Notes under the pieces: generated by a model
What the model was told of the DNA's origin: nothing
What the model saw: the letters and a program-made list of their open reading frames with translations, nothing else
Databases searched by the model: none
NCBI GenBank assembly: GCA_024711125.1
Contig: JANJTM010000077.1
Location: forward strand, 3,836-67,835
DNA: 64,000 bases
DNA from: Rhodothermales bacterium
Lineage (GTDB): Bacteria > Bacteroidota > Rhodothermia > Rhodothermales > UBA10348
Direction of reading: 5' to 3'
Shown: positions 1 to 64,000 of the stretch, piece by piece
How the letters are laid out: each line of letters opens with the position of its first letter
Position numbering within the stretch: position 1 is the first letter of the stretch
Made by a program: the position numbers and the translations under genes

Positions 1-203
1 ACGCGAAAGCCCGCCTTTGAGTCCTGTGCCCGGTCGAAAGTGACCTTTTCGGTAAAGCCGTTCGAAACGGCGACCGTTCCGGTAGAGCCGTCGGAGGACC
101 CGGGCACGTTCGCAACCCGTTCCGAATTCCGAAACCCGCCCAACCGGAGCCCCCGCACGGTGTACTTCTCCCAGTACCCGAACCACATCACCCACGCCCT
201 ACC

Positions 204-611
204 ATGAACCGTCGTTTCCTCGCCCTGGCCGCGCTCGTCGTCATCGCCGCGGTCGCGGTTTTCGCCCTGCGCCCGACCGAGCCCACGTTGGCGTCCGGGA
301 TCACACCCGAGCAGCGTGCCTACTTCGAACAGGCCGCCATCGAGCTGAACGTGCCCGTCGAGTCGATCGTCGCGATGTTCGAGGCCGGCATCGAGGCGCC
401 GGCCGAGGCCGCCACCGGAACCATGGGTTCGGGCCCTACCAACTACGAGAAGGCGGTCACGACGTGCTACCGCCCTGGCTCCTACGTCGGTTGGGCTGCC
501 TACGGCCCCTGCGGCACCGGAGCGAACGGGAACGTATGTATCGGCTACCAGGTGGGTTTTCCTGCGGTGGCTCCGTACATGTACATGATCCAGTGCCAGG
601 CGAGCGAGTGA
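204..611 (+). CDS. small membrane-anchored or secreted Cys-containing hypothetical protein
   Basis: 135-aa ORF with an N-terminal hydrophobic helix (LALAALVVIAAVAVFAL). Four Cys lie in the C-terminal third. A canonical hairpin plus T-tract follows 30 nt downstream. Confidence 0.6.
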   Translation: MNRRFLALAALVVIAAVAVFALRPTEPTLASGITPEQRAYFEQAAIELNVPVESIVAMFEAGIEAPAEAATGTMGSGPTNYEKAVTTCYRPGSYVGWAAYGPCGTGANGNVCIGYQVGFPAVAPYMYMIQCQASE

Positions 612-640
612 TCCCGACATCTTTCGAGTCGGAATCGTGG

Positions 641-670
641 GGGCCGCCGGTTCTGCCGGCGGCCCTTTTT
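641..670 (+). terminator. intrinsic terminator of the 204-611 gene
   Basis: Perfect 10-bp GC stem GGGCCGCCGG (641-650) / CCGGCGGCCC (656-665) with a 5-nt loop TTCTG, followed by TTTTT (666-670). Confidence 0.75.
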
Positions 671-701
671 CGTGGCCGCCGCGCCGGCCGAAGCGGCGCC
701 G

Positions 702-1910
702 CTACGTGTCGCGCCGGGGCTCGCGCAGTACCGGGCCGAGCCGCGCGAAGCCGACGGACACGACGAGCGCGATGGTCAGCGCGCCGAGCCACAGCGCTTC
801 GGACCCGAACCCGTCGAGGACCAACCCTCCGACCGCCGGGCTGACCGACGCGGCGAAGGCCCACGCCATGCCGTACGCGCCCTGGTAGGTGCCGCGCAGG
901 TCGTCGGGCGCGAGCTGGGAGACGATCGCCGGTCCGAGCGGAAGCCACGCCATCTCGGCAAACGTCCACACCGCGATCGTCGCCGCGTAGCCGGCCGCCG
1001 TCGAGACGAATGCCGTGGCGCCGTACCCGATGCCGAGTACCACGGCCGACACCGCCAGCACGCGCGCCGTGTCGAACCGCTGCGTGAAGACGCCCATGAA
1101 CGGCTGGAACAGCACGATGAGGACCCCGTTGATCGCGATGAGCGGACCGTAGGCCCCGGGCGACAGTCCGTTCCTCACGACCTCGATGGGCAGCATCGAG
1201 TGGTTCAGGTTGAAGACCCCCGCGAGCGCGAACGTGAGCAGCAGGAAGGCCGCGAAGGCCCCGTGGCGGAAGGGCGCGCCGGAGCCGAGGAGCCACGCGC
1301 GCCGCACGAGGTGCGCGGGCCGGGTCTCGGGTACCTTCCACAGCACGACCAGCCCGTAGAGAAACGTCGTCGTGGCGTCGGCGAAGAACAGGAGATGGAT
1401 GCCGCGGTCGGCCAGGAAGCCCGCGAGCGAGAGCCCGATGGAGAACCCCACGTTGACCACCCAGTAGTGGAGCGCGAACGCGCGCCTGCGGTCTGCGAGC
1501 GGAACGACGTCTGCCACCGCGGCCAGCGCGGCCGGACGGTACAGTTCGTACACGCCTCCGACCACGAACGAGAGCGCCATGATCGCGCCGTGGCTCTCGG
1601 CGAAGGGCAGCGCGACGAGGAAGAGCGGCCCGACGAGCAGGCTGAAGAGGAGCGTGGGACGGCGACCGAACCGGTCCGAAAGCGCGCCCCCCGCCAGGTT
1701 GGCCACCATTCCACCCACCGCGTAGGCCGCCACCGTCAGGCCCGCGTCGGCGATCGAAAAGCCGCGTTCGCGCGTCAGGAAGAGGCTCAGGAACGGCGTG
1801 ACGAAGTTGCCGATCCGGTTGACGAAAATGCCGCCGAACAGGTACCAGAACGTCGGCGGGAGCCCCGAGACGGCCGGTCGGATCCGGCGGGCGGCGAATT
1901 CCGGGAGCAT
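702..1910 (-). CDS. MFS transporter
   Basis: 402 aa and highly hydrophobic with about 12 TM segments. MFS motif-A-like loop GGALSDRFGRRPTLL. Last gene of the minus-strand operon 4340 to 702. Confidence 0.85.
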   Translation of the reverse strand: MLPEFAARRIRPAVSGLPPTFWYLFGGIFVNRIGNFVTPFLSLFLTRERGFSIADAGLTVAAYAVGGMVANLAGGALSDRFGRRPTLLFSLLVGPLFLVALPFAESHGAIMALSFVVGGVYELYRPAALAAVADVVPLADRRRAFALHYWVVNVGFSIGLSLAGFLADRGIHLLFFADATTTFLYGLVVLWKVPETRPAHLVRRAWLLGSGAPFRHGAFAAFLLLTFALAGVFNLNHSMLPIEVVRNGLSPGAYGPLIAINGVLIVLFQPFMGVFTQRFDTARVLAVSAVVLGIGYGATAFVSTAAGYAATIAVWTFAEMAWLPLGPAIVSQLAPDDLRGTYQGAYGMAWAFAASVSPAVGGLVLDGFGSEALWLGALTIALVVSVGFARLGPVLREPRRDT

Positions 1911-1931
1911 GCGGGTGGGCGATCCCCCGGA

Positions 1932-3446
1932 TCAGCGCATCCCGCTGACCAGGTCCGGATAGCGGCGCGCTATCATGGCCCGTTCGTCGGCGGTCAACTG
2001 CGAAATCGGGACAGGAGTGTCCTCCGGCCGCACGCCCTTCTGGTTGATCCGGTTCATCAGGCTCCAGTTGCGGCTGTGTCCGCCCGGCTCGGGATCGGCC
2101 GGCTCTTCGGCGCGCAGGTCGTACCGGGTGAAGTCGATCACCTTTTCCGGCTCGCCGGTCTGCACGTTCCGAAGCAGGGCCAGGCGGAAATCCCGGTTCA
2201 TGAACCAGCGGATCTCCAGGTCCGGGTCGGAACCGCAGACTCCCGTTCCGCGCTGCACGAAACGGTAGTCGATCCCGTCGTTGCTGTTGAACCGATCGCG
2301 CCAGAGCAGCCCGAACTCCCCCTGCGTCACGCAGAGCGCGGATGGCCAGCGGCGCCGCATCTCCTGGAACCAGAGGGCGAGCCCGTCCAGGCCGTTCCGC
2401 CCCCGGTAGCCGTAGATCTGCCGGGCCTCGACAAGGGACATCTCCCAGCACACCGTCACCCAGGCGAACCCGTTGAGTTCGAATCCCCGGTCGAAATGGG
2501 CGGCGGTCGTCGCGACCATTTCCTGCACGCCCAGCTCGGTGCCCTGGCGGATCACCGTCTCGATCGGACCGACCCCCTGCCTGCTTCCGCAGTGAATGCC
2601 GTCGATCAGCCGCTGGCCCGGGTACATGGCCATGAGGAAATCGACCGTCCAGCCGTCGAGGTTGACGCAGTCGATGAAGTCTTGCGGGCCCTGCGCCGGC
2701 TTGCAGAAATGCTCCCGGGAAGGGTAGTAGGGGTAGGAAATCGACCCCTCGCCGTCCCCGTTATCGATCGCGTACTGGCTCCAGATGTTGCCCTGGCAGA
2801 CGTGGATACCCTCTTCCTCGGCCAGGAAACGCAGGTTTTCGGCGGAAAGGAAGCCGGCGATGACGCTCTGCGGCCGGTATCCTCCGCCCACCATGCGGGA
2901 CACCATCTGCAGCCCCTCGTGCAGGTCGCGGTTGACCTGCTCGCGGGTGTTGTACATGTTGGCGAAGTAGCCGCCCGGGATGAACGTGATCTCGTCGCCG
3001 TACCGCTCGTGGTAGGACACGACCAGGTCCCGGAGCTCCCGGTAGTTCGGCCGCTGGTCCTGGAGCGCCAGCCAGCTGAAGGACCAGGTCATGCGGGCCC
3101 CCGGCCAGTTCGCCTCGATGGCCTCGCGGAAGGTGCGCGCGGCCTCCGGCGTGTGGATGGACGCTTCATCCTCACCGTTCGTCACGTCGCGCGACGTCTC
3201 GATCTGGTTGACGCGGACGACGGTGTTGAAGGTGAAGAAGCGGTTGCCGAGGAGGTCGCCGGGCACGGGCGCGAGGTCCGGGCGGCGGCGGTCTGCCAGG
3301 GCGCGGCCGGCCGGCCAGGCCATGCCGGCGAGGGCCGCGGCGGAGAGGGTTCGCAGGGCGTCTCGCCGGGTGATTCCGTGGGGCGGTTTGTTGTTCACTC
3401 GTCGTATGGCCTTGTTGGCGACAGTGTACTCATCCGGGCCTGACAT
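1932..3446 (-). CDS. Tat-exported protein of unknown function (enzyme-sized, about 470-aa mature domain)
   Basis: Track ORF 1932-3638 trimmed to the ATG at 3444-3446 (MSGPDEY...). Twin-arginine signal ITRRDALRTLSAAALAGMAWPAGRALA. Its start overlaps the upstream stop by 1 nt (TAATG). I cannot name the family with confidence. Confidence 0.75.
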   Translation of the reverse strand: MSGPDEYTVANKAIRRVNNKPPHGITRRDALRTLSAAALAGMAWPAGRALADRRRPDLAPVPGDLLGNRFFTFNTVVRVNQIETSRDVTNGEDEASIHTPEAARTFREAIEANWPGARMTWSFSWLALQDQRPNYRELRDLVVSYHERYGDEITFIPGGYFANMYNTREQVNRDLHEGLQMVSRMVGGGYRPQSVIAGFLSAENLRFLAEEEGIHVCQGNIWSQYAIDNGDGEGSISYPYYPSREHFCKPAQGPQDFIDCVNLDGWTVDFLMAMYPGQRLIDGIHCGSRQGVGPIETVIRQGTELGVQEMVATTAAHFDRGFELNGFAWVTVCWEMSLVEARQIYGYRGRNGLDGLALWFQEMRRRWPSALCVTQGEFGLLWRDRFNSNDGIDYRFVQRGTGVCGSDPDLEIRWFMNRDFRLALLRNVQTGEPEKVIDFTRYDLRAEEPADPEPGGHSRNWSLMNRINQKGVRPEDTPVPISQLTADERAMIARRYPDLVSGMR

Positions 3447-3838
3447 TAGACAGCCCGCGCACCGTGCAGCGCCCACAGGATTGCCGCTCCCATCGCTATC
3501 GATGCCAGCCCGATCGCTGGAAGGAAATCCAGGGCTCGCGGTACGGCCCGCTGCGCAAAGGCGCGGTGTGCCCGCCAGGGGACAAGGAGCATGGCGAGCG
3601 AGGTGACCAGGAGGATCCAGCCGCCCGCAGACACCCATTCCGGCCCGGCCATTCGAGGTGCGGAAGTCACCAGCGCCATGCCCACGGCGACCCGGACCGC
3701 GATTTCCGTATAGTGCCGAGCCGGGGTTGTGGCGAAGCCCAGCAAGAACTCGCGGACAATGGCTGGGCGAGCAAGGGCGAGGACGCCAAGGCTGACCAGG
3801 AACAGCCCTGCCAGGGTGACCGTGACCTGGCTAAGCAT
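3446..3838 (-). CDS. small integral membrane protein (about 4 TM), hypothetical
   Basis: Track ORF 3446-3928 trimmed to MLSQVTVTLAGLFLVSLGVLALA. Four hydrophobic segments. The start codon overlaps the 3-prime end of the upstream GNAT gene by 8 nt. Confidence 0.6.
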   Translation of the reverse strand: MLSQVTVTLAGLFLVSLGVLALARPAIVREFLLGFATTPARHYTEIAVRVAVGMALVTSAPRMAGPEWVSAGGWILLVTSLAMLLVPWRAHRAFAQRAVPRALDFLPAIGLASIAMGAAILWALHGARAV

Positions 3839-4340
3839 CCCTGCGACCGGAATGGGGGCTGAACTCGAAATGAAGAGCCGCCAGCGGCACCGCGAACTGA
3901 GCGTATGCAGTCGATGACGGCAGGTCATCCGCTTCCGACTGAACGAACACCAGGTAGGCGCCGCGCTCTATGGCAATTGATTTCACCTTCTCGATCATCG
4001 CGGTAGCGAGACCCCTGCGGCGGTGTTCCGCGTGCACGGCAAGGTCGTAGATGAACAGCTCGCGCCGCTCCTGTTCGAACTTCTTCAATTCATAGGCCGT
4101 CAGGCCGGCAACCACCTGTCCCTCGAGTTCCGCGACGACGAAAAGGCAATCGTCGGCGGCCAACAGTCTCTCCAGATATTCCCGGCCGGGACGTCGGGCG
4201 GAGTACGTTCCCGGCTCCTGGAAAACGTCGGAGAACAGCTCGAGGAGATCGTAGACGGTATCCGCATCCCGGACGCCGAGTTGCCGGAGGGTGTACGACG
4301 GGTTGGCGGGCAGGGGATCATTTGCGGACATGGGAGGCAC
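3831..4340 (-). CDS. GNAT acetyltransferase, aminoglycoside 3-N-acetyltransferase AAC(3)-I-like
   Basis: 169 aa. It aligns by eye over most of its length with AAC(3)-Ia as I remember it: YELKKFEQERRELFIYDLAVHAEHRRRGLATAMIEKVKSIAIERGAYLVFVQSEADD versus [58 protein letters not shown]. Confidence 0.75.
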   Translation of the reverse strand: MPPMSANDPLPANPSYTLRQLGVRDADTVYDLLELFSDVFQEPGTYSARRPGREYLERLLAADDCLFVVAELEGQVVAGLTAYELKKFEQERRELFIYDLAVHAEHRRRGLATAMIEKVKSIAIERGAYLVFVQSEADDLPSSTAYAQFAVPLAALHFEFSPHSGRRDA

Positions 4341-4566
4341 CGACGTCTACACGAGGCCATGCCGTAAAGTAGGTCGTCCGCTGCGATCGTGGGGCCAGGG
4401 GCGGTGGGCCGGGCGCTTCCCGGGCCGTTCCCTCCCTTCCGCATCGGCCTGAAGGGCGGTCTTGTGCACTATCGGTGCCAGAGTGCACATCTTCCCCCGC
4501 CGGCGGGATCGCTGGTGCCCGGTTTCCGCGACCCGGACCTGCCGCAGCATCCCCCGAGAACGCGAA

Positions 4567-4594
4567 CGGCCCGCCGACACTCGCCGGCGGGCCG
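4567..4594 (-). terminator. putative terminator hairpin downstream of the M28 peptidase gene
   Basis: Perfect 10-bp stem CGGCCCGCCG (4567-4576) / CGGCGGGCCG (4585-4594) with an 8-nt loop, 34 nt past the minus-strand stop at 4628. The trailing U-tract is poor (TTCGCGTTCTC on the minus strand). Confidence 0.4.
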
Positions 4595-4627
4595 TCCACG
4601 ATCAGCCCGTGGAAGAACCGCGCACTC

Positions 4628-6250
4628 CTACCGGAACCGCGCGTTCGTCTCCCGATCCGGCAGCGCGCACTCGGGCCACGCCCGCGGCTCGCCGTTCTGC
4701 GGGTTCACGCCGAGGTCGCGCCGGTCGCGCGGGATGCGCGTATCCTCCGAGGCCAGGTACGCGAGGTACGCCGTGAGCGTGGCGTTCGCCTTCAGGTCGT
4801 CGGGCGCGATCTTGTCGAAGGTGTCGCGGTTCGTGTGCCACGTCACCGTGCCGTAGTTGTACCCGGTCGCCGACAGCGAGAAGGCCGGTGCGCCGGCGCA
4901 GATGAACGACGCGTAATCCGATCCGCCGCCGCCGGGCGAGCCCGGGACGTTGAGATCGATGTCTCCGACCAGCATGTTCGGAAGCTTCGAGAACCACCGG
5001 GCGAAGTACTCGCCGGCGCCCGTCAGCCCCTGCATCGAGATGCTCGCGATGCGGCCGGTGCCGTTGTCCTGGTTGAGGAGCATCTGCATGCCCTCGAGGA
5101 CCTCGGGGTGGTCGGCGGCATAGGCGCGCGAACCGATCAGGCCCTGCTCCTCGGCGCCCCAGAGGCCGACGACGATCGTGCGCTTCGGGTTCGGATAGAC
5201 CTTGCGCAGGATGCGCATCGCCTCGAGCATCGTCGCCGATCCGGTGCCGTTGTCGGTCATGCCGCTTGCGCCGTCCCACGCGTCGAAATGGGCCGAGAGC
5301 ACTACGTATTCGTTCGGAAGCTCCGTGCCCGGGATCGTTCCGATCACGTTGAACATCGGCTGCTCGCCGAGGTCGCGCGCTTCGGCGACCGCGCGCAGGA
5401 CGGGGCCCTGGCCCTTGTCGGCGAGGCGATAAACCAGGTTGTAGTCCTCGCACGACAGGTTGAACGCGGCCGCCTTGCGGTTCATCGCGCGGAAAGAGTA
5501 GGTCAGCGGGAAGATCCGCTCGATGCCCCACTCGCCCGTCCAGTAGTTGGTGAGGAAGCCTGCGGCGCCGGCGTCCTCGAGGGCGTCGATGATGGCCTGG
5601 CGGTCCATGCCGATGGCATCGATGCGCGCCGTCCAGGCGTTGCGCGCGGCCGTGCGGGCTTCGTTGAACCGGTCTGCGGCGCCCGGAAGGCCGTTTTCGG
5701 TCCACGAGGCGGCCGTTCGGCAGCTCGCTTCCTGCTGCGTGAGCAGGATGAACTTGCCCTTCGCGTTGGGCAGCCACGCGCGGAACGCGGCTTCGCCTTC
5801 GACGGCCGGCAGCAGCGCGACGCCGCCTTCCTTGACGCCGTTCGTTCCGACCGACCATCCGAGCATCTGGCCTTCGAGCGAGCGCACGCGCGGTTCGACG
5901 AGGTCGATGTGCGAAACGCCGCGCTCCCAGGCGCGCCACGTGCCGTACTGCTCGGGTTTCGCGTCGATGCCCCAGCCCGTCATGGTCGAGACGGCCCAGT
6001 CGACGCCCTTCATGTAGGACGGTGTGCCGGTCATGCGCGGGCCGACGACGTCGGCGAGGTATTGGGCGAGGTCGACGACCTGGGAGTTCTCCATGCCTTC
6101 GGCCCATATGGCCTTGAGCACGGGGTCGTTCGTCGGGAAGTCGGGTCCGGTGGGACGCTGGAATCCGCCCGGGCGCTGGGCGAGCGCGGGGGCGGCGAAG
6201 AGCGCGAGGGTGAGGAGGGAGGCGCCCAGGGCGCGCATCGGGTGTTTCAT
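4628..6250 (-). CDS. secreted M28-family zinc aminopeptidase
   Basis: Trimmed to MKHPMRALGASLLTLALFAAPALAQ (signal peptide). M28 metal-ligand region SAHFDAWDGASGMTDNGTGSATMLE and GLWGAEEQGLIGSRAY. Confidence 0.85.
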   Translation of the reverse strand: MKHPMRALGASLLTLALFAAPALAQRPGGFQRPTGPDFPTNDPVLKAIWAEGMENSQVVDLAQYLADVVGPRMTGTPSYMKGVDWAVSTMTGWGIDAKPEQYGTWRAWERGVSHIDLVEPRVRSLEGQMLGWSVGTNGVKEGGVALLPAVEGEAAFRAWLPNAKGKFILLTQQEASCRTAASWTENGLPGAADRFNEARTAARNAWTARIDAIGMDRQAIIDALEDAGAAGFLTNYWTGEWGIERIFPLTYSFRAMNRKAAAFNLSCEDYNLVYRLADKGQGPVLRAVAEARDLGEQPMFNVIGTIPGTELPNEYVVLSAHFDAWDGASGMTDNGTGSATMLEAMRILRKVYPNPKRTIVVGLWGAEEQGLIGSRAYAADHPEVLEGMQMLLNQDNGTGRIASISMQGLTGAGEYFARWFSKLPNMLVGDIDLNVPGSPGGGGSDYASFICAGAPAFSLSATGYNYGTVTWHTNRDTFDKIAPDDLKANATLTAYLAYLASEDTRIPRDRRDLGVNPQNGEPRAWPECALPDRETNARFR

Positions 6251-6393
6251 GGCGCGGAGAATGGGTTGTGGTCGCCAAGAACGGGCTCGGCGCATCCGGA
6301 AGGATCACGAATCTGCAACATTTTACGCCGGGCGTTGGGCCGGAGCGAGCCCGGGCCCTAAACTCGAACCCTTCCGCACTACGTTTCGAGCCC

Positions 6394-6996
6394 ATGGAAC
6401 GATTCGAAATCCTGCTTTCCCGCGCCGTGCGGGCCCTGGCTGCCGTCGCTGCCGCCGCGCTTCTCGTGACCGCCTGTCAGGCCCCTTCACCGGCAGTCGA
6501 GACCCCGGCCGCCGACACGGCCGCGGCCGATTCCACGTTCGATCCCGAGGCCCGTCTCGCCGAGCTGGGCATCACGTTGCCCGGACAGGGCGCGCCGATC
6601 GCGAACTACGTCAACGCGGTGCGGACGGGAAACCTGCTCTTCCTTGCCGGTAAAGGCCCCTCGCTGCCCGACGGTGGATACGTGACGGGCAAGATTCCCA
6701 CGGACCTGGCCATCGAGGACGGTTACGAAGCCGCGCGCCTGACGGCGATCCAGCACATTTCCGTGCTGAAATCAGAGTTGGGGGATCTACGTCGCGTACG
6801 CCGCATCGTCAAGGTGACCGGCATGGTGAATTCGGCGCCCGACTTCACGGCGCAGCCGTCCGTGATCAACGGCTATTCGGACCTCATGGTCGCCGTATTC
6901 GGGGATCGGGGCCGCCATGCACGCGCGGCGGTCGGCATGGCGTCGCTTCCGATGGGTATGGTCGTGGAAGTGGACGTCGTCGTCGAGGTCGAGTGA
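6394..6996 (+). CDS. RidA/YjgF-family protein with an N-terminal lipoprotein-type signal
   Basis: Track ORF 6268-6996 trimmed to MERFEILL... Hydrophobic signal ending LLVTAC (lipobox-like). C-terminal 130 aa are RidA-like (NYVNAVRTGNLLFLAGKGP ... ARAAVGMASLPMGMVVEVD). Confidence 0.75.
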   Translation: MERFEILLSRAVRALAAVAAAALLVTACQAPSPAVETPAADTAAADSTFDPEARLAELGITLPGQGAPIANYVNAVRTGNLLFLAGKGPSLPDGGYVTGKIPTDLAIEDGYEAARLTAIQHISVLKSELGDLRRVRRIVKVTGMVNSAPDFTAQPSVINGYSDLMVAVFGDRGRHARAAVGMASLPMGMVVEVDVVVEVE

Positions 6997-7002
6997 CGCC
7001 GA

Positions 7003-9381
7003 TCATCGTACCGGGTGCACCAGCACCGAGACGGTCGAACTTGCGATCACCCGACCCTGCGCATCGATTCCCCGCGCCTCGATGCGGTGCCGCCCCGGAC
7101 TGAGCCGCCACGACGCGCCGTCGAACGGGCCCTCGAGGCGGACGCCGTCGACGAGCCAGTGCAGGTCGAACAGGCTCCCGGGCACGGCCGCCCGCAGCGG
7201 CATGCGCTGGAATTCGGGGCGCAGGACCGGGTCCATCTGCAGGACCGTTCCGTCCTCGGGCAGCAGGATGCGGAAATCCGGGTGGCGCTCGACGCCGCCG
7301 CCGGGAGCGGCGACCGGGCGGGCCGGGGGCGGAAGCGCGATGCCGTTCGCCGCACTCCACGCCCGGAATTCGTCGGGATGCACGGTGAATCGCCGCAGTT
7401 CGACGTCCTCGGGGCGGCTCGTCGCGTCGGCGAGGAATCCCGACACCCGGTCCACGGCCAGTTCGCGGTGCACGTCGCACGCGGCGACCGGGGGCATGCC
7501 CGCGAGGAACAGCTCGGTGACGCGGCCGGGGCAGAAAGCGCCGGGCCGCGCGCCGCTCTGCGCACAGACTTCGGTGCGCACGAGACCCTGCGGCTCGGCG
7601 AATGGGCCCCCGGGGCCGATCCACTCGAGGATCGAGCGCATGAGCGTTCCCGCCCCGGTGACGCCGGTGACGTCGCGCATGGGGGCCCCGTCGAAGTTGC
7701 CGGCCCAGACGGCCACGACGACCCGCGGCGTGAATGCTACCGCCCAGTTGTCCCGGTAGTCCTTCGACGTGCCCGTCTTGGCGGCGGCGGGGAAGGGCAA
7801 CTCGAGCGGTCCGCCGCGGCCGAACCCGGGGGCACGGGCCTCGGGATCGGAGAGGATGTCGGTCACGAGGAACGCTTCGGCGGGTCCGATGCCGGTCGGG
7901 GTCGCGGGCGCAACGAGGGTGCGCACGGTATCGGACGTCGAAAGGCGTTCCCACAGGACGTCGGTCACGGGGGGCAGGGAGCCGCCCCGGGCAAGCGCGG
8001 CATAGGCGCGGGCGAGTTCGATCAGGCGAACCTCCCCGTTGCCGAGCACCAGGCCGAGACCGTACTCCGACGCCGGGCGATCGAGCGAAGCGAACCCGAA
8101 GGCGTGCAGGCGATCGAGTACCCGCTCGACGCCCAGCGTGCGCGCCAGGCGTACGGCGGGCACGTTGTAGCTCGACGCCAGCGCCCGCCGTGCCGGAACC
8201 GGCCCGTGAAACCTCCGATCGTAGTTCTCGACCGAGAAGGCCGCGCCCGCCTCGAGGATCGGGGTTTCGATGTCGGCGAGGATCGAGGAGGGCGCGATCG
8301 CCCGGCGCGCGAAGCCCTCGGCGTAGACGAAGGGCTTGAGCGCCGAGCCCGGCTGGCGGCGCATGAGCACGCCGTCGTTCGCGCCGCGGCGTGCCGCGTC
8401 GGTGAAATCGGCGCTTCCGAGCCACGCGAGGACGTCGCCGGTCGCGACGTCGAGCACCACGGCCGCGACCTGGCCGACTCCGCGATCGGCGTAGGCTGAC
8501 GCGTGCCCTCTCGCCAACGCCTCGACTGACGACTGCAGCGCGAGGTCCAGCGTCGTGCGCACCTCGACGCTGCCCCGGGCCGACGCGGCGCGCGCCCGGG
8601 CCAGCGCGAGGTGGATCGCGTGGAGCGGAACGGGCTCGGGTTCCACGAAATCGAGCGCCACCGTCGCCGCTGCCCGCGCGTCCTCTGCCGACAGCAGGCC
8701 CGATTCGACCATCGCGGCGAGGACGACCGCCCGCCTCCGGTCGGTCGCTTCGCCGTCGGGTTCGCGGCCGTACGCCCCCGGCGACTGCGGAAGGCCCGCG
8801 AGAAACGCCGCCTCGGCCACGGTGAGGTCCCGGGGCGATTTACCGAACCAGGCGCGCGCCCCGGCGTCGATCCCGTAGGCGCCCCTTCCGAACCAGGCCC
8901 GCGCCAGCCACTCCTCGAGAACCGCCGGACGTCCGTACCACGAGGTCAGGCGCAGGGCGGTCCAGGCGTCGACCAGCTTCCACGGCCAGGACCGGCCGCG
9001 CCCTCCGCGTCGCATGCGGGAGACCTGCATGGCGAGGGTCGACGCGCCGCTCACGATGCGCCCCGAGCGAACGTTCGTCAGCGCCGCCCTCGCGATCGCC
9101 ACCGCGTCGACGCCCGGATGCCACGGAAACCGCCGGTCTTCCACCGCCACGACGGCCGCCAGCACGGCGGGCGGCACGTCCGACAGCCGCACGGGGCGCC
9201 CGATGCCCTCGGGCCGGTATTCGTAGAGCAGCCGGCCGGCGCGATCGGTGACGCGCACCGAGGAGGGCACGTCCGAGGGGTCGAACCGTGCCGGCGGCCA
9301 GGCGGCTGCCAGGGCAAGCGCCAGGGCGGCGATCCAGGCGAGGGGGTGCCTCACCGGCGAGCGGCCCGAACGCTTCGTCAC
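7003..9381 (-). CDS. pbpC: penicillin-binding protein 1C (bifunctional transglycosylase/transpeptidase)
   Basis: 792 aa. GT51 motifs EDRRF and GASTLAMQ. Transpeptidase motifs SALKPF (SxxK), SSYN and KTGTS. C-terminal PBP1C-type beta domain. GTG start overlaps the upstream GATase stop (GTGA). Confidence 0.9.
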   Translation of the reverse strand: MTKRSGRSPVRHPLAWIAALALALAAAWPPARFDPSDVPSSVRVTDRAGRLLYEYRPEGIGRPVRLSDVPPAVLAAVVAVEDRRFPWHPGVDAVAIARAALTNVRSGRIVSGASTLAMQVSRMRRGGRGRSWPWKLVDAWTALRLTSWYGRPAVLEEWLARAWFGRGAYGIDAGARAWFGKSPRDLTVAEAAFLAGLPQSPGAYGREPDGEATDRRRAVVLAAMVESGLLSAEDARAAATVALDFVEPEPVPLHAIHLALARARAASARGSVEVRTTLDLALQSSVEALARGHASAYADRGVGQVAAVVLDVATGDVLAWLGSADFTDAARRGANDGVLMRRQPGSALKPFVYAEGFARRAIAPSSILADIETPILEAGAAFSVENYDRRFHGPVPARRALASSYNVPAVRLARTLGVERVLDRLHAFGFASLDRPASEYGLGLVLGNGEVRLIELARAYAALARGGSLPPVTDVLWERLSTSDTVRTLVAPATPTGIGPAEAFLVTDILSDPEARAPGFGRGGPLELPFPAAAKTGTSKDYRDNWAVAFTPRVVVAVWAGNFDGAPMRDVTGVTGAGTLMRSILEWIGPGGPFAEPQGLVRTEVCAQSGARPGAFCPGRVTELFLAGMPPVAACDVHRELAVDRVSGFLADATSRPEDVELRRFTVHPDEFRAWSAANGIALPPPARPVAAPGGGVERHPDFRILLPEDGTVLQMDPVLRPEFQRMPLRAAVPGSLFDLHWLVDGVRLEGPFDGASWRLSPGRHRIEARGIDAQGRVIASSTVSVLVHPVR

Positions 9382-10319
9382 GTCCCCTGTCGCGAGCGGC
9401 TACGGTCCGCAACCGCGGGGTACGAGGCCGCGCCCACCTCAGGCAGCGTCGCCGCGCCCACCTCCGGCAGCGTCGCCGCCACCGCCTCGGGCCGCAGCAC
9501 CGCCACCGCCTGCCGCAGGAAACGCGGGACGACCGTGTCGTGGGTCACCTTGAGGTAATCCGGGTCCTCGAGACGCTCGAGGATCTGCTCGTACTTCGCG
9601 AGCCCGACCTTGCGGATCACGCCGTCGCGACGCTGATCGCTGCGGAAATGCCGGCTCATGCCCGGCGGGTCGGCTTCGGGGTGGAACTGGGTGCCGACGA
9701 GGTGTGGGCTGATGCGCACGGCCATCAGCGCGCGTTCGAGGGGGATGTGCGGCCGCGCCTTTTCGATCGCCAGCACCGAGGCGCCCATGGAACGCAGCGC
9801 GTCGACGCGGGGCTGCACGACCTGCCAGGACCGGAAGTCGGCCCCGTAGAACGGGTCGGGGAGTCCACGCAGGAGCACGTCGGCCTTGCCGGCCTTCGTC
9901 GGATGCACGGGAACGATGCCGAACGACGGGCTGCGGCGAGGCACGACCGACGCGAATCCGAAGAAGCGCGCCATCATCTGGAAGGAGTGGCAGATGAAGA
10001 GCACGAACTTCGGTGAGCCGTGCCCGCGCTCGTTGTGCGCGACCACCGAGTCGAGCCAGTCGAAATACCGCTTCTCCCAGGCCTTGCCCTCTCCGTCGAA
10101 GGGGCTGCCTGGGCCCCCGGAAGAGAGGTAGACGTCGTAGTCCAGCCCGGGCGCCTCGGCCTTGTACCGGGTCTCGTGCGTATCGAACGTGAGCGGAACC
10201 CCGAAGAACGATCCGTCGGCGGCCGTCAGCAGCTCGCACAGCGCCCGCATGCCCTCGTTGGGCTCGTTGTCGTACAGGTCCAGGATCGTCGCGCGGACGG
10301 GGGAAATCGCAGGCTGCAT
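9378..10319 (-). CDS. class-I glutamine amidotransferase-like protein
   Basis: 313 aa. Nucleophile elbow FICHSFQ and His-Glu pair in GTQFHPE. The C-terminus carries an 8-aa tandem repeat (ATLPEVGA). Confidence 0.8.
   Translation of the reverse strand: MQPAISPVRATILDLYDNEPNEGMRALCELLTAADGSFFGVPLTFDTHETRYKAEAPGLDYDVYLSSGGPGSPFDGEGKAWEKRYFDWLDSVVAHNERGHGSPKFVLFICHSFQMMARFFGFASVVPRRSPSFGIVPVHPTKAGKADVLLRGLPDPFYGADFRSWQVVQPRVDALRSMGASVLAIEKARPHIPLERALMAVRISPHLVGTQFHPEADPPGMSRHFRSDQRRDGVIRKVGLAKYEQILERLEDPDYLKVTHDTVVPRFLRQAVAVLRPEAVAATLPEVGAATLPEVGAASYPAVADRSRSRQGT
9427..9498. repeat. 24-bp tandem repeat (2 near-perfect copies plus 1 degenerate) inside the GATase 3-prime end
   Basis: GCCGCGCCCACCTC[A/C]GGCAGCGTC at 9427-9450 and 9451-9474, with a degenerate copy at 9475-9498. 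It is in frame and encodes the repeated ATLPEVGA. Confidence 0.85.
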
Positions 10320-10356
10320 GCCGTCGTGGGCCGGGGCCCGAAAGCGCCTTCGCGCG

Positions 10357-11715
10357 TCAGATGTTGCGCAGGATGAACATCGGGAGCGTACCGCCGCCGG
10401 CGGTCACATTGGCGAGGTTGGTCGCCGAGATGCGGGTGAGGCAGCCTCCGAGCAGCGGACCGTTCAGGTAGGGGTCGAGGTCGATGACCGAGGGCACGTT
10501 CTTCCATCCGCCCGCCGTCTTGACGAGGAACGGCTCGCGGTGGATCTCGACGGTTTCCTGTACGACGAAATGGCCCTGAAGGCCCCGTTCGATGGCCGTT
10601 TCCCACTCGGCGAGCGTGGACTGGAACCCGAGCGTGACGCCCGAGCCGCCGTACTCGTCGTTGGGCTTGATGACGAAATACTGCCGGTTGGCCGCGATGA
10701 AGTTCAACAGGTCGATCGTGAGCCCGCGGAACGTGGTCTTCTGGTGGCGCAGCGTGCGGGTCCACGGGATGTGCCGCGCGACGGCATGCTGCTGCTCGGG
10801 CGTCAGCACCGACGTGTACTTCGGGTCGGTCAGGAAGGTGAAGATGGCCTTCTTGTGGACGAGTTTCGAGCGGAAGGTGTTGAGGTACACCGTCTTGCCC
10901 GCCTTGTACCCTTCGAGGAACGCCGGGCACTGGTCGGCGATCTCGCGGTACTCGTTCATCAGCAGGCGGCGGTAGAGAATGTCGATCTTCCGACCGTTCG
11001 CGTACACCCAGCCGTCCTTCACCTCGAGGGCGCGCGGGTCGACCACCTCGCACGCGTATCCCATGCGCTCCAGGTACGCGCGCACGAGTTCGAATTCGTG
11101 GATGGTGGGCACGTCGAGCCGGTCCACGATGGCGAACGCCGGTTTCTCGTGCGGACCGTCGAACTCCTCGTGGTAGACCCGCAGCAGGCCCGCGACGGTG
11201 TGCTCCAGCGGCGAAACGAAACGCACCGGGTGCTTCTGCGTGAACCACTGGAACACCGGCAGCTCGCGGTAGATCTTCGCCAGTTCGGTCACGTAGGCGA
11301 TGCCGGCGGGCGACTCGCCGTTGATCTCGACGAACTTGAACGAATCCTCGGTCATGAACGAGTCCATGCGCGAGGTCGCCGACATGCGGATCACCGGCGT
11401 CTCGATGTCGGCCAGCTCCAGCTCCCACTCCTCCATGCCCAGTTCGTCGCGCAGCAGCTGCCGGTCGTGGAAGTGCGCGGCGGCGATGCGCAGCACGGCC
11501 TGCCGGATCAGGTAGACCGTGTCCTGCACCGCCGTGTACATCGACTCCTCGAGGAACGTCGGACGCAGACTGTGCGCCATCGGACGGTCGCCGAAGAGCA
11601 CGCGGCGGTCGCGCTGCATGCCGTACAGCATCTCGAGTTGCTGCTCGGCGCTCGTCAGGTTCTGTTCGATCAGCCGGTGGTACTGCCGGATCGCGGCTTC
11701 GATCTGGTGGCGCAT
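10357..11715 (-). CDS. ATP-grasp-superfamily amidoligase, glutathionylspermidine-synthase-like / circularly permuted type
   Basis: 452 aa. Motifs FKFVEINGESPAG, FVIKPNDEYGGSGV and IDLDPY...RIS resemble the permuted ATP-grasp/GSP-synthase-like ligases. The subfamily assignment is from memory. Confidence 0.6.
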   Translation of the reverse strand: MRHQIEAAIRQYHRLIEQNLTSAEQQLEMLYGMQRDRRVLFGDRPMAHSLRPTFLEESMYTAVQDTVYLIRQAVLRIAAAHFHDRQLLRDELGMEEWELELADIETPVIRMSATSRMDSFMTEDSFKFVEINGESPAGIAYVTELAKIYRELPVFQWFTQKHPVRFVSPLEHTVAGLLRVYHEEFDGPHEKPAFAIVDRLDVPTIHEFELVRAYLERMGYACEVVDPRALEVKDGWVYANGRKIDILYRRLLMNEYREIADQCPAFLEGYKAGKTVYLNTFRSKLVHKKAIFTFLTDPKYTSVLTPEQQHAVARHIPWTRTLRHQKTTFRGLTIDLLNFIAANRQYFVIKPNDEYGGSGVTLGFQSTLAEWETAIERGLQGHFVVQETVEIHREPFLVKTAGGWKNVPSVIDLDPYLNGPLLGGCLTRISATNLANVTAGGGTLPMFILRNI

Positions 11716-11812
11716 GGGGGTGCGGAGGTTCGGGTCGGCGGCTACATGAACGTGCCCGGCCTGGGCAGGAGCCGGGCACGCGGTCGGGGTCCGTCGGTCC
11801 CCGCGGCCGAAG

Positions 11813-12829
11813 TTACCGCCCGGCGGGCTGCAACGCGCCCCCCGTCGTGAACCCTTCGGCGCGCTTCGGCTCGAGGGCCTTCTCGACGAGGAACGAGGCC
11901 ATCGTGCGCACGATCCAGTCGAAATTGTCGTGCCCGACCGAGTGGTAGTCGGCGTCCGGGGCCGGGTTCATGAAGTCGATGGCATACGGCACGCCGTCCC
12001 GCACGGCGAGTTCGACCGTGTTGAGGTCATATCCGAGCGCGTTGCAGATCGCCAGCACGTCGCGTTCCAGCTTGGCCAGGCGATCGGGCGCGATCGGCGC
12101 CTCGGGCACGGCCTTGTAGCGCAGGTGCGGCTCGGCGGTCGGATTGTACTTCATGATGTGCACGTGCCGGCGTCCGACCCCGTAGCACCGGTAGTACTCG
12201 GTGAACTCGATGCCTTCCTGCAGCATCATGCAGTCCGTTCCCGACTCGTCGTACGCGCGGAAGACATCCTCCGGGCTCTCGCACCGCGTGACGCCCCGCC
12301 ATCCGCCGCCGTCGTGAGGCTTGAGGAAGCAGGGGAAGCCCACGTAGGCGAACACGTCGTCCCACTTCAGCGGGTACTCGAGGTTGCGGAAGCTCGTGGC
12401 CTGCGTGCGCGGCGGGTGGTCCTTGTGCGGAAGGATGACCGACTTCGGGCACGCGACGCCCGCGCGCTCGGCGATGACGTTGTCGATGAACTTGTCGTCG
12501 GCACTCCACCAGAACGGGTTGTTCACGACGTAGGCGCCCTGGAGCGCGGCCCACTTCAGCCACGAGCGGTAGAACGGCACCTCGTGCGAGATGCGGTCGA
12601 GGATCACGTCGTACGGGCACTCGCCGTCCATGCGCACCGCGCCGACGGTGACGAACTCGGCCGTCACGCGGTCGCCGTACGTCCCGTTGATGTACGGAAT
12701 GAGCGCGTCCGGAAAGGTGGTCTCCATGCCGCGCAGCACGCCGATGCGGGGCAGGCGGGCGGGGGCGGCGGCCGTCTTCGGCGAGGCGGCGGGCTTCGTG
12801 GTCTTGCGGGGGGCGGGGGTCTTGGCCAT
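11813..12829 (-). CDS. ATP-grasp domain protein (RimK/synapsin-like ligase)
   Basis: Track ORF 11813-13429 trimmed to MAKTPAPRKTTKPAASPK... (ATG 12827-12829). ATP-grasp motifs CFLKPHDGGGWRGV and ELAVRDGVPYAIDFMNPAPD. Confidence 0.75.
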   Translation of the reverse strand: MAKTPAPRKTTKPAASPKTAAAPARLPRIGVLRGMETTFPDALIPYINGTYGDRVTAEFVTVGAVRMDGECPYDVILDRISHEVPFYRSWLKWAALQGAYVVNNPFWWSADDKFIDNVIAERAGVACPKSVILPHKDHPPRTQATSFRNLEYPLKWDDVFAYVGFPCFLKPHDGGGWRGVTRCESPEDVFRAYDESGTDCMMLQEGIEFTEYYRCYGVGRRHVHIMKYNPTAEPHLRYKAVPEAPIAPDRLAKLERDVLAICNALGYDLNTVELAVRDGVPYAIDFMNPAPDADYHSVGHDNFDWIVRTMASFLVEKALEPKRAEGFTTGGALQPAGR

Positions 12830-12840
12830 GGGTCTGGGGA

Positions 12841-13551
12841 TCAGGCGATGTGGCGGCGCACCTGGTCGCGCCACCAGGGCCAGTCGTGGCCGAATCCGGG
12901 CACGACGTCGAGGGTGTGCGGAATGCCCTTGGCGTGCAGGATTCCGCTCATCGAGAAATTGGCTTCGCGGCAGGGGTCGCCCTCGCCGGTCGTCAGCACG
13001 ATCCGGTTCGCGCGGATGGCTTCGAGCGTGTCGTGGTCGCTCAGACCCGGAAGGAAGTCCACCGGGTTGTTGAAGTAGACGTCCGGGTTGTAGAACCCGT
13101 TCATGAACGACTTGATATCGTAGGCGCCCGACATCGCGATGAGCTTGCCGAACGAGCGGGGGTGCTTGAAGACGAAGTTCGCGGCGTGGTAGGCACCGAA
13201 CGACGCCCCGGCCGCGATGACGAACGACGAGCCCGAGCGCGAGCGCACGAACGGCAGGACCTCGTTCATGACGTACGCCTCGTACTGCCGGTAGCGCACG
13301 ATGCGCACGTACGGGTCCACGTTCTTGTTGTAGAAGCTTTCGGCGTCGACCGAATCGACGCAGAAGAGCATGTTGTGGCCGTGCTCGAGCTGATGCGCGA
13401 GCGACTGCGCCATCTTGAAGTCCTCCCACTCGAAGTAGCGTCCCATCGACGAGGGGAACGCGAGTATGGGCGTGCCGGCGTGGCCGAACACGAGCATTTC
13501 CATCGGCCGTCCGAGACTCGGACTGTGCCAGCTCAGGTATTCACGGTGCAT
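12841..13551 (-). CDS. esterase-family serine hydrolase (esterase D / putative esterase type)
   Basis: 236 aa. Nucleophile elbow AAGASFGAYHA (GxSxG). First gene of the minus-strand operon running 13551 to 7003. Confidence 0.75.
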   Translation of the reverse strand: MHREYLSWHSPSLGRPMEMLVFGHAGTPILAFPSSMGRYFEWEDFKMAQSLAHQLEHGHNMLFCVDSVDAESFYNKNVDPYVRIVRYRQYEAYVMNEVLPFVRSRSGSSFVIAAGASFGAYHAANFVFKHPRSFGKLIAMSGAYDIKSFMNGFYNPDVYFNNPVDFLPGLSDHDTLEAIRANRIVLTTGEGDPCREANFSMSGILHAKGIPHTLDVVPGFGHDWPWWRDQVRRHIA

Positions 13552-13607
13552 CGGGAGCGTCTGCCTCAGGGCGCGGAAGCGTCAAACAGGATGGAACGCC
13601 GCCCGGA

Positions 13608-14432
13608 TCACGCGGGTCCCGTGCGCCCCCGGAAGCGGTCCATGGAGCCGCTCATTCCGAAAAAGTCCATCAGGGAGTCGAATACCCGCATCGGGATGAG
13701 GCGCAACGGGAAGCCCACGTAGACGAACCACGGGAGCAGCACGCGGCTGTACCCGCGCTCGACCGCGTTCACCGTGCGCCGCACGACCTTCTCCGGGTCC
13801 AGGATCGGTAGCAGCCACGAGAACCGGGTCGTGACGCCGTCGAACATGCCGGTCGAGACGTAGAGCGGGCAGACGACCGTCGTCCGGATGGGGTGGCCAA
13901 GGCGCTTCATCTCGATGCGCAGCGATTCGTCGAAGCCGACGGCCGCGAACTTGGACGAGCAGTAGTCGGTGAGGCGCGCGGTTCCCACGAGGCCCCCGGC
14001 CGACGCGATCGTCACCACGTGGCCGCCGCCCCGCGCGATCATCGCCGGCAGGAAGGCCTTCGTCGTGCGGAAGAGCGCCAGGGTGTTCACCTCGAACGTG
14101 CGTGCGATTTCACGGTCGGTCAGCTCGGTGAGCGGTTTGCCCGACACGATGCCCGCATTGTTGACGAGCACGTCCACCGGACCCGACTCGGTCAGCACCG
14201 CGGAGGCCGCGCGCTCGATCGCGGCGGGGTCGGTCAGGTCCACGCGGTCGGCGCGTACGTCGATGCCCGACGCGGCCAGTTCGGCCGCCGCCTGGTCGAG
14301 CAGGGGGCCGTCCACGTCCCAGAGTACGAGCCGGGCGCCCTTCCGCCCGAACGCACGGGCCATGCCGAGGCCGAGGCCGCGGGCCGCGCCGGTGATCAGG
14401 ACCCGTCGGCCCCGGAGTTCGTGCCGTGCCAT
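13608..14432 (-). CDS. SDR-family oxidoreductase
   Basis: Trimmed to MARHELRGRRVLITGAARGLGLG (TGxxxGxG). Catalytic YCSSK (YxxxK). Confidence 0.85.
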   Translation of the reverse strand: MARHELRGRRVLITGAARGLGLGMARAFGRKGARLVLWDVDGPLLDQAAAELAASGIDVRADRVDLTDPAAIERAASAVLTESGPVDVLVNNAGIVSGKPLTELTDREIARTFEVNTLALFRTTKAFLPAMIARGGGHVVTIASAGGLVGTARLTDYCSSKFAAVGFDESLRIEMKRLGHPIRTTVVCPLYVSTGMFDGVTTRFSWLLPILDPEKVVRRTVNAVERGYSRVLLPWFVYVGFPLRLIPMRVFDSLMDFFGMSGSMDRFRGRTGPA

Positions 14433-14504
14433 GTCGTTGGTCGCTGGTGCACGGTGCACGATAGTCCACGCCGCACGGCCGTGCCAGTGCCCGACGGGCC
14501 CTGC

Positions 14505-14534
14505 TTGACCGCGGGCGGCCGGTTCTCCTATTCT
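14505..14534 (+). promoter_or_regulatory. sigma70-like promoter candidate for acs
   Basis: TTGACC (14505-14510), an 18-nt spacer, then TATTCT (14529-14534), 33 nt upstream of the acs ATG. Confidence 0.35.
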
Positions 14535-14566
14535 CCACGAAGCGCTTCCGCCCAACCCCGCGTGCC

Positions 14567-16531
14567 ATGAACGACTCGACGATCCAGGAATCGGGACCGG
14601 TGTATCCCGCCCCGGCCACTTTCCGCCGCAGGGCGCATATCCGCTCGATGGAGGAGTACGAGGCGATGTACGCGCGCTCGATCGAGGACCCCGAGGGGTT
14701 CTGGCACGAGCAGGCCCAGCGCATCGACTGGATGAAGCCGTTCACGCGCGTCAAGGACGTGTCGTTCGCGAAGGACGACGTGCACATCCGCTGGTATCTC
14801 GGCGGGCGCACGAACGCGGCCTGGAACTGTCTCGACCGGCACCTCGCGACCCGGGGCGACCGCACGGCGCTCATCTTCGAGCCCGACGACCCGGGCGAGG
14901 ACCCGCGGGACATCACGTACCGCGACCTGCATCGCGAGACGTGCCGGTTCGCGAACGTGCTCAAGGAACGCGGGGTGTGCAAGGGCGACCGGGTCACGAT
15001 CTACATGCCGATGATCCCGGAGGCGGTCGCCGCCATGCTCGCCTGCGCGCGCATCGGGGCGGTGCATTCGGTCGTCTTCGCCGGGTTTTCCCCCGATTCG
15101 CTGGCCGACCGCATCCTCGACTGCCGGTCCGAGGTCGTCATCACGGCCGACGAGGCGGTGCGCGGAGGACGCTCGGTGCACCTCAAGCAGTCGACCGACA
15201 AGGCGCTCGAACGCTGCCCCGACGTGCACACGGTCATCGTCGTGCGCCGCACGGGACAGCTCGTTCCGTGGACGGAAGGGCGGGACGTGTGGTACCACGA
15301 GGCCTCCGCCGCCGTGCCCGACGAGTGCCCGTGCGAGCCGATGGACGCCGAGGACCCGCTCTTCATTCTCTACACGTCGGGTTCGACGGGCAAACCCAAG
15401 GGGCTGCTGCACACGACGGGCGGATACCTCGTCTACGTCTCGCTGACGCACGAGTGGGTCTTCGACTACCACGACGGCGACGTGTACTGGTGCACGGCCG
15501 ACATCGGGTGGGTGACGGGGCACTCGTACATCGTGTACGGTCCGCTCGCCAACGGGGCGACGCAGGTGCTCTTCGAGGGCATTCCGCACTATCCCGACGC
15601 GGGCCGGTTCTGGGAAGTCGTCGACGCGCACGGCGTCAACCAGTTCTACACGGCGCCTACGGCCATCCGCGCGCTGATGCGGCAGGGGGAGACGTACGTG
15701 CGCAAGGCCTCGCGGCACTCGCTGCGTCTCCTCGGCACGGTCGGCGAACCCATCAACCCCGAGGCCTGGCGCTGGTACCACGACGTGGTGGGCGATTCGC
15801 GCTGCCCGATCGTGGACACGTGGTGGCAGACCGAGACGGGTGGCATCCTGATCACGCCGCTCCCGGCGGCGGTTCCGCAGAAACCGGGCAGCGCCACGGT
15901 GCCCTTCTTCGGCATCCGCCCCGAACTGCTGGACGGACAGGGCGCGGTGCTGGAAGGGCCGGCCTCAGGCGTGCTTGCCATCTCGGAGTCGTGGCCCGGC
16001 CAGGCCCGCACGATCTACGGCGACCACGAGCGGTTCGTCGCGACGTATTTCTCGGCGTTCCCGGGCAGGTACTTCACCGGCGACGGCTGCCGGCGCGACG
16101 AGGACGGGTACTGGTGGATCACGGGGCGCGTCGACGACGTGATCAACGTGTCGGGCCACCGGCTCGGAACGGCCGAGGTGGAGAGCGCGCTCGTCGGTTA
16201 CCAGGACGTGGCCGAGGCGGCGGTCGTGGGTTTTCCGCACGAGATCAAGGGCCAGGGCATCTACTGCTACGTCACGCTCAAGGACGGCGTCGAAGCCACC
16301 GACCACGTGCGACGCATGCTGATCCACGCGGTGCGCGAGGGCATCGGGCCCATCGCGACACCCGACTTCATCCAGTTCACGCCCGCGCTGCCCAAGACGA
16401 GGTCGGGCAAGATCATGCGGAGGATCCTGCGGAGGATCGCGGCCAACGATTTCGCCGAGCTGGGCGACATCTCGACGCTCGCCGATCCGGCCGTGGTGGA
16501 ATCGCTGATCGAAGGGCGGCGGAACCGCTGA
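14567..16531 (+). CDS. acs: acetyl-CoA synthetase (AMP-forming)
   Basis: 654 aa. Full-length Acs pattern with the AMP-binding motif [11 protein letters not shown] and the C-terminal [10 protein letters not shown] containing the conserved catalytic Lys. Confidence 0.95.
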
Positions 16532-16623
16532 AGTCGAACGCGCCTTTTGCGCCGATTTTCACGCGGCGGAATTTCGCTCACGGCTACATTTCGCCCGAAC
16601 CCTCAGATTACCCGGTATTCGGC

Positions 16624-18210
16624 ATGTCCGACTCGTTCAGCCTCGAATCCTACGGCATCCAGGTTAAGGACGTCCTGCGAAACGCCACCCCGGCCGTGCT
16701 GTACGAGCACGCCCTCACGTACGAGGCGGGCTCCGCGATCTCCGACCAGGGCGCGCTCATGGTGCGCTCGGGCCGCAAGACGGGCCGCAGTCCGCTCGAC
16801 AAGCGCATCGTCGATCTTCCGCAGAGCCACGGCGATATCTGGTGGGGCAAGATCAACATCCCGCTCGACGAACACACGTTCGACGTGAACCGGGAGCGCG
16901 CGATCGACTACTTCAACACCTGCCCGCGCCTGTACGTGGTCGACGGGTTCGCGGGCTGGGACCCGGTCTACCGGATCAAGGTGCGCGTGATCTGCTCGCG
17001 CCCGTACCACGCGCTCTTCATGCACAACATGCTGATCCGGCCGACGGGCGAGGAACTCGGCGCGTACGGGGAACCGGATTACGTGATCTACAACGCGGGC
17101 AAGTTTCCCGCCAACCGGTTCACGTCGCACATGACGTCCAAGACGTCGATCGACCTGTGCTTCGAGCGCCGCGAGTTCGTCATTCTCGGCACCGAGTACG
17201 CCGGCGAGATGAAGAAGGGCATCTTCAGCGTCATGCACTACATCATGCCCAAGCAGGGCGTGCTGTCGATGCACTGCTCGGCCAACGAGGGCAAGGACGG
17301 CAAGGTCTCGCTCTTCTTCGGACTTTCGGGCACCGGGAAGACGACCCTCTCGGCCGACCCGCACCGCGCGCTGATCGGAGACGACGAGCACTGCTGGACC
17401 GACGAGGGCGTGTTCAACATCGAGGGCGGGTGCTATGCCAAGGCCATCGGCCTGTCGGCCGAGAAGGAGCCCGAGATCTTCGGCGCGATCCGCTACGGCA
17501 CCGTGCTCGAAAACGTGGTGTTCGACCCGCAGACCCGCAAGGTCGATTACGACGACGTGTCGATCACCGAGAATACCCGGGCGTCGTACCCCATCGAGTA
17601 CATCCCGAACGCGAAGATCCCCTGCGTCGGCGGGCATCCGAACCACATCATCTTCCTGACTTACGACGCGTTCGGCGTGCTGCCGCCGGTCTCGAGCCTC
17701 ACGCCCGAACAGGCGATGTACCACTTCATCAGCGGGTACACCGCCAAGGTCGCGGGCACCGAGGAGGGCGTGACCGAGCCGCAGGCCACGTTTTCGGCAT
17801 GTTTCGGCGCCGCGTTCCTGGTCATGCACCCGAGCCGCTACGCCGAGATGCTCGCCGACAAGATGCGCCGTCACGGCGCGAAGGCGTGGCTCATCAACAC
17901 GGGCCTGACCGGCGGATCCTACGGCACCGGCAAGCGCATGAGCCTCAAGCACACCCGGGCCATCATCGACGCGATCCACGACGGCGAGCTGGACGACGCG
18001 CCGACGGTCACCGACCCGGTCTTCGGATTCGACGTGCCGACCGCGGTGCCGCACGTGCCGTCGGCCGTGCTGATCCCGCGCAACGCGTGGCAGGACAAGG
18101 AGGCCTACGACACGACGGCGAAGAAGCTCGCGGGGCTGTTCCGCAAGAACTTCGCGCAGTTCGAGGCAGGCACCTCGCCGACCATCGTGGCGGCCGGCCC
18201 GAAGGGCTGA
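16624..18210 (+). CDS. pckA: phosphoenolpyruvate carboxykinase (ATP)
   Basis: This is the in-frame tail of track ORF 14941-18210, starting at ATG 16624 ([13 protein letters not shown]...). Kinase-1a motif [11 protein letters not shown]. 528 aa. Confidence 0.93.
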
Positions 18211-18226
18211 GGCCCGGCGGATTCGT

Positions 18227-19135
18227 TCAGGCCATGCGCCGGGCGCGCAGGAAGGCGGCTTCGACGGGCTCGACGGCCGCTCGAACAGGCGTCCATCCCG
18301 TCAGCACGGATGCGATCGCCTGCACCAGCGCGGTCCGGTAGCCCTCGTGCTCGGTCATTCCGCCCACGAGCGCGTAGCGCCGGGGCACGCGACCGGCCCG
18401 TTCGACCGCCCACGACGCCCGCAGGGCGAGCGCCTCGGCCCCGTCCTTGACGAGCGACTGTGCCACCGGATCGCCGGTCCAGGCGGCCTCGAGGACGAGG
18501 GGCGCGAACGTCGCCGGCGAGCGCGCCCGGTCGTACACGGACGCCAGGAGGGCGGCCGCGTCGGGCGCGTCCCATGTCGTGGCCGCCAGGGTGCGCAAGG
18601 CGGTCGGAGGACCGCCGTCCAGCGCGTCGGCCACGGCCTGCAGGCCGCGCAGGCCCAGGTGGTACCCGCTGCCTTCGTCGCCGAGCAGCCGTCCCCAGCC
18701 CCCGGCCCGGTAGAGGATGCCCGCTTCGTCCCGGGCGTACGCGATCGAACCCGTACCCGAGATCACGACCAGCCCGCCGCCGTCGTGACCGAACGCGGCG
18801 TCGAGCGCCAGGTCGGCGTCGGCCACGACCTGCACGTGGGACGGCGGGCAGCCGAGACGCGCGGCGATCGCCTCGCGGAGGGCGGTTCGGTCGTCGGGCC
18901 GGCCGGCGCCCGCCACGCCGGCCGCGAGGCGAACGTCGGACGCGTCGTCGCCGACCGCCTCCCGAAGAAGGGCGACCAGGACGTCGGCCGTACCGTCGGT
19001 GCCCAGGATGCGGGCGTTCGTGCCCGGGCCGTCCACCCGGATCGGCGTTCCGTCCGGCGCTTCGCCCCGGGCGGCGAGAAGCCGCGATCTCGATCCGCCG
19101 GAATCGATTCCGACCGAAAGGGTCCTCGAACTCAC
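18227..19135 (-). CDS. BadF/BadG/BcrA/BcrD-type ATPase (N-acetylglucosamine-kinase-like)
   Basis: 302 aa. ASKHA phosphate-1 motif GIDSGGSRSR and later VISGTGS. The start overlaps the upstream gene stop by 4 nt. Confidence 0.75.
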   Translation of the reverse strand: MSSRTLSVGIDSGGSRSRLLAARGEAPDGTPIRVDGPGTNARILGTDGTADVLVALLREAVGDDASDVRLAAGVAGAGRPDDRTALREAIAARLGCPPSHVQVVADADLALDAAFGHDGGGLVVISGTGSIAYARDEAGILYRAGGWGRLLGDEGSGYHLGLRGLQAVADALDGGPPTALRTLAATTWDAPDAAALLASVYDRARSPATFAPLVLEAAWTGDPVAQSLVKDGAEALALRASWAVERAGRVPRRYALVGGMTEHEGYRTALVQAIASVLTGWTPVRAAVEPVEAAFLRARRMA

Positions 19136-21294
19136 GCGGGAACCAGGTTCGTGACCCGCCCGGCGCCTCCCGGGGCGAGTCGTTTGACGGGGGCCGTTTC
19201 CGGAAGCGGGCGGAACCGGCCGAGGAACCGCTCGAAAGGTACGGCAGGGCGGCGGAAGAGCATGGGTTCACCCGGCTCGGACGGCAGCCACGCCTCGAAC
19301 GCGGCCGGCGCGCTCCGCCGGACCCAGCGGGGCGCCGAGCCCCACGAAGGGGCCGTCGGATGGCCGGAGCGGGGCACGGGCACGGGCGCGTAGCGCGAAG
19401 GAAGCGGCGAGCGCACGCCCGACCGGGGGCCGCCCGGAAGACGCATCCATGAGGTCGTGTCGCGTTCCCACCGCCAGGTCCAGCGATCGGGACCGTGGAT
19501 GCCGCCGAGGGAATCGACGATCCGCGCCAGCCGCTCGGTCGTGATCGAGTCGTCGCCCGCCAGAGGCTCGAAGAAGGTGGCGGCGATCGACGAACCATCG
19601 AACCGGGCATCCCAGCTCCGGAGGTACGCGACGGCGTCCGTATCGGGGGCGGCCGGCAGGAAACCGGGCACCGGCGGCAGGGAGTCCATCCGGGGAGGCC
19701 AGGCCGACGTGTCCACGGCCGTCGAATCCACGAGCGTCGAATCGGTCGCGGTCGAATCGGCGACGACGGACGAATCGACGGCCGTCGGAGGCCCGGCCAG
19801 CGTGCCGAGGAGCCGCAGCACGCGGCCCGCGGCCCAGGCGCTGCGGCGCTCGTCGAAAACGCGTCGCGAACCGGCGCGCAGCTCCGACAGCACGTCGGCC
19901 AGCTCGTAGCGCTCGGGGGCGAGGGATACCAGCCGCACGCCCGGCGCTTCGACCGGGGCGACCCCCTCGGCGCGCGCGGGCCCCGCCGTGCCGAGCCGCA
20001 GCGCGGCCGAGCCCAGGGTCGGCACGGGTCCGACCGGCCCGTCTGTCACCGGGTCGTCGCGTCCCGCGTCGAGGAACGCGGCGACGAGCGTCTCGGCCCG
20101 CTCGCCGAGCGCGAGGCTTGCGGGTCCGCCGCGCCGCTCGACGACGTCGGTGCCCACGCCGCGCACGCGGATCGATTCCCAGCTTCTCGATTCACCCGGA
20201 TCCTCGAAGCCGATGCGCAGGCGTGTCCCCGGCACCGAGGCCACGGCGCCCTGCCGGTCGCGCCATGCGAGCGGGGCCGGCGTGCCCAACCACGTCACGA
20301 GGTCCGATTCGACCGCGGGACCCGTGAGCCGTATCGCGACGACCGGCGGCTCGGCCGCCGAGCCCCACACGTAGCGCACGAAAACGCCGTCGGCGGGCGA
20401 GCCGAGGCTCCACGCGGCCCCGTGCTCGAGCCCCGAAAGCGCGAGGAATGCGCCCAGCGAGTCCCGGTCGGCGAGGAAACGACGCACCGCGGCCTGTGCC
20501 AGGAAGGTCGGGCGTCCGTCGGCCGTCGTATCGGGCCATTCGGGCAGCTCGATCGAATCCGGCGGAACCACGAGCGCCAGCGAATCCGCGAACGCGAAGG
20601 TGGCGGGTGAAAGGGGGTCGGCGGCCAGCAGGCTGTCGAGTCGGAGGGCCGCCTCGGCGCTGTCGGCGCGGGCCGCGGCCACGAGGCTGTCCCGCTCGGA
20701 ACGGATTCCGCCCAGGAGCCGGTCGAGGGCGAGCGTATCCTCCTCGACGACCGCGGCCAGCCATCCGACCATGCGTTCCACCGCCATCGAATGCCACGCC
20801 TGCCAGGGTTCCGGTTCGACGCCGAGCGCCGAAAGTCCCGCCGCGAACTGCACCCGGTCGAGGCGGAGCGTGGCGTTGACCCCGGACGCGTAGGCCTGGT
20901 ACACGGCCTGCGCCGGGGCCGGGAGGGCGTCGAACGCGGCCCTGGCGTCGGGGGCGAAGCCCGCGAGCCGGGCGTGACGGTCGAGGGGCAGCGTTTCTTC
21001 GCCGTACCACTCGGAAAGACGGCCCAGCGCGGCCTGCCGTACGAGGAGCAGGGTCCACGGCCGGGACAGGGCGTGCACGACCCCGACCACGCGCGGAACG
21101 TCCTCGCGGCGCCCCACGCGGGCCTCCGCGTCCAGGTCGTCGATCCAGGAGAGGCGCACGGGCGCCGACAACCCGGATACCCGGACTTCCCCGGGCAGGT
21201 CGACCGATACCCGGAACGCGAGGTGCCACAAGGCGATGACGGAGATCGCGGCGGTGGCGACGAGCCAGAGCAGCAGGCGGACGGTTCTCGACAT
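19132..21294 (-). CDS. penicillin-acylase (S45/Ntn) family homologue, probably catalytically inactive
   Basis: 720 aa with an N-terminal TM/signal segment. The alpha-subunit region aligns with E. coli PGA from memory (GVVHALSRPW...GRLSEWYGEE.LPLD...YQAYASGVNATL). At the expected beta-chain N-terminus the sequence is GAAWSLG instead of SN.W.xG. Confidence 0.6.
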   Translation of the reverse strand: MSRTVRLLLWLVATAAISVIALWHLAFRVSVDLPGEVRVSGLSAPVRLSWIDDLDAEARVGRREDVPRVVGVVHALSRPWTLLLVRQAALGRLSEWYGEETLPLDRHARLAGFAPDARAAFDALPAPAQAVYQAYASGVNATLRLDRVQFAAGLSALGVEPEPWQAWHSMAVERMVGWLAAVVEEDTLALDRLLGGIRSERDSLVAAARADSAEAALRLDSLLAADPLSPATFAFADSLALVVPPDSIELPEWPDTTADGRPTFLAQAAVRRFLADRDSLGAFLALSGLEHGAAWSLGSPADGVFVRYVWGSAAEPPVVAIRLTGPAVESDLVTWLGTPAPLAWRDRQGAVASVPGTRLRIGFEDPGESRSWESIRVRGVGTDVVERRGGPASLALGERAETLVAAFLDAGRDDPVTDGPVGPVPTLGSAALRLGTAGPARAEGVAPVEAPGVRLVSLAPERYELADVLSELRAGSRRVFDERRSAWAAGRVLRLLGTLAGPPTAVDSSVVADSTATDSTLVDSTAVDTSAWPPRMDSLPPVPGFLPAAPDTDAVAYLRSWDARFDGSSIAATFFEPLAGDDSITTERLARIVDSLGGIHGPDRWTWRWERDTTSWMRLPGGPRSGVRSPLPSRYAPVPVPRSGHPTAPSWGSAPRWVRRSAPAAFEAWLPSEPGEPMLFRRPAVPFERFLGRFRPLPETAPVKRLAPGGAGRVTNLVPA

Positions 21295-21407
21295 GCGGGA
21301 TTCGATCTGCGCGGAAGGTACGCACGGGCACCGCCCGGTCGGGCGGGATCCCGCGTGGCCCGTCTCCCGTTACGGTCGGCCGCTCCTGCACCCTCCGATC
21401 CCGTCCG

Positions 21408-23030
21408 ATGCGCTTCCCGAAACCCTGGCCCGTCGCGGTACTCGCTCTCCTCGTCGGCGTGCTGCTCGGCATCCGGGTCGATGCCGACCTGCTCTCGCCG
21501 GACGTCACCCGGGCGTCGCGCCGGGTCAGCGAAGCCTTTCTCATGATCAACGAGCGGTACGTGGACGGAGTCGACGCCGACCGGCTCGCCGAGGACGCGA
21601 TCCGGGGCATGCTCGACGCGCTCGATCCGCATTCCGTCTACCTTCCCGCCGACGTGATCCGGGCCGAAAACGAGCGTTTCGACGGCGGTTTCGAGGGAAT
21701 CGGGGTCTCCTACGAACTGCTGGAGGGACCGGAGGGAGCCGATACGCTGTCGGTGGTAACGGTGATGCCCGGAGGGCCGAGCGAGCGCGCCGGGCTGCGT
21801 ACCGGCGACCGCATCGTCGCGATCGACGACTCGACGGCCATCGGCATCGTCGACGAGGGCGTGCAGCGCCGGTTGAAGGGTCCGAGGGGCAGCACGGTCA
21901 CGGTGGCGGTGCGCCGGCCGGGCGTCGCGGGCGAGCGACGGGTCGATATCGTGCGCGACCGCGTTCCGCTCGAGACCGTGGAGGCGGCATTCCTGATGCC
22001 GGAGGCCACGGGGTACGTGCGCATCACGCGGTTCGCGCGCACGACCGGCGACGAGTTCCGCGCCGCGCTGTCGCGGCTGGTGGAGGAGGGCATGGAGCGG
22101 CTGGTGCTCGATCTCCGGGGCAACCCCGGCGGGCTCATGAGCGCCGCCGTCGAGGTGTCGGACGAATTCCTGCGCCCCGGACAGCGCATCGTCGAACAGG
22201 CCGGGCGCTCGGCCGGTACGACCCAGACGTTTTCGTCGCGCGGCGGCGGTCGGTGGGAGACGGGTCCGGTCGTCGTGCTGGTCGACGCGGCGTCGGCTTC
22301 GGCGAGCGAGATCGTCGCCGGGGCGCTGCAGGATCACGACCGGGCCGTGATCGTGGGTCGCCGCACGTTCGGCAAGGGCCTCGTGCAGAACCAGATTCCG
22401 CTCGCCGACGGGAGCGCGATCCGACTCACGGTGGCGCGGTTCCTCACCCCCAGCGGACGCCTGATCCAGACCCCGTGGGAGCCCGGCGCGGGCGACGCCT
22501 ACCGGGAGGAGAAACAGGCCCGCATCCACGGCGCGGACGGACCGCCGGCCGATTCGGTCCATGTGCCCGACTCGTTGCGTTATCGCACGGATGCCGGGCG
22601 CACCGTCGTGGCGCTCGGCGGTATCGCGCCCGACTTCGAGGTCCCCGACGACACGCTGACGGCGTATGTGCGCACGGTGCTCAGGGAGGGGCTGGAGGAC
22701 CGGTTCGTGCGGGAATGGATCGATCGGGACGGGGCAGGGCTCGCCGGACGGTTCGGCGGCGACGCGGCGAAGTTCTTTGCCGGGTTCGCCGTCACCGACG
22801 ACGACCTGGCGCGTTTCGAGGCGCTGGCGCGGTCGGCCGGACTGGGCGGCCCGCCGGACGCGACGGCACGGGAAGAACTGCGCGCGCTGCTGCTCGGCCG
22901 CATGGCGGTCCGCCTCGTGGACCGCTCGGCGTGGTACCGCGCGTTCGCGCCACAGGACCGCGGTCTTGCGTACGCCCTGGGCTACTGGAGGGACGCGGAG
23001 CGGCTCGCCGCGGGGTACACGTCCCGCTGA
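21408..23030 (+). CDS. ctp: S41 carboxy-terminal processing peptidase
   Basis: 540 aa. Signal anchor, PDZ region, and S41 motifs RGNPGGL, ASASEI and TFGKG. Confidence 0.9.
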   Translation: MRFPKPWPVAVLALLVGVLLGIRVDADLLSPDVTRASRRVSEAFLMINERYVDGVDADRLAEDAIRGMLDALDPHSVYLPADVIRAENERFDGGFEGIGVSYELLEGPEGADTLSVVTVMPGGPSERAGLRTGDRIVAIDDSTAIGIVDEGVQRRLKGPRGSTVTVAVRRPGVAGERRVDIVRDRVPLETVEAAFLMPEATGYVRITRFARTTGDEFRAALSRLVEEGMERLVLDLRGNPGGLMSAAVEVSDEFLRPGQRIVEQAGRSAGTTQTFSSRGGGRWETGPVVVLVDAASASASEIVAGALQDHDRAVIVGRRTFGKGLVQNQIPLADGSAIRLTVARFLTPSGRLIQTPWEPGAGDAYREEKQARIHGADGPPADSVHVPDSLRYRTDAGRTVVALGGIAPDFEVPDDTLTAYVRTVLREGLEDRFVREWIDRDGAGLAGRFGGDAAKFFAGFAVTDDDLARFEALARSAGLGGPPDATAREELRALLLGRMAVRLVDRSAWYRAFAPQDRGLAYALGYWRDAERLAAGYTSR

Positions 23031-23097
23031 CCGGGCCTCCCCGTCGTCGGACGGTGCGCGGGGTGAGGCGCATGCCGCTCCCCGGCCACCTTTGCGA

Positions 23098-23126
23098 TTG
23101 ACAATGGGAGAGGCAGTGGGTATCAT
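23098..23126 (+). promoter_or_regulatory. near-consensus sigma70-type promoter upstream of exbB
   Basis: TTGACA (23098-23103), a 17-nt spacer, then TATCAT (23121-23126). It lies about 150 nt upstream of the exbB ATG at 23279. Confidence 0.45.
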
Positions 23127-23278
23127 TTCGCCCCGTATCGCGCGGCCCGGACGCCTGTCCGAAGCCGGACCGGATACACAAGAATCTCATCGTGTGCGAC
23201 GGATTCCGGAGGCGGCCCTCCCGCGCTCCGGTTCGGAGTATCCCATCCCAAGACCCCTACGCGGAGGACTACTATCCC

Positions 23279-23968
23279 ATGAACTTCTTCAGCCTGCTTC
23301 TCATGCTGCCGCAGGAGGCGGCCGCGGAAGATGGACTGGTGAACGTGCTGGTGGCGCGGTTCAACGAGGGCGGCGACTACATGTGGCCGATCCTCATTTC
23401 CCTGATCATCGGCCTTGCCATCGCTTTCGAGCGCATCATCACGCTCAATCGGGCCGACATCAACACCCGCAAGTTCATCGTGAAGGTGAAGCAGTCCCTC
23501 GAAGAGGGCGGCATCTCGGCCGCCGAGGAGGTCTGCGCCAACACCCGCGGTCCGGTCGCCTCGGTGTTCCAGGCCGGCCTGCTGCGTCATGACGAAGGCA
23601 TCGAGGCCGTCGAAAAGGCCGTCGTTTCCTACGGATCCATCGAAATGAGCTTCCTCGAGCGCGGTCTCGTGTGGCTGTCGCTCTTCATCTCGCTCGCCCC
23701 GATGTTCGGGTTCCTCGGAACCGTCGTGGGCATGGTCGAGGCCTTCGACGCCATCGAGGCCGCCGGCGACATTTCCCCGTCCCTCGTGGCCGGCGGTATC
23801 AAGGTCGCCCTCCTCACGACGGTGTTCGGCCTCATCGCGGCCATCATCCTCCAGTTCTTCTACAACTACATCACCTCCAAGATCGATCGCATCGTGATCG
23901 ACATGGAGGAGGCGTCGATCGAGCTCATCGACTCCCTGGTGCTTCTCCAGGCCGGCAAGAAGGCGTGA
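23279..23968 (+). CDS. exbB: MotA/TolQ/ExbB proton-channel protein
   Basis: Trimmed to MNFFSLLLMLPQEAAA... 229 aa with 3 TM segments. Typical ExbB C-terminal half (LAPMFGFLGTVVGMVEAF ... ALLTTVFGL). Confidence 0.9.
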   Translation: MNFFSLLLMLPQEAAAEDGLVNVLVARFNEGGDYMWPILISLIIGLAIAFERIITLNRADINTRKFIVKVKQSLEEGGISAAEEVCANTRGPVASVFQAGLLRHDEGIEAVEKAVVSYGSIEMSFLERGLVWLSLFISLAPMFGFLGTVVGMVEAFDAIEAAGDISPSLVAGGIKVALLTTVFGLIAAIILQFFYNYITSKIDRIVIDMEEASIELIDSLVLLQAGKKA

Positions 23969-24013
23969 CGGGTCACGCGTTCTTTTCCCATCCTACTACC
24001 GGAGAAAACCACC

Positions 24014-24289
24014 ATGGATAGCCTCGTTCCCTACGCCATCTACCTCGTGCTGGCGCTGGCCGGGCTCAGCCTGGTCGCCCTGGTCGCGTTCGGACTCAGG
24101 AACCTGACGTTCGGCAAGGTCGACGTGCTGACGATCGTGCTCGTCATGATCCCGGTCGCGATCATGGTCGTGCTCGGATTCGTGACCGGCGACTGGCCCT
24201 ACGCCGGGATCCTCGCGTTCCTGATCACGCTCGGCGTGACCGCGCTGTCCCTGCTCCTGTCGGGGCTGCGCGGCGTGCTCGGCATGTGA
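24014..24289 (+). CDS. small 3-TM membrane protein between exbB and exbD
   Basis: 91 aa and almost entirely hydrophobic, sitting inside the exbB-exbD unit. No nameable family. Confidence 0.55.
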   Translation: MDSLVPYAIYLVLALAGLSLVALVAFGLRNLTFGKVDVLTIVLVMIPVAIMVVLGFVTGDWPYAGILAFLITLGVTALSLLLSGLRGVLGM

Positions 24290-24320
24290 TCCCCGAACGG
24301 CCGCAATCCACCGACTCCCC

Positions 24321-24884
24321 ATGGCAGCCGAATTCAAGAAGCGGAAGAGGACCGATCCGGAGATTCCGACGGCTTCGATGGCCGACATCGCGTTTCTCCT
24401 GCTCATCTTCTTCCTCGTCACCACGACGATCGACGTCGACACCGGCATCGGCATGGTTCTCCCGCCGAAGCTCGAGGAAGACGTCGAACCGCCGCCGATC
24501 AAGGAGCGCAACGTGCTCAAGATCCTCGTCAACGAGCAGGGATTCGTGCTGCTCGAGGATCTGCCTTCGAGTGTCTCGCTGATCCGCGAGGAGGTCAAGA
24601 AGCACGTGCTCAACAACGGCGTCGATCTCATGTACTCCGAGTCGCCCAACCGGGCCCTCATCTCGATCAAGACGGCGCGCCAGACCCCCTACAACGCGTA
24701 CATCGACGTGTTGGACGAAGTCTGGATGGCGTATTTCGAGATGTGGGACTTGGAAGCGCGACAGCTCGGGTACGCGGACTACGCGACCTACCTCACGACG
24801 CTCAACGACGATGAGGACGCGGTCAACCAGATCCGCGAAAAGATCAAGGCGCAGATCTCCATCGCCGAGCCGGACGCCCAGTGA
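24321..24884 (+). CDS. exbD: ExbD/TolR biopolymer transport protein
   Basis: 187 aa. N-terminal pattern PTASMADIAFLLLIFFLVTT is typical of ExbD/TolR. Confidence 0.88.
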   Translation: MAAEFKKRKRTDPEIPTASMADIAFLLLIFFLVTTTIDVDTGIGMVLPPKLEEDVEPPPIKERNVLKILVNEQGFVLLEDLPSSVSLIREEVKKHVLNNGVDLMYSESPNRALISIKTARQTPYNAYIDVLDEVWMAYFEMWDLEARQLGYADYATYLTTLNDDEDAVNQIREKIKAQISIAEPDAQ

Positions 24885-24923
24885 GGTTCGACTCCACCAT
24901 CACCGTTTGAAAGGACACCCGGA

Positions 24924-25376
24924 ATGGCAGGCCATTTCAAAAAGAAGACGAAGACGAAGCAGGAGATTCCGACCGCATCGATGCCGGACATCATCTTCAT
25001 CCTGCTCTGCTTCTTCATGGTGACCACGGTGCTGCGCGAGACGACCATCCAGGTCCGCACCACCCTGCCCCAGGCCGAAGCGCTGACGAAGATCGACCAG
25101 AAGCGACTGCTGTCGTACCTGTACATCGGTCCCCGGAAGCTCGAAGGCAACAAGATCGGGGACACGGCAGTGCAGATCGACGACGCGCTCGTCGGCGAAG
25201 TCACCAACGTCCGGACCATCATGTACCGCAAGCTCGTCGAGCAACCGAAACTGATCGTTTCTCTCCGCGTCGATCAGATTTCGGAGATGGGCATCGTGCT
25301 GGACGTGCAGCAGGAGCTGCGCGAGGCCGGTACGCTGCGCATCAACTACTCGACGAAGCGCCTGGTCGTGCTCTGA
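24924..25376 (+). CDS. exbD: ExbD/TolR biopolymer transport protein (second copy)
   Basis: 150 aa. PTASMPDIIFILLCFFMVTT. Paralogue of the preceding gene. Confidence 0.88.
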   Translation: MAGHFKKKTKTKQEIPTASMPDIIFILLCFFMVTTVLRETTIQVRTTLPQAEALTKIDQKRLLSYLYIGPRKLEGNKIGDTAVQIDDALVGEVTNVRTIMYRKLVEQPKLIVSLRVDQISEMGIVLDVQQELREAGTLRINYSTKRLVVL

Positions 25377-25402
25377 TCCGGTCCGTCGTGCCGATCATCG
25401 GG

Positions 25403-25439
25403 GGAGCCCCGTCGCGTGCGGCGGGGCTCCTTTCTTTTT
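25403..25439 (+). terminator. intrinsic terminator of the exbB-exbD-exbD unit
   Basis: 9-bp stem GGAGCCCCG (25403-25411) / CGGGGCTCC (25422-25430) with a 10-nt loop, followed by TTTCTTTTT (25431-25439). Confidence 0.75.
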
Positions 25440-25511
25440 CGGGCTTCGGCGTCTACCGGGGGACCGAAAACGCGCCCGAAGGGTTGTAGCGACCACCCAG
25501 TCCCGCACGCC

Positions 25512-26528
25512 ATGAGCCACCGAGTCACCCTCATTCCCGGAGACGGCATAGGTCCCGAAGTCTCCGACGCCACCGTCCGCGTGCTCGCGGCCACCGGGGT
25601 GGCGATCGAGTGGGACGTGCACGAGAAGGTGGGGGAGGCAGCGGTCGCGGAGTACGGCGAGCCGCTTCCCGCCCACGTCCTCGACGCCATCCGGTCTTCG
25701 GGGGTCGCCCTGAAGGGCCCCGTGACCACGCCCGTGGGCAAGGGATTCCGCAGCGTGAACGTAGGGCTGCGCCAGAAGCTCGACCTGTACGCCAACGTTC
25801 GGCCGTGCCGGTCGCTCCCCGGAATCGAAACGCCGTTCCGGGACGTGGATCTCGTGATCTTCCGCGAGAACACCGAAGGGCTCTACTCCGGGCTCGAATC
25901 GTACGACGAGCGCCACGACATCGCCGATTCCATTGCGCGCATCTCGAAGCGCGGCAGCGAACGCATCATCCGCTTCGCGTTCGAGTACGCCCGACGGCAT
26001 GCCTGCGGCCCGCTCACGGTCGTGCACAAGGCGAACATCCTGAAACTCACGTCGGGCATGTTCCTGAACATCGCACGGGAGTATTCGGAACGCTATCCCG
26101 AGGTCGAATTCAACGACCGCATCATCGACAACATGTGCATGCAGCTGGTCGTGAAGCCGCAGCAGTTCCGCTGCATGGTCACGACCAACCTGTTCGGCGA
26201 CATCCTGAGCGACCTCGCGGCGGGGCTGGTCGGCGGCCTGGGGGTCGTCGCCGGCGCGAACATCGGCGACGAGTACGCCGTGTTCGAGGCCGTGCACGGC
26301 AGCGCGCCCGACATCGCGGGGCAGGGCAAGGCCAATCCGACCGCGCTCGTGCAGAGCGCCGAGATGATGCTGCGCCATCTCGGCGAGACCCGCGCTGCCG
26401 ACGCGCTGCACAGGGGCCTGGTGGAGGTGTACACCGAGGGACGCCACGTGACGCCCGATCGCGGGGGAAGCGCCTCCACCACCGAATTCGCCGACCGGCT
26501 CTCCGACGCCGTGGCGAACCACGCCTGA
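25512..26528 (+). CDS. NAD-dependent isocitrate dehydrogenase (IDH3-like beta-decarboxylating dehydrogenase)
   Basis: Trimmed to MSHRVTLIPGDGIGPEV; the longer track start would run through the upstream terminator. Motifs SVNVGLRQKLDLYANVRPC and NLFGDILSD. 338 aa. Confidence 0.85.
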   Translation: MSHRVTLIPGDGIGPEVSDATVRVLAATGVAIEWDVHEKVGEAAVAEYGEPLPAHVLDAIRSSGVALKGPVTTPVGKGFRSVNVGLRQKLDLYANVRPCRSLPGIETPFRDVDLVIFRENTEGLYSGLESYDERHDIADSIARISKRGSERIIRFAFEYARRHACGPLTVVHKANILKLTSGMFLNIAREYSERYPEVEFNDRIIDNMCMQLVVKPQQFRCMVTTNLFGDILSDLAAGLVGGLGVVAGANIGDEYAVFEAVHGSAPDIAGQGKANPTALVQSAEMMLRHLGETRAADALHRGLVEVYTEGRHVTPDRGGSASTTEFADRLSDAVANHA

Positions 26529-26602
26529 CAGGCGCGCACGCACCCGCGCGGCGCCGACACTGCGCATCGCCCGGGCACCGTAAACATGCTGTCTTCCGAT
26601 CC

Positions 26603-27022
26603 ATGATCCAACGCATCCAGACCGTCTACCTGGCCGTGGCCGCCCTCCTGCTGGGAGCCGCCCCCTTCGCCGGGGCGATCGATACGCAGCCCGCATCGGC
26701 CCTGTCCTGGTTCGTGCCCGGCGTCGGCCTCACCGTCGCGCTGGCGTTCGTCGCGGCCGTCGTCTCCATCTTCCTGTTCTCGAACCGCCGCCGGCAGCGC
26801 CTGGTCGTCATCCTGTCGCAGTTTTTCGTCGTCCTGGCCGTCGGCATCGGTTTCGCGGCGCGAAAGACGGCGGGAGCCGCGGGTGTCGACTCGATCGGGC
26901 TCACGTCCGAAGGCTGGGCGGTGCTCGCCTTCCCGGCCGTGGCCTACGTGCTGCTCTGGCTGGCCCGGCGCGCGATCGACAAGGACACCGAGCTGGTCCG
27001 GTCGATGGACCGCATCCGCTGA
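26603..27022 (+). CDS. DUF4293-like 4-TM membrane protein
   Basis: Tail of track ORF 25610-27022 from ATG 26603 (MIQRIQTVYLAVAALLL...). This N-terminus and topology are typical of the Bacteroidota DUF4293 family, recalled from memory. Confidence 0.65.
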   Translation: MIQRIQTVYLAVAALLLGAAPFAGAIDTQPASALSWFVPGVGLTVALAFVAAVVSIFLFSNRRRQRLVVILSQFFVVLAVGIGFAARKTAGAAGVDSIGLTSEGWAVLAFPAVAYVLLWLARRAIDKDTELVRSMDRIR

Positions 27023-27039
27023 ACCGGAGCAGGCGTCCC

Positions 27040-27963
27040 GTGAGCGCAAGTGACGGCCATCGCCCCGCGTGGGTCCTGCCCCTGCTCCTGGCGGGCGTCC
27101 TGTCGTTCGCGTCCAGCTCGATCCTGATCCGGTTCGCCGAAGCGGCCCCGAGCCTCGTGGTGGCGGCCGTCCGCACGATGTGGGCCGTGCTGTTCCTCGC
27201 GCCGATGGGCGTACCCGCCACGCGGCGGGCCTGGTCGTCGCTCGGGGTTCGCGACCGCTGGCTCGTGCTCGCCGCCGGCCTGCTGCTCGGCGTGCATTTC
27301 GTCGCCTGGATCTCGTCGGTGTACCTGACGACGGTCGCGAGCGCGGCCGTGCTCGTGTCCACGGGACCCGTCTTCCTCGCGTTCCTCGGATTCGTCGTGC
27401 TCAGGGAGCGTCTCGAGGCCCGCACGGCGGTCGCGATCGTCGTGGCCGTGCTCGGAAGCGCGCTCATCGCGTGGAGCGACGCCCGGGGAGACGCGGCGCC
27501 TGGCCGCAACCCGCTCGTGGGCAACGCGTTGGCGCTGCTCGCCGCCGTCGTGTGGGCCGCCTACCTGCTGATCGGCCGCGTGGTGCGCCAGCGGCTCGAC
27601 TGGCTGGCGTACGTCTTTCCGCTCTATGCCATCGCGGGTCTCACGGCGTTCGTGGCCGTGACCGTGCAGGGGCTGCCGCTGGGCGGATACCCGTGGCAGA
27701 TCTACGCGTTGTGCGCGGTCATGGCACTCCTTCCGCAGATCCTCGGGCACGGGTCGTTCAACTACGCCATCAAGTTCTATCCGGCGGCGATGCTGGGGCT
27801 GCTGGGCCTGCTCGAGCCGGTCGGCGCGTCGCTGATGGCCTACGCGCTCTTCGACGAGCGACCGGGCACGATCGCGCTCCTGGGCATGACGGCCATCCTC
27901 GCGGCGGTGGCCTCGACCGTGCTGCGGCCGTCGCGCGCCGCGGAAGCGCCCGTCACCGACTGA
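27040..27963 (+). CDS. EamA/DMT-family transporter
   Basis: 307 aa with 10 TM segments in two EamA-like halves. GTG start. Confidence 0.8.
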   Translation: MSASDGHRPAWVLPLLLAGVLSFASSSILIRFAEAAPSLVVAAVRTMWAVLFLAPMGVPATRRAWSSLGVRDRWLVLAAGLLLGVHFVAWISSVYLTTVASAAVLVSTGPVFLAFLGFVVLRERLEARTAVAIVVAVLGSALIAWSDARGDAAPGRNPLVGNALALLAAVVWAAYLLIGRVVRQRLDWLAYVFPLYAIAGLTAFVAVTVQGLPLGGYPWQIYALCAVMALLPQILGHGSFNYAIKFYPAAMLGLLGLLEPVGASLMAYALFDERPGTIALLGMTAILAAVASTVLRPSRAAEAPVTD

Positions 27964-29023
27964 CCGGAGTACGGTACTCGGGCCCGAAGGCCTCCCCGTC
28001 GAGGGCTCCGACCGTGCGCCGGCCGCGCAGGAAATAGTCGACCGCGATCGAGCGTCCGTAGGAGGGACGCACTTCGGTGCGGTCGGGGGGCGTGTAGGCC
28101 GATTTCATGAAGTGGGCGGCCACGTAGGCCCGCGCGACGGCCCAGGCGTTGGCGAACTCGAGCCGGGCCGCGAACCGCGCGGCGGCGGCGGCGTCCAGGA
28201 CCAGGCGCTGCGGAAAGACCCTCCACCAATCGCGCGGGGCGAGGTTCTTGTACAGCATCAGCAGGCTGTTGCGGAAGTTGTAGGCCGTCTTGCGCGGATT
28301 GCCCTGCGCCAGCGACCCCCCTCCGAGGTGCCGTGCGACCGAAGCGGGCTCGCAGGCAACGCGCCAACCGCCCCTGCGAAGCCGCCAGCAGAGATCGATC
28401 TCCTCCATGTGGAACTCGAAGCGCTCGTCGAGCAGGCCGACGGCGTCGAGCGCCGAACGGCGCAGGAAGAGCGCGGCTCCGCTCGCCCAGAAAACCTCGC
28501 GGTACTCGTCGTGCTGCCCACGGTCTTCCTCGAGGGTATCGAAGACGCGGCCGCGGGCGAAGGGGTAACCGAGCCGGTCGAGGTGGCCGCCGGCGGCGCC
28601 CGCGTATTCGAACCGGTCCGGCGGGTCGACCTGCAGCAGTTTCGGCTGGAGGGCTCCGATCGTGGGGTCGGCCTCGGCGCGGGCCACGAGGGGCTCGAGC
28701 CAGCCCGGTTCGACCGCCACGTCGTTGTTGAGCAGCACCACGTACTCGCCCGTCGTGCGCCGCACGGCCTCGTTGTTGCCGCCGCAGTACCCGAGGTTCG
28801 AACCGAGACGTTCCACGCGCACCGACGGCAGTTCCCGCTCGACCCACTCGGCCGATCCGTCGTCGGATCCGTTGTCGGCTAGCACGATCTCGAGGGACGG
28901 CCACGTCGAGCGGACGACCGAAGGCAGGAATCGTTCGAGCAGTGGCTTCGCGTTCCACGAAACGACGACGACGGTCACGCGCGGAACGGTCGGGAGCGGA
29001 TTGACGACGTCGGGGGTGGGCAT
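27953..29023 (-). CDS. family-2 glycosyltransferase
   Basis: 356 aa. VTVVVVSWNAKPLLERFLPSV ... LADNGSDDGS ... NNDV is the GT2 (rhamnosyltransferase-like) pattern. Confidence 0.85.
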   Translation of the reverse strand: MPTPDVVNPLPTVPRVTVVVVSWNAKPLLERFLPSVVRSTWPSLEIVLADNGSDDGSAEWVERELPSVRVERLGSNLGYCGGNNEAVRRTTGEYVVLLNNDVAVEPGWLEPLVARAEADPTIGALQPKLLQVDPPDRFEYAGAAGGHLDRLGYPFARGRVFDTLEEDRGQHDEYREVFWASGAALFLRRSALDAVGLLDERFEFHMEEIDLCWRLRRGGWRVACEPASVARHLGGGSLAQGNPRKTAYNFRNSLLMLYKNLAPRDWWRVFPQRLVLDAAAAARFAARLEFANAWAVARAYVAAHFMKSAYTPPDRTEVRPSYGRSIAVDYFLRGRRTVGALDGEAFGPEYRTPVSR

Positions 29024-29044
29024 GGTGCGGCTCGGGTGCGCGGA

Positions 29045-29680
29045 TCAGGGGGCGAACAACTCGCCCTGCCGCTCTCGGCGGCGCAGAGAAAAGCTGAACC
29101 GGTGGACGGGGCTTGGCCCGAGCCGTTCCAGGGCGTCGAAATGATCGGGCGTCGGATACCCCCGGTTCCGCTCCCACCCGTAGCCGGGATGACGCTCGGC
29201 CAGTTCCTCCATCATCCGGTCGCGAACGGTCTTGGCAAGGATCGACGCGGCCGCGATCGAGCGGCTCGCGGCGTCTCCCCTGACCACGGCCGTCGCCGGG
29301 CACGCGAGCCCGGTCACGAGGCGGTTTCCGTCCACCAGCACGTGATCGGGCGCCACGCCGAGACCGGCGACGGCCCTGCGCATGGCTTCGAGGGATGCCT
29401 TGAGGATGTTCATCCGGTCGATTTCGCCGGGATCGCACACGCCGATCGACCACGCGAGCGCATGTTCGCGGATACGCGGCGCCAGGGCCGCGCGGGCGGC
29501 CGGCGAAAGGGCCTTGGAATCCTCGAGTCCGTCCGGCGCCGTCGCCGGTTCGAGAATGACGGCTGCGGCGACCACCGGCCCGGCGAGGCAGCCCCGCCCG
29601 GCTTCGTCGGTGCCGGCAACGCGATCGATGCCGGCGCGCCACAGCGCTTCTTCCAGGCGGAAGTCGGCGCGCGGGCTCAT
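29045..29680 (-). CDS. rnhB: ribonuclease HII
   Basis: 211 aa. Active-site motif [19 protein letters not shown]. The start overlaps the upstream Mur-ligase stop by 4 nt. Confidence 0.92.
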
Positions 29681-31299
29681 GCGGCCTCGGTGTACTGATC
29701 CGGAAGGTCGTTTTCGTACAGGACCACGTCTCCGGGCTGCGCGACCCTGCGCACGGCATCCCGTGCCTCGAAGAGCGTGTTCACCACGTGGAGACGGTCC
29801 TCCCGGAACCCGGCGGCCCGCAGGCCGCGCGCGATGGGGAGCGTACGGGCGGGGCCGACCAACCAGACCTCGTCGGCGCTGGCGGCCATCCGCCGTCCGA
29901 ACGCCTCGTTCAGTTCCTCTTCCCGCGCCCCGAGCTCGACCATTCCAGGGGTGATGACGAACCGGCGGCCCTCGAACTTCGAGAGGACTTCGAGCGCGCC
30001 CTCCGCGCCGACGGGATTCGAATTGAACGCGTCGTCGAGGATCCAGAGCCCCTGCTCGCGGCGCAGCGCCAACCGGTGCGGAACGGGCCGGAGGCGTGCC
30101 GCGGCCCTGGCCGCCGGCCGAAGGCGTACACCCAACGCTTCGGCCACGGCCAACCCGAGCAGGGTATTGCTGACGTGGTGCCGTCCCAGGAGCGGCGTCA
30201 CCACGGTCTCGACCGAGCCGTCCCTTGCGTGGGCCTCGTAGCGGGTGCCCTCGGTTCCGAACCCGATGTCGGTCGCGCGCAGGTCGGCCCGTCCGTCGCC
30301 GGACGCCGAAACCGACAGGACCCGTCCGGGCGCGCGGGCAGCGAGCTCGTCGAAGCGCGCGTCATCCCGGTCCAGCACGGCGATTCCTCCCGGAAGCAGG
30401 TAATCGAAGAGGGAGCCCTTCTCGCGTGCGATCGCGTCGATGCTGCCCATCGTTTCCAGGTGGGCGACGCCTATGGACGTGATGACGGCCACGTGCGGAC
30501 GCGCGATCGCGCAGAGTTCGGCGATGTCTCCCGGATGCCGGATGCCCATCTCCAGCACGAGGACCTGGTGTTCCGGCTTCAACTGCTCGTTGATGACCTT
30601 GCAGACTCCCATCGGGGTATTGAAGGAGCCCGGAGTGGCCAGCACGTTGTACCGCTGGCCCAGCATCTCGGCCGCCGCGAATTTGACGCTGGTCTTGCCG
30701 TACGACCCGGTGATGGCCACCACCACGAGGTCCGGCCGGGCGGCGAGCCGTGCGCGCGCCCGGCGCTTGAAGCCTTCCTGGATGGTCGCCTCGACCGGGC
30801 GTAGGGCGGAGAGCGCGATCGCGACCCAGGCGGGGGAGAGAAGGTCGGCGACGAACCAGCCCGAGAGATATGCGGCCACGCCGACTGCGGGCGGCCACGT
30901 TCTCGCGAGCGCCAGCCACGCGCCGACGACGACGGCCGAGAGGGCGAGCCCCGACGCGAGGACGGCCAGCCGAACGAGGCGCGGCGTGGGGGCGAGCGGC
31001 TTTTTCGGACGGTCGCGACGATACCGACGTGACGAGGCGAACGCCACCGCCCACGCGAAAAGGCCGGCGGTCGCCGCCGCCCTCCCGGACCACGACGGCA
31101 GCGCGAGTGCGGCGAGAATGGCCAGGCCGAGCGCGTGGCTCAGGCGGAAGACGACGTCGACCGGCCGGGCGGCCATCCAGCGCAGGTACGGAAGCTCCCT
31201 GTAGCCCTCCAGTTGCGCCACGTGCAGGCAGAAGCGCAGGCGGCGGAACACGCGCCATGCCGCGAACGCGGTCGCCAGGAAGAGTCCGGCCCAGGTCAT
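29677..31299 (-). CDS. MurF-like Mur-ligase with an N-terminal polytopic membrane domain
   Basis: Track ORF 29677-31944 trimmed to ATG 31297-31299 ([15 protein letters not shown]...). The first ~170 aa are hydrophobic (4-5 TM). Mur-ligase motifs follow: [17 protein letters not shown] and TPGMVELG (MurF-type). Confidence 0.75.
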
Positions 31300-32090
31300 G
31301 ACGCGTCGGCCTCGAGAAACCGGGTGAGCAGGGGCAGTACCACGTCCGGACGGTCCAGGTAGGCGTAGTGGCCGGCGTCCGGCACCACTTCGAGTCGTGC
31401 CGAGGATACGAGCGCGACCAGCCGATCCACCTGTTCCCGCACGATGTCCTCGTCCCGTTCGCCCCAGACTACAAGGGTAGGCGCCGATACCGAAGCCAGC
31501 CGCGTCTCGAGATAGGAATTGACGAGCCGCACGAACGTATCCCGCATGACCCCGTCCAGGGCGCGGTAGTCGCTGGTGCCGAGCAGGCGCCATACGAGCG
31601 AATGGCGCAGCCAGTCGAGCCCGAACTCGCGCAGCGGACCGGGCAGCACCTCGAACGGGGCCTTGAGCGTGGTCGCCACGGCGCGCCGGACGCGGGTCTT
31701 GACCGACGGCGTACGCCGCAGTCCCGAGGGGGCGAGCAGCGCGAGCCGGGTCACGACCGTGGCGGCATCGGGCTCCGACGCCAGGTACAGGGCGATGCGC
31801 CCGCCGTTGGAGTGCCCGACCAGGGCCGCCGGCCGGCCGACCGTCTCCCGCACCAGGGCACGAACGGCCGACGCGTGCTCGGCCAGGTCCATCGGCCTCG
31901 AGGGCGGGGGCGCCTCTCCGTGACCGGGCAGATCGACCGTCCATACGCGGAAGCGCGGCTCGAGGGCGGCCGAGACGGGGCGCATCATCGCCGCGCTCGA
32001 ACCCCAGCCGTGCAGCACGACGACCGGGTCACCGCCCTGAAGCCCGGTCTCGGTCACTGCCAGCCCGTGAGATCTCCTCGGTTCCTGCAT
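31296..32090 (-). CDS. alpha/beta-fold hydrolase
   Basis: Track ORF trimmed to MQEPRRSHGLAV... (ATG 32088-32090). HGWGSS oxyanion region and nucleophile elbow GHSNGG. The stop overlaps the Mur-ligase start (ATGA). Confidence 0.8.
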   Translation of the reverse strand: MQEPRRSHGLAVTETGLQGGDPVVVLHGWGSSAAMMRPVSAALEPRFRVWTVDLPGHGEAPPPSRPMDLAEHASAVRALVRETVGRPAALVGHSNGGRIALYLASEPDAATVVTRLALLAPSGLRRTPSVKTRVRRAVATTLKAPFEVLPGPLREFGLDWLRHSLVWRLLGTSDYRALDGVMRDTFVRLVNSYLETRLASVSAPTLVVWGERDEDIVREQVDRLVALVSSARLEVVPDAGHYAYLDRPDVVLPLLTRFLEADAS

Positions 32091-32400
32091 GCTCCGTCGT
32101 TGCCCGCGAACGGGAAACCCGCTATCTTGCCGTTCGTTGGTAGGTAAGGAACCGGGGCTTGCGGGCCCCGAGCGCGCACCCGGCGAGCGTCGCGACGCCC
32201 GCGGAAGGGTACACGGCCGACCGGTCGGCCGAACGTAGGTGAGAGCGTAGGTCAACCGGGCCCGCCGCAGCGGGCGCAAGATAAACACGTCGGGGACGCG
32301 GCGCCGTCCGGCATTGCCGTGCGTTCGCGTTCCGCCAGTCCGGCCCGCCCCGGCTCGACCCCGGGAGACCGCCGCACGGGTGCCCACCCCTGCAATCTGT

Positions 32401-33519
32401 ATGTCGGAACAGTCATTCGAAGGCATCCTCGAACTGATCGGGGACAAGAAATTCGGGTTCATCCGGGAATTCCGTTCGGATCTCCCCAAGGGTCGCAGCG
32501 ACGCGTTCGTCGCCCCGCAGCTCGTCAAACGCTGGAAACTTCGCGACGGCGTGACCCTGACGGGGACCGTGAGACCGGGAAGGAGGGGGGACATGCAGGT
32601 CCATCACGTCGACACCGTGATGGGCGTCGATGCCGAGGCGTGGACGCGGTTCCGCAATTTCGAGTCGGGACACACCATCTTCCCGAACGAGAAGCTGAAC
32701 CTGGTTACCGATCCGCGCAACGTCACGATGCGGGTCGTGGATCTCGCCGCCCCGATCGGAAAGGGGCAGCGCGCGCTCATCGTGGCGCCCCCGCGGACGG
32801 GCAAGACCCACATCCTCAAGGAGATCGCCCGGGCGCTCGCCCACAACCACCCCGAGGTCACCGTCGTCGCGCTGCTCATCGACGAGCGGCCGGAGGAGGT
32901 GACCGACTTCAAGCGCACGACGAGCGCGATCGTCTTCGCGTCGTCCAACGACAACGAGGAGGACAACCACGTGCGCGTGGCGACGCTCGCCACCGAGTAC
33001 GCGAAGCGCCTGGTCGAGATGGACCGGGACGTGGTGATCCTGATGGACTCGCTGACCCGTCTCGGCCGCACGTTCAACCTCTACATGGGCGGTTCGGGCC
33101 GCACCATGTCGGGCGGCATCGACGCGGGCGCGCTCAAGATTCCGCGCAAGATCTTCGGATCGGCCCGCAACATCGAGAACGGGGGCTCCCTGACGATCGT
33201 GGCCACCGCGCTCATCGAGACGGGCAGCCGCATGGACCAGGTCATCTTCGAGGAGTTCAAGGGCACGGGCAACAGCGAGATCTGCCTCGACCGGGAGATG
33301 GCCAACAAGCGCATCTACCCCGCGATCAACCTGCGCAAGAGCGGTACGCGGAACGAGGAGGCCCTGCTCGGGGACCGCATCGAGCAGTACCGCAGGCTCT
33401 TCCGCGTGCTCAATTCGCGGCATCCGATCGAGGCGATGCAGGCGCTGCTGCGCCACGTGCAGATGACCCGTTCGAACGAGGACCTGCTCGACGAGCTGAT
33501 TCCGGCCGAAATGGACTGA
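32401..33519 (+). CDS. rho: transcription termination factor Rho (short form, 372 aa)
   Basis: Starts MSEQSFEGILELIGDKKFGFIRE, equivalent to about residue 50 of E. coli Rho. Walker A APPRTGKT, plus LLIDERPEEV and the Q/R-loop region. Confidence 0.92.
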   Translation: MSEQSFEGILELIGDKKFGFIREFRSDLPKGRSDAFVAPQLVKRWKLRDGVTLTGTVRPGRRGDMQVHHVDTVMGVDAEAWTRFRNFESGHTIFPNEKLNLVTDPRNVTMRVVDLAAPIGKGQRALIVAPPRTGKTHILKEIARALAHNHPEVTVVALLIDERPEEVTDFKRTTSAIVFASSNDNEEDNHVRVATLATEYAKRLVEMDRDVVILMDSLTRLGRTFNLYMGGSGRTMSGGIDAGALKIPRKIFGSARNIENGGSLTIVATALIETGSRMDQVIFEEFKGTGNSEICLDREMANKRIYPAINLRKSGTRNEEALLGDRIEQYRRLFRVLNSRHPIEAMQALLRHVQMTRSNEDLLDELIPAEMD

Positions 33520-33580
33520 GGCGCCGAGGTTATGCGGGGGCCATTGCGGGGTCAGGGGTTCGAACCAACCCGCGACCCCC

Positions 33581-34270
33581 GTGACCCCGATCCGGACCTG
33601 GCCCGATTCAGACCGCCCCCGCGAACGCCTGCTTCGCCTGGGCGCACCGGCGCTCTCCGATGCCGAACTGCTTGCGCTGATCCTCGGCGCGGGCGTCTCC
33701 ACGCGGGAAGGCGGCGTGACGGCCCTCGGCGTGGCGCGCGACCTCCTCGCCCGTCACGGCTCGCTCCGGCGTCTCGGACGGCGTCCCGGGCAGGAATGGA
33801 TGGACATCGCCGGGGTGGGCGCGGCCCGAGCGGCGCGGCTCGGCGCGGCCTTCGAAATCGGCCGGCGCGTGGCGTCGGAGCCGGTCGGTCCGCGTCCCCG
33901 GGTGCGCGGTCCGCATGACGTAGCCGCCGTATACGCCCCCGTGCTGCGGGACCTCGACCGCGAAGTGTTCCACGTCGCCCTGCTCAATACGGCCGGGGAG
34001 ATCGTGGCCGACCACCGGGCGAGCGCCGGAGGGCTCGCCTCTTCGATCGTCGAACCGCGCTCGGTCTTTCGCGCGGCGGTCCTGGAATCGGCGGCGGCGG
34101 TGGTCTGCGTGCACAATCACCCGTCGGGAAATCCCGAACCGAGTGCCGAGGACATCGCGGTCACGCGGCAGCTCGTCGAGGCCGGGCGGGTGCTCGGCAT
34201 TCCGCTGCGCGACCACGTCATCATCGCGGGCGACGGGTGGACGTCGCTGGCCGAGCGGGGGGCGGTGTAG
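33581..34270 (+). CDS. radC: RadC-family JAB/MPN-domain protein
   Basis: 229 aa. N-terminal HhH-like RPRERLLRLGAPALSDAELLALILG. JAMM motif HNHPSGNPEPSAEDIAVT. GTG start. Confidence 0.9.
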   Translation: MTPIRTWPDSDRPRERLLRLGAPALSDAELLALILGAGVSTREGGVTALGVARDLLARHGSLRRLGRRPGQEWMDIAGVGAARAARLGAAFEIGRRVASEPVGPRPRVRGPHDVAAVYAPVLRDLDREVFHVALLNTAGEIVADHRASAGGLASSIVEPRSVFRAAVLESAAAVVCVHNHPSGNPEPSAEDIAVTRQLVEAGRVLGIPLRDHVIIAGDGWTSLAERGAV

Positions 34271-34444
34271 CCGGGCCAGACCGCGTTCGCGCACCGCGGT
34301 CGGGCGGGTACGGCGCGGATACCCGGTGCGTGAACCTGCCCTGCGGCAATCGCGCAGCTCCGGAAGCGGTCGGGTGGGTGGACCCCTCCCGCGCCCGTGC
34401 GCACGCCTGTTGGGGCTGCAAAGTGCAAAAAGGACTACGTCCGC

Positions 34445-34650
34445 GAATTCCACTTCGCGGCCTCCCAAAGTGGCCCGGGAAGTGGAATATGGCCTCGAAT
34501 TCCACTTCGCGGCCTCCAAAGTGGCTCGGGAAGTGGAATATGGCCTCGTTTTCCACTTTGCGGCCTCCAAACGGGCTTCGGAAGTGGAATACGGCCTCCA
34601 ATTCCACTCCTCCGTCGTGAGCGGGGCGGGGAATTCCATTTCCACGCCCT
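34445..34650. repeat. tandem array of 51-52-nt hairpin-forming units (3 good copies plus 1 degenerate)
   Basis: Units at 34445-34496 (52 nt), 34497-34547 (51 nt) and 34548-34598 (51 nt), with a degenerate copy at 34599-~34650. Each good unit holds TTCCACTT[C/T] and its complement GAAGTGGAA about 22 nt apart. Confidence 0.9.
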
Positions 34651-34888
34651 TCCGCGCCCCCCCCGCCGCACGGCACCACCGCACTCCCTGCCGCTGCGGC
34701 TGCCTTCGAGCGCACGCGTGCCCGGAGGTCGATGCGTCCCTCAGACATGGCCGCCGATCCGGCGCGCCACTACGAGCTGTGACGTCGGGTGGGCGGTCGC
34801 CCGATTGGCCGAGTTTTCTTCCGGCGTGGTGGACCCGGACGGGCCGAACGGGATTGAACCGGCTTCCGAACCTTGTCAGCAACCGTCC

Positions 34889-36328
34889 ATGACCGACGTC
34901 TTCGAGAAGATCGTTTCCCTCAGCAAGCGCCGCGGCTTCATTTTCCAGTCTTCGGAGGTCTACGGCGGGCTCGCGGCCACGTACGACTACGGGCCGCTGG
35001 GCGTCGAACTGAAGCGCAACGTCATGCAGCGGTGGTGGAACGCGATGGTGTACCGGCACGACAACGTGGCCGGGCTCGACGCCGCGATCCTGATGCATCC
35101 GACCGTCTGGAAGGCGTCGGGGCACGTGGACGCCTTCAACGATCCCATGATCGACGACAAGGTGTCGAAGGTGCGCTACCGGGCCGACCAGCTCATCGAG
35201 GGCTACATCGACCGGCTCAGGAAGAAGGGCAAGGACGGCGAGGCCGACCGCGTGTACCAGGCCCTGGTGGACGCGCTCAACGCCGAGGACCAGGCCAAGG
35301 CGCTCTACGACATCATCATGTCGGAAGAGATCAAGTCGCCCGATTCGGGCATGTTCGACTGGACCGAAGTGCGCCAGTTCAACCTGATGTTCGCGACCAA
35401 GCTGGGCGCGCTCGCCGGGGCCGACTCGACGGTGTACCTGCGCCCCGAGACCGCGCAGGGCATCTTCGTGAACTTCCACAACGTGCGCGAAACGGCCCGC
35501 ATGGCGGTTCCGTTCGGCATCGCGCAGATCGGGAAGGCCTTCCGCAACGAGATCGTGGCGCGGCAGTTCATCTTCCGCATGCGCGAGTTCGAGCAGATGG
35601 AGATGCAGTACTTCGTCAAGCCGGGCGCGCAGAAGGAGGCGTTCGAGGAGTGGCGGGCGAAGCGCATGCAGTGGCACCTCGACAACGGCATCCGCCCGTC
35701 GAAGCTGCGCTGGCACGAGCACGAGAAGCTCGCGCACTACGCCGATGCGGCGTTCGACGTGCAGTACGAGTTCCCGATCGGATGGCAGGAAGTCGAGGGC
35801 ATCCACTCGCGCACCGATTTCGACCTGAAGGGCCACCAGGAGCACTCGGGCAAGAACATGCAGTACTTCGACCCCCAGACCAACGACCGCTACATCCCGT
35901 ACGTGGTCGAGACGTCGGCGGGCCTCGACCGCACGGTGCTCATGCTGCTCTGCGAGGCCTACCGCGAGGAAGAGGTGGAAGGGGAGACGCGCGTCGTGCT
36001 GAAGTTCCACCCGTCGATCGCGCCCGTGAAGGCCGGCATCTTTCCGCTCGTCAAGAAGGACGGCATGCCCGAGGTCGCGCACGCGATCGAGGCCGACCTG
36101 CGGCAGCATTTCCTGACCGAGTACGACGAGAAGGGCGCCGTCGGCCGCCGCTACCGCCGTATGGACGAGGTCGGAACCCCGTACTGCGTGACCGTCGACG
36201 GGGAGACCCTCGAGAACGGCACGGTCACCGTGCGCGAGCGCGATTCCATGCAGCAGGTGCGCATCGACAAGAGCCAGGTCGCGACCTGGATTTTCGACCG
36301 CATGCGCGCCTGGACGCCGGGCGAATGA
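34889..36328 (+). CDS. glyQS: glycine--tRNA ligase (dimeric class II GlyQS type)
   Basis: Tail of track ORF 34397-36328 from ATG 34889 (MTDVFEKIVSLSKRRGFIFQSSEVYGGL...). 479 aa with the full-length GlyRS pattern. Confidence 0.93.
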   Translation: MTDVFEKIVSLSKRRGFIFQSSEVYGGLAATYDYGPLGVELKRNVMQRWWNAMVYRHDNVAGLDAAILMHPTVWKASGHVDAFNDPMIDDKVSKVRYRADQLIEGYIDRLRKKGKDGEADRVYQALVDALNAEDQAKALYDIIMSEEIKSPDSGMFDWTEVRQFNLMFATKLGALAGADSTVYLRPETAQGIFVNFHNVRETARMAVPFGIAQIGKAFRNEIVARQFIFRMREFEQMEMQYFVKPGAQKEAFEEWRAKRMQWHLDNGIRPSKLRWHEHEKLAHYADAAFDVQYEFPIGWQEVEGIHSRTDFDLKGHQEHSGKNMQYFDPQTNDRYIPYVVETSAGLDRTVLMLLCEAYREEEVEGETRVVLKFHPSIAPVKAGIFPLVKKDGMPEVAHAIEADLRQHFLTEYDEKGAVGRRYRRMDEVGTPYCVTVDGETLENGTVTVRERDSMQQVRIDKSQVATWIFDRMRAWTPGE

Positions 36329-37698
36329 GCGCGGCGCGGCGTTCGGCTGCGGTGCTCGTGGCCGTCGTGCTGGCGCTCGGGGCAGCCGTACGGCCCTCCG
36401 CCGCCCAGGTCCCGGATTTCGTCGTCGGGGCCGACGTCTCGTTTCTTCCGCAGGTCGAGGCGGGCGGCGGGTTCTTCCAGGACTCGCAGGGCCGGAGGGA
36501 GGCGCTCGCGATCTTCCGGGACCACGGGTTCAATCTCTTCCGCCTGCGCATCTGGCATTCCCCGGCGGGCGGCGTCAACGGGCTCGCTTCCTCGCTCGCG
36601 ATGGCGCGCCGCATCCACGCCGTGGGCGGCTCGATCCTGCTCGATTTCCACTATTCGGATACCTGGGCCGATCCCGGGCAGCAGGCCAAGCCCGCCGCAT
36701 GGGCATCGCTTCCGTTCGACGTGCTCGCCGACAGCGTCGAGGCCTACACCGAGCGCGTACTGCGCGCCTTCGACGCGCAGGGTACCCTCCCGGTGGCGGT
36801 GCAGATCGGCAACGAGACGACGAGCGGAATGCTGTGGAACGACGGGCGGGTGGGTGGCTCGTACGACACCGACGCGCAGTGGCAGAAGCTGCGCACCCTG
36901 CTGTCGCGGGGCGTCGCGGCGGTGCGGCGCGTGCAGCGGGTCGACACGCCGATCAAGGTCGTGCTGCATATCGACCGCGGCGGCTCGTGGTCGGCCACGC
37001 AGTGGTGGTTCGACCGGATCGGCACGGCGGTGGACTACGACTGGATCGGGTTGTCGTATTACCCGTGGTGGCACGGGACGCTCTCTGCCTTCCAGTACAA
37101 CGTGACCCAAACCTCGCGGCGATTCGGGAAGGGTATTCTCATCGCGGAGACGGGCTTTCCGTGGTCGTGGAGTTGGTTCGACTCGACAAACAACCTGTTC
37201 GGGGATCCCGTCAACCACACTCTTCCCGCCGGTTATCCCGCCACCCCGACAGGACAGCGCGACTTTCTCCGCGCGCTGTCGATCACGCTGCGCGCCAACG
37301 CCAACGCCGTCGGCTGGGTCTACTGGGCCCCGGACTGGATCGCCGCGCCGCGCTTCGGTAGCGCGTGGGAGAACGTGGCGCTCTTCGACAACACCTGGAC
37401 GTGGATGCACGAGGAGACCCTGACGGCGGTGGAGCGCGAGGTGCCGGGAGTCGCGGCGGGCCGTCCCGACGTCTACCCGGTGCCCGCCGCCGGCGTCGTG
37501 ACCGTGGCCTGCGCCGTCGCCGGCGGGCCGGGCCGGGACGTGGCGGTCTTCGACGCGATGGGGCGGCTCGTCGTCCGGCTCGCGGCCACCGGCGTCGAGA
37601 CTCGGATCGACACCTCCGGCTGGCCCGCGGGTCCCTATTTCGCCCGCTGTTCGGGGAACGCCACGGCCTCGCGGGGTTTCATCGTGGTACGTTCCTGA
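36325..37698 (+). CDS. GH53 arabinogalactan endo-beta-1,4-galactanase with a T9SS-type C-terminal domain
   Basis: ATG at 36325 overlaps the glyQS stop (ATGA). Signal peptide. GH53 motifs DFHYSDTWADPG, GNETTSG (acid/base Glu) and IAETGFPW (nucleophile Glu). C-terminal ~80 aa are a beta-sandwich tail (DVYPVPAAGVVTV...FIVVRS). Confidence 0.85.
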   Translation: MSAARRSAAVLVAVVLALGAAVRPSAAQVPDFVVGADVSFLPQVEAGGGFFQDSQGRREALAIFRDHGFNLFRLRIWHSPAGGVNGLASSLAMARRIHAVGGSILLDFHYSDTWADPGQQAKPAAWASLPFDVLADSVEAYTERVLRAFDAQGTLPVAVQIGNETTSGMLWNDGRVGGSYDTDAQWQKLRTLLSRGVAAVRRVQRVDTPIKVVLHIDRGGSWSATQWWFDRIGTAVDYDWIGLSYYPWWHGTLSAFQYNVTQTSRRFGKGILIAETGFPWSWSWFDSTNNLFGDPVNHTLPAGYPATPTGQRDFLRALSITLRANANAVGWVYWAPDWIAAPRFGSAWENVALFDNTWTWMHEETLTAVEREVPGVAAGRPDVYPVPAAGVVTVACAVAGGPGRDVAVFDAMGRLVVRLAATGVETRIDTSGWPAGPYFARCSGNATASRGFIVVRS

Positions 37699-37714
37699 AC
37701 GCACCGGCGGCGCC

Positions 37715-38503
37715 ATGCCGATCGCTCCCGACGTCCTGCTCCACACGGCCCTCGCGGTCCTCGTCTACGTCCTGGCGTGGTACGTCGCGAGCCTCGTGCT
37801 GCGCGACGCGTCCATCATGGACATCGCGTGGGGGCCCGGGTTCGTACTCGTCATGGCCGTGGCGTGGCTCACGGAGCCCGTTCCTGCCTGGCGGCCGGCG
37901 TCGATGGGGCTTCTCGTGGCGACCTGGGCGTTCCGCCTTGCGGGCCACATCTTCGCACGCAACCGCAACCGGGGAGAGGACGCGCGGTACGCCGCGTGGC
38001 GCGTCGAGGCCGGCCGGTCGTGGTGGTGGCGCAGCTTCTTCAAGGTGTTCGCGCTCCAGGGCCTCATCCTGTGGCTCGTTTCCGCACCGCTCGTCGTCGT
38101 CGCGACGACGCCGGGGCCGGCCGCGGTGACGCCGTGGGACATCGCGGCGCTCGTCCTGTGGATCGTCGGATTCCTGTTCGAGGCCGTCGGCGACGCCCAG
38201 CTCGCCGCGTTCCGCCGGGATCGTCGGAACCGGGGCCGCATCATGGACCGGGGACTCTGGAGATACTCCCGGCATCCGAATTACTTCGGAGAATGCGTGC
38301 TGTGGGTCGGGTACGGACTCGCCGCGCTCGCGGTGCCCGGCGGCTGGATGACGCTGTTCGGTCCGGTCCTGATGATCTGGCTCGTCGTGAGGGTCTCGGG
38401 CGTCACGATGCTCGAGCGGCTGATGACCGCCTCCAGGCCCGGATACGCGGCGTATGTTCTGCGCACCCCGGCCTTTTTCCCCTGGTTTCCGAAAGAAGAC
38501 TGA
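37715..38503 (+). CDS. DUF1295 / steroid-5-alpha-reductase-like membrane protein
   Basis: 262 aa and polytopic. C-terminal motif [18 protein letters not shown]. Confidence 0.8.
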
Positions 38504-38534
38504 CCCGCAGCCGGCCGGGGGGAACCTCCCGGCC

Positions 38535-39542
38535 ATGACCCTGAAGCCGATGATTCCCCTCGTTACCGTCGACCCCGTCATCGGATACGTGGACGAACCC
38601 GTGGATCCGTCGCTCGACCTCGTCGAGGAAATCGGGCGGCTGAAGCGGGAAAAGAACGCGGTGCTGCTGGCGCATTACTACCAGGAGCCGGCCATCCAGG
38701 ACGTGGCCGATTACATCGGGGATTCGCTGGGCCTCTCGCGCAAGGCCGCCGCGACCGACGCCGACATCATCGTGTTCGCCGGGGTGCACTTCATGGCCGA
38801 AGTGGCCAAGATTCTCAGCCCTCGGAAGAAGGTGCTGCTGCCCGACCTGAACGCGGGCTGTTCGCTGGCCGACGCATGCCCGGCCGACGATTTCGCCGCG
38901 TTCAAGGCGCGGTACCCGGACCACGTCGTGGTGTCCTACATCAACTGCTCGGCCGCCACGAAGGCGCTCAGCGACATCATCTGCACGTCGTCGAATGCCG
39001 AGGCGATCATCCGGCAGATTCCGCCCGAACAAGGCATCATCTTCGCGCCCGACCGTAATCTCGGCGCCTGGCTGGCCAAGCAGACCGGGCGGAATCTCGT
39101 TCTCTGGGACGGCGTCTGCATCGTGCACCAGACGTTTTCCGAGGAGAAGCTCGTACGGCTGAAGGTCAGGTTTCCCGGGGCTCCGGTGCTCGCGCATCCG
39201 GAATGCGACGAAACGGTGCTCCGGCACGCCGACTTCATCGGGTCGACCAGCCAGATCCGGGCGTTTGCCCGTGAGGACGCCCGCGACACGTTCATCGTGG
39301 CGACCGAGGAGGGCATCCTGCACCAGATGCAGAAGGACAACCCCGGCAAGCACTTCATCCCGGCGCCTCCCGAGGGCGGATGCTCGTGCAGCCAGTGTCC
39401 GCACATGCGGCTGAACACGCTCGAGAAGCTGTACCTGTGCCTCGTGCACGAAGCGCCGGAAATCACGATGGACGAGGGCCTGCGCCTGGCCGCGCTGCGC
39501 CCGATCGAGCGCATGATGGCGATGAGCGCGGGCGTGCAGTAG
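38535..39542 (+). CDS. nadA: quinolinate synthase
   Basis: Trimmed to [10 protein letters not shown]... Motifs LLAHYYQ, HFMAE and YINCSA, plus C-terminal CSCSQCPHM. Confidence 0.92.
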
Positions 39543-39651
39543 TCGCGGGACCCCCGCGGGGTGCGCGAATCTGCCCCTTCGGCCGAGGGGATTTCCTGAC
39601 CGGCCGTGTAGGCGGCGCGCTGAAGATGCGCATAGGGCACGCGCGAGTGCC

Positions 39652-39673
39652 CTTCCAAGGGTTTACTTGGAAG
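39652..39673. promoter_or_regulatory. perfect 8-bp inverted repeat upstream of the TonB-dependent receptor gene
   Basis: CTTCCAAG (39652-39659), 6 nt, then CTTGGAAG (39666-39673), about 90 nt upstream of ATG 39761. It overlaps a weak TTACTT-N18-TATTGG promoter-like pair. Confidence 0.35.
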
Positions 39674-39760
39674 CGCTTCGAACGGATATTGGGTCCATCC
39701 GGCGGCGCACGCCCGCGTCGACGGCCTACCGCTTCGAAGCTCCACGGAATCCCGCGTACC

Positions 39761-42700
39761 ATGAAAGGCCAGTTCCGCCGCGCCCTTTCGCTCCTCGCGC
39801 TAGCCTGCCTCCTTCCCGCCGCCGTATTCGCGCAATCGGGCAAGATCGCCGGGCGCGTCGTGGACGCCCAGACCGGAGACCCGCTGCCCGGCGTGAACCT
39901 GCTCGTGGTGGGAACGCTGCAAGGCACCGTCACCGATCTCGACGGCTACTACGTCATCCTGAACGTGACGCCCGGCACGGTCACCGTGCGCGCCTCGTTC
40001 GTGGGCTTCACGACACAGACCGTCGAGGCGGTCCGCGTCCAGATCGACCAGACGACCACCATCAACTTCCAGCTGCGCGAGGAGGTGCTGCAGGGCGAGG
40101 AGGTGGTGATCGTGGCCGACCGGCCGGTGGTGCAGCAGGACGTCTCGAACAGCCAGCTGAACGTCTCGTCGGCCGAGATCGAGGCGCTTCCGGTGGCATC
40201 CGTTTCGAGCGTCGTGGGTCTCCAGGCCGGTATCCAGGGGCTGTCGGTCCGCGGTTCGGGCAGCGACGAGCTGTCGTTTAACATCAACGGACTCTCGCTG
40301 CGCGACGAGCGCGACAACACGCCCTACACCAACATCTCGCTGGCGTCCGTCGAAGAGGTCCAGGTGCAGACGGGCGGTTTCAACGCCGAATACGGAAACG
40401 TGCGCTCGGGCGTCGTGAACGTCATCACGAAGGAAGGCAGCCGCACGCGGTACGAAGCCGACGTGATCATGCGGTACAGCCCGCCCGCCAACAAGCACTT
40501 CGGGCAGATGGTGAACGAGTACGACTCGTACTGGATCAGGCCGTTCCTCGACCCGGACGTGGCGTGGACGGGCACCGAGAACGGCAACTGGGACAAGTAC
40601 ACGCGGGCGCAGTTTCCGCAGTTCGAGGGCTGGGTGGCCGTTTCCGAAGCCCTGTTGTCCGACGACGATCCGGCCAATGACATGACGCCCGAGGCCCTGC
40701 AGGAGGCGTTCCTGTGGCAGCACCGCAAGGAATTCGAGATCACGCGGCCGGACTACAACCTCGACATGGGTGTCGGCGGCCCGATCCCCGGCATCGGGAA
40801 GAAGCTCGGAAACGCCCGGTTCTACGCCTCGTGGCGGGCCGATCAGAGCATGTACATGATCCCGCTCTACACGGACAGGCTGTCGTCGAGCACCGGGCAT
40901 CTCAAGATCACCTCGGACGTCGGCGCGGGAATGAAGCTGACCCTCGAAGGCATGCTCGGCAACCAGGAGGGCACGGCTTCGAGCCGCGCCGGGGCGCCGG
41001 GGCTCTTCGGATCCTCGTCCTCGATCGCCTCGCAGCTCAGCCGGGTGAGCTTCATCGATACCCGCATCTTCTCGACGGACTACTGGGGGCCGTCGTCGGT
41101 GAAGTCCAACATGCTGGGCGCCAAGTTCACGCACGCGCCCGACAACACGTCGTTCTACGAGATCAGGGCGACCCGATTCGGCACGGATTACGATTCGAAC
41201 CCGGGTCGGCTGCGCAACGACTCGACGGCGGTCGCCTATTTCGGCGGCGTAGGATTCGACGAGGCTCCGTTCGGATTCCAGCCCAAGCCGACCTTCGGCG
41301 TCGACGGCATGCGCACGGGCGTGGGCATGTCGAACTCGCGCGATTCGAGCCGCGTGGTCGTCTACAACCTGCGCGGCGACTACACGAACCAGCTCAACCG
41401 CTTCCTGGAGTTCAAGACCGGCGTCGAGTTCAACCTGACCGACTCCCGGGTCAATTACGGCACCTACGACGCCTACCTGCCGTCGAGCAACTCCTGGTCG
41501 CGCTGGGACCGAGAACCGACCCGCGGGTCGGCGTACGCCCAGGGCAAGCTCGAATTCCAGGGCATGATCGCGAACGTCGGCCTGCGTTTCGACTATTTCA
41601 AGGCGGGCGGAAACTGGTACGTGCTCGACGAGAACCCGTGGACGCCGTACCTGTCGTCGCGCTACGCGACGACCTACGATACGCTGCTGACCAAGGAGCC
41701 CACGAAGTTCATCGCCACCCTCAGCCCGCGCCTCGGCGTCTCGTTCCCGATCACGGTCACGAGCAAGCTGTTCTTCAATTACGGGCATTTCCGCTCGATG
41801 CCCGATCCGAACAACCTGTTCCTCGTGCGCCAGTTCATGGCGACCGGGCAGATCTCGCGCATCGCGAACCCGAACAACCCGCTTCCCAAGACCGTCGCCT
41901 ACGAGATCGGCTTCGAGCAATCGGTGTTCGACCAGTTCCTGGTCCGCCTCGCGGGTTACTACAAGGACGTGAGCCTGCAGCCCTTCCTCGCGACGTACCA
42001 GAGCCGCGACGGGCAGACCAACTACACGATCAGCGAGCCGGACGCGTTCGAGGACATCCGCGGGTTCGAGTTCACGTTCGCGCGCAACCGGGGGAGGTAC
42101 TTCCAGGGCTTCTTCAACTACACCTACATGGTGTACACGTCGGGCTACTTCGGAACGTCGCAGAACTACGAGAACAAGACGGCCCAGCGCCAATTCGAAG
42201 CCTCGGACGCCCAGCGCCGCGCCGCCGCGAGCCGGCCGGTTCCGCAGCCGTATGCTCGCCTGAACCTCGATTTCATCGCCCCGGCCGACTTCGGACCGGC
42301 GCTCGGCAGCGTGCACCCGCTGGGCGGCTGGCGCGCCAGCGTGCTGACCACGTGGTCGGCGGGGTCCAAGTACACGTGGGCGGGCGGCGGCTCGAAACCG
42401 GGCGTGCTCAACAACACCGAGTTCCGCGACAACTGGAACGTCAACCTGCGCCTGACCAAGAATTTCGAGATCAAGGGGCGGCGCGCCCAGTTCTTCGTCG
42501 ACGTGTTCAACCTGCTGAACCGCCGGACGATGACCTTCAACGGGTTCGTGGACGGCGTCGACCAGAACGCGTACCTGCTGTCGCTGCACCTGCCCGAGTC
42601 GCCCGATTACCCGAACATCCCGGGCAGCGACTACATCGGCGACTACCGGAAGGACGGCGTGGCCTACCAGCCGATGTTCGGCATCCAGAACCGATCGTCG

Positions 42701-42919
42701 TTCAACATGACGACCAGCGTGCCCGAGGACGGGGTCATCTACTGGGAGGCCGAGACCCGCTCGTACATCGAATTCGAGGGCGGAAACTGGCAGCAGGTCG
42801 ACCAGGGACGCCTCGACCGGATCCTCGCCGACAAGGCGTACATCGACATGCCCAACCAGGGCTTCCTCACCTTCCTGGACCCCCGTGACATCTACTGGGG
42901 CATCCGCCTGAACTTCTGA
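39761..42919 (+). CDS. TonB-dependent outer-membrane receptor with an N-terminal carboxypeptidase-regulatory-like domain
   Basis: Tail of track ORF 39380-42919 from ATG 39761. Signal peptide MKGQFRRALSLLALACLLPAAVFAQ. CarbopepD_reg-like GKIAGRVVDAQTGDPLPGVNLLVVGT, a plug region, a long beta-barrel, and C-terminal WGIRLNF. Confidence 0.88.
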   Translation: MKGQFRRALSLLALACLLPAAVFAQSGKIAGRVVDAQTGDPLPGVNLLVVGTLQGTVTDLDGYYVILNVTPGTVTVRASFVGFTTQTVEAVRVQIDQTTTINFQLREEVLQGEEVVIVADRPVVQQDVSNSQLNVSSAEIEALPVASVSSVVGLQAGIQGLSVRGSGSDELSFNINGLSLRDERDNTPYTNISLASVEEVQVQTGGFNAEYGNVRSGVVNVITKEGSRTRYEADVIMRYSPPANKHFGQMVNEYDSYWIRPFLDPDVAWTGTENGNWDKYTRAQFPQFEGWVAVSEALLSDDDPANDMTPEALQEAFLWQHRKEFEITRPDYNLDMGVGGPIPGIGKKLGNARFYASWRADQSMYMIPLYTDRLSSSTGHLKITSDVGAGMKLTLEGMLGNQEGTASSRAGAPGLFGSSSSIASQLSRVSFIDTRIFSTDYWGPSSVKSNMLGAKFTHAPDNTSFYEIRATRFGTDYDSNPGRLRNDSTAVAYFGGVGFDEAPFGFQPKPTFGVDGMRTGVGMSNSRDSSRVVVYNLRGDYTNQLNRFLEFKTGVEFNLTDSRVNYGTYDAYLPSSNSWSRWDREPTRGSAYAQGKLEFQGMIANVGLRFDYFKAGGNWYVLDENPWTPYLSSRYATTYDTLLTKEPTKFIATLSPRLGVSFPITVTSKLFFNYGHFRSMPDPNNLFLVRQFMATGQISRIANPNNPLPKTVAYEIGFEQSVFDQFLVRLAGYYKDVSLQPFLATYQSRDGQTNYTISEPDAFEDIRGFEFTFARNRGRYFQGFFNYTYMVYTSGYFGTSQNYENKTAQRQFEASDAQRRAAASRPVPQPYARLNLDFIAPADFGPALGSVHPLGGWRASVLTTWSAGSKYTWAGGGSKPGVLNNTEFRDNWNVNLRLTKNFEIKGRRAQFFVDVFNLLNRRTMTFNGFVDGVDQNAYLLSLHLPESPDYPNIPGSDYIGDYRKDGVAYQPMFGIQNRSSFNMTTSVPEDGVIYWEAETRSYIEFEGGNWQQVDQGRLDRILADKAYIDMPNQGFLTFLDPRDIYWGIRLNF

Positions 42920-42951
42920 TGTCCCCACAGCCGATCGACAGGACGACGACC

Positions 42952-45057
42952 ATGGTCGCGAAATACCTCAAGGGGCTTGTTGTGGCGGCGGTCCTGCTGG
43001 CCGCGGGCACGCCCGACGCGAACGCGCAGTTCGCCAACAAGTGGCTCTCGGCGGGCTCGTTCCACAACTGGTACTCCGAGGTCGGCTCGGAGTGCGAGGA
43101 GTGCGGGTTCATCGTGACCCAGCAGGCGGGCTGGCGGTGGCCCGGAATCTACAATTTCACCGACATGCAGGCCGCGAAGGCCCTCTGGATCGGCGCGGCC
43201 GACGTGACCGACGACCGGGGACAGAACTGGCCGGTCAGGGTGGTGCACGTCGGCCCGCGCGTGCGCGGAACGGGCGAGTTCTTTCCGACCCGCTTCGAGA
43301 TGGTGTCGCGCTTCACGCCGCCGCTCGTGACCGTGGACGGGGACATCGCCGAGCCCGAAGCCTCCATGTCGAACGACACGGTCGATCCGACGATCGAGGC
43401 CGACCGCATCATCATCAACGAGGCGAATACGTTGCTCGGCCTGACGATGGAGCGGCGCATCCTCCAGTTCAGCCAGGACTGGCACGACAACTACCACGTC
43501 ATCGAGTACACCTTCACCAACACGGGCAATACCGACGGCGATCCCGAGATCGAGCTGCCGAACCAGACCCTGAGGGACATTTACGTCATGCTCCAGTGGC
43601 GCATGTCGGTGGCGAAGGAGACCCGCTACGTGATCGGAAACGGCACGGGCTGGGGACTCAACGCGATGCTCGATACCCGCGGCGACGGCGTAAAGCCCGA
43701 CCCGCCGGGTGAACAGTACCGGGCCCAGTTCGTCTGGCACGGCAAGTTTCCGCCGTTCACGGCCTACGACAACATCGGCGGCCCGATCCTGAAGCGGGCG
43801 TTGCCGGCGCTGCAGATCAACGCGGCCGATACGCTCGGCCGACTCGGCGCCTCGCAGTTCGCGGGCATCGTGACCCTGCACGCCGACCGCACGGCGGCCG
43901 ACGCCACCGACGATCCGGCGCAGCCGCGCACGACGGCCTGGATCGGGTCGGACGATCCGTACCAGTCCCAGAACGACGCGTTCAACCCGGCGAAGATGGA
44001 GTCGGAATACAACCTGATGCGCTCCGGCCACAAGTCGCCGCGCCACGCCGACGTGGTCGAACCGACGGGACTCCCGGGATTCCTCAAGCCGACGGGTGAT
44101 CCGTCGCTGGGCACCCCGGGCGGTTTCTCCAACATGAACGCCTACGGTCCGTATACGCTGGCTCCGGGCGAGAGCTTCCGCATCGTGATCGCCGAGGGCG
44201 CGGCCGGCCTCAGCCGGGAGGCCAATACGGCCATCGGTCGCGCGTACTGGAACAACGGCATGAACAACGATGCCCTGATTCCCTTCACGGTGAACGGGCG
44301 CACCGAATCGAAGACCAAGAACCAGTGGGTCTTCACCGGCCGCGACTCGCTGTTCCAGATGTTCTCGCGCGCCACGGCCAACTTCCAGTCGGGGTACGCC
44401 ATCCCGAAAGCGCCGATGCCGCCGAGTTCGTTCGAGGTCGCGGGCGGCGGCGACCGCATCCTGCTCCGTTGGGAGGCCTTCGCCGACTCGGACCACGACG
44501 GCTTCGAGGTCTACCGGGCGCGCGGAAGGGCCGACTCGGTCTATACGCTGATCCACCAGGCCGGACCGGCCGAGACGTCGTACGACGACACGACCCCGAT
44601 CCGCGGCATCGACTACTACTATTACGTCGTGTCGACCAAGGACGGTTCGAAGAACCCCGGGGGCGGGGGCACGCCGGCCGGAAAGAAGATGCGCAGTTCG
44701 CGCTACTACACGCAGACCTACAGCCCGACCCGGCTGAAGCGGCCTGCCGGCACGGCCCTGGACCAGATCCGCATCGTGCCGAACCCGTACCGGATCTCGC
44801 AGAACCAGAACATCCGCTTCCCGGACCAGACCGACAAACTGGCCTTCTTCGACATTCCCGGACAGTGCGACATCGCCATCTACACGGAACTCGGGGAACT
44901 GGTGGACACGATCCAGCACCGCGACGGCTCGGGCGACGCGTTCTGGGACCACACCACGTCCTCGCGCCAGGTAGTCGTTTCGGGGCTGTACATCGCCGTG
45001 ATCACCGATCTCGAGACCGGGGACCGCGCGATCCGCAAGTTCGTCATCGTCCGATAG
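42952..45057 (+). CDS. secreted hypothetical protein with an FN3-like domain and a C-terminal beta-sandwich (CTD-like) tail
   Basis: Signal peptide MVAKYLKGLVVAAVLLAAGTPDANAQ. An alternative ATG at 42919 overlaps the receptor stop (TGATG). FN3-like PSSFEVAGGGDRILLRWEAF...YYYYVVS. Tail IRIVPNPYR...LYIAVITD...KFVIVR. Confidence 0.75.
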   Translation: MVAKYLKGLVVAAVLLAAGTPDANAQFANKWLSAGSFHNWYSEVGSECEECGFIVTQQAGWRWPGIYNFTDMQAAKALWIGAADVTDDRGQNWPVRVVHVGPRVRGTGEFFPTRFEMVSRFTPPLVTVDGDIAEPEASMSNDTVDPTIEADRIIINEANTLLGLTMERRILQFSQDWHDNYHVIEYTFTNTGNTDGDPEIELPNQTLRDIYVMLQWRMSVAKETRYVIGNGTGWGLNAMLDTRGDGVKPDPPGEQYRAQFVWHGKFPPFTAYDNIGGPILKRALPALQINAADTLGRLGASQFAGIVTLHADRTAADATDDPAQPRTTAWIGSDDPYQSQNDAFNPAKMESEYNLMRSGHKSPRHADVVEPTGLPGFLKPTGDPSLGTPGGFSNMNAYGPYTLAPGESFRIVIAEGAAGLSREANTAIGRAYWNNGMNNDALIPFTVNGRTESKTKNQWVFTGRDSLFQMFSRATANFQSGYAIPKAPMPPSSFEVAGGGDRILLRWEAFADSDHDGFEVYRARGRADSVYTLIHQAGPAETSYDDTTPIRGIDYYYYVVSTKDGSKNPGGGGTPAGKKMRSSRYYTQTYSPTRLKRPAGTALDQIRIVPNPYRISQNQNIRFPDQTDKLAFFDIPGQCDIAIYTELGELVDTIQHRDGSGDAFWDHTTSSRQVVVSGLYIAVITDLETGDRAIRKFVIVR

Positions 45058-45100
45058 GCCGTACCGCCGAGTCCACCTCCTCGGAACAACCGATTCCGCC

Positions 45101-46120
45101 ATGAAGCGCATTCCCACACGGCCGATCGCAGGGTTCGTCTTCGCCCTCGTGCTCGCGGCCGCACCCGCCGCTGGCCAGCAGCAGAAACTGGCGCAGACGG
45201 GCATGAAATTCCTGAACGCCTCCCTGGACCCGCGCGCGGCGGCCCTGGGCGACGCCGTGACGGCGTCCGACGGCGGGTCGGAGATGCTGTTCTACAACCC
45301 GGCGGGCATGGCGTCGCAGTCGACGTTCCTGCAGACGTCGTTCGGACAGCTCGACTGGATCGCCGACATCATGTACAACCAGGCCAGCCTGTCGCTCGCG
45401 CCGGCCGGCGGACGTTTCGGCGTCGTGGGCTTCACCGTGCTGGCGGTCGATTACGGCGACCTGCAGGGCACGATCCGGGCCGACAACGACTCGGGTTACC
45501 TCGATACCGAGATCTTCTCGCCGACCGCCGTCGCGTTCGGCGTCGGCTACGCGCGCGCGCTCACCGACCGGTTTTCGGTCGGAGCGCACGTCAAGCGCGT
45601 GACGCAGGACCTGGGTCCGGCGGCCCAGGACTTCGACGAGGCCGGAGGGCTGGTCTTCGCCGACAACCGCAAGAGCGTGACCGCCTTCGACTTCGGCGTG
45701 CTCTACCGGACAGGCTTCGAGAGCCTCACGTTCGCCTTCAGCGCCCGCAATTTCTCGCAGGAGATCAAGTACGTGGACGAGAGCTTCCAGCTTCCGCTCA
45801 CGCTCAAGATCGGCCTGCGCATGAACGTGTTCGACCTGACGAGCATGGGCGCCGCGGGCACGCACCGCCTCAACGTGTCGGTCGACGCCGAGAATCCGCG
45901 CGATTTCTCGGAGCAGATCAAGGTGGGCGCCGAGTACGTCTTCCTCGATTCCTTCGCGTTGCGCGGAGGGTACGTCTTCCCGACCGACGAGCAGGGCATC
46001 AACCTGGGCGCCGGGTTCTTCCGCACGGTGGGCGGGGTGGGAGTCGGAGCCGACTACGCCTACACCGATTTCGGCATTTTCCAGTCGGTCCACCGGGTCG
46101 CCCTCCGGCTCTCCCTCTGA
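45101..46120 (+). CDS. PorV/PorQ-family outer-membrane beta-barrel (paralogue of PorV)
   Basis: 339 aa with a signal peptide. The N-terminal motif MKFLNASLDPRAAALGDAVTA...MLFYNPAGMA parallels FLKIEPDSRTAGMGNAGVALA...ALFWNPAGLA of the PorV at 59347. Confidence 0.75.
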   Translation: MKRIPTRPIAGFVFALVLAAAPAAGQQQKLAQTGMKFLNASLDPRAAALGDAVTASDGGSEMLFYNPAGMASQSTFLQTSFGQLDWIADIMYNQASLSLAPAGGRFGVVGFTVLAVDYGDLQGTIRADNDSGYLDTEIFSPTAVAFGVGYARALTDRFSVGAHVKRVTQDLGPAAQDFDEAGGLVFADNRKSVTAFDFGVLYRTGFESLTFAFSARNFSQEIKYVDESFQLPLTLKIGLRMNVFDLTSMGAAGTHRLNVSVDAENPRDFSEQIKVGAEYVFLDSFALRGGYVFPTDEQGINLGAGFFRTVGGVGVGADYAYTDFGIFQSVHRVALRLSL

Positions 46121-46144
46121 CCGAGACGCGAACCGCGTTTTCCC

Positions 46145-47413
46145 ATGAATCCGATTCGTTCCATGGCATCCCACGAGCCCACGACCCGGCGCCGGTCCCT
46201 GGCGGGCATCCTGTTTCCGCTCCTGGCGATCCTCGCGTGGTCGGGCTGCGACACCGGCCCGGCCGAGAGCCTCTACACGCCCGACGACCCGTCCAAGCCC
46301 GATCCGGTGGTCACGGCGGTCGAACCGGCCGGCTCGGCGCTCGCGGGCGTGGACATCATCCGGCTCACCGGGCAGAACTTTTCGGCCGTCGCCGAGGAGA
46401 ACTACGTGTATTTCGGTCCCAAGCGGGGCACGCTGATTTCGGCCACTCCCACGACGATCGAAGTGCGCTCGCCGGCCACCCCGGGCGACGACATCCCGAT
46501 CCGCGTCCAGGTGATCGGCGCCGAAAACTTCTCGGACGCGGTCGACTACCGACTGGAGGCGGCGTACGAGGTGTTCGGAGCCATCGGGAAGGTCGAGGAG
46601 CTGCGTTCGATGACTACCGATGCGGCGGGCAACATGTACGTCTCCATGGTTTCCGGCGGAACCTCGGTCGGCTTCAAGAAGATCGCTCCGGACGGCTCGC
46701 GCAGCGATTTTGCCGCGTCCACGTTCCAGTGGAACGGCCTTGCGGCGGGATCGGACGGCCGGCTGTACGGCGCGCGCAACCTGCGGGCCGTCTTCCGCTT
46801 CGCCGAGGGAGGCGCCCAGGAGACGTGGGTCACCCTGACGCCGACCACCGTCCGAATTTCGGCGCTCGCGTTCGACGCGAACGGTAACCTGTGGGCGGGC
46901 GGTGCCAACACGGAGATCTTCCGGCTCGCGCCCGACAAGACCGTGGCCCGGTTCCCGTTCGACGGAGTCGTCACCGCCATCCGTCCGTTCGCAGGCCACC
47001 TGTACGTCGTGGCGCAGGTCGCCGGGTCGTACGGCGTATGGCGGTTCCCGATGGACGGCGCCGGAAACCTCGGAACGGCGTCGCTCTACTTCGACATCGC
47101 CGCGAACGTGGGCGCCGCTGCGACGAGCGAGGCGCTCGCTTTTGCGGCCGATGGATCCATGTACGTCGGAACCGACCAGGCCGACCCGGTCGTCATCGTG
47201 GCCCCGGGCGGGGCGTCGCATTCGATCCTGTACCCCGGCGTCATGCGGCAGCCGGTCGTGGGGGGCACCCAGGTGCCGCCGTCGCCCGTACTGGACCTGG
47301 CATGGGGCCCGGATCCGTTCCTGTACGCCATCCAGGCACGCCCCGTGGGCACGCTCGCGGGAGATGCCGTCCCCATGATCCGCATCAATACGAGGAAGAG
47401 CGGGTCACGGTAG
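46145..47413 (+). CDS. IPT/TIG-domain lipoprotein with an NHL/SGL-like beta-propeller
   Basis: 422 aa. Signal ending LAILAWSGC. IPT-like PVVTAVEPAGSALAGVDIIRLTGQNF...IEVRSP. Repeated propeller blades (DAAGNMYVS, SDGRLYGA, DANGNLWAG, ADGSMYVG). Confidence 0.75.
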   Translation: MNPIRSMASHEPTTRRRSLAGILFPLLAILAWSGCDTGPAESLYTPDDPSKPDPVVTAVEPAGSALAGVDIIRLTGQNFSAVAEENYVYFGPKRGTLISATPTTIEVRSPATPGDDIPIRVQVIGAENFSDAVDYRLEAAYEVFGAIGKVEELRSMTTDAAGNMYVSMVSGGTSVGFKKIAPDGSRSDFAASTFQWNGLAAGSDGRLYGARNLRAVFRFAEGGAQETWVTLTPTTVRISALAFDANGNLWAGGANTEIFRLAPDKTVARFPFDGVVTAIRPFAGHLYVVAQVAGSYGVWRFPMDGAGNLGTASLYFDIAANVGAAATSEALAFAADGSMYVGTDQADPVVIVAPGGASHSILYPGVMRQPVVGGTQVPPSPVLDLAWGPDPFLYAIQARPVGTLAGDAVPMIRINTRKSGSR

Positions 47414-47475
47414 CATTTCTCGTCGGAATTCCGTCTCTTGACAAACTCCACCACCACAACACACCAAGAACCACC

Positions 47476-48879
47476 ATGCGCAACCTTCTACTGACGCTGC
47501 TCGTCGCGTTCTGCACTGTCTCGGTCGCTTCGGCCCAGACGGCCTGGAACCACGCGGCGACCTGGAATCCCACGGTCACCGTATCGGGTCAGCAGTCCCA
47601 GGGACACGGCATCGCCGTCGATGCCGAGGGCAAGATCTGGTATCAGCCCTACTACGCGTCCGAGACCACGCAGCCGGCCTGGTCGGCCACGCCGGTCAAT
47701 ACCCGGGCGCTCTACATCTTCAATCCGGACGGAAGCCCGGCGTCGTTCTCGCCGCTGCTGTACATCGACTACGTGGCCGGCGGTCGGGACACGCTCGGCG
47801 GCCGCACGATCCTGAACGCCACCGGCGCCAAGGCCTTCGATCCTCACACCGGTCGCGGCCTGCGTGCCGACGAGAACGGCGACATCATCGTGATGCAGTA
47901 TCACCACCTGTACCGGCTCGACCACAAGACCGGCCAGGGCAAGAACATGCTGATCTGGGAGAATGGCCAGTCCGGCGCAGCGCCTGCCGTCGCCACCGGC
48001 AACGGGACCATCTTCGTGGCCCCCGTGGTGCCGGCTACCGGTCGCGCGCTCAAGATGTACGACAAGGACTTCCAGCCGCTCGGCAACGCGCTCGACATGA
48101 CACGCGGGTTCTCCCGCTCGTTCGAGGTCTCGCCGGATGCGAACAAGATCTACTGGTCGGGCTACACCAATCACGGCGTGATCCTCTACGAACGGGCCGA
48201 CGAATTCTCGGCGTTCGACTCGACGGGCATCGTGATCCCGGGCGTGGACACCGAGTCGCTGACCTGGCAGCCCGGCACGGGCTGGCTGTGGGTCTCGTCG
48301 GGCTCGGCCAACGACGGGCCGAACCGCCTGCCGGGCGTGACGACGAACTGGGCGGTCGACACGTGGTACGCGTTCGATCCGGCCGAGCTTGCCGTGAACA
48401 CGGTGCCGGCGGCCAAGGCGATGCTGACGTGGGTGCCGCGGCCCGAGTGCGCTGCCGACCGCACGGCGGCCAACTGCGGTCGTCCCCGCGGGCTCGCCTT
48501 CTCGCCCGATGGGCAGACGGCGTATGCGACCACGTTCGCCGTGAACGGCGAGCCGGCCATCCAGGTCTTCTCGGCCATGCCGGTCGCGATCGAGAAGATC
48601 GACGCCTCGGTGCCCGATCGCTTCGTGCTGATGCCGGCGTACCCGAACCCGTTCAACCCCACGACGAACATCAACTTCATGCTGAACGAGACCGGCCATG
48701 CCCGTCTCGCGGTCTACGACATGACCGGGCGTGAGGTCGCGGTGCTCGCCGACCAGACGATGTCGGCCGGGACCTACCAGTACTCGTTCGACGCCACCGG
48801 GCTCACCTCGGGCGTCTACGTGTACCGTCTCACCTTCGGCGGGCAGGTGGCCAACGGCCGCCTCACGCTCGTCAAGTAA
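47476..48879 (+). CDS. secreted beta-propeller-like protein with a canonical T9SS C-terminal sorting domain
   Basis: Tail of track ORF 46891-48879 from ATG 47476. Signal peptide MRNLLLTLLVAFCTVSVASAQ. C-terminal YPNPFNPTTNINFML...LAVYDMTGREVAVL...SGVYVYRL (Por_Secre_tail pattern). Confidence 0.8.
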   Translation: MRNLLLTLLVAFCTVSVASAQTAWNHAATWNPTVTVSGQQSQGHGIAVDAEGKIWYQPYYASETTQPAWSATPVNTRALYIFNPDGSPASFSPLLYIDYVAGGRDTLGGRTILNATGAKAFDPHTGRGLRADENGDIIVMQYHHLYRLDHKTGQGKNMLIWENGQSGAAPAVATGNGTIFVAPVVPATGRALKMYDKDFQPLGNALDMTRGFSRSFEVSPDANKIYWSGYTNHGVILYERADEFSAFDSTGIVIPGVDTESLTWQPGTGWLWVSSGSANDGPNRLPGVTTNWAVDTWYAFDPAELAVNTVPAAKAMLTWVPRPECAADRTAANCGRPRGLAFSPDGQTAYATTFAVNGEPAIQVFSAMPVAIEKIDASVPDRFVLMPAYPNPFNPTTNINFMLNETGHARLAVYDMTGREVAVLADQTMSAGTYQYSFDATGLTSGVYVYRLTFGGQVANGRLTLVK

Positions 48880-48902
48880 GCCTCGACTCCATCGTGCGGA
48901 GA

Positions 48903-48934
48903 GGGGCTCCCGGCCGGCGCCGGGGGCCCCTTTT
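48903..48934 (+). terminator. strong intrinsic terminator closing the 39761-48879 unit
   Basis: 12-bp stem 48903-48914 / 48919-48930 (GGGGCTCCCGGC / GCCGGGGGCCCC, one G-U pair), a 4-nt loop, then TTTT (48931-48934). Confidence 0.75.
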
Positions 48935-48956
48935 CGTCCGCGGACCCGACGTCGCC

Positions 48957-50798
48957 ATGATGAGGACCAGGAATAGGACCGCCCGGAAACGGGCCATGCA
49001 CGGCCTGTTGGCTTCCATCGCCCGTCTGGCTGTCATTCTCGTGTTCGTTGCCGTCACGAGGCCGGTCTCGGCCCAGATCGGCTCCAACCCGAAGCAGGAA
49101 TTCCGCGCGGCCTGGATCGCTACGGTCGCCAACCTCGACTGGCCGGCGCAGGGGGCCTCGGCCGCCGAGCAGCAGGCCGACCTCGTGCGCCTGCTCGACC
49201 GGCTCAAGGAGGACGGTTTCAACGCGGTGGTCTTCCAGGTGCGCAACGAGGCCGACGCGCTCTACGCGTCGCCCTACGAGCCGTGGTCGGTGTTCCTGAC
49301 GGGTACGCAGGGGCAGGATCCGGGCTACGATCCGCTGGCGTTCGCCATCGAGGAGGCCCACAAGCGCGGCATGGAACTGCACGCCTGGTTCAATCCGTAC
49401 CGCGTATGGGTGTCCGGCCGCAACTACCCGCGCCACCCGTCGAGCGTCTACCTGACGAAGCCCGAGTGGCTGCTGACCGTCAACAACGCCGTCACGATAC
49501 TCAACCCGGGCATCCCGGACGTACGCAACTACGTAATCCAGATCATCCGCGACGTCGTCGAGCGGTACGACGTCGACGGCGTGCATTTTGACGATTACTT
49601 CTACCCGTACCCGCCGAACACGATCACCACACAGGACCAGGCGACGTTCAACCAGTACGGAACGGCGTTCGGTTCGCTGCCGGTCTTCCGCGCGTACAGC
49701 GTCAACATGCTGGTCAAGGGCGTTCGGGACGCGATCGCGGCGGTCAGGCCCGAGGTCAAGTGGGGCATCAGCCCGTTCGGCATCTGGAAGAGCGGAACGC
49801 CGACGGGCATCACCGGCATGTCCGGCGCCACCGAGATCTACGCCGACGCCGTCGTGTGGATGGAGCAGCAGTGGCTCGACTACCTGACGCCGCAGCTCTA
49901 CTGGGCATTCGGCGGAGGCCAGGACTACGGCAAGCTCGCTCCATGGTGGGCCACCCAGGTGAACGGCCGGCACCTGGTCCCCGGCCTTGCGGCCTACCGA
50001 CAGGACGTGTACGGCAATTCCGAGATCCACAACCAGATCCGGCTCAACCGGCGCACGGCCAACACGTTCGGCCAGGTGCTCTTCCGCGCCCGGTCCATCA
50101 CGGGCAATACCGACGGCATCGAGGATTCGCTCCGGACGAACCTCTTCCGCAACCGCGCGCTGACGCCGACGATGCCGTGGAAGGACGTCTCGGCCCCCGG
50201 GCGGCCGACCGATTTCGCGGGGCTCTGGACGTCGGAAGGGGCCTATACGCTGTCGTGGACGCCGGTCGCGGCCGATGCGACGACCGCGCGCTCGCGCTTT
50301 TTCGCGGTCTACCGCGTGCGCTCGGCCGCGGCGCCGGACTGGAACGCCGTGATGGCCGATCCGGCGAACCTGCTCGCGGTTACGGGAGAGACCCGCTTCA
50401 CGGACCGGCCGCCGATTTCGGCGGAACCGTACCGGTACGTGGTGACGGCGGTGTCGCCGAACTCGGTCGAGAGCCTTCCGACCGGCGAGATCGTGCTCTC
50501 CGCGACCTCCACGGAGGCCGAGGAGGTGCCGCTCGCGGTCCGCCTGCTGGACGTGTGGCCCAACCCGTTCACGGGCCAGGTGTCGCTGCGCGTGGAACTG
50601 GACCGCAGGATTCCCGTCGACGTGCGCATCCACGATCTCCTGGGGCGCGTGGTCGCCGTGCTATCGGATGGAGAGGCCCTGGACGCCGGGCGGCACGAAC
50701 TGCGATGGGAGGCCGGCTCGGCACCCGCCGGAGCCTATTTCGTCGTGGTCCGTGCGGGGGACCGGGTCCTTGCACGTCCGGTCGTGCGGGTGCGCTAG
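48957..50798 (+). CDS. glycoside-hydrolase-like family 10 (GHL10/DUF187) protein with a T9SS C-terminal domain
   Basis: Start moved to ATG 48957 (MMRTRN...) because the GTG at 48894 would run through the terminator. Motif EFRAAWIATVANLDWP...GFNAVVFQVR...ELHAWFNPY. C-terminal VWPNPFTGQVSLRVEL...AYFVVVRAG. Confidence 0.8.
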   Translation: MMRTRNRTARKRAMHGLLASIARLAVILVFVAVTRPVSAQIGSNPKQEFRAAWIATVANLDWPAQGASAAEQQADLVRLLDRLKEDGFNAVVFQVRNEADALYASPYEPWSVFLTGTQGQDPGYDPLAFAIEEAHKRGMELHAWFNPYRVWVSGRNYPRHPSSVYLTKPEWLLTVNNAVTILNPGIPDVRNYVIQIIRDVVERYDVDGVHFDDYFYPYPPNTITTQDQATFNQYGTAFGSLPVFRAYSVNMLVKGVRDAIAAVRPEVKWGISPFGIWKSGTPTGITGMSGATEIYADAVVWMEQQWLDYLTPQLYWAFGGGQDYGKLAPWWATQVNGRHLVPGLAAYRQDVYGNSEIHNQIRLNRRTANTFGQVLFRARSITGNTDGIEDSLRTNLFRNRALTPTMPWKDVSAPGRPTDFAGLWTSEGAYTLSWTPVAADATTARSRFFAVYRVRSAAAPDWNAVMADPANLLAVTGETRFTDRPPISAEPYRYVVTAVSPNSVESLPTGEIVLSATSTEAEEVPLAVRLLDVWPNPFTGQVSLRVELDRRIPVDVRIHDLLGRVVAVLSDGEALDAGRHELRWEAGSAPAGAYFVVVRAGDRVLARPVVRVR

Positions 50799-50805
50799 CG
50801 GTCCG

Positions 50806-52176
50806 TCACCACTCGAGGCGCAACCCGGCGTAGGGCTCGAACCAGCGCTGCACGAGGTAGCGATCCGTGGTCGCGCCCTCGACGGCAACGCGTTCGTACG
50901 TATACCTCGCTTCCGAGTGGATCCATACGCGGGGGAACAGCCGGTACGACGCGCGCAGCGACAGGGCCGACTCGTCGCCCAGCGGCTCGAAGACCGAGAA
51001 GAAACCGGAGAGTCCGCCCCGGTCCTGCGACAACGCCAGCCGCAACCGGGTTGCCCGTACGAAGAGCCGGAGGTGCATCTCGCTCAGGGGATACACCCCG
51101 TAATGTCGTCGGAAGGCGTACCAGAGCTCGACCCGGCCGAAGAAATGCAGCCGCAGCTCCGAGAACACGTCGGTTCCGCCCGTGGCCCGTTCGAGCGGAA
51201 GCCCGACGACCGACCGGTCGTCCGAGATGCCGCTCGAATCGCTCGACACGGTGCGCGCGAGCTGGCTGCGCACCGGGTAGAACGCGCCGAAGTACCCGGG
51301 TTCGAACCGGCGCCCGCCGTAATTCACCGCGAGGCGGAAATGCAGGCGGGCGACGTCGATGAAGTTGTCGGCTTCGAGATCCGCGCCGAACATCAGGCCG
51401 CGACCGTACCGCGTGAAGCGCGCGACCGAGACGAACGGTTCGAGGGTGAACGCGCCGGATCGGGCCGCGGTGAGCCGCACATCGGCCTGCACGGCCCTGA
51501 CCGGCGCGACGTCCGGACGGTCGAAGGTCCCGCGATCGGTCACCCAGGATCCGGCCAGCACCAGGCTCGAAAGGGCCTCGCTCCGGGCTCCGGCCAGCGG
51601 GTGGAGTTCGACGCGTCCTCCCAACGTTCGACCGAGACGAACGTCCTGCGTGAACCCGTAGACCGACCAGGCCCGGCGTCCGAACCAGGCCTCGGCGCCC
51701 ACGAACCGTTCGTTCCACGCGGTCTCGCCGCTGAAATGGTCGACCAGGTGGCCCGGACCCAGGCGCAATCGACGGATCGTACCGATCCGGGCGTACAGCG
51801 TGCGCCGCGGGGACGGATCGAGGCGGGCGAACGACACCAGCCGAAGCAGGTCGTAGGGCTCGTCGAGGTCGGGTCCGTACGATCCGTAGACCCCGGCGCG
51901 CGCCGAGGCCTCGAGTTCCAGGCTCTCGTACGGGCCTTCCACCCGCAGCGCGGCGCGTGCCGCAGACCGCCACTGGGCGCCGATCAGCGAGGGTCCGGCC
52001 TGCAGGTCCAGGTGTCGCTCCCGGTCCCAGCGGGGCAGGCGACGGGCCTCGGCCGGGTCGTCGATCGACCCGAACACGGCCGACTGGGCGAGCACGCCGC
52101 CCGGAAAAGATGCCGTGAAGAGTGCCGCCAGCAGGCACGCCCATACCACGGCCTGTGCCCGTCCTGGAAGCGGCAT
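50806..52176 (-). CDS. outer-membrane beta-barrel-like hypothetical protein
   Basis: Track ORF 50806-53106 trimmed to ATG 52174-52176 (MPLPGRAQAVVWACLLAALFTASFPGGVLAQS); the upstream 310 codons are antisense to the MBL gene. Alternating beta-strand pattern and a C-terminal aromatic residue (GLRLEW). Confidence 0.65.
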   Translation of the reverse strand: MPLPGRAQAVVWACLLAALFTASFPGGVLAQSAVFGSIDDPAEARRLPRWDRERHLDLQAGPSLIGAQWRSAARAALRVEGPYESLELEASARAGVYGSYGPDLDEPYDLLRLVSFARLDPSPRRTLYARIGTIRRLRLGPGHLVDHFSGETAWNERFVGAEAWFGRRAWSVYGFTQDVRLGRTLGGRVELHPLAGARSEALSSLVLAGSWVTDRGTFDRPDVAPVRAVQADVRLTAARSGAFTLEPFVSVARFTRYGRGLMFGADLEADNFIDVARLHFRLAVNYGGRRFEPGYFGAFYPVRSQLARTVSSDSSGISDDRSVVGLPLERATGGTDVFSELRLHFFGRVELWYAFRRHYGVYPLSEMHLRLFVRATRLRLALSQDRGGLSGFFSVFEPLGDESALSLRASYRLFPRVWIHSEARYTYERVAVEGATTDRYLVQRWFEPYAGLRLEW

Positions 52177-52332
52177 CGTGGAGCTCGAGAGGTTCCGTCG
52201 AAGATACGGTCGACCCGAAGCGCGGCCGAAACCCCGGTCCCGGACGATCATTGCACCCGTCGGGCGCCCGCGAGCGAGCTGCACGGACTGCCCGTCCAGC
52301 CGGACCCCTGAACCTGCGCGCAACCGGACGCC

Positions 52333-53181
52333 ATGAAGATCGACGCCTACACGATCCTTCCGCTCGAAACAGGGCGGTTCGCCCTCGACGGAGGCGCCAT
52401 GTTCGGCATCGTGCCGCGGCCGCTCTGGAGCCGGCGCATCGCTCCGGACGAGCGCGGCCGCATCCCCCTCGCGACCCGTTGCATGCTGGTCGAGGGTAAT
52501 GGCCGCCTCTTCGTCGTGGACACCGGAATCGGCGACAAGGTGGACGACCGCTTCCGCGACCTGTACGGCATGCACGACCAGCGGCCGGTCGAGCGGGCCG
52601 TCGAGGAGGCAGGGTACGCGCCCCACGAGGTGACCGACGTCATTCTCACGCACCTGCATTTCGATCACTGCGGAGGCACGACGCGGCGGGTCGGCGACCG
52701 CCTCGAGCCCGTATTTCCGCGGGCCACCCACTGGGTGCAGGAGGCGCACTGGACCTGGGCCGGCATTCCGAACGCGCGCGAACGCGCGTCCTTCCTTCCC
52801 GAGAACTACGCCGTACTCGAGAGCGAGGGCCTCCTGCGGCTCGTGGACGGCGACGTCGCGATCGCGCCGGGCATCCGGGTGCAGCGTGTCGACGGGCATA
52901 CGGAGGCGCAGCAGATCGTGCACGTCGAGGGACGGGACGCGCACGCGGTCTACGTGGCCGACCTGCTTCCGACGGCGGCCCATCTCGCTCCCGCGTGGGG
53001 CATGGCCTACGACCTGCGTCCGCTCGTCACGATCGAGGAGAAAGGCGCGCTCGTTCGGCAGGCCATCGACGGGGGGTGGCGCATCCTGCTCGAACATGAC
53101 GCGCACGTCGAGTCCATCCGCGTCGCCGATTCGGACCGGGGTCCCGTGGCGGTGGACGAGGCCGGCTGGCTCGACGCCTGA
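52333..53181 (+). CDS. MBL-fold metallo-hydrolase
   Basis: 282 aa. Metal-binding motif ILTHLHFDHCGG. Confidence 0.88.
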   Translation: MKIDAYTILPLETGRFALDGGAMFGIVPRPLWSRRIAPDERGRIPLATRCMLVEGNGRLFVVDTGIGDKVDDRFRDLYGMHDQRPVERAVEEAGYAPHEVTDVILTHLHFDHCGGTTRRVGDRLEPVFPRATHWVQEAHWTWAGIPNARERASFLPENYAVLESEGLLRLVDGDVAIAPGIRVQRVDGHTEAQQIVHVEGRDAHAVYVADLLPTAAHLAPAWGMAYDLRPLVTIEEKGALVRQAIDGGWRILLEHDAHVESIRVADSDRGPVAVDEAGWLDA

Positions 53182-53234
53182 GACGGCACGGGTTTTGGGG
53201 TCGAACGGGGACCACCCACACTCCGTCCCCTGCC

Positions 53235-54881
53235 ATGTTCTCGGAGCTTCGCCGCTTCCTCCTACGACCGTCCGGCCGTCTCGCGCGGGCCGTGCTGGTC
53301 CCTGTCACGCTGATTTACGGCCTGTTGGCCGTCTACGGGGGTCTCCTGGTGATCCAGGCCGGCAACCGGCTCGATTCGGGGCGCCTGGCTTCGGTCGTGG
53401 AGACGCTCGGACGCACGTGGAATCCCAGCCAGGATCCGTCGACGCTCACGGGCCTGGCGGCGGAAGAAGAGTGGGAGCGCGTCTGGATCGTATCGGCAAC
53501 GGGACGCATCGTGTCCTCCTCCGAGATCGGTGAGACGGGAGCGATGCTCGACGGATCGTTCTGGGACGGGATGGACGCCGACGGCCAGGCCACGCTGCGA
53601 CGGGTGGACCGTGCGGGCGGAACCTGGGTGCAGGCCGCTTACCACGACCTGCCCAGGGGACTCTGGGCGATGGTCGTGGTGCCGGACCGGTCGTCCGCTT
53701 TCCCGTCCTGGGCTCGACTCGGCGGATACCTGGTCTTCGTCGGCGCCGTGTGGCTCCTTCTCGCGCTCGCAGTCGCGACCGCCGTTCGGCGCCGCCTCGA
53801 TCGTGGTCTCGACACCGCCGAAGACGTCGCGCGCAGGGTCCTCGACGGCGAGCCCCTGCCCGCGCCGGTGCTCGACCGCGACCGGGCGAACGCGGGCGAG
53901 GAGGGTCCGGCAGGGCTCATCGTCGAACTGTCGAAGCGGCTGCAGGAGCAGGCCGTCCGGTACCGCGAGGCCGAGTCGCGTTTCGCGTCGCTGCTGGACC
54001 TGGTGCCCGGGGCGGTCTGGATGGCTACGCCGGAGGGCAGGGTACTGGCGGCCGGGGCGGGATTCCGGGCGATGGTGACCGACCCGACGGTTCCGCTGGT
54101 CGGCAACCAGGTCTCGTCCATCCCCGTTCGGCTGCCCATGTCGCGCATCCACGCGGCCGCCCGGCGTGCGCGGGAGAGCGGGGTCACCGTGAACGGGTTG
54201 CCCGTCGAGGGCGGCGACGAGCCGGTGCGGGTGTCCATCGCGCCCGTGCTCTTCCGCGAGGGGGAAGCCTATCTGGCGCACGTGGTGAGCGAATATGACG
54301 GGTTCGTTCGGTCGGAGGATCCGGGCCTGGCGTCTCTCCTGGTGGATGCGTCGGCCGACGCGGTCGTGGCCTTCGACGCCGAGGCGCGCACGGTGATCTG
54401 GAACCGCGCCGCCGAGCGTATCTCGGGCCGGCTCCGGGCCGAGGTCCCCGACCTGAAGCGGGTTGCGGCGGCGCTGTTCGCGGGCCGGGAGACGGCGTTC
54501 ATGGAGTGGCTCGATGCGCAGCCGGGCACGGAGCCGCTCGACGTCGAGCACCTCGCATCGGATGGGACGCGACCGACGCTGCGCTGGACCGCCGTGGAGC
54601 TTGCCGGAAAGACCGGCGTGTACGGCGGCGCCCTGGTGGGCCGCCTCCTGGAACCTCGACGCGTGACGCGGAAGAAGGAGCCCGCCGAGGGGATCGAAAA
54701 CGGCAGGTTCCGCACTCCGAAAACCAAACCGGCCCCGTCGCAGACCCGGAAATCGGCCGCGAAGAAGCCGGCCGCATCGGCACCCGCGCCGACCAAGGGG
54801 GCGAGACCCAAGAGCGCGCCCCCCGGAACGCCTGCGAAGAAGTCCGGCCGGCCGAAGGCCGCGCAGGCCGGCGGCGGTTGA
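53235..54881 (+). CDS. membrane sensor protein: 2 TM flanking a periplasmic domain, two PAS-like domains and a Lys/Pro/Ala-rich tail; no kinase core
   Basis: 548 aa. TM1 AVLVPVTLIYGLLAVYGGLLVI and TM2 LGGYLVFVGAVWLLLALAVATAV. PAS-like LVPGAVWMATPEGRVLAAGAGF and LVDASADAVVAFDAEARTVIWNRAAERISG. The last 75 aa are basic and low-complexity. No H-box or N/G1/G2 boxes seen. Confidence 0.7.
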   Translation: MFSELRRFLLRPSGRLARAVLVPVTLIYGLLAVYGGLLVIQAGNRLDSGRLASVVETLGRTWNPSQDPSTLTGLAAEEEWERVWIVSATGRIVSSSEIGETGAMLDGSFWDGMDADGQATLRRVDRAGGTWVQAAYHDLPRGLWAMVVVPDRSSAFPSWARLGGYLVFVGAVWLLLALAVATAVRRRLDRGLDTAEDVARRVLDGEPLPAPVLDRDRANAGEEGPAGLIVELSKRLQEQAVRYREAESRFASLLDLVPGAVWMATPEGRVLAAGAGFRAMVTDPTVPLVGNQVSSIPVRLPMSRIHAAARRARESGVTVNGLPVEGGDEPVRVSIAPVLFREGEAYLAHVVSEYDGFVRSEDPGLASLLVDASADAVVAFDAEARTVIWNRAAERISGRLRAEVPDLKRVAAALFAGRETAFMEWLDAQPGTEPLDVEHLASDGTRPTLRWTAVELAGKTGVYGGALVGRLLEPRRVTRKKEPAEGIENGRFRTPKTKPAPSQTRKSAAKKPAASAPAPTKGARPKSAPPGTPAKKSGRPKAAQAGGG

Positions 54882-54932
54882 CCGTCGGCCCGGGGACGCG
54901 TACCATGCGGGCCCTACGGAAACGCTCTACCG

Positions 54933-55199
54933 ATGGACCCGGCTACTTCCGACCCGGAATCGATCTTCCTGGCCGAACTGCGCGGCCGGTTGGGCCGGCT
55001 GTACCACGACCTGAACAATCCGCTCGCCATCGCGTCGGGTAACCTGCAGCTCATCGAGGAACTCCTGGCGATGGGAGAGACCGACGGCGTTCGCGACGCC
55101 GTGGCCGATGCCCGGACGGCGCTGGCCCGGTTCGGTACGCTGCTCGAGGAGTTCCAGGCGCTGCGCGAGGCGATCGACCGGCACCGAACCAAGGGCTGA
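54933..55199 (+). CDS. stand-alone DHp (HisKA-like) helical-hairpin protein with an H-box
   Basis: 88 aa. H-box LYHDLNNPLAIASGNLQLIEELL, then a second helix DAVADARTALARFGTLLEEFQALREAI. No ATPase domain. Lies 51 nt after the sensor gene and 61 nt before porU. Confidence 0.6.
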   Translation: MDPATSDPESIFLAELRGRLGRLYHDLNNPLAIASGNLQLIEELLAMGETDGVRDAVADARTALARFGTLLEEFQALREAIDRHRTKG

Positions 55200-55260
55200 G
55201 CCCGGCAGGGCAGGTCTCCGTCGCCGCGGAACCCGTCCCGTTTCGCCCGGTTAGGCCGGC

Positions 55261-58200
55261 GTGACCCCTGTTGCCCGCATGCTGGACGGCCGCCGATTCA
55301 TCGCCTGGACCCTGAGCTTCCTCGCCTGGTGCGGGGTATCGACGGCCGGTGCCCAGGTGGTCCGGACCGAAACCGAGCGGGTCGACGGCGGCACGCGGAT
55401 CCTCTTCACGATCGACTGGCGCCTCGATCTCGCGAGCGCGGTCGATTCGGCCCGCGTTTCCGCTCTTCGGCCGGCGGACCTGGAGGCGATCGGCGGCGGC
55501 CTGGTCCACGCCGAAACCGTGCTGGAACTGTCGTCCTCGACGACACCCGGCGTCTCGCTGCTGCGCGCCGACGAGGAATTCGTGGCCCTTCCGCTCGGGG
55601 AGGGCGTCGGCATGGCCGACCTCGGCACGTCCCTGCCGTCGGTGCAGGGCGTCGGCATCGCGGCCCGGCGCCGCGTCGGAAGCGTGGTGGCACCCGTCTT
55701 CCGGTACGACGAGGCGACCGGCAGGCTCGCACGGCGACGCGCCGTCGAAGTGTTCGTGGCCGACGCCGCGTCGAAGGGACTGCTGGCGCCGTCTCTCGAC
55801 AACCCGCATCTCGCCGTGTCGCGGAGCGAGCTGGCAGACGGAACCATCCTGCGCATTCCGATTCCGGCCGAAGGGGTGTACCGTGTCGACCGGGCGTTCC
55901 TCACGGCGGCGGGGCTCAACCCGGATACGATCGACCCCGACCGCATCCGTGTCCTCTCGAACGGGGGAAGGCCGCTTCCGGCCCTGAACCGCGCCGAGCG
56001 GTTCGCCGATCTCGTCGAGAACGCGGCCTTCTCGCGCGGAGGAGGAGACGGCCGGTTCGACACGGGAGACGCGCTCTACTTCTGGGCAGCCGGGCCGTCC
56101 GGCTGGACGTGGACGGCGACCGGCTGGGAGCACGTCGTACACCCGTTTTCGCGCGAGAACGCGGTGTTCCTGAAGATCGCCGACGCGCCGGGAGTACGCG
56201 TGGCGTCGCCGGCGGCACCCGGCGCGCCGATCGAGCCGGTGCTGTCGAACGTCGTCGGGCGCTGGTTCGTGGACTTCGAGGAGCGGGTCTGGAGCAAGGA
56301 GCACGGCTCCGGCCAGGACTGGATGTCGAACACCATCCGCTCCGGTTCCCGCCGCGACCTCGTGCAGAACGTCACGCCGCCGGGATTCACGGGCGGAACC
56401 GTGCAGTGGTCGTCCCGGATCGCCATCGCGTCGAACCCCCGGGCGACCGTCGCATTCGAGTCGGGCTCGCAGGTGCTGGCCCAGCAGCCCGCGCCGACGG
56501 TCACGAGCCGCTCGGCCGAGGCTCCCTCGGCGTCGCCGGCCATCACGAATTTCCAGCAGACGGTGGGCGCCGGAGCGTCGCTCTCGCTCACGATGCGCCT
56601 GCTGGAGCAGATCAACGAGCCCGAGGCCGCCGCCGACTGGGTTCGCGCCTTCTACGACCAGCGGCTGGTCGCGACCGCGGGCATGCTCCGTTTCGCGACG
56701 CCGTCGGCTTCGGTCGGCACGATGGATTTCCGCGTGACGGGGTTCACGGCGGCGCCGCAGGCGTGGGACGTGACACGCCCCGACGCGATCACGGCCCTCG
56801 GCGTGGTCGCCGACGGCGACGGGTGGCGCGTGCGCGTCTCCCGGATCGCGGGACAGCCGCCGCGGGAGATCGTCGTATTCTCCGAGACCGGGGTCACGGC
56901 CGCGCCGACGCAGGGCGTCAGCCGGGTTCCGAACCAGGACATCCACGGGACGGCGGGTCACCCGGACCTCGTGATCGTCGCACCGGCCGAATTCCTCGAG
57001 CCGGCCGGCGAACTGGCCGAGCGCCGCCGGGCCGAAGGGCTCTCGGTGCTCCTGGCGACCACCACCCAGGTCTACAACGAGTTTTCGGGGGGCGTGCCCG
57101 ACATGCGCGCCGTGCGCGACCTGGTCAAGTTCTTCTACGACGGGGCGCCCGACGAGGCGTCGCTTCCGCGCTACCTGCTGCTGTTCGGCGACGGGCACTA
57201 CGACTTCCGCGGGCTCGCGACCGGCGAGGGCGACCTCCGGAACTGGGTATTTCCGTACGAAACCGAGGAGTCGCTCCTCACCGACGCCGCCTTCACGAGC
57301 GACGACTATTTCGGTCTGCTCGACGACGAGGAAGGCGAGTGGATCTACACGACGTTCGGCGCCATATCCACCGAGCGCATGGACATCGGGGTCGGTCGCC
57401 TTCCCGTGCAGACCGTGTCGGAGGCGGCCATGGTGGTGGACAAGATCCGGCGCTACGAGACCAGCGAGGAGTTCGGGTCGTGGAGGTCGCTGTACACGGC
57501 GTTGGCCGACGACGGACCGACCGGTCTGGCCGGCCAGCAGAACGACGCCGACCTGCACCTGCAGAACGTCGACCAGGTGGTCGAGCTGGTGCGCCAGGGG
57601 CTGTACCCGGATATCAACATCCGCAAGATCTATGCGGAATCGTACGACCGGGTCTTCCTGAACGGGTTCAAGATCCCCGACGCGCGGCGCGACGTGCTCG
57701 CGGCGCTCAACTCGGGCACCCTGCTCTTCAACTACAGCGGGCACGGCGGCCCCGAGGGGCTCGCGCAGGAGGAGATCTTCACCAAGCAGGACGCGTGGGC
57801 GCTCACGAACCACGACCGGCTCGCCGTTTTCGTGACCGCCACGTGTTCGTTCGGGTGGTGGGACCTCAACGAGGACCAGAGCGGCGCCGAGGCGCTGCTG
57901 CTGAATCCGAACGGCGGGGCGGTCGCGCTGATGACCACCGTGCGGCTGGTCTACACGTCCGGTTCGATCAACTCGCTGAACGCGGGGCTGAACCGCGCGC
58001 TGAACATCGAACTGTTCACGCGGGACGCCGACGGTCTCCCGCGTCGCCTCGGGGACGTGATGCGCCTTACGAAGAACACGACGGTAGGCCTGCAGGGCAA
58101 CTCCCGAAAGTTCAACCTGCTGGGGGACCCGTCGATGCGCATCGGGCTTCCGCCCGGACGGGTGCGGGTGGAATCGTTGAACGGCGTCGCGCTCGAGGAC

Positions 58201-59259
58201 GGTGCCGGACGCATGCGCGCGCTCGATCTCGTCACGATCGACGGCCGCGTGGAAACGCCGGCCGGACAACCCGACCCCACGTTCGACGGCACCGTCAGCG
58301 TGACGGTGTACGACGCCGAACGTCGGGTACCCCTCGAGCGGCAGCTTCACATGCCCACGCCGTACTACACCGTGCGGGAGGACCTGGTCTGGCGGGGTGA
58401 CGTCCGGGCGACGGACGGCCGGTTCCGTGCCCGGTTCGTCGTTCCGAAGGACATTTCGTACTCGAACGCGGCGGGGCGCATTTCTGCCTACGCCGCGACC
58501 GGCGACCGGCACGCGCTCGGTCACAACGAGGAGTTCCTCGTGGGCGGCACGTCGAGCACTCCGCCGAACGACCTCACCGGACCCGAGGTCCGGCTGTTCG
58601 TCGGGGATACGACGTTCGTCGCGGGCGAGACCGTACCGGCGTCGTCCGAGGTGATCGTGCGGCTGTTCGACGAGAGCGGGATCAACACGGTGGGCGCGGG
58701 CGTGGGTCACGAGATGCTGCTCGTCGTCGACGCAGACGAGGCGGGCGCCGTCGACATCTCTAGCGCCTTTCGCAGCGCGCCGGATTCGTACCAGCGCGGA
58801 GAGGTCCGATGGCCGCTGCCCGACCTCGAACCCGGTCCGCATCGCCTGTCGGTGCGCGCGTGGGACGTGCTGAACAACAGCGCGACGGCCGAAATCGACT
58901 TTGTCGTGGCCGACGATGGGGTACTCGAGCTGAGCAATGTGTATAACTATCCCAACCCCATGCATCGCGAGACGCGGTTCGTGTTCGACCACAACCAGCC
59001 TCCGGGCACCCCGGCGACGGTCGACATACGGATCTTCACGCTCTCGGGGCGCCCGGTGAAACGGATTCCGACCGAAGAAGCCCTTCCGGGCGGAATTCTC
59101 ACATCGGGACCGGTACAGGTTTTGTGGAACGGACTGGACGATGATGAAGATCGTCTGGCTACCGGGATCTACCTGTACCGTGTGCGCGTGGAAGCGGAAC
59201 GTACGGATGGGTCCCGGCAACGGGCAGAGACGATCGAACGACTGGCAGTCATACGATAA
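55261..59259 (+). CDS. porU: type IX secretion system sortase PorU (C25 gingipain-family peptidase)
   Basis: 1332 aa with a signal peptide (alternative ATG at 55279). C25 catalytic region FNYSGHGGPEGL (His) and FVTATCSFGWWD (Cys). Own CTD YNYPNPMHRETRFVF...GIYLYRVRV. Directly followed by porV. Confidence 0.88.
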   Translation: MTPVARMLDGRRFIAWTLSFLAWCGVSTAGAQVVRTETERVDGGTRILFTIDWRLDLASAVDSARVSALRPADLEAIGGGLVHAETVLELSSSTTPGVSLLRADEEFVALPLGEGVGMADLGTSLPSVQGVGIAARRRVGSVVAPVFRYDEATGRLARRRAVEVFVADAASKGLLAPSLDNPHLAVSRSELADGTILRIPIPAEGVYRVDRAFLTAAGLNPDTIDPDRIRVLSNGGRPLPALNRAERFADLVENAAFSRGGGDGRFDTGDALYFWAAGPSGWTWTATGWEHVVHPFSRENAVFLKIADAPGVRVASPAAPGAPIEPVLSNVVGRWFVDFEERVWSKEHGSGQDWMSNTIRSGSRRDLVQNVTPPGFTGGTVQWSSRIAIASNPRATVAFESGSQVLAQQPAPTVTSRSAEAPSASPAITNFQQTVGAGASLSLTMRLLEQINEPEAAADWVRAFYDQRLVATAGMLRFATPSASVGTMDFRVTGFTAAPQAWDVTRPDAITALGVVADGDGWRVRVSRIAGQPPREIVVFSETGVTAAPTQGVSRVPNQDIHGTAGHPDLVIVAPAEFLEPAGELAERRRAEGLSVLLATTTQVYNEFSGGVPDMRAVRDLVKFFYDGAPDEASLPRYLLLFGDGHYDFRGLATGEGDLRNWVFPYETEESLLTDAAFTSDDYFGLLDDEEGEWIYTTFGAISTERMDIGVGRLPVQTVSEAAMVVDKIRRYETSEEFGSWRSLYTALADDGPTGLAGQQNDADLHLQNVDQVVELVRQGLYPDINIRKIYAESYDRVFLNGFKIPDARRDVLAALNSGTLLFNYSGHGGPEGLAQEEIFTKQDAWALTNHDRLAVFVTATCSFGWWDLNEDQSGAEALLLNPNGGAVALMTTVRLVYTSGSINSLNAGLNRALNIELFTRDADGLPRRLGDVMRLTKNTTVGLQGNSRKFNLLGDPSMRIGLPPGRVRVESLNGVALEDGAGRMRALDLVTIDGRVETPAGQPDPTFDGTVSVTVYDAERRVPLERQLHMPTPYYTVREDLVWRGDVRATDGRFRARFVVPKDISYSNAAGRISAYAATGDRHALGHNEEFLVGGTSSTPPNDLTGPEVRLFVGDTTFVAGETVPASSEVIVRLFDESGINTVGAGVGHEMLLVVDADEAGAVDISSAFRSAPDSYQRGEVRWPLPDLEPGPHRLSVRAWDVLNNSATAEIDFVVADDGVLELSNVYNYPNPMHRETRFVFDHNQPPGTPATVDIRIFTLSGRPVKRIPTEEALPGGILTSGPVQVLWNGLDDDEDRLATGIYLYRVRVEAERTDGSRQRAETIERLAVIR

Positions 59260-59346
59260 CGGCGAGCTTATCGAGCACGGATACGACCCACGCGGCGCCC
59301 AGGGCGCCGACGCCAAGGCTGTACCAACCAGGTTGATTCGACCGAC

Positions 59347-60522
59347 ATGACGACCCATCGCCCCTTCGGGGCATCCGCTCGCCGCGCTTCGGCGCTGGCC
59401 TTCGTGGCCGTTGCCTTCTTCGCCACGGCCTTCTCCGCCCGAGCCCAGGTGGGCTCCTCCGCGGTGGTCTTCCTCAAGATCGAGCCCGACTCGCGCACGG
59501 CGGGCATGGGCAACGCGGGCGTGGCGCTCGCCGACAATGCCGCCGCGCTGTTCTGGAACCCGGCCGGCCTGGCGTTCCAGAAGGGCACCGAGGCCTCGAT
59601 CACGCACGCGAACTGGCTTCCGCAGCTTTCGAGCGACCTCTTCTACGAGTACCTGACGGCCAAGCACCACGTGCCGGGCTGGGGTACGTTCGGCGGGCAC
59701 CTGACCTATCTCTTCCTCGGGGAGCACGAGGGGCGGGACGCCCAGAACAACCCCACGGGCACGTTCAAGTCGTATGACCTCGCCGTCGGGCTGTCCTACG
59801 GCGCCAAGGTGGGCCGGAACTTCGGCCTCGGCACGAGCCTGCGCTTCATCTACTCGAACCTCGCCCCGGGCCAGGTGGTCGGCGCGCAGGAGACCAAGGC
59901 GGGCGTGTCCACGGCCTTCGACGTGGCCGGCCTGTACCGCGTGCCCGAGTTCAACCTGGGTTCGATCGGAACCAACGTCTCGTTCGGGTTCAACCTGGCC
60001 AACATGGGCCCGAAGATCCAGTACAGCGATTCGCAACAGGCCGACCCGATTCCGACCAACCTGCGTGTCGGCTATGCGGTCCAGCTGGACTTCGACGACT
60101 ACAACTCGCTGACCCTCGTCACGGACTTCAACAAGGACCTGATCCACGAGACCCAGGTGGACTCGCTGACCCGCAAGACCGACGAGTGGTACCAGGCCAT
60201 CTTTTCGTCCTGGAAGCCGGTCCGCGTACAGACCAACGCCCTGAACGAGGAAGAAGCCCAGTACGAGACGCTCTCGGTCTTCGATCAGTTCACGATCGGC
60301 GCAGGGTTCGAGTACTGGTACGGTTCGCCGCGGCTCTTCGCCGTGCGCAGCGGGTATTTCTACGAGCACCCGTACAACGGTAACCGGAAGTTCCTCACGC
60401 TCGGGGCCGGCGTGCGGTACAACATCATCGGCGTGGACTTCTCGTACATCTACGCCCTGCAGGAAGAGTCGCCGCTCGCCAATACGATGCGGTTCTCGCT
60501 GCTGTTGAATTTCGACCGGTAG
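59347..60522 (+). CDS. porV: type IX secretion system outer-membrane shuttle protein PorV (LptO)
   Basis: 391 aa. Signal peptide, FLKIEPDSRTAGMGNAGVALADNAAALFWNPAGLAF, and a beta-barrel pattern to the C-terminal LLLNFDR. Canonical porU-porV order. Confidence 0.88.
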   Translation: MTTHRPFGASARRASALAFVAVAFFATAFSARAQVGSSAVVFLKIEPDSRTAGMGNAGVALADNAAALFWNPAGLAFQKGTEASITHANWLPQLSSDLFYEYLTAKHHVPGWGTFGGHLTYLFLGEHEGRDAQNNPTGTFKSYDLAVGLSYGAKVGRNFGLGTSLRFIYSNLAPGQVVGAQETKAGVSTAFDVAGLYRVPEFNLGSIGTNVSFGFNLANMGPKIQYSDSQQADPIPTNLRVGYAVQLDFDDYNSLTLVTDFNKDLIHETQVDSLTRKTDEWYQAIFSSWKPVRVQTNALNEEEAQYETLSVFDQFTIGAGFEYWYGSPRLFAVRSGYFYEHPYNGNRKFLTLGAGVRYNIIGVDFSYIYALQEESPLANTMRFSLLLNFDR

Positions 60523-60533
60523 GCCATTCCGCC

Positions 60534-63500
60534 GTGCCTGTTTCCACGCTCCGTCGGCTCGGCCTCGCCCTGACGACCGCGTGCGTCCTTTCGTCGCTCC
60601 TTGTCGCGTCACCGGTATCGGCGCGGCAGGACGCACCTGGCGCGGGCGTTCGGAAGATCCTCGCGGCAGACCTGCCGGCCATGCGGCAGGCCGCGTTTGC
60701 CGACAGGGGCGGCCCGGCGACTCCCTCGGGTTCCGGCACGGCGGCACCCGCTCTCGGGCGGTTCGACGTCGTGGCGCTTCGTGTCGAGTTCCAGCCCGAC
60801 ACGACGCGCTTCACGACGGGTGACGGGACGTTTGCCGGATCGCTCTTCGGAGAGGGCCTCGAACCCAAGGTCGATCCGCTTCCGCACGACGCGGAGTATT
60901 TCTCGGCGCACCTGCAGTTCCTCGAGCACTACGTGTCGACGGTCTCGGACGGTCGGGCCGAGGTGCGTACGTGGCTGCTACCCGAGGTCGTGCGCGTGTC
61001 GGGCCGCATGGGTGATTATGCACCCACCGGGTTCGACGCCGACTCGGACGCCGAACTGTCGAAGCTCGCGGCGCTGGCGCGCGAGGCGTGGTCGCTGGCC
61101 GACGGCTCGTCGCTGGCCGGCCGCGGACTCGTGCCGGGGCGCACCGCGTTCGTGCTCTTCCACGCGGGTGTCGGCCGGGACCTGGAACTGACCGGGACGA
61201 GCCTCGACAAGACGCCCGAGGACCTGCCGTCGCTCTATCTCTCGGGCGAGGCGCTCGACCGCCTCGCGCCCGGAACCGCGCCGGTGGTCGGAGGGGTGCC
61301 GGTCGCGAACACGCTCGTGATCCCGCGCACGGAGACCCGCCGCGGATTCAACTTCATCACCGACGAGAACTTCCTGGCCGAGTTCTCGATCAACGGGATG
61401 CTCGCGGCGAGCTTCCTGAACTTCCTGGGCGTGCCCGACCTCTTCGACACGGAGACCGGGCAGAGCGCCGTCGGCCCGTTCGACGTGATGGACGGGCTGG
61501 GCATCTTCGCGATGCAGGGACTGTTTCCGCCCGAACCGTCGGCCTGGACACGCGCCTGGCTCGGGTGGGCCGACGTGCGCACGGCGACGCTTGCCGAAGC
61601 CGGTACCTCGTACTCAATTCCGCACGCGGGCTCGGCCGACCCGGCGAGCGTACTCAAGGTGCCCATTTCTGCGGCAGAGTATTTCCTGGTCGAGAACCGC
61701 TACCGATCGACCTCGGGGGTCACGCTCCGGGTGCTCAAGGACGGCGTGGAACGCGAGGTGTCCATTCCGAACGATTCGGAGACGTTCAATCCGTACACCA
61801 TCGAAGGCTTCGACGGCGGCGTGGTCGTCGCAGCCGACCCGTACGATTTCGCGTTGCCGGGAGGCGTCGACGAGAACGACACCCCGCTGGTGGGTGGCGC
61901 ACTCGTCTGGCACGTGGACGAGCGGCGGCTGGCCGAGACCCTCGCCGACAACCGCGTGAACGCCGACAAGGAACGCCGGGCGATCGATCTCGAGGAGGCC
62001 GACGGCGCGCAGGACATCGGCTACCCGTCCGGCGGGTTCTTCGGGCCGTCGTACGACGCGGGCTCGCCGTTCGATTTCTGGTACGAGGGCAACCCGGTGA
62101 GCGTGCGTACGGCGTCGGGGCAGGAATTGCGGCTGTACGAGAACCGGTTCGGGGCGGATACCTTTCCGGCGTCCCGTGCGAATGACGGGGGGGCCTCGTT
62201 CGTGGAGATTCGGGATTTTTCCGGTCCGGGAGAAGCGGTCACCGTCACGGTGACCGCCGTGGAGCAAGGGGAACTGAAGTCGCGGGGCCTCCTGTTCGTC
62301 TTGCCGAAAGAGGATCTGCGAGCGCGCCTCGTGGGCGGAAGCATCCAGCTGTGGGATCGTGGATTCAGTCTGTTCGTGACCCCGCTCGCGGGCTGTTCGA
62401 CGCTCATTTATGGCTTCGCCAACGGGTGGGGGGCCGATAGTTGTCTGCTGGCCGCCGAGCCGGCAACCGACGGTCAGGGTCGCATGTTTGCCTTGGAGTT
62501 CGGCACCCTCCGCGTTCACCGGCGCGACAACAGTCAGACCCTCGTCAACCTGCCTCGGCCGGAAGTGCAGCGCGCCACGACGCCGCTGGTGCTTGAAGGG
62601 GATGGAAAGACGGTCGTCGTGGGAGTGTTCGGTCTTCAGGGTCCGAAACTGCTGCGTTGGAATGGAACTTCGGTTTCGCTGTCCAGCGAAGCCGAGCCCG
62701 TGGCCTCCTTGGCCGTCGACCAGGCCGGGCGCCTGATCGTCATCGGGAATACGACTGCCCGCGTCGATGGCACGGAGACCGTGTGGTCGTATCCCGAAAT
62801 CGATGCGTTTTCGCTTCCCAGGCCGCAGTTCGGTCACGACACGGCCGGATACTTCGGCGCCGTCGCGTCGCCTGGAGCGCTGCGGTTGCTGCAGCCCGAC
62901 GGCTCCGTAACCGTCTTGGGCACCGACCTACCCCAATCCCAGGGCGCGGCCGCAGCCTCCGGGTCCGGGGGCCTCACTTTCGATGGATTGAGCCCGGCGA
63001 CAGCCGTCGGAGATCTCGACGGCGACGGACTGCTTGAGGCCGTGGTGGCCGACAGGAACCGATTGTGGGCATTTCACCGTACCGGTGCGATCGTGAGCGG
63101 CTTCCCGATACGCCTCAATGCAGGCATCGGCTCCGGGGGGCCGCTGGTGACGCGTCGTACGGATTCCGGGCGACCGGTCATCCTGCTCGGCCAATCGGAC
63201 GGCACGATGGATGCGTTCGACTTGGGAGAAGGCACAAGACGCATGGAAGGGTTTCCCCTCAGTGTCGGTCAGGGCGATGTCATGACGCCTATCCTGGTAG
63301 GCGATCGTCTGGCGGCCGTCGATGCTGCCGGTGCCCTCCGGGAATGGCGATGGGGCGCTCCCGTCGAATCGGCCATGGGACTCGTCTCGCCGGGCAACTC
63401 GTCCTTCGTCGTCGTGGATTCCGTGCAGCCCCCGGAAGGCGTTTCGTTTCTCCTCGACCCCTCCGAGACCTACAACTGGCCCAACCCCGTCCAGGACGGC

Positions 63501-63734
63501 CGCACGTGGATCCGGTTGGAGGTCACGGAGCCGTCGGACGTGACGGTCACGATCGTGGACCTCGCCGGCCGGCGGGTCGCCGAGCTCGAACACCAGGGCG
63601 CACCTGCGGGCGTCCCGGTCGAAATCCCGTGGCAGGCCGACGTCGAGAGCGGCGTCTACGTGGCCCGCGTCCACGCCCATGCCGTGAGCGGACGCACCGA
63701 GGACCGCCTGGTCAAGATCGCGGTGATCCGATGA
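60534..63734 (+). CDS. large T9SS-CTD protein: M6 (InhA)-like metalloprotease-fold domain lacking HExxH, plus FG-GAP/propeller-like repeats
   Basis: 1066 aa with a GTG start and signal peptide. M6-like FVLFHAGVGRD and AASFLNFLGVPDLFD...PFDVMDG...PSAWTRAWLGW. FG-GAP-like GDLDGDGLLEAVVAD. CTD YNWPNPVQDGRTWIRL...GVYVARVHA...KIAVIR. Confidence 0.7.
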   Translation: MPVSTLRRLGLALTTACVLSSLLVASPVSARQDAPGAGVRKILAADLPAMRQAAFADRGGPATPSGSGTAAPALGRFDVVALRVEFQPDTTRFTTGDGTFAGSLFGEGLEPKVDPLPHDAEYFSAHLQFLEHYVSTVSDGRAEVRTWLLPEVVRVSGRMGDYAPTGFDADSDAELSKLAALAREAWSLADGSSLAGRGLVPGRTAFVLFHAGVGRDLELTGTSLDKTPEDLPSLYLSGEALDRLAPGTAPVVGGVPVANTLVIPRTETRRGFNFITDENFLAEFSINGMLAASFLNFLGVPDLFDTETGQSAVGPFDVMDGLGIFAMQGLFPPEPSAWTRAWLGWADVRTATLAEAGTSYSIPHAGSADPASVLKVPISAAEYFLVENRYRSTSGVTLRVLKDGVEREVSIPNDSETFNPYTIEGFDGGVVVAADPYDFALPGGVDENDTPLVGGALVWHVDERRLAETLADNRVNADKERRAIDLEEADGAQDIGYPSGGFFGPSYDAGSPFDFWYEGNPVSVRTASGQELRLYENRFGADTFPASRANDGGASFVEIRDFSGPGEAVTVTVTAVEQGELKSRGLLFVLPKEDLRARLVGGSIQLWDRGFSLFVTPLAGCSTLIYGFANGWGADSCLLAAEPATDGQGRMFALEFGTLRVHRRDNSQTLVNLPRPEVQRATTPLVLEGDGKTVVVGVFGLQGPKLLRWNGTSVSLSSEAEPVASLAVDQAGRLIVIGNTTARVDGTETVWSYPEIDAFSLPRPQFGHDTAGYFGAVASPGALRLLQPDGSVTVLGTDLPQSQGAAAASGSGGLTFDGLSPATAVGDLDGDGLLEAVVADRNRLWAFHRTGAIVSGFPIRLNAGIGSGGPLVTRRTDSGRPVILLGQSDGTMDAFDLGEGTRRMEGFPLSVGQGDVMTPILVGDRLAAVDAAGALREWRWGAPVESAMGLVSPGNSSFVVVDSVQPPEGVSFLLDPSETYNWPNPVQDGRTWIRLEVTEPSDVTVTIVDLAGRRVAELEHQGAPAGVPVEIPWQADVESGVYVARVHAHAVSGRTEDRLVKIAVIR

Positions 63735-64000
63735 GCCGTTCCGCCCGGATCGTCTTCCTCGCGGCGCTCGTCGCCGTCGTCGCCCCGCACCGGGAGTCCG
63801 CCGCCCAGGTCCGCGTCGGCTACTACGACTACGCCCGGCCCGACCTCGAGTGGTACACGATCGAGACCGAGCACTTCCTGGTCCATTTCCACCAGGATTC
63901 GACCGGTACGGGTTCCGGGCGCACGGCGCGCGTCGTGGCGCGCATCGCCGAGGAGATCTACGGGCCGATCACGTCCCTGTATGAGCACGAGCCCGACACG
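63731..64000 (+). CDS. secreted hypothetical protein, 5-prime partial (runs off the window)
   Basis: Not in the ORF track because it has no stop. ATG 63731 overlaps the previous stop (ATGA). My translation: MSRSARIVFLAALVAVVAPHRESAAQVRVGYYDYARPDLEWYTIETEHFLVHFHQD..., which has a signal peptide. Confidence 0.6.
   Translation, partial: MSRSARIVFLAALVAVVAPHRESAAQVRVGYYDYARPDLEWYTIETEHFLVHFHQDSTGTGSGRTARVVARIAEEIYGPITSLYEHEPDT

Follow-up and report, generated by a model that had tools for sequence, protein, structure and literature searches.

Genomic context of the radC–glyQS spacer

The DNA analysed here is a 64-kb stretch (hereafter the window), which was placed in the Rhodothermales by its RadC and GlyQS homologues. 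The spacer under study lies between two plus-strand genes, radC and glyQS. The upstream gene (33581–34270) encodes a RadC/JAB family protein with Pfam matches to RadC (6e-39) and UPF0758_N (1.2e-21), and its homologues are RadC proteins of Rhodothermales. The downstream gene (34889–36328) encodes a dimeric class II glycyl-tRNA synthetase with the Pfam domains tRNA-synt_2b and HGTP_anticodon, and exactly the same protein was found on a Logan contig. The radC stop at 34270 and the glyQS ATG at 34889 enclose a gap of 618 nt (34271–34888), as described in the original prediction. The gene order rho, radC, a variable slot and glyQS is kept among relatives.

An inverted repeat with 11-nt arms (91% complementary) forms a hairpin right 3′ of the radC stop (34275–34305), where the left side of the spacer is conserved between strains. 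It is followed by a plus-strand block at 34307–34371 that is common to the window and the sister lineage L036 (blastn, 78% over 65 nt, E 3e-8). On the right, a five-way alignment revealed a conserved plus-strand block directly upstream of glyQS (34795–34888), which is conserved even in L027 (67% RadC) and contains 24 nt that are 100% identical to L024 and L036. A terminator-like hairpin with a T-rich tail is located at 34794–34821, within this block. The block is likely the promoter and 5′ UTR of glyQS, and it begins at about 34795, approximately 145 nt downstream of the hairpin array described below. The promoter search reported no promoter-like site in the radC–glyQS spacer and none preceding the array.

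Anatomy of the hairpin array

TRF reported a tandem repeat at 34444–34608 with a period of 51, 3.2 copies, 88% matches and a score of 251, the highest in the 64-kb window (the runner-up scored 99). The repeat comprises three near-identical plus-strand units at 34445–34496 (52 nt), 34497–34547 (51 nt) and 34548–34598 (51 nt), followed by a degenerate unit 4 (34599–34650), all of which had been recognized in the original prediction. A degenerate unit 0 upstream (34413–34444, plus strand) had been missed; it belongs to a repeat-family copy at 34413–34463 with 63% identity to the reference. Including these degenerate end units, the array extends over approximately 34413–34650. Its G + C content is 58–60%, compared with approximately 70% in the surroundings.

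Units 1–3 each form a hairpin of approximately 40 nt with 13–16 paired positions and plus-strand folding energies of −20 to −25 kcal/mol (z −2.3 to −4.4). Unit 1, which consists of the hairpin TTCCACTTCGCGGCC...GGCCCGGGAAGTGGAA and a linker, folds at −24.4 kcal/mol (z −3.9), unit 2 at −25.3 kcal/mol (z −4.4), and unit 3, with five substitutions relative to unit 2, at −19.9 kcal/mol (z −2.3). The whole-array fold has a z score of −4.65. The pairing elements named in the original prediction were found in place: TTCCACTTC (34448–34456) and GAAGTGGAA (34479–34487) are exact complements, AAGTGG is present at 34468–34473, and so is the 12-nt linker TATGGCCTCGAA. Three palindromes of the form GTGGAAT-N10-ATTCCAC span the unit junctions at 34482–34505, 34533–34556 and 34584–34607 (three matches against 0.07 expected). 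In dinucleotide shuffles, the number of chance matches was approximately zero for the 26-nt unit core, the 40-nt hairpin pattern and the junction palindrome.

Units 1 and 2 differ by one indel and one substitution, unit 3 by five substitutions, and the end units are degenerate; such a divergence gradient inside the array would be typical of recent internal amplification. The hairpin units are extragenic and run head to tail, with no alternating orientation. Identical sequence covering unit 1 and most of unit 2 was present in at least four independent Logan assemblies, all of which stop at the same base (34529), as assemblers are expected to do at a repeat. The array is not an artefact of one assembly, and the exact copy number given here is that of the window.

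Coding potential and known RNA families

The array is non-coding, as had been proposed: the ORFs running through it have no Pfam match, no gene is called there in public assemblies, and the period in relatives is 52. A minus-strand ORF (34221–34748), which begins at the old ATG of an HTH gene (see below) and in which the repeat reads as a 17-aa motif, was rejected as coding because it has no Pfam match, unit 1 shifts the frame, the relatives' period is 52, and the ORF runs antisense into radC. We also rejected the repeat as the C-terminus of the HTH protein. The tblastn match (E 0.06 in a 750-nt target) was not significant, and this reading is contradicted by L024, which has an intact HTH gene plus a separate array.

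The earlier statement that the array fits no known RNA family was confirmed with Rfam, which gave no match on the array at E ≤ 10 in a sensitive scan of 33500–35500 and none at the gathering threshold in the window, L024 or L036. A terminator scan reported no intrinsic terminator in units 1–3; the degenerate unit 4 is the sole array unit with a terminator-like site, a weak one formed by a hairpin and a T-rich tail at 34610–34641. The array differs from a CRISPR in that the repetition takes in the entire 51-nt period and leaves no unique spacers. An origin or terminus, suggested by the resemblance of TCCAC to the DnaA-box core, was rejected, as GC skew has no turning point at the array site.

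Strain variation and the layout in sister lineages

Logan contig L001 encodes RadC and GlyQS proteins identical to those of the window, and its flanks are 98.0% identical over 1.1 kb and 98.4% identical over 11.6 kb (12.7 kb together). L001 keeps the hairpin right 3′ of the radC stop. The 367-nt segment that carries the array in the window (34379–34745) is strain-variable: it was unaligned to L001 both in the alignment and by blastn, and L001 has 139 nt of unrelated sequence in its place, with two different 13-nt tandem repeats. Because this strain has identical RadC and GlyQS and no array, comparison of the two strains indicates that the array is dispensable within the species.

The RadC proteins of L024 and L025 are 89% identical to that of the window, and the GlyQS of L036 is 93% identical. 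In these three sister lineages, radC is followed by a short spacer, a palindromic array with a 52-nt period, the minus-strand genes HTH_3 and DUF2178, a conserved block of approximately 95–120 nt, and glyQS. The two minus-strand genes encode a 72-aa XRE-type HTH_3 protein and a 148-aa DUF2178 membrane protein, and have a sigma-70-like promoter of their own. The HTH gene adjacent to the array is conserved at 98%, versus 91% for radC. In L024 and L036, the array is located between two convergent 3′ ends, approximately 0.9–1.1 kb from glyQS and beyond two opposite-strand genes. The two arrays differ in extent; TRF reported that of L036 at 2718–2850, with 2.6 copies and 70% matches.

The palindrome GTGGAAT-N10-ATTCCAC recurs exactly at the orthologous position of L036 (2729–2752), and with one mismatch in L024. 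It is the only part of the array that is exactly common to the window and L036, and the chance of an exact match in the 9.4-kb locus was estimated at <1e-4. Reciprocal profile HMMs of the window units and the L024/L036 units gave no match either way. The window and L036 arrays appear to be positional orthologues, since each starts shortly after the post-radC block (34307–34371 in the window). We treated the window and sister arrays as heavily diverged positional orthologues and not as a proven sequence family, because their orthology is indicated by position, period (51–52 versus 52) and the shared core, not by whole-unit homology.

The window carries the scar of a lost cassette on the minus strand at 34722–34787. 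In this scar, the first ~27 nt of the HTH_3 gene, with its ATG at 34748, overlap with the final ~18 codons of the DUF2178 gene, and its sequence is 85–88% identical over 66 nt to L036 and L024 (blastn, E 8e-16 and 2e-19, respectively). The DUF2178 C-terminus was also recovered from it by tblastn (18 aa, 78%, E 1e-6). Both genes are intact in L024, L025 and L036. The window has lost the DUF2178 body together with the cassette promoter, and L001 keeps the DUF2178 end only. The post-radC slot documents a decay series that may be called datable, from an intact HTH–DUF2178 cassette through scar plus array to scar only. A search with DUF2178 for co-occurrence of array and cassette elsewhere returned one 98% relative only, with no wider context. 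PADLOC gave no defence-system match for DUF2178 and only generic HTH matches for the HTH protein. The literature search brought up no work on DUF2178 and none of relevance to REP elements in Rhodothermus.

What occupies the slot after radC varies from each sampled lineage to the next. In L027, it is a 297-nt spacer with an unrelated 34-nt repeat; in L035, it holds two genes without a Pfam match and a textbook bidirectional terminator; and in L034, it holds a beta-propeller gene, with no glyQS. The array is absent in L027 and L035, and other accessory genes occupy the slot in more distant Rhodothermales. These comparisons mark the post-radC slot as a hot spot of indels and recombination and, on a small scale, of the gain and loss of genes. 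Breaks right 3′ of radC also occur in several assemblies from the L027 lineage.

Divergence and pairing registers

The arrays of L024 and L036 are 81.5% identical, plus indels. Between the same two lineages, third-codon-position identity is 77.6% for radC, 90.6% for glyQS and 90.6% for DUF2178. The array therefore appears, from these values, to drift at about the synonymous rate, that is, near-neutrally, between the sister lineages.

The original prediction stated that the array can fold in at least three mutually exclusive registers. The pairings themselves are present, but they do not count as independent evidence of a switch. Arm-by-arm counts of Watson–Crick pairs (of 16 positions) gave 13, 12 and 9 within units and 13, 11 and 9 between units in the window, 14 and 13 within and 10, 11 and 8 between in L024, and 12 and 8 within and 13, 12 and 6 between in L036. 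The best register is intra-unit in L024 and inter-unit in L036, and no register is kept consistently across L024, L036 and the window. Units 1 and 2 of the window hardly differ, and for this reason the two registers are nearly equivalent over its first two units and junctions. Substitutions in L036 mostly break pairs and are not compensatory. The better fold is on the plus strand for the window units and for unit a of L024, and on the minus strand for unit b of L024. Alternative registers must appear in any head-to-tail repeat of a palindrome; in a tandem palindrome, they should not be read as a riboswitch-like device.

Search for further copies

Neither the unit, nor the arms-plus-core pattern, nor the junction palindrome has a further copy in the 64-kb window. 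A profile HMM built from seven units and run without filters found this locus only, in the window and in approximately 45 kb of relatives' contigs. An exact 19-mer search against 185,579 GTDB species genomes returned nine single matches in unrelated phyla with no partner arm; this is approximately the number estimated by chance, and the one match in Gemmatimonadales is inside a coding region. The 40-nt hairpin pattern had one unrelated match in the JGI metagenomes, apparently in coding sequence and with no repeat there. Two scans of IMG/VR gave chance-level single matches without a partner arm, and blastn with the variable segment as a 369-nt query matched nothing in the phage and plasmid collections. 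Within the sequence searched (the 64-kb window and ~45 kb of relatives' contigs), the array is not a generic dispersed REP-like family; the abundance of scattered copies that the original prediction had named as a refutation was not observed.

Origin and possible roles of the array

The best explanation, which we regard as somewhat more probable than all others combined, is a locus-specific, strain-variable hairpin minisatellite (VNTR-like), whose palindromic 51–52-nt unit of a ~40-nt imperfect hairpin and a ~12-nt linker would have grown by slippage. The array is a head-to-tail repeat with a unit in the 10–100-nt range in non-coding DNA, it is polymorphic in presence or length (absent in L001, of different extents in L024 and L036), and its unit sequence evolves without purifying selection (81.5% between L024 and L036, versus 77.6–90.6% at third codon positions). 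The ancestral layout may have been radC followed by palindromic repeats in the convergent 3′ gap with the minus-strand HTH_3 and DUF2178 genes, and then glyQS. The window lineage would have lost the DUF2178 body and the cassette promoter, and the decay of the HTH gene would have left the 66-nt scar. The palindrome GTGGAAT-N10-ATTCCAC in the old convergent gap may have been the seed of the array, from which one unit was then presumably amplified or homogenized through slipped-strand mispairing or unequal recombination, giving three near-identical copies. Direct repeats that form hairpins readily undergo both processes. Any role of the array might be that of generic hairpins ending the rho–radC transcript, and formerly also the convergent HTH–DUF2178 transcript, as an end-stabilizer or a weak insulator.

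Some points weigh against a minisatellite. The near-identity of units 1–3 could reflect selection or gene conversion keeping a functional array. A palindromic array persists at one position across lineages ~10% apart in RadC, which is somewhat long for mere junk DNA, and the window and L036 have the GTGGAAT-N10-ATTCCAC core exactly in common. A functional lineage-specific element could be either a hairpin recombination or attachment site for the exchange of small cassettes (HTH–DUF2178 and others) in the radC–glyQS slot, or a processed multi-copy small RNA. It would be in line with a 52-nt palindromic array at one position in three lineages, with the exact core and with the HTH gene at 98% versus radC at 91%, but we give it very little credence. 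A functional RNA 3′-end element is unlikely, though not far-fetched. By analogy with REP/BIME or BOX hairpins that stabilize upstream mRNA, it would terminate transcription from both sides, or bar exonucleases, between the convergent radC and HTH–DUF2178 genes, and in the window would now serve as a structured 3′ UTR of the rho–radC transcript. The array of L024 and L036 is in a convergent 3′ gap with no canonical terminator, only a weak one inside the array. The distant relative L035 has its textbook bidirectional terminator in the equivalent gap; moreover, the palindromes fold on both strands, and the best-kept palindrome of L036 is flanked by AAAA and TTTT. However, canonical terminators elsewhere in the window genome consist of a GC-rich stem and a T tract, while the array hairpins are more AT-rich and without T tracts. 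The same-species strain L001 also manages without the array, and the L036 hairpins decay at a neutral rate.

The palindromic core can also be read at the DNA level, as an operator-like site for a dimeric protein, with a 24-bp palindrome repeated at a 51–52-bp period (~5 helical turns) on one helix face. The core is the only part exactly common to the window and L036, the arms are spaced at 31 and 21 nt, close to whole helical turns, and an XRE-type HTH gene adjoins the array in the sister lineages. Yet the 64-kb window has no further copy of the site, which lies past the HTH gene on its 3′ side and not at its promoter; that promoter carries a different, AT-rich palindrome. The sites are most numerous and best kept where the HTH gene is dead and are degraded where it is intact, and at ~80% neutral identity, it is not improbable that one copy out of three kept 14 of 14 positions. 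We consider such a protein-binding array improbable. A dispersed REP/MITE-like family mobilized in trans, for example by a RAYT or IS200/IS605-type transposase, with one cluster seen here, is very improbable. Among the three options of the original prediction (a structured RNA, a protein-binding array and a REP-like repeat), the REP-like repeat is the closest in anatomy: a ~40-nt imperfect palindrome, extragenic and clustered, at an indel hot spot and differing in presence between strains. Its dispersal did not hold, with no second copy in the window or the relatives' ~45 kb by the unfiltered profile HMM, no multi-copy genome among the 185,579 species representatives, and nothing in the JGI metagenomes or IMG/VR beyond chance-level singles; REP families usually occur every 5–10 kb. 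The units are also head to tail and have no GTAG-type conserved 5′ tetranucleotide.

The reading preferred in the original prediction was an RNA with alternative folds, either a cis-regulatory leader or attenuator of glyQS or a free-standing sRNA. The array is on the same strand as and upstream of glyQS, alternative pairings exist, and the plus strand of the window units folds 3–6 kcal/mol better than the minus strand owing to G–U pairs. Against this, neither a T-box nor another Rfam family matches, no promoter-like site precedes the array and no pairing register is conserved. The array is missing in L001 beside an identical GlyQS, drifts near the synonymous rate, and in L024 and L036 has two genes of the opposite strand between it and glyQS. 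Because of the absence in L001, the layout in the sister lineages, the scar, and the conserved glyQS upstream block that starts only at 34795, the comparative data largely refute a leader, and the array does not appear to regulate glyQS; we judge the leader or sRNA reading to be extremely improbable.

For this lineage, a hairpin minisatellite in the post-radC slot would represent a VNTR locus for typing strains and a point at which assemblies break. Its import for biology at large is small, as it adds another hairpin-forming intergenic minisatellite, here in uncultured Rhodothermales.

Comparison with known systems

The T-box leader of glyQS in Firmicutes is alike only in its position upstream of glyQS and in the notion of alternative helices. 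A T-box is built differently from these repeats, Rfam gave no match, and the array is not conserved with glyQS, its linkage not being kept in L001, L024, L036, L027 and L035. The ToxI arrays of type III toxin–antitoxin systems (36-nt tandem repeats) are likewise short tandem arrays of structured repeats. No endoribonuclease toxin gene follows the array, which is followed by the scar and glyQS in the window and by the HTH 3′ end on the other strand in L024 and L036.

REP/BIME elements of Enterobacteria and Pseudomonas and the BOX elements of Streptococcus pneumoniae, with tandem boxB, are clustered extragenic imperfect palindromes of 35–45 nt. They are often located at gene 3′ ends or between convergent genes, and pairing between elements is possible as an alternative. 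The array shares with REP/BIME an imperfect palindrome of ~20–40 nt in extragenic DNA, here the radC–glyQS spacer. REP/BIME and BOX elements differ in being dispersed through a genome in tens to hundreds of copies, whereas none was found here beyond the locus in the 64-kb window, the ~45 kb of relatives' contigs or the database scans. BIME units alternate in orientation, with linkers, while the units of the array are direct repeats.

The VNTR-type intergenic minisatellites, such as the mycobacterial MIRU (51–77-bp units), are alike in their head-to-tail units of ~50 nt, their location in intergenic spacers and their strain polymorphism. They also share the divergence gradient within the array and a sequence without demonstrable constraint. 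The likeness to MIRU is one of architecture, with no sequence relation. MIRU form one sequence family, found at approximately 40 loci in a genome, and are not markedly palindromic, whereas here a single locus is occupied and the unit is a long hairpin. The array is ordinary in kind and belongs to the known class of intergenic palindromic minisatellites.

Variable content of the radC–glyQS spacer

In a strain of the same species that was 98% identical to the window (Logan contig L001), the array-bearing segment at window 34379–34745 was replaced by an alternative allele (L001 1135–1273). This allele contained two unrelated 13-nt tandem repeats, TCGCCTCGCCGTA (4.2 copies) and GTGTTGCGTGGCG (2.9 copies), demonstrating that one spacer yields differing tandem repeats from strain to strain. 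Several independent short-read assemblies (Logan contigs L019–L023) began within a single 55-nt stretch of rho, at window ~33198–33253, which lies ~330–380 nt 5′ of radC. The clustering of these contig starts hints at a second site of strain variation or repetition within rho.

The window also carried the scar of a lost two-gene cassette on the minus strand (34722–34787), in which the 5′ end of an HTH_3 gene of the XRE type overlapped the 3′ end of a DUF2178 gene encoding a membrane protein. Both genes were intact in the sister lineages (contigs L024, L025, and L036). The HTH gene was 98% identical between L024 and L036, whereas radC was just 91% identical. In L036, the array and the HTH gene were set apart by an additional ~270 nt of non-coding DNA (L036 2876–3130) that included a 13-nt repeat, GGGCCACGGTCCC (2.7 copies), and was absent from L024.

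Across Rhodothermales, the content of the slot 3′ of radC varied: it held a 34-nt G-rich tandem repeat in L027 (4842–4924), two genes without a Pfam match and a canonical bidirectional terminator in L035 (3748–5863), and a beta-propeller gene in L034 (3732–4712), in which the linkage to glyQS was lost.

Conserved block upstream of glyQS

A block of ~95 nt upstream of glyQS (window 34795–34888) was conserved clade-wide, down to 67% RadC identity. Among its features were a hairpin that resembled a terminator and carried a T-rich tail (34794–34821) and a GGATTGAA motif, and the block matched no family in Rfam. This block is likely the glyQS promoter/5′ UTR.

Other repeats and terminators in the window

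A tandem repeat with a 24-nt period was located at 9427–9518 (2.2 copies at 96% matches, or 3.4 copies at 77% when extended), and its TRF score ranked second in the window. Canonical intrinsic terminators, each with a T tract after a long GC-rich stem, were found at ~621–670, ~25391–25440, and ~48891–48940, indicating that standard terminators are in use in this genome and that the hairpins of the array differ from them.

Follow-up and report, generated by a model that had tools for sequence, protein, structure and literature searches.

The 64,000-nucleotide stretch of DNA analyzed here (the window) carries, directly in front of porU, a gene for a PAS membrane protein that looks like the front half of a sensor histidine kinase, and behind it a small ORF that looks like the DHp hairpin of such a kinase and nothing more (Table 1). 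The question raised by this locus is whether a kinase has been broken here or whether a DHp domain can serve as a signaling protein without a catalytic (CA) domain. The 88-aa ORF is a real, conserved gene, maintained by selection, that lacks a CA domain, and what follows considers how it is built, how widespread it is, and what it might do.

Table 1. Coordinates of the genes and protein segments at the locus (numbered from the first letter of the window)
Feature	Residues	Nucleotides	Strand	Basis or remark
MBL-fold hydrolase, YtnP/AHL-lactonase-like	282 aa	52333..53181	+	Pfam, NCBIfam
PAS membrane protein without output domain (sensor)	548 aa	53235..54881	+	ORF call, Pfam, AF2, hydropathy
Sensor TM1	19-41	53289-53357	+	hydropathy
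Sensor periplasmic alpha/beta domain	42-160	53358-53714	+	
Sensor TM2	161-185	53715-53789	+	hydropathy
Sensor helical linker	186-253		+	
Sensor PAS1	254-350	53994-54284	+	
Sensor PAS2	362-471	54318-54647	+	
Sensor basic disordered tail	472-548	54648-54878	+	
Intergenic spacer		54879..54932	+	TGA of the sensor, then 17 sense codons; in frame with DHp ORF
CA-less HisKA-type DHp mini-protein	88 aa	54933..55199	+	HisKA match, AF2 hairpin, orthologs, family profile
Putative phospho-acceptor or catalytic histidine, codon CAC	His25	55005..55007	+	family conservation
H+4 asparagine codon	Asn29	55017-55019	+	
porU, T9SS sortase, Peptidase_C25		55261..59259	+	61 nt downstream of DHp gene
porV, T9SS outer-membrane shuttle/channel protein		59347..60522	+	NCBIfam, Pfam

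The sensor gene has the kinase-like N-terminal architecture that had been proposed for it, with a periplasmic domain between two transmembrane segments, two PAS domains, and a basic tail, except that the periplasmic loop is ~119 residues long and not ~130. The transmembrane topology, assigned from hydropathy, fits the Arg-rich cytoplasmic flanks. In Pfam searches, residues 254–348 match PAS_4 (E 1e-4, 23.0 bits, slightly below the 23.1 cutoff), and residues 368–404 match PAS (E 1.5e-5, 25.4 bits, over its cutoff of 22.6). The secondary structure of an AF2 model agrees with the order TM, α/β domain, TM, long helix, PAS, PAS, and disordered tail; this model was built from three sequences, and its low overall confidence (pLDDT 54) ruled out a fold search and confined its use to secondary structure. 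The tail (residues 472–548) is rich in Ala, Pro, Lys, and Arg and has a pI of ~12. We considered it as a conserved functional element and rejected it as such: a Lys/Pro/Ala-rich tail is confined to the clade of the window and to locus L001/2, whereas sensors elsewhere end in a short Arg cluster (L004, L011, and L012) or have none (L022). On this comparison, the basic tail is lineage-specific.

The mini-protein is acidic (pI 4.9), and the GC content of its gene by codon position (0.73/0.45/0.85) is typical of coding sequence. It has an H-box of the form H-[DE]-x-x-[TN]-P, YHDLNNPLAIASGN, with the conserved His on helix 1; the extended box, LYHDLNNPLAIASGNLQLI, spans residues 23–41 and follows the pattern Y-H25-D-L-N-N29-P-L...G36-N37-x-Q39. 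The match to Pfam HisKA (PF00512; E 1.5e-5, 25.4 bits) falls slightly under the gathering score of 26.9, which relatives such as those at L048 (32.4 bits) and L015 (27.3 bits) exceed. An AF2 monomer model (pLDDT 90) is a helical hairpin in which helix 1 (residues 8–47) bears the H-box, helix 2 comprises residues 50–87, and the C terminus lies 63 residues past the His. Together, the HisKA match and the modeled hairpin bear out the original prediction of a stand-alone, DHp-like hairpin with an H-box. A Foldseek search of the hairpin against the PDB was non-specific, with all hits at E > 0.4 and DHp domains mixed with generic helical hairpins. By sequence, the closest proteins of solved structure are the DHp domains of ZraS (9jfj), HK853 (4jas), and ThkA (3a0r), and the mini-protein shares with the HisKA DHp domains of the NtrB/ZraS/HK853 type a hairpin of two helices, the first of which bears the motif H-[DE]-x-x-N-P-L...G-x-x-Q-L-L.

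The claim that no HATPase_c motifs occur before porU is borne out: searches with Pfam and NCBIfam found no HATPase_c domain in the sensor or in the mini-protein, and a six-frame motif scan of positions 53235–55260 found no co-located N, G1, and G2 boxes. Only 61 nt lie between the stop codon of the mini-protein gene and porU, and the locus has no space in which a CA domain could be encoded. None of the orthologous loci read encodes a CA domain or is linked to a kinase gene or a CA-only gene, and the window has neither a response regulator gene nor a kinase gene among its approximately 35 predicted genes. The CA domain in cis that marks a functional sensor histidine kinase is missing from the locus, and no signaling helix runs from sensor to DHp; a disordered tail and a stop codon close the sensor, and the DHp domain has an ORF of its own. 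Without a CA domain, the mini-protein cannot be a PorY-type kinase.

Such a locus might be what remains of a PAS-DHp-CA kinase that was interrupted by a nonsense mutation or frameshift and lost its CA domain, or it might be an assembly artifact. In the window, the sensor and DHp ORFs do share a reading frame with a single TGA between them. However, the identical split, CA-less arrangement is present in 13 independent contigs of the same species, and it recurs in divergent relatives whose sensors are 35–50% identical and whose mini-proteins are 40–76% identical. In L001/2, L004, L012, and L022, the two ORFs lie in different frames, and in L024, L029, L033, and L048, the DHp gene stands without any sensor. 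The values of dN/dS are 0.06–0.6, which is below 1. Stand-alone orthologs of the mini-protein (88–96 aa, 40–78% identity) are kept in independent lineages, which argues that the ORF is more than chance; its absence elsewhere had been named in the original prediction as grounds for discarding the idea, as had relatives with an uninterrupted PAS-DHp-CA kinase. The orthologous loci show the split arrangement, and no fused PAS-DHp-CA relative was recovered by word-indexed searching, done twice and once without the tail; both runs returned the same four sensor clusters, and their sensitivity is limited, such that distant fused relatives may be missed. With no space for a CA domain before porU, the reading of the locus as a pseudogene or artifact is effectively refuted, and we give it very little weight. 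We also considered and rejected programmed read-through of the TGA to join sensor to DHp: a shared frame with a single stop is found in the window and in L011, and in five other lineages, the ORFs are out of frame or parted by extra stops. The shared frame in the window is probably chance.

The sensor and the DHp gene differ in how widely they occur at these loci. Orthologs of the sensor (522–581 aa) are found at the same position in L001/2, L004, L011, L012, L022, and L046, but the sensor is missing from L024, L027, L029, L030, L033, L048, L049, and L050, about half of the lineages, which makes it an accessory. Of the proposed two-piece module, the DHp half stands, with its gene tied to porU/porV, and the PAS half is missing from many lineages.

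A profile of the mini-protein was searched against 1.84 billion representative proteins and gave 152 matches at E ≤ 1e-3, 148 of which were analyzed. HisKA was recognized in 144 of the 148 (E ≤ 0.01, best 4.1e-12) and HATPase_c in only three. Kinase-less members account for 141 of the 148, and the median distance from the His to their C terminus is 68 residues; 66 of them stand alone (~90 aa) and 75 have an N-terminal domain, which scores as Response_reg in at least 24. At the level of sequence, then, the family comprises at least 141 clusters (50% identity) of CA-less DHp proteins, and the idea of a functional CA-less DHp signaling protein placed at porU–porV is supported and generalizes to a family. 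In our literature search, no paper connected porU/porV with a DHp protein lacking a CA domain, and this distinct HisKA-type family is apparently undescribed.

The pattern of conservation within the aligned CA-less family is informative about chemistry. The His and the H+4 Asn are each present in 144 of 144 sequences, Pro in 141 of 144, and Gly (H+11) and Asn (H+12) in 144 of 145 each, whereas the residue at H+1 is acidic in only 117 of 144 (81%; Ala in 13, Asn in 9) despite being Asp throughout the query-profile sequences; these counts carry an ascertainment bias, as the sequences were picked by a profile containing the same columns. The H+1 acidic residue is required solely for kinase activity and the H+4 Thr/Asn solely for phosphatase activity (Willett & Kirby 2012, PMC3510030), and with these assignments, an invariant H+4 Asn and a relaxed H+1 acid favor a phosphatase over a kinase role. 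The H+4 Asn of the mini-protein corresponds to the phosphatase determinant of CrdS and HK853 (PMC3510030). Complete HisKA kinases differ from the mini-protein in two respects: HATPase_c is lacking from the stand-alone 88-aa protein, from its locus, and from 141 of the 148 family members, and the nearly invariant H+12 Asn is specific to the family. Conservation is also strong over AIxSGNxQL on helix 1 and D-I-x-x-A on helix 2, which would form a docking surface.

The same residues bear on whether the mini-protein could be an anti-kinase decoy that forms a heterodimer with the DHp domain of a full kinase (e.g. a PorY-like one), or that blocks regulator docking without catalysis, and damps signaling in a dominant-negative manner. 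The mini-protein is a dimerization hairpin alone, its H-box is like that of complete kinases of the NtrB/ZraS type, and three complete kinases are among the profile matches, all of which would suit a decoy. A decoy would need neither the invariant His nor the invariant H+4 Asn over 144 sequences, however, and the family is set apart from ordinary kinases by profile score (E ≤ 1e-25 versus 1e-6 to 1e-12). We regard this role as improbable.

Several HisKA kinases retain phosphatase activity without their His, and thus the 100% conservation of this residue speaks for a phospho-relay no less than for a phosphatase alone. In a relay or a kinase split in trans, the phosphoryl group would reach His25 from a receiver or from the CA domain of a separately encoded kinase, as is reported for the Rv0600c/Rv0601c/TcrA system of M. 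tuberculosis, and would move on to an output regulator that controls the T9SS. Receiver-to-DHp transfer has precedents in Spo0F to Spo0B and CckA-REC to ChpT, and detached DHp domains are phosphorylated in trans in the cases of EnvZ domain B and HK1 to HK2. The HisKA DHp sequence and hairpin fold are compatible with this role, and SPOB_a is matched weakly by the window protein (E 0.053) and by 18 family members (E ≤ 0.01). Receiver–DHp fusions exist as well, but their receivers are mostly degenerate: the acceptor Asp is kept in a minority (about 11 of 61) and five have the conserved Lys, which suggests that the fused receivers are inputs and not relay stations. The three-protein system of M. 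tuberculosis, with its two sensor-kinase genes, is mentioned in PMC3544749. Yet the loci read have no linked CA-only or kinase gene, the relaxed position is the H+1 acid and the invariant one is the H+4 Asn tied to phosphatase activity, and the protein is without the C-terminal α/β domain of Spo0B and ChpT. A relay or split kinase is a possible reading, though we find it doubtful.

What ties the mini-protein to type 9 secretion is gene order. The assignment of porU is firm (NCBIfam T9SS_sortase, 6.6e-281, 934.6 bits versus a cutoff of 420; Pfam Peptidase_C25, 1.7e-92), as is that of porV (NCBIfam T9SS_OM_PorV, 4.9e-87, 292.5 bits versus a cutoff of 250; Pfam PorV, 3.9e-36), and the upstream MBL-fold gene matches Pfam Lactamase_B (1.4e-16) and an NCBIfam YtnP-like model (1.3e-61, 208 bits, under its cutoff of 425). 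From the MBL gene to porV, all genes are on the same strand with gaps of 51–87 nt, and no terminator-like site was found between the two ends. Elsewhere, the window encodes a GHL10 protein (48894–50798) as a CTD cargo of the T9SS. In all 12 sampled lineages with readable flanks, the DHp gene adjoins porU/porV. Its commonest immediate upstream neighbor (or that of the sensor, if present) is the MBL-fold gene, a homolog of which lies upstream in L001-12, L022-30, L033, L046, L047, L049, and L050; the MBL gene is linked in every lineage but L048.

The scans behind this comparison differed in reach. A genome-collection scan with narrow patterns recovered two orthologous MAGs along with ordinary kinases, and a metagenome scan gave at least 16 loci, two of those listed being true family members. 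In the scan of loci, family members scored at E ≤ 1e-25 and all had MBL and/or PorU/PorV neighbors, whereas ordinary kinases with a similar H-box scored at 1e-6 to 1e-12 without such neighbors. The Gemmatimonadota proteins with multiple transmembrane segments and a DHp domain (L013 and L015) were rejected as family members: they are CA-less, but they score at about 1e-11 and have no MBL/PorU/PorV context, and we treat them as a separate, related architecture.

The constancy of the MBL gene, which is as regular a neighbor as porU/porV, raises the alternative that the hairpin has nothing to do with phosphorylating a T9SS regulator, working for example with the MBL hydrolase or as a coiled-coil adaptor, and that its place by porU/porV is gene order inherited in a single bacterial lineage. 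In line with this alternative, no regulator is linked, and Foldseek gave no specific match for the hairpin. The syntenic loci are also all high in GC (58–72%), the two with organism labels being a Rhodothermales MAG and a Bacteroidota MAG, and because these loci may share ancestry, the gene-order signal may look stronger than it is. Against a non-regulatory linkage, the DHp gene keeps its place although its neighbors change, with the MBL gene, the sensor, a TPR gene, and porU itself present in some lineages and absent from others. In L048, the MBL gene is missing and the DHp gene still precedes porV, and in L030 and L033, the order is MBL-DHp-porV. Moreover, invariance falls on just those H-box residues that are catalytic in HisKA. 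We consider a non-regulatory linkage unlikely; gene order, the source of the T9SS link, suggests that the mini-protein regulates porU–porV.

Comparison with known systems places the mini-protein near several of them. The archaeal "HisKA, no HATPase" proteins, classed in P2CS as "possible incomplete histidine kinases," likewise lack an ATPase domain and keep the His of their HisKA-like domain, and a phosphatase or phospho-acceptor role was proposed for them (Galperin et al. 2018, PMC5847659). In those proteins, however, the PAS/GAF sensor is fused to the domain in one polypeptide, whereas the DHp domain described here is bacterial, is a separate mini-protein or is fused to a pseudo-receiver, and has a fixed association with porU/porV. 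The PorX/PorY system, which controls the T9SS in Porphyromonas gingivalis (PMC4800418), resembles our locus as two-component-type signaling associated with the T9SS, and PorX and PorY are "orphans," encoded apart (PMC4800418); unlike the mini-protein, PorY is a complete kinase, and its gene is not beside porU/porV. Hpt proteins are not close, as the mini-protein has no Pfam match to Hpt at E ≤ 1 and is modeled as two helices and not as a four-helix monomer. Spo0B and ChpT are DHp-based with an inactive CA domain and exchange phosphoryl groups with receivers; the similarity to the mini-protein includes its weak SPOB_a match. Both keep a C-terminal CA-like α/β domain, whereas the mini-protein model ends after two helices, and unlike in Spo0B, its H-box is canonical HisKA. 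In the Rv0600c/Rv0601c/TcrA system, a CA-bearing partner and the regulator are encoded next door, and neither is linked at the mini-protein locus. Domain A of EnvZ, an engineered DHp fragment detached from its CA domain, can dephosphorylate its regulator and is a precedent for phosphatase activity of a lone DHp domain.

We infer that the mini-protein works as a DHp dimer. It would dock to a response regulator that is conserved and not linked to its gene, and would serve it as a phosphatase or a phosphotransfer relay, taking input from PAS domains or a pseudo-receiver and being tied to the T9SS genes; to this reading we assign a probability of roughly 40%. Two hairpins would form a four-helix bundle exposing His25, Asn29, and the docking surface, and the receiver domain of the unlinked regulator would bind to this surface; a PorX-like protein is the obvious candidate for that regulator. 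Being incapable of autophosphorylation, the DHp protein would act on the phospho-aspartate of the regulator, most likely as a dedicated phosphatase that uses the H-x-x-x-N chemistry of HisKA, possibly with reverse transfer onto His25. The outcome would be to set the phosphorylation level of a regulator controlling T9SS expression or activity. In the window, the presumably co-transcribed TM/periplasmic/TM/PAS/PAS protein would be an optional input that binds the DHp dimer, or sequesters it, at the membrane; elsewhere, the fused, mostly degenerate receiver would take its part, and some lineages would do with neither. A more specific form of this proposal, which we offer tentatively, is that a kinase-less "half" of a two-component system sets the phosphorylation of a PorX-like regulator, as phosphatase or relay, and that it integrates signals from the envelope or the cytoplasm by way of a detachable PAS membrane sensor and possibly of the product or substrate of the MBL enzyme.

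Kinase-less HisKA proteins have usually been set aside as "incomplete histidine kinases," and we know of no function demonstrated for them. The present case is useful in that the family is cleanly delimited, its signature tells the two determinants apart, that for phosphatase activity being invariant and that for kinase activity relaxed, and it has a fixed genomic address by porU/porV. One family member is labeled "signal transduction histidine kinase" by its source, an annotation that is corrected here, as the protein cannot be a kinase. If the proposed role is true, a natural free-standing DHp domain would have evolved into a class of auxiliary phosphatase. Two questions become testable: what role free-standing DHp domains play, and how the T9SS is regulated beyond the Porphyromonas and Flavobacterium models. 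The location of the family by porU/porV suggests an unstudied way of regulating the T9SS.

The 88-aa ORF directly upstream of porU encodes a HisKA-type helical hairpin (modelled helices 8–47 and 50–87, pLDDT 90) with its H-box at residues 23–41, LYHDLNNPLAIASGNLQLI; GC at the three codon positions follows the usual pattern for coding DNA. The domain search suggested with the original prediction returned HisKA in this ORF (E 1.5e-5; the score of 25.4 bits narrowly misses the Pfam cutoff of 26.9), weak PAS matches in the upstream sensor, and no HATPase_c in the region by Pfam or NCBIfam. A six-frame motif scan of 53235–55260 showed no co-located N, G1, and G2 boxes, and the space before porU is too small to hold a catalytic (CA) domain. 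Domain searches, hairpin model, and scan together confirm that a sensor without a kinase is followed by a stand-alone DHp hairpin.

By sequence, the 88-aa protein is of the same type as the DHp domains of NtrB, ZraS, and HK853, but the missing CA domain excludes it from the histidine kinases, and the missing C-terminal α/β domain sets it apart from Spo0B and ChpT. Identification as an HPt domain was rejected. The protein can be placed among the "HisKA, no HATPase" proteins, a loosely defined class from which its family differs in consisting of free-standing mini-proteins or pseudo-receiver fusions and in being bacterial with a fixed porU/porV association. Literature searches turned up no description of a kinase-less DHp protein beside T9SS genes.

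The sensor has two hydrophobic segments (residues 19–41 and 161–185) with Arg-rich cytoplasmic flanks, separated by a loop of ~119 residues and followed by the weak Pfam matches to PAS_4 (residues 254–348, E 1e-4) and PAS (residues 368–404, E 1.5e-5). A C-terminal stretch of 77 residues is rich in A, P, K, and R and has a pI of ~12. An AF2 model of low confidence (pLDDT 54) agrees with this layout in secondary structure and has a disordered tail. The K/P/A-rich, histone H1-like tail of the window sensor recurs only in the closest clade (loci L001/2); more distant orthologs have only a short Arg cluster, and the sensor of locus L022 has none. The L022 sensor shares the TM/periplasmic/TM topology of the window sensor, to which it is homologous at 23% identity (E 2e-8) across the PAS-PAS region.

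Could the pair be a kinase broken in two? An identical small protein is encoded on 13 contigs that come from different sequencing runs, and clusters 65–78% identical to it are 88–93 aa long. Where an intact fused kinase was to be looked for, orthologous loci keep the order MBL-fold gene, sensor (522–569 aa), small ORF (90–96 aa), porU, porV. Sensor identity to the window protein is ~50% in L001/L002 and 35–38% in L004, L011 (a Bacteroidota MAG), and L012 (a Rhodothermales MAG), the small proteins of the latter three being 40–47% identical. Single-sequence and tail-trimmed profile searches, word-indexed and of limited sensitivity, found no sensor relative fused to a DHp-CA module. With the retained split order and pairwise dN/dS values of 0.06–0.6 for the small ORF, this refutes the idea of a decayed kinase. 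In the window, the two ORFs share a frame, with a single TGA and then 17 sense codons between them, such that read-through would yield a PAS-DHp fusion; L011 has the same arrangement. In L001/2, L004, L012, L022, and L046, the frames differ or additional stops intervene. Both a recent nonsense mutation and conserved TGA read-through were rejected because the frames differ in the first four of these.

A HMMER profile of the five close homologs matched, at E ≤ 1e-3, 152 of the 1.84 billion representative proteins searched. Of the 148 analyzed, 144 match HisKA and only 3 HATPase_c, and 141 end a median of 68 residues past the His; 66 of these 141 stand alone (~80–120 aa), and 75 carry an N-terminal domain of ~100–160 aa that scores as Response_reg in at least 24. 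Because HMMER bit scores are not biased toward short targets, the hairpin's nearest sequence relatives are themselves kinase-less, which marks them as a separate lineage and not the product of sporadic decay. When the fused domains were aligned to CheY and Spo0F, only about 11 of 61 had kept the acceptor Asp and 5 the conserved Lys; most are therefore taken as pseudo-receivers. Among the CA-less members, the His and the Asn at H+4 are invariant (144/144 each), followed closely by Gly at H+11 and Asn at H+12 (144/145 each), a Pro (141/144), and Gln at H+14 (131/145), with a D-I-x-x-A patch in helix 2. The residue at H+1 is acidic in only 117 of 144 (Ala in 13, Asn in 9), unlike in the query profile, where it is Asp throughout.

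For family members of independent lineages, the ORFs in the flanks were scored with the window proteins and the family profile (see table). All members whose gene orders are tabulated match the profile at E ≤ 1e-25 and have MBL and/or porU/porV-type neighbors; ordinary kinases with the same H-box pattern reach only 1e-6 to 1e-12, and none has such neighbors. Counting the window clade, porU or porV lies within two genes in all 12 lineages with readable downstream sequence, without a counter-example. The placement of a functional CA-less DHp protein at porU/porV, as originally predicted, is thus supported by profile search and gene order and extends to a family. The proposed pairing with the sensor is only partly supported: sensor homologs are missing in about half of the lineages, so what stays constant is the DHp gene together with porU/porV and, in most cases, the MBL gene, and the PAS sensor, receiver-like domain, and TPR gene are interchangeable accessories. 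Since all these loci are high in GC (58–72%) and the two with organism labels are a Rhodothermales and a Bacteroidota MAG, the sampled diversity may lie within one phylum-level lineage.

Features of the window and gene orders in sampled loci of relatives (L)
Locus	Feature or gene order	Coordinates	Remark
Window	ExbB-ExbD-ExbD	23192-25376	
Window	SusC-like TonB-dependent receptor (CarboxypepD_reg + Plug), then 712-aa gene	39380-45057	712-aa gene without family match
Window	Two probable T9SS cargo genes	46891-50798	directly 5' of cluster
Window	456-aa divergent gene	50806-52176	minus strand; no Pfam match
Window	MBL-fold hydrolase	52333-53181	same strand as next four cluster genes
Window	Membrane PAS protein (sensor), 548 aa	53235-54881	same strand
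Window	Basic tail of sensor	54648-54878	
Window	TGA and 17 codons	54879-54932	
Window	88-aa ORF	54933-55199	same strand
Window	porU	55261-59259	same strand; far over NCBIfam equivalog cutoff
Window	porV	59347-60522	same strand; far over NCBIfam equivalog cutoff
Window	~1020-1070-aa gene	60534-63734	directly after porV
Window	1898-aa spurious ORF	55051-60747	minus strand, opposite porU/porV
L004	LON-N protein (~210 aa)	8481-9110	
L029	LON-N protein	134-760	
L046	LON-N protein	3282-3920	
L049	LON-N protein	1088-1762	
L022	TPR protein (~335 aa)	6864-7871	
L029	TPR protein	2363-3373	
L046	TPR protein	8042-9049	
L013	Multi-TM protein with HisKA hairpin	7308-8234	Gemmatimonadota MAG
L015	Multi-TM protein with HisKA hairpin	7224-8267	Gemmatimonadota MAG
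L022	MBL / PAS sensor (581 aa) / receiver-DHp (215 aa) / TPR / porU		
L046	LON-N / MBL / PAS sensor / receiver-DHp / TPR / porU / porV		
L024	MBL / DHp (94 aa) / porU / porV		
L027, L050	MBL / receiver-DHp / porU		
L030, L033	MBL / DHp / porV		
L048	M17 peptidase / DHp (89 aa) / porV		
L029, L049	LON-N / MBL / DHp ...		contig ends

Several lineages carry, 5' of the MBL gene, a LON substrate-binding (N-terminal) domain alone; the window has the 456-aa gene in its place. The TPR gene, also absent from the window, lies between the DHp gene and porU in receiver-DHp lineages and one stand-alone lineage. The Gemmatimonadota multi-TM proteins end in a HisKA hairpin without CA (27.3 bits in L015, where a 1057-aa gene, Tricorn/PD40-S41 protease-like by eye, precedes it).

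In the window, the five genes from MBL to porV are separated by 51–87 nt with no terminator-like sites found between them, and a search of the ~35 genes found no kinase or regulator. The probable cargo proteins (662 aa and a 634-aa GHL10 glycoside-hydrolase-like protein) have C-terminal Por_Secre_tail sorting domains. The gene after porV, common to the window, L001/2, L005/6, L011, and L012, may be a further conserved cluster member; nothing in Pfam scores above cutoff in it, FG-GAP_3 alone matching weakly (18.7 bits, E 0.0026), and a Tricorn_N-like gene comes next in several loci (in the window, two genes after porV). The Exb cluster and SusC-like receptor are ordinary Bacteroidota-type nutrient-uptake context. 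Very long spurious antisense ORFs arise from the 68% GC of the surrounding sequence, and ORF length alone is therefore no proof of a gene in the window.

On its own, the DHp domain of EnvZ (domain A) is able both to dephosphorylate its regulator and to be phosphorylated in trans, and in ordinary kinases the surface below the His carries partner specificity. In HisKA kinases, autophosphorylation is the only activity that needs the acidic residue beside the His, and phosphatase activity the only one that needs the Thr/Asn at H+4 (Willett & Kirby 2012, PMC3510030); a phosphatase or phospho-acceptor role has been suggested for kinase-less HisKA proteins (Galperin et al. 2018, PMC5847659). The invariant His and H+4 Asn, relaxed H+1, and nearly invariant surface below the His favor a regulator-directed phosphatase, to which we give a probability of about 0.4. 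The closest rival, if a doubtful one, is a phospho-relay or trans-phosphorylated split kinase, which would account for the strictly conserved His at least as well. An anti-kinase decoy is distinctly improbable, as the catalytic residues are invariant. A role apart from T9SS regulation is unlikely but keeps some weight, as the link to T9SS is one of gene order.

As a phosphatase, the DHp dimer would no longer autophosphorylate but would dock one conserved receiver domain and act on its phospho-aspartate. Input would come from the PAS membrane protein in the window and from the pseudo-receiver in other lineages; because there is no continuous signaling helix, sensor and DHp protein would be coupled by binding or sequestration. 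We infer that the family would in this way regulate the T9SS through a partner encoded outside the window, for which a PorX-like regulator is our guess because PorXY controls the T9SS in P. gingivalis (PMC4800418).
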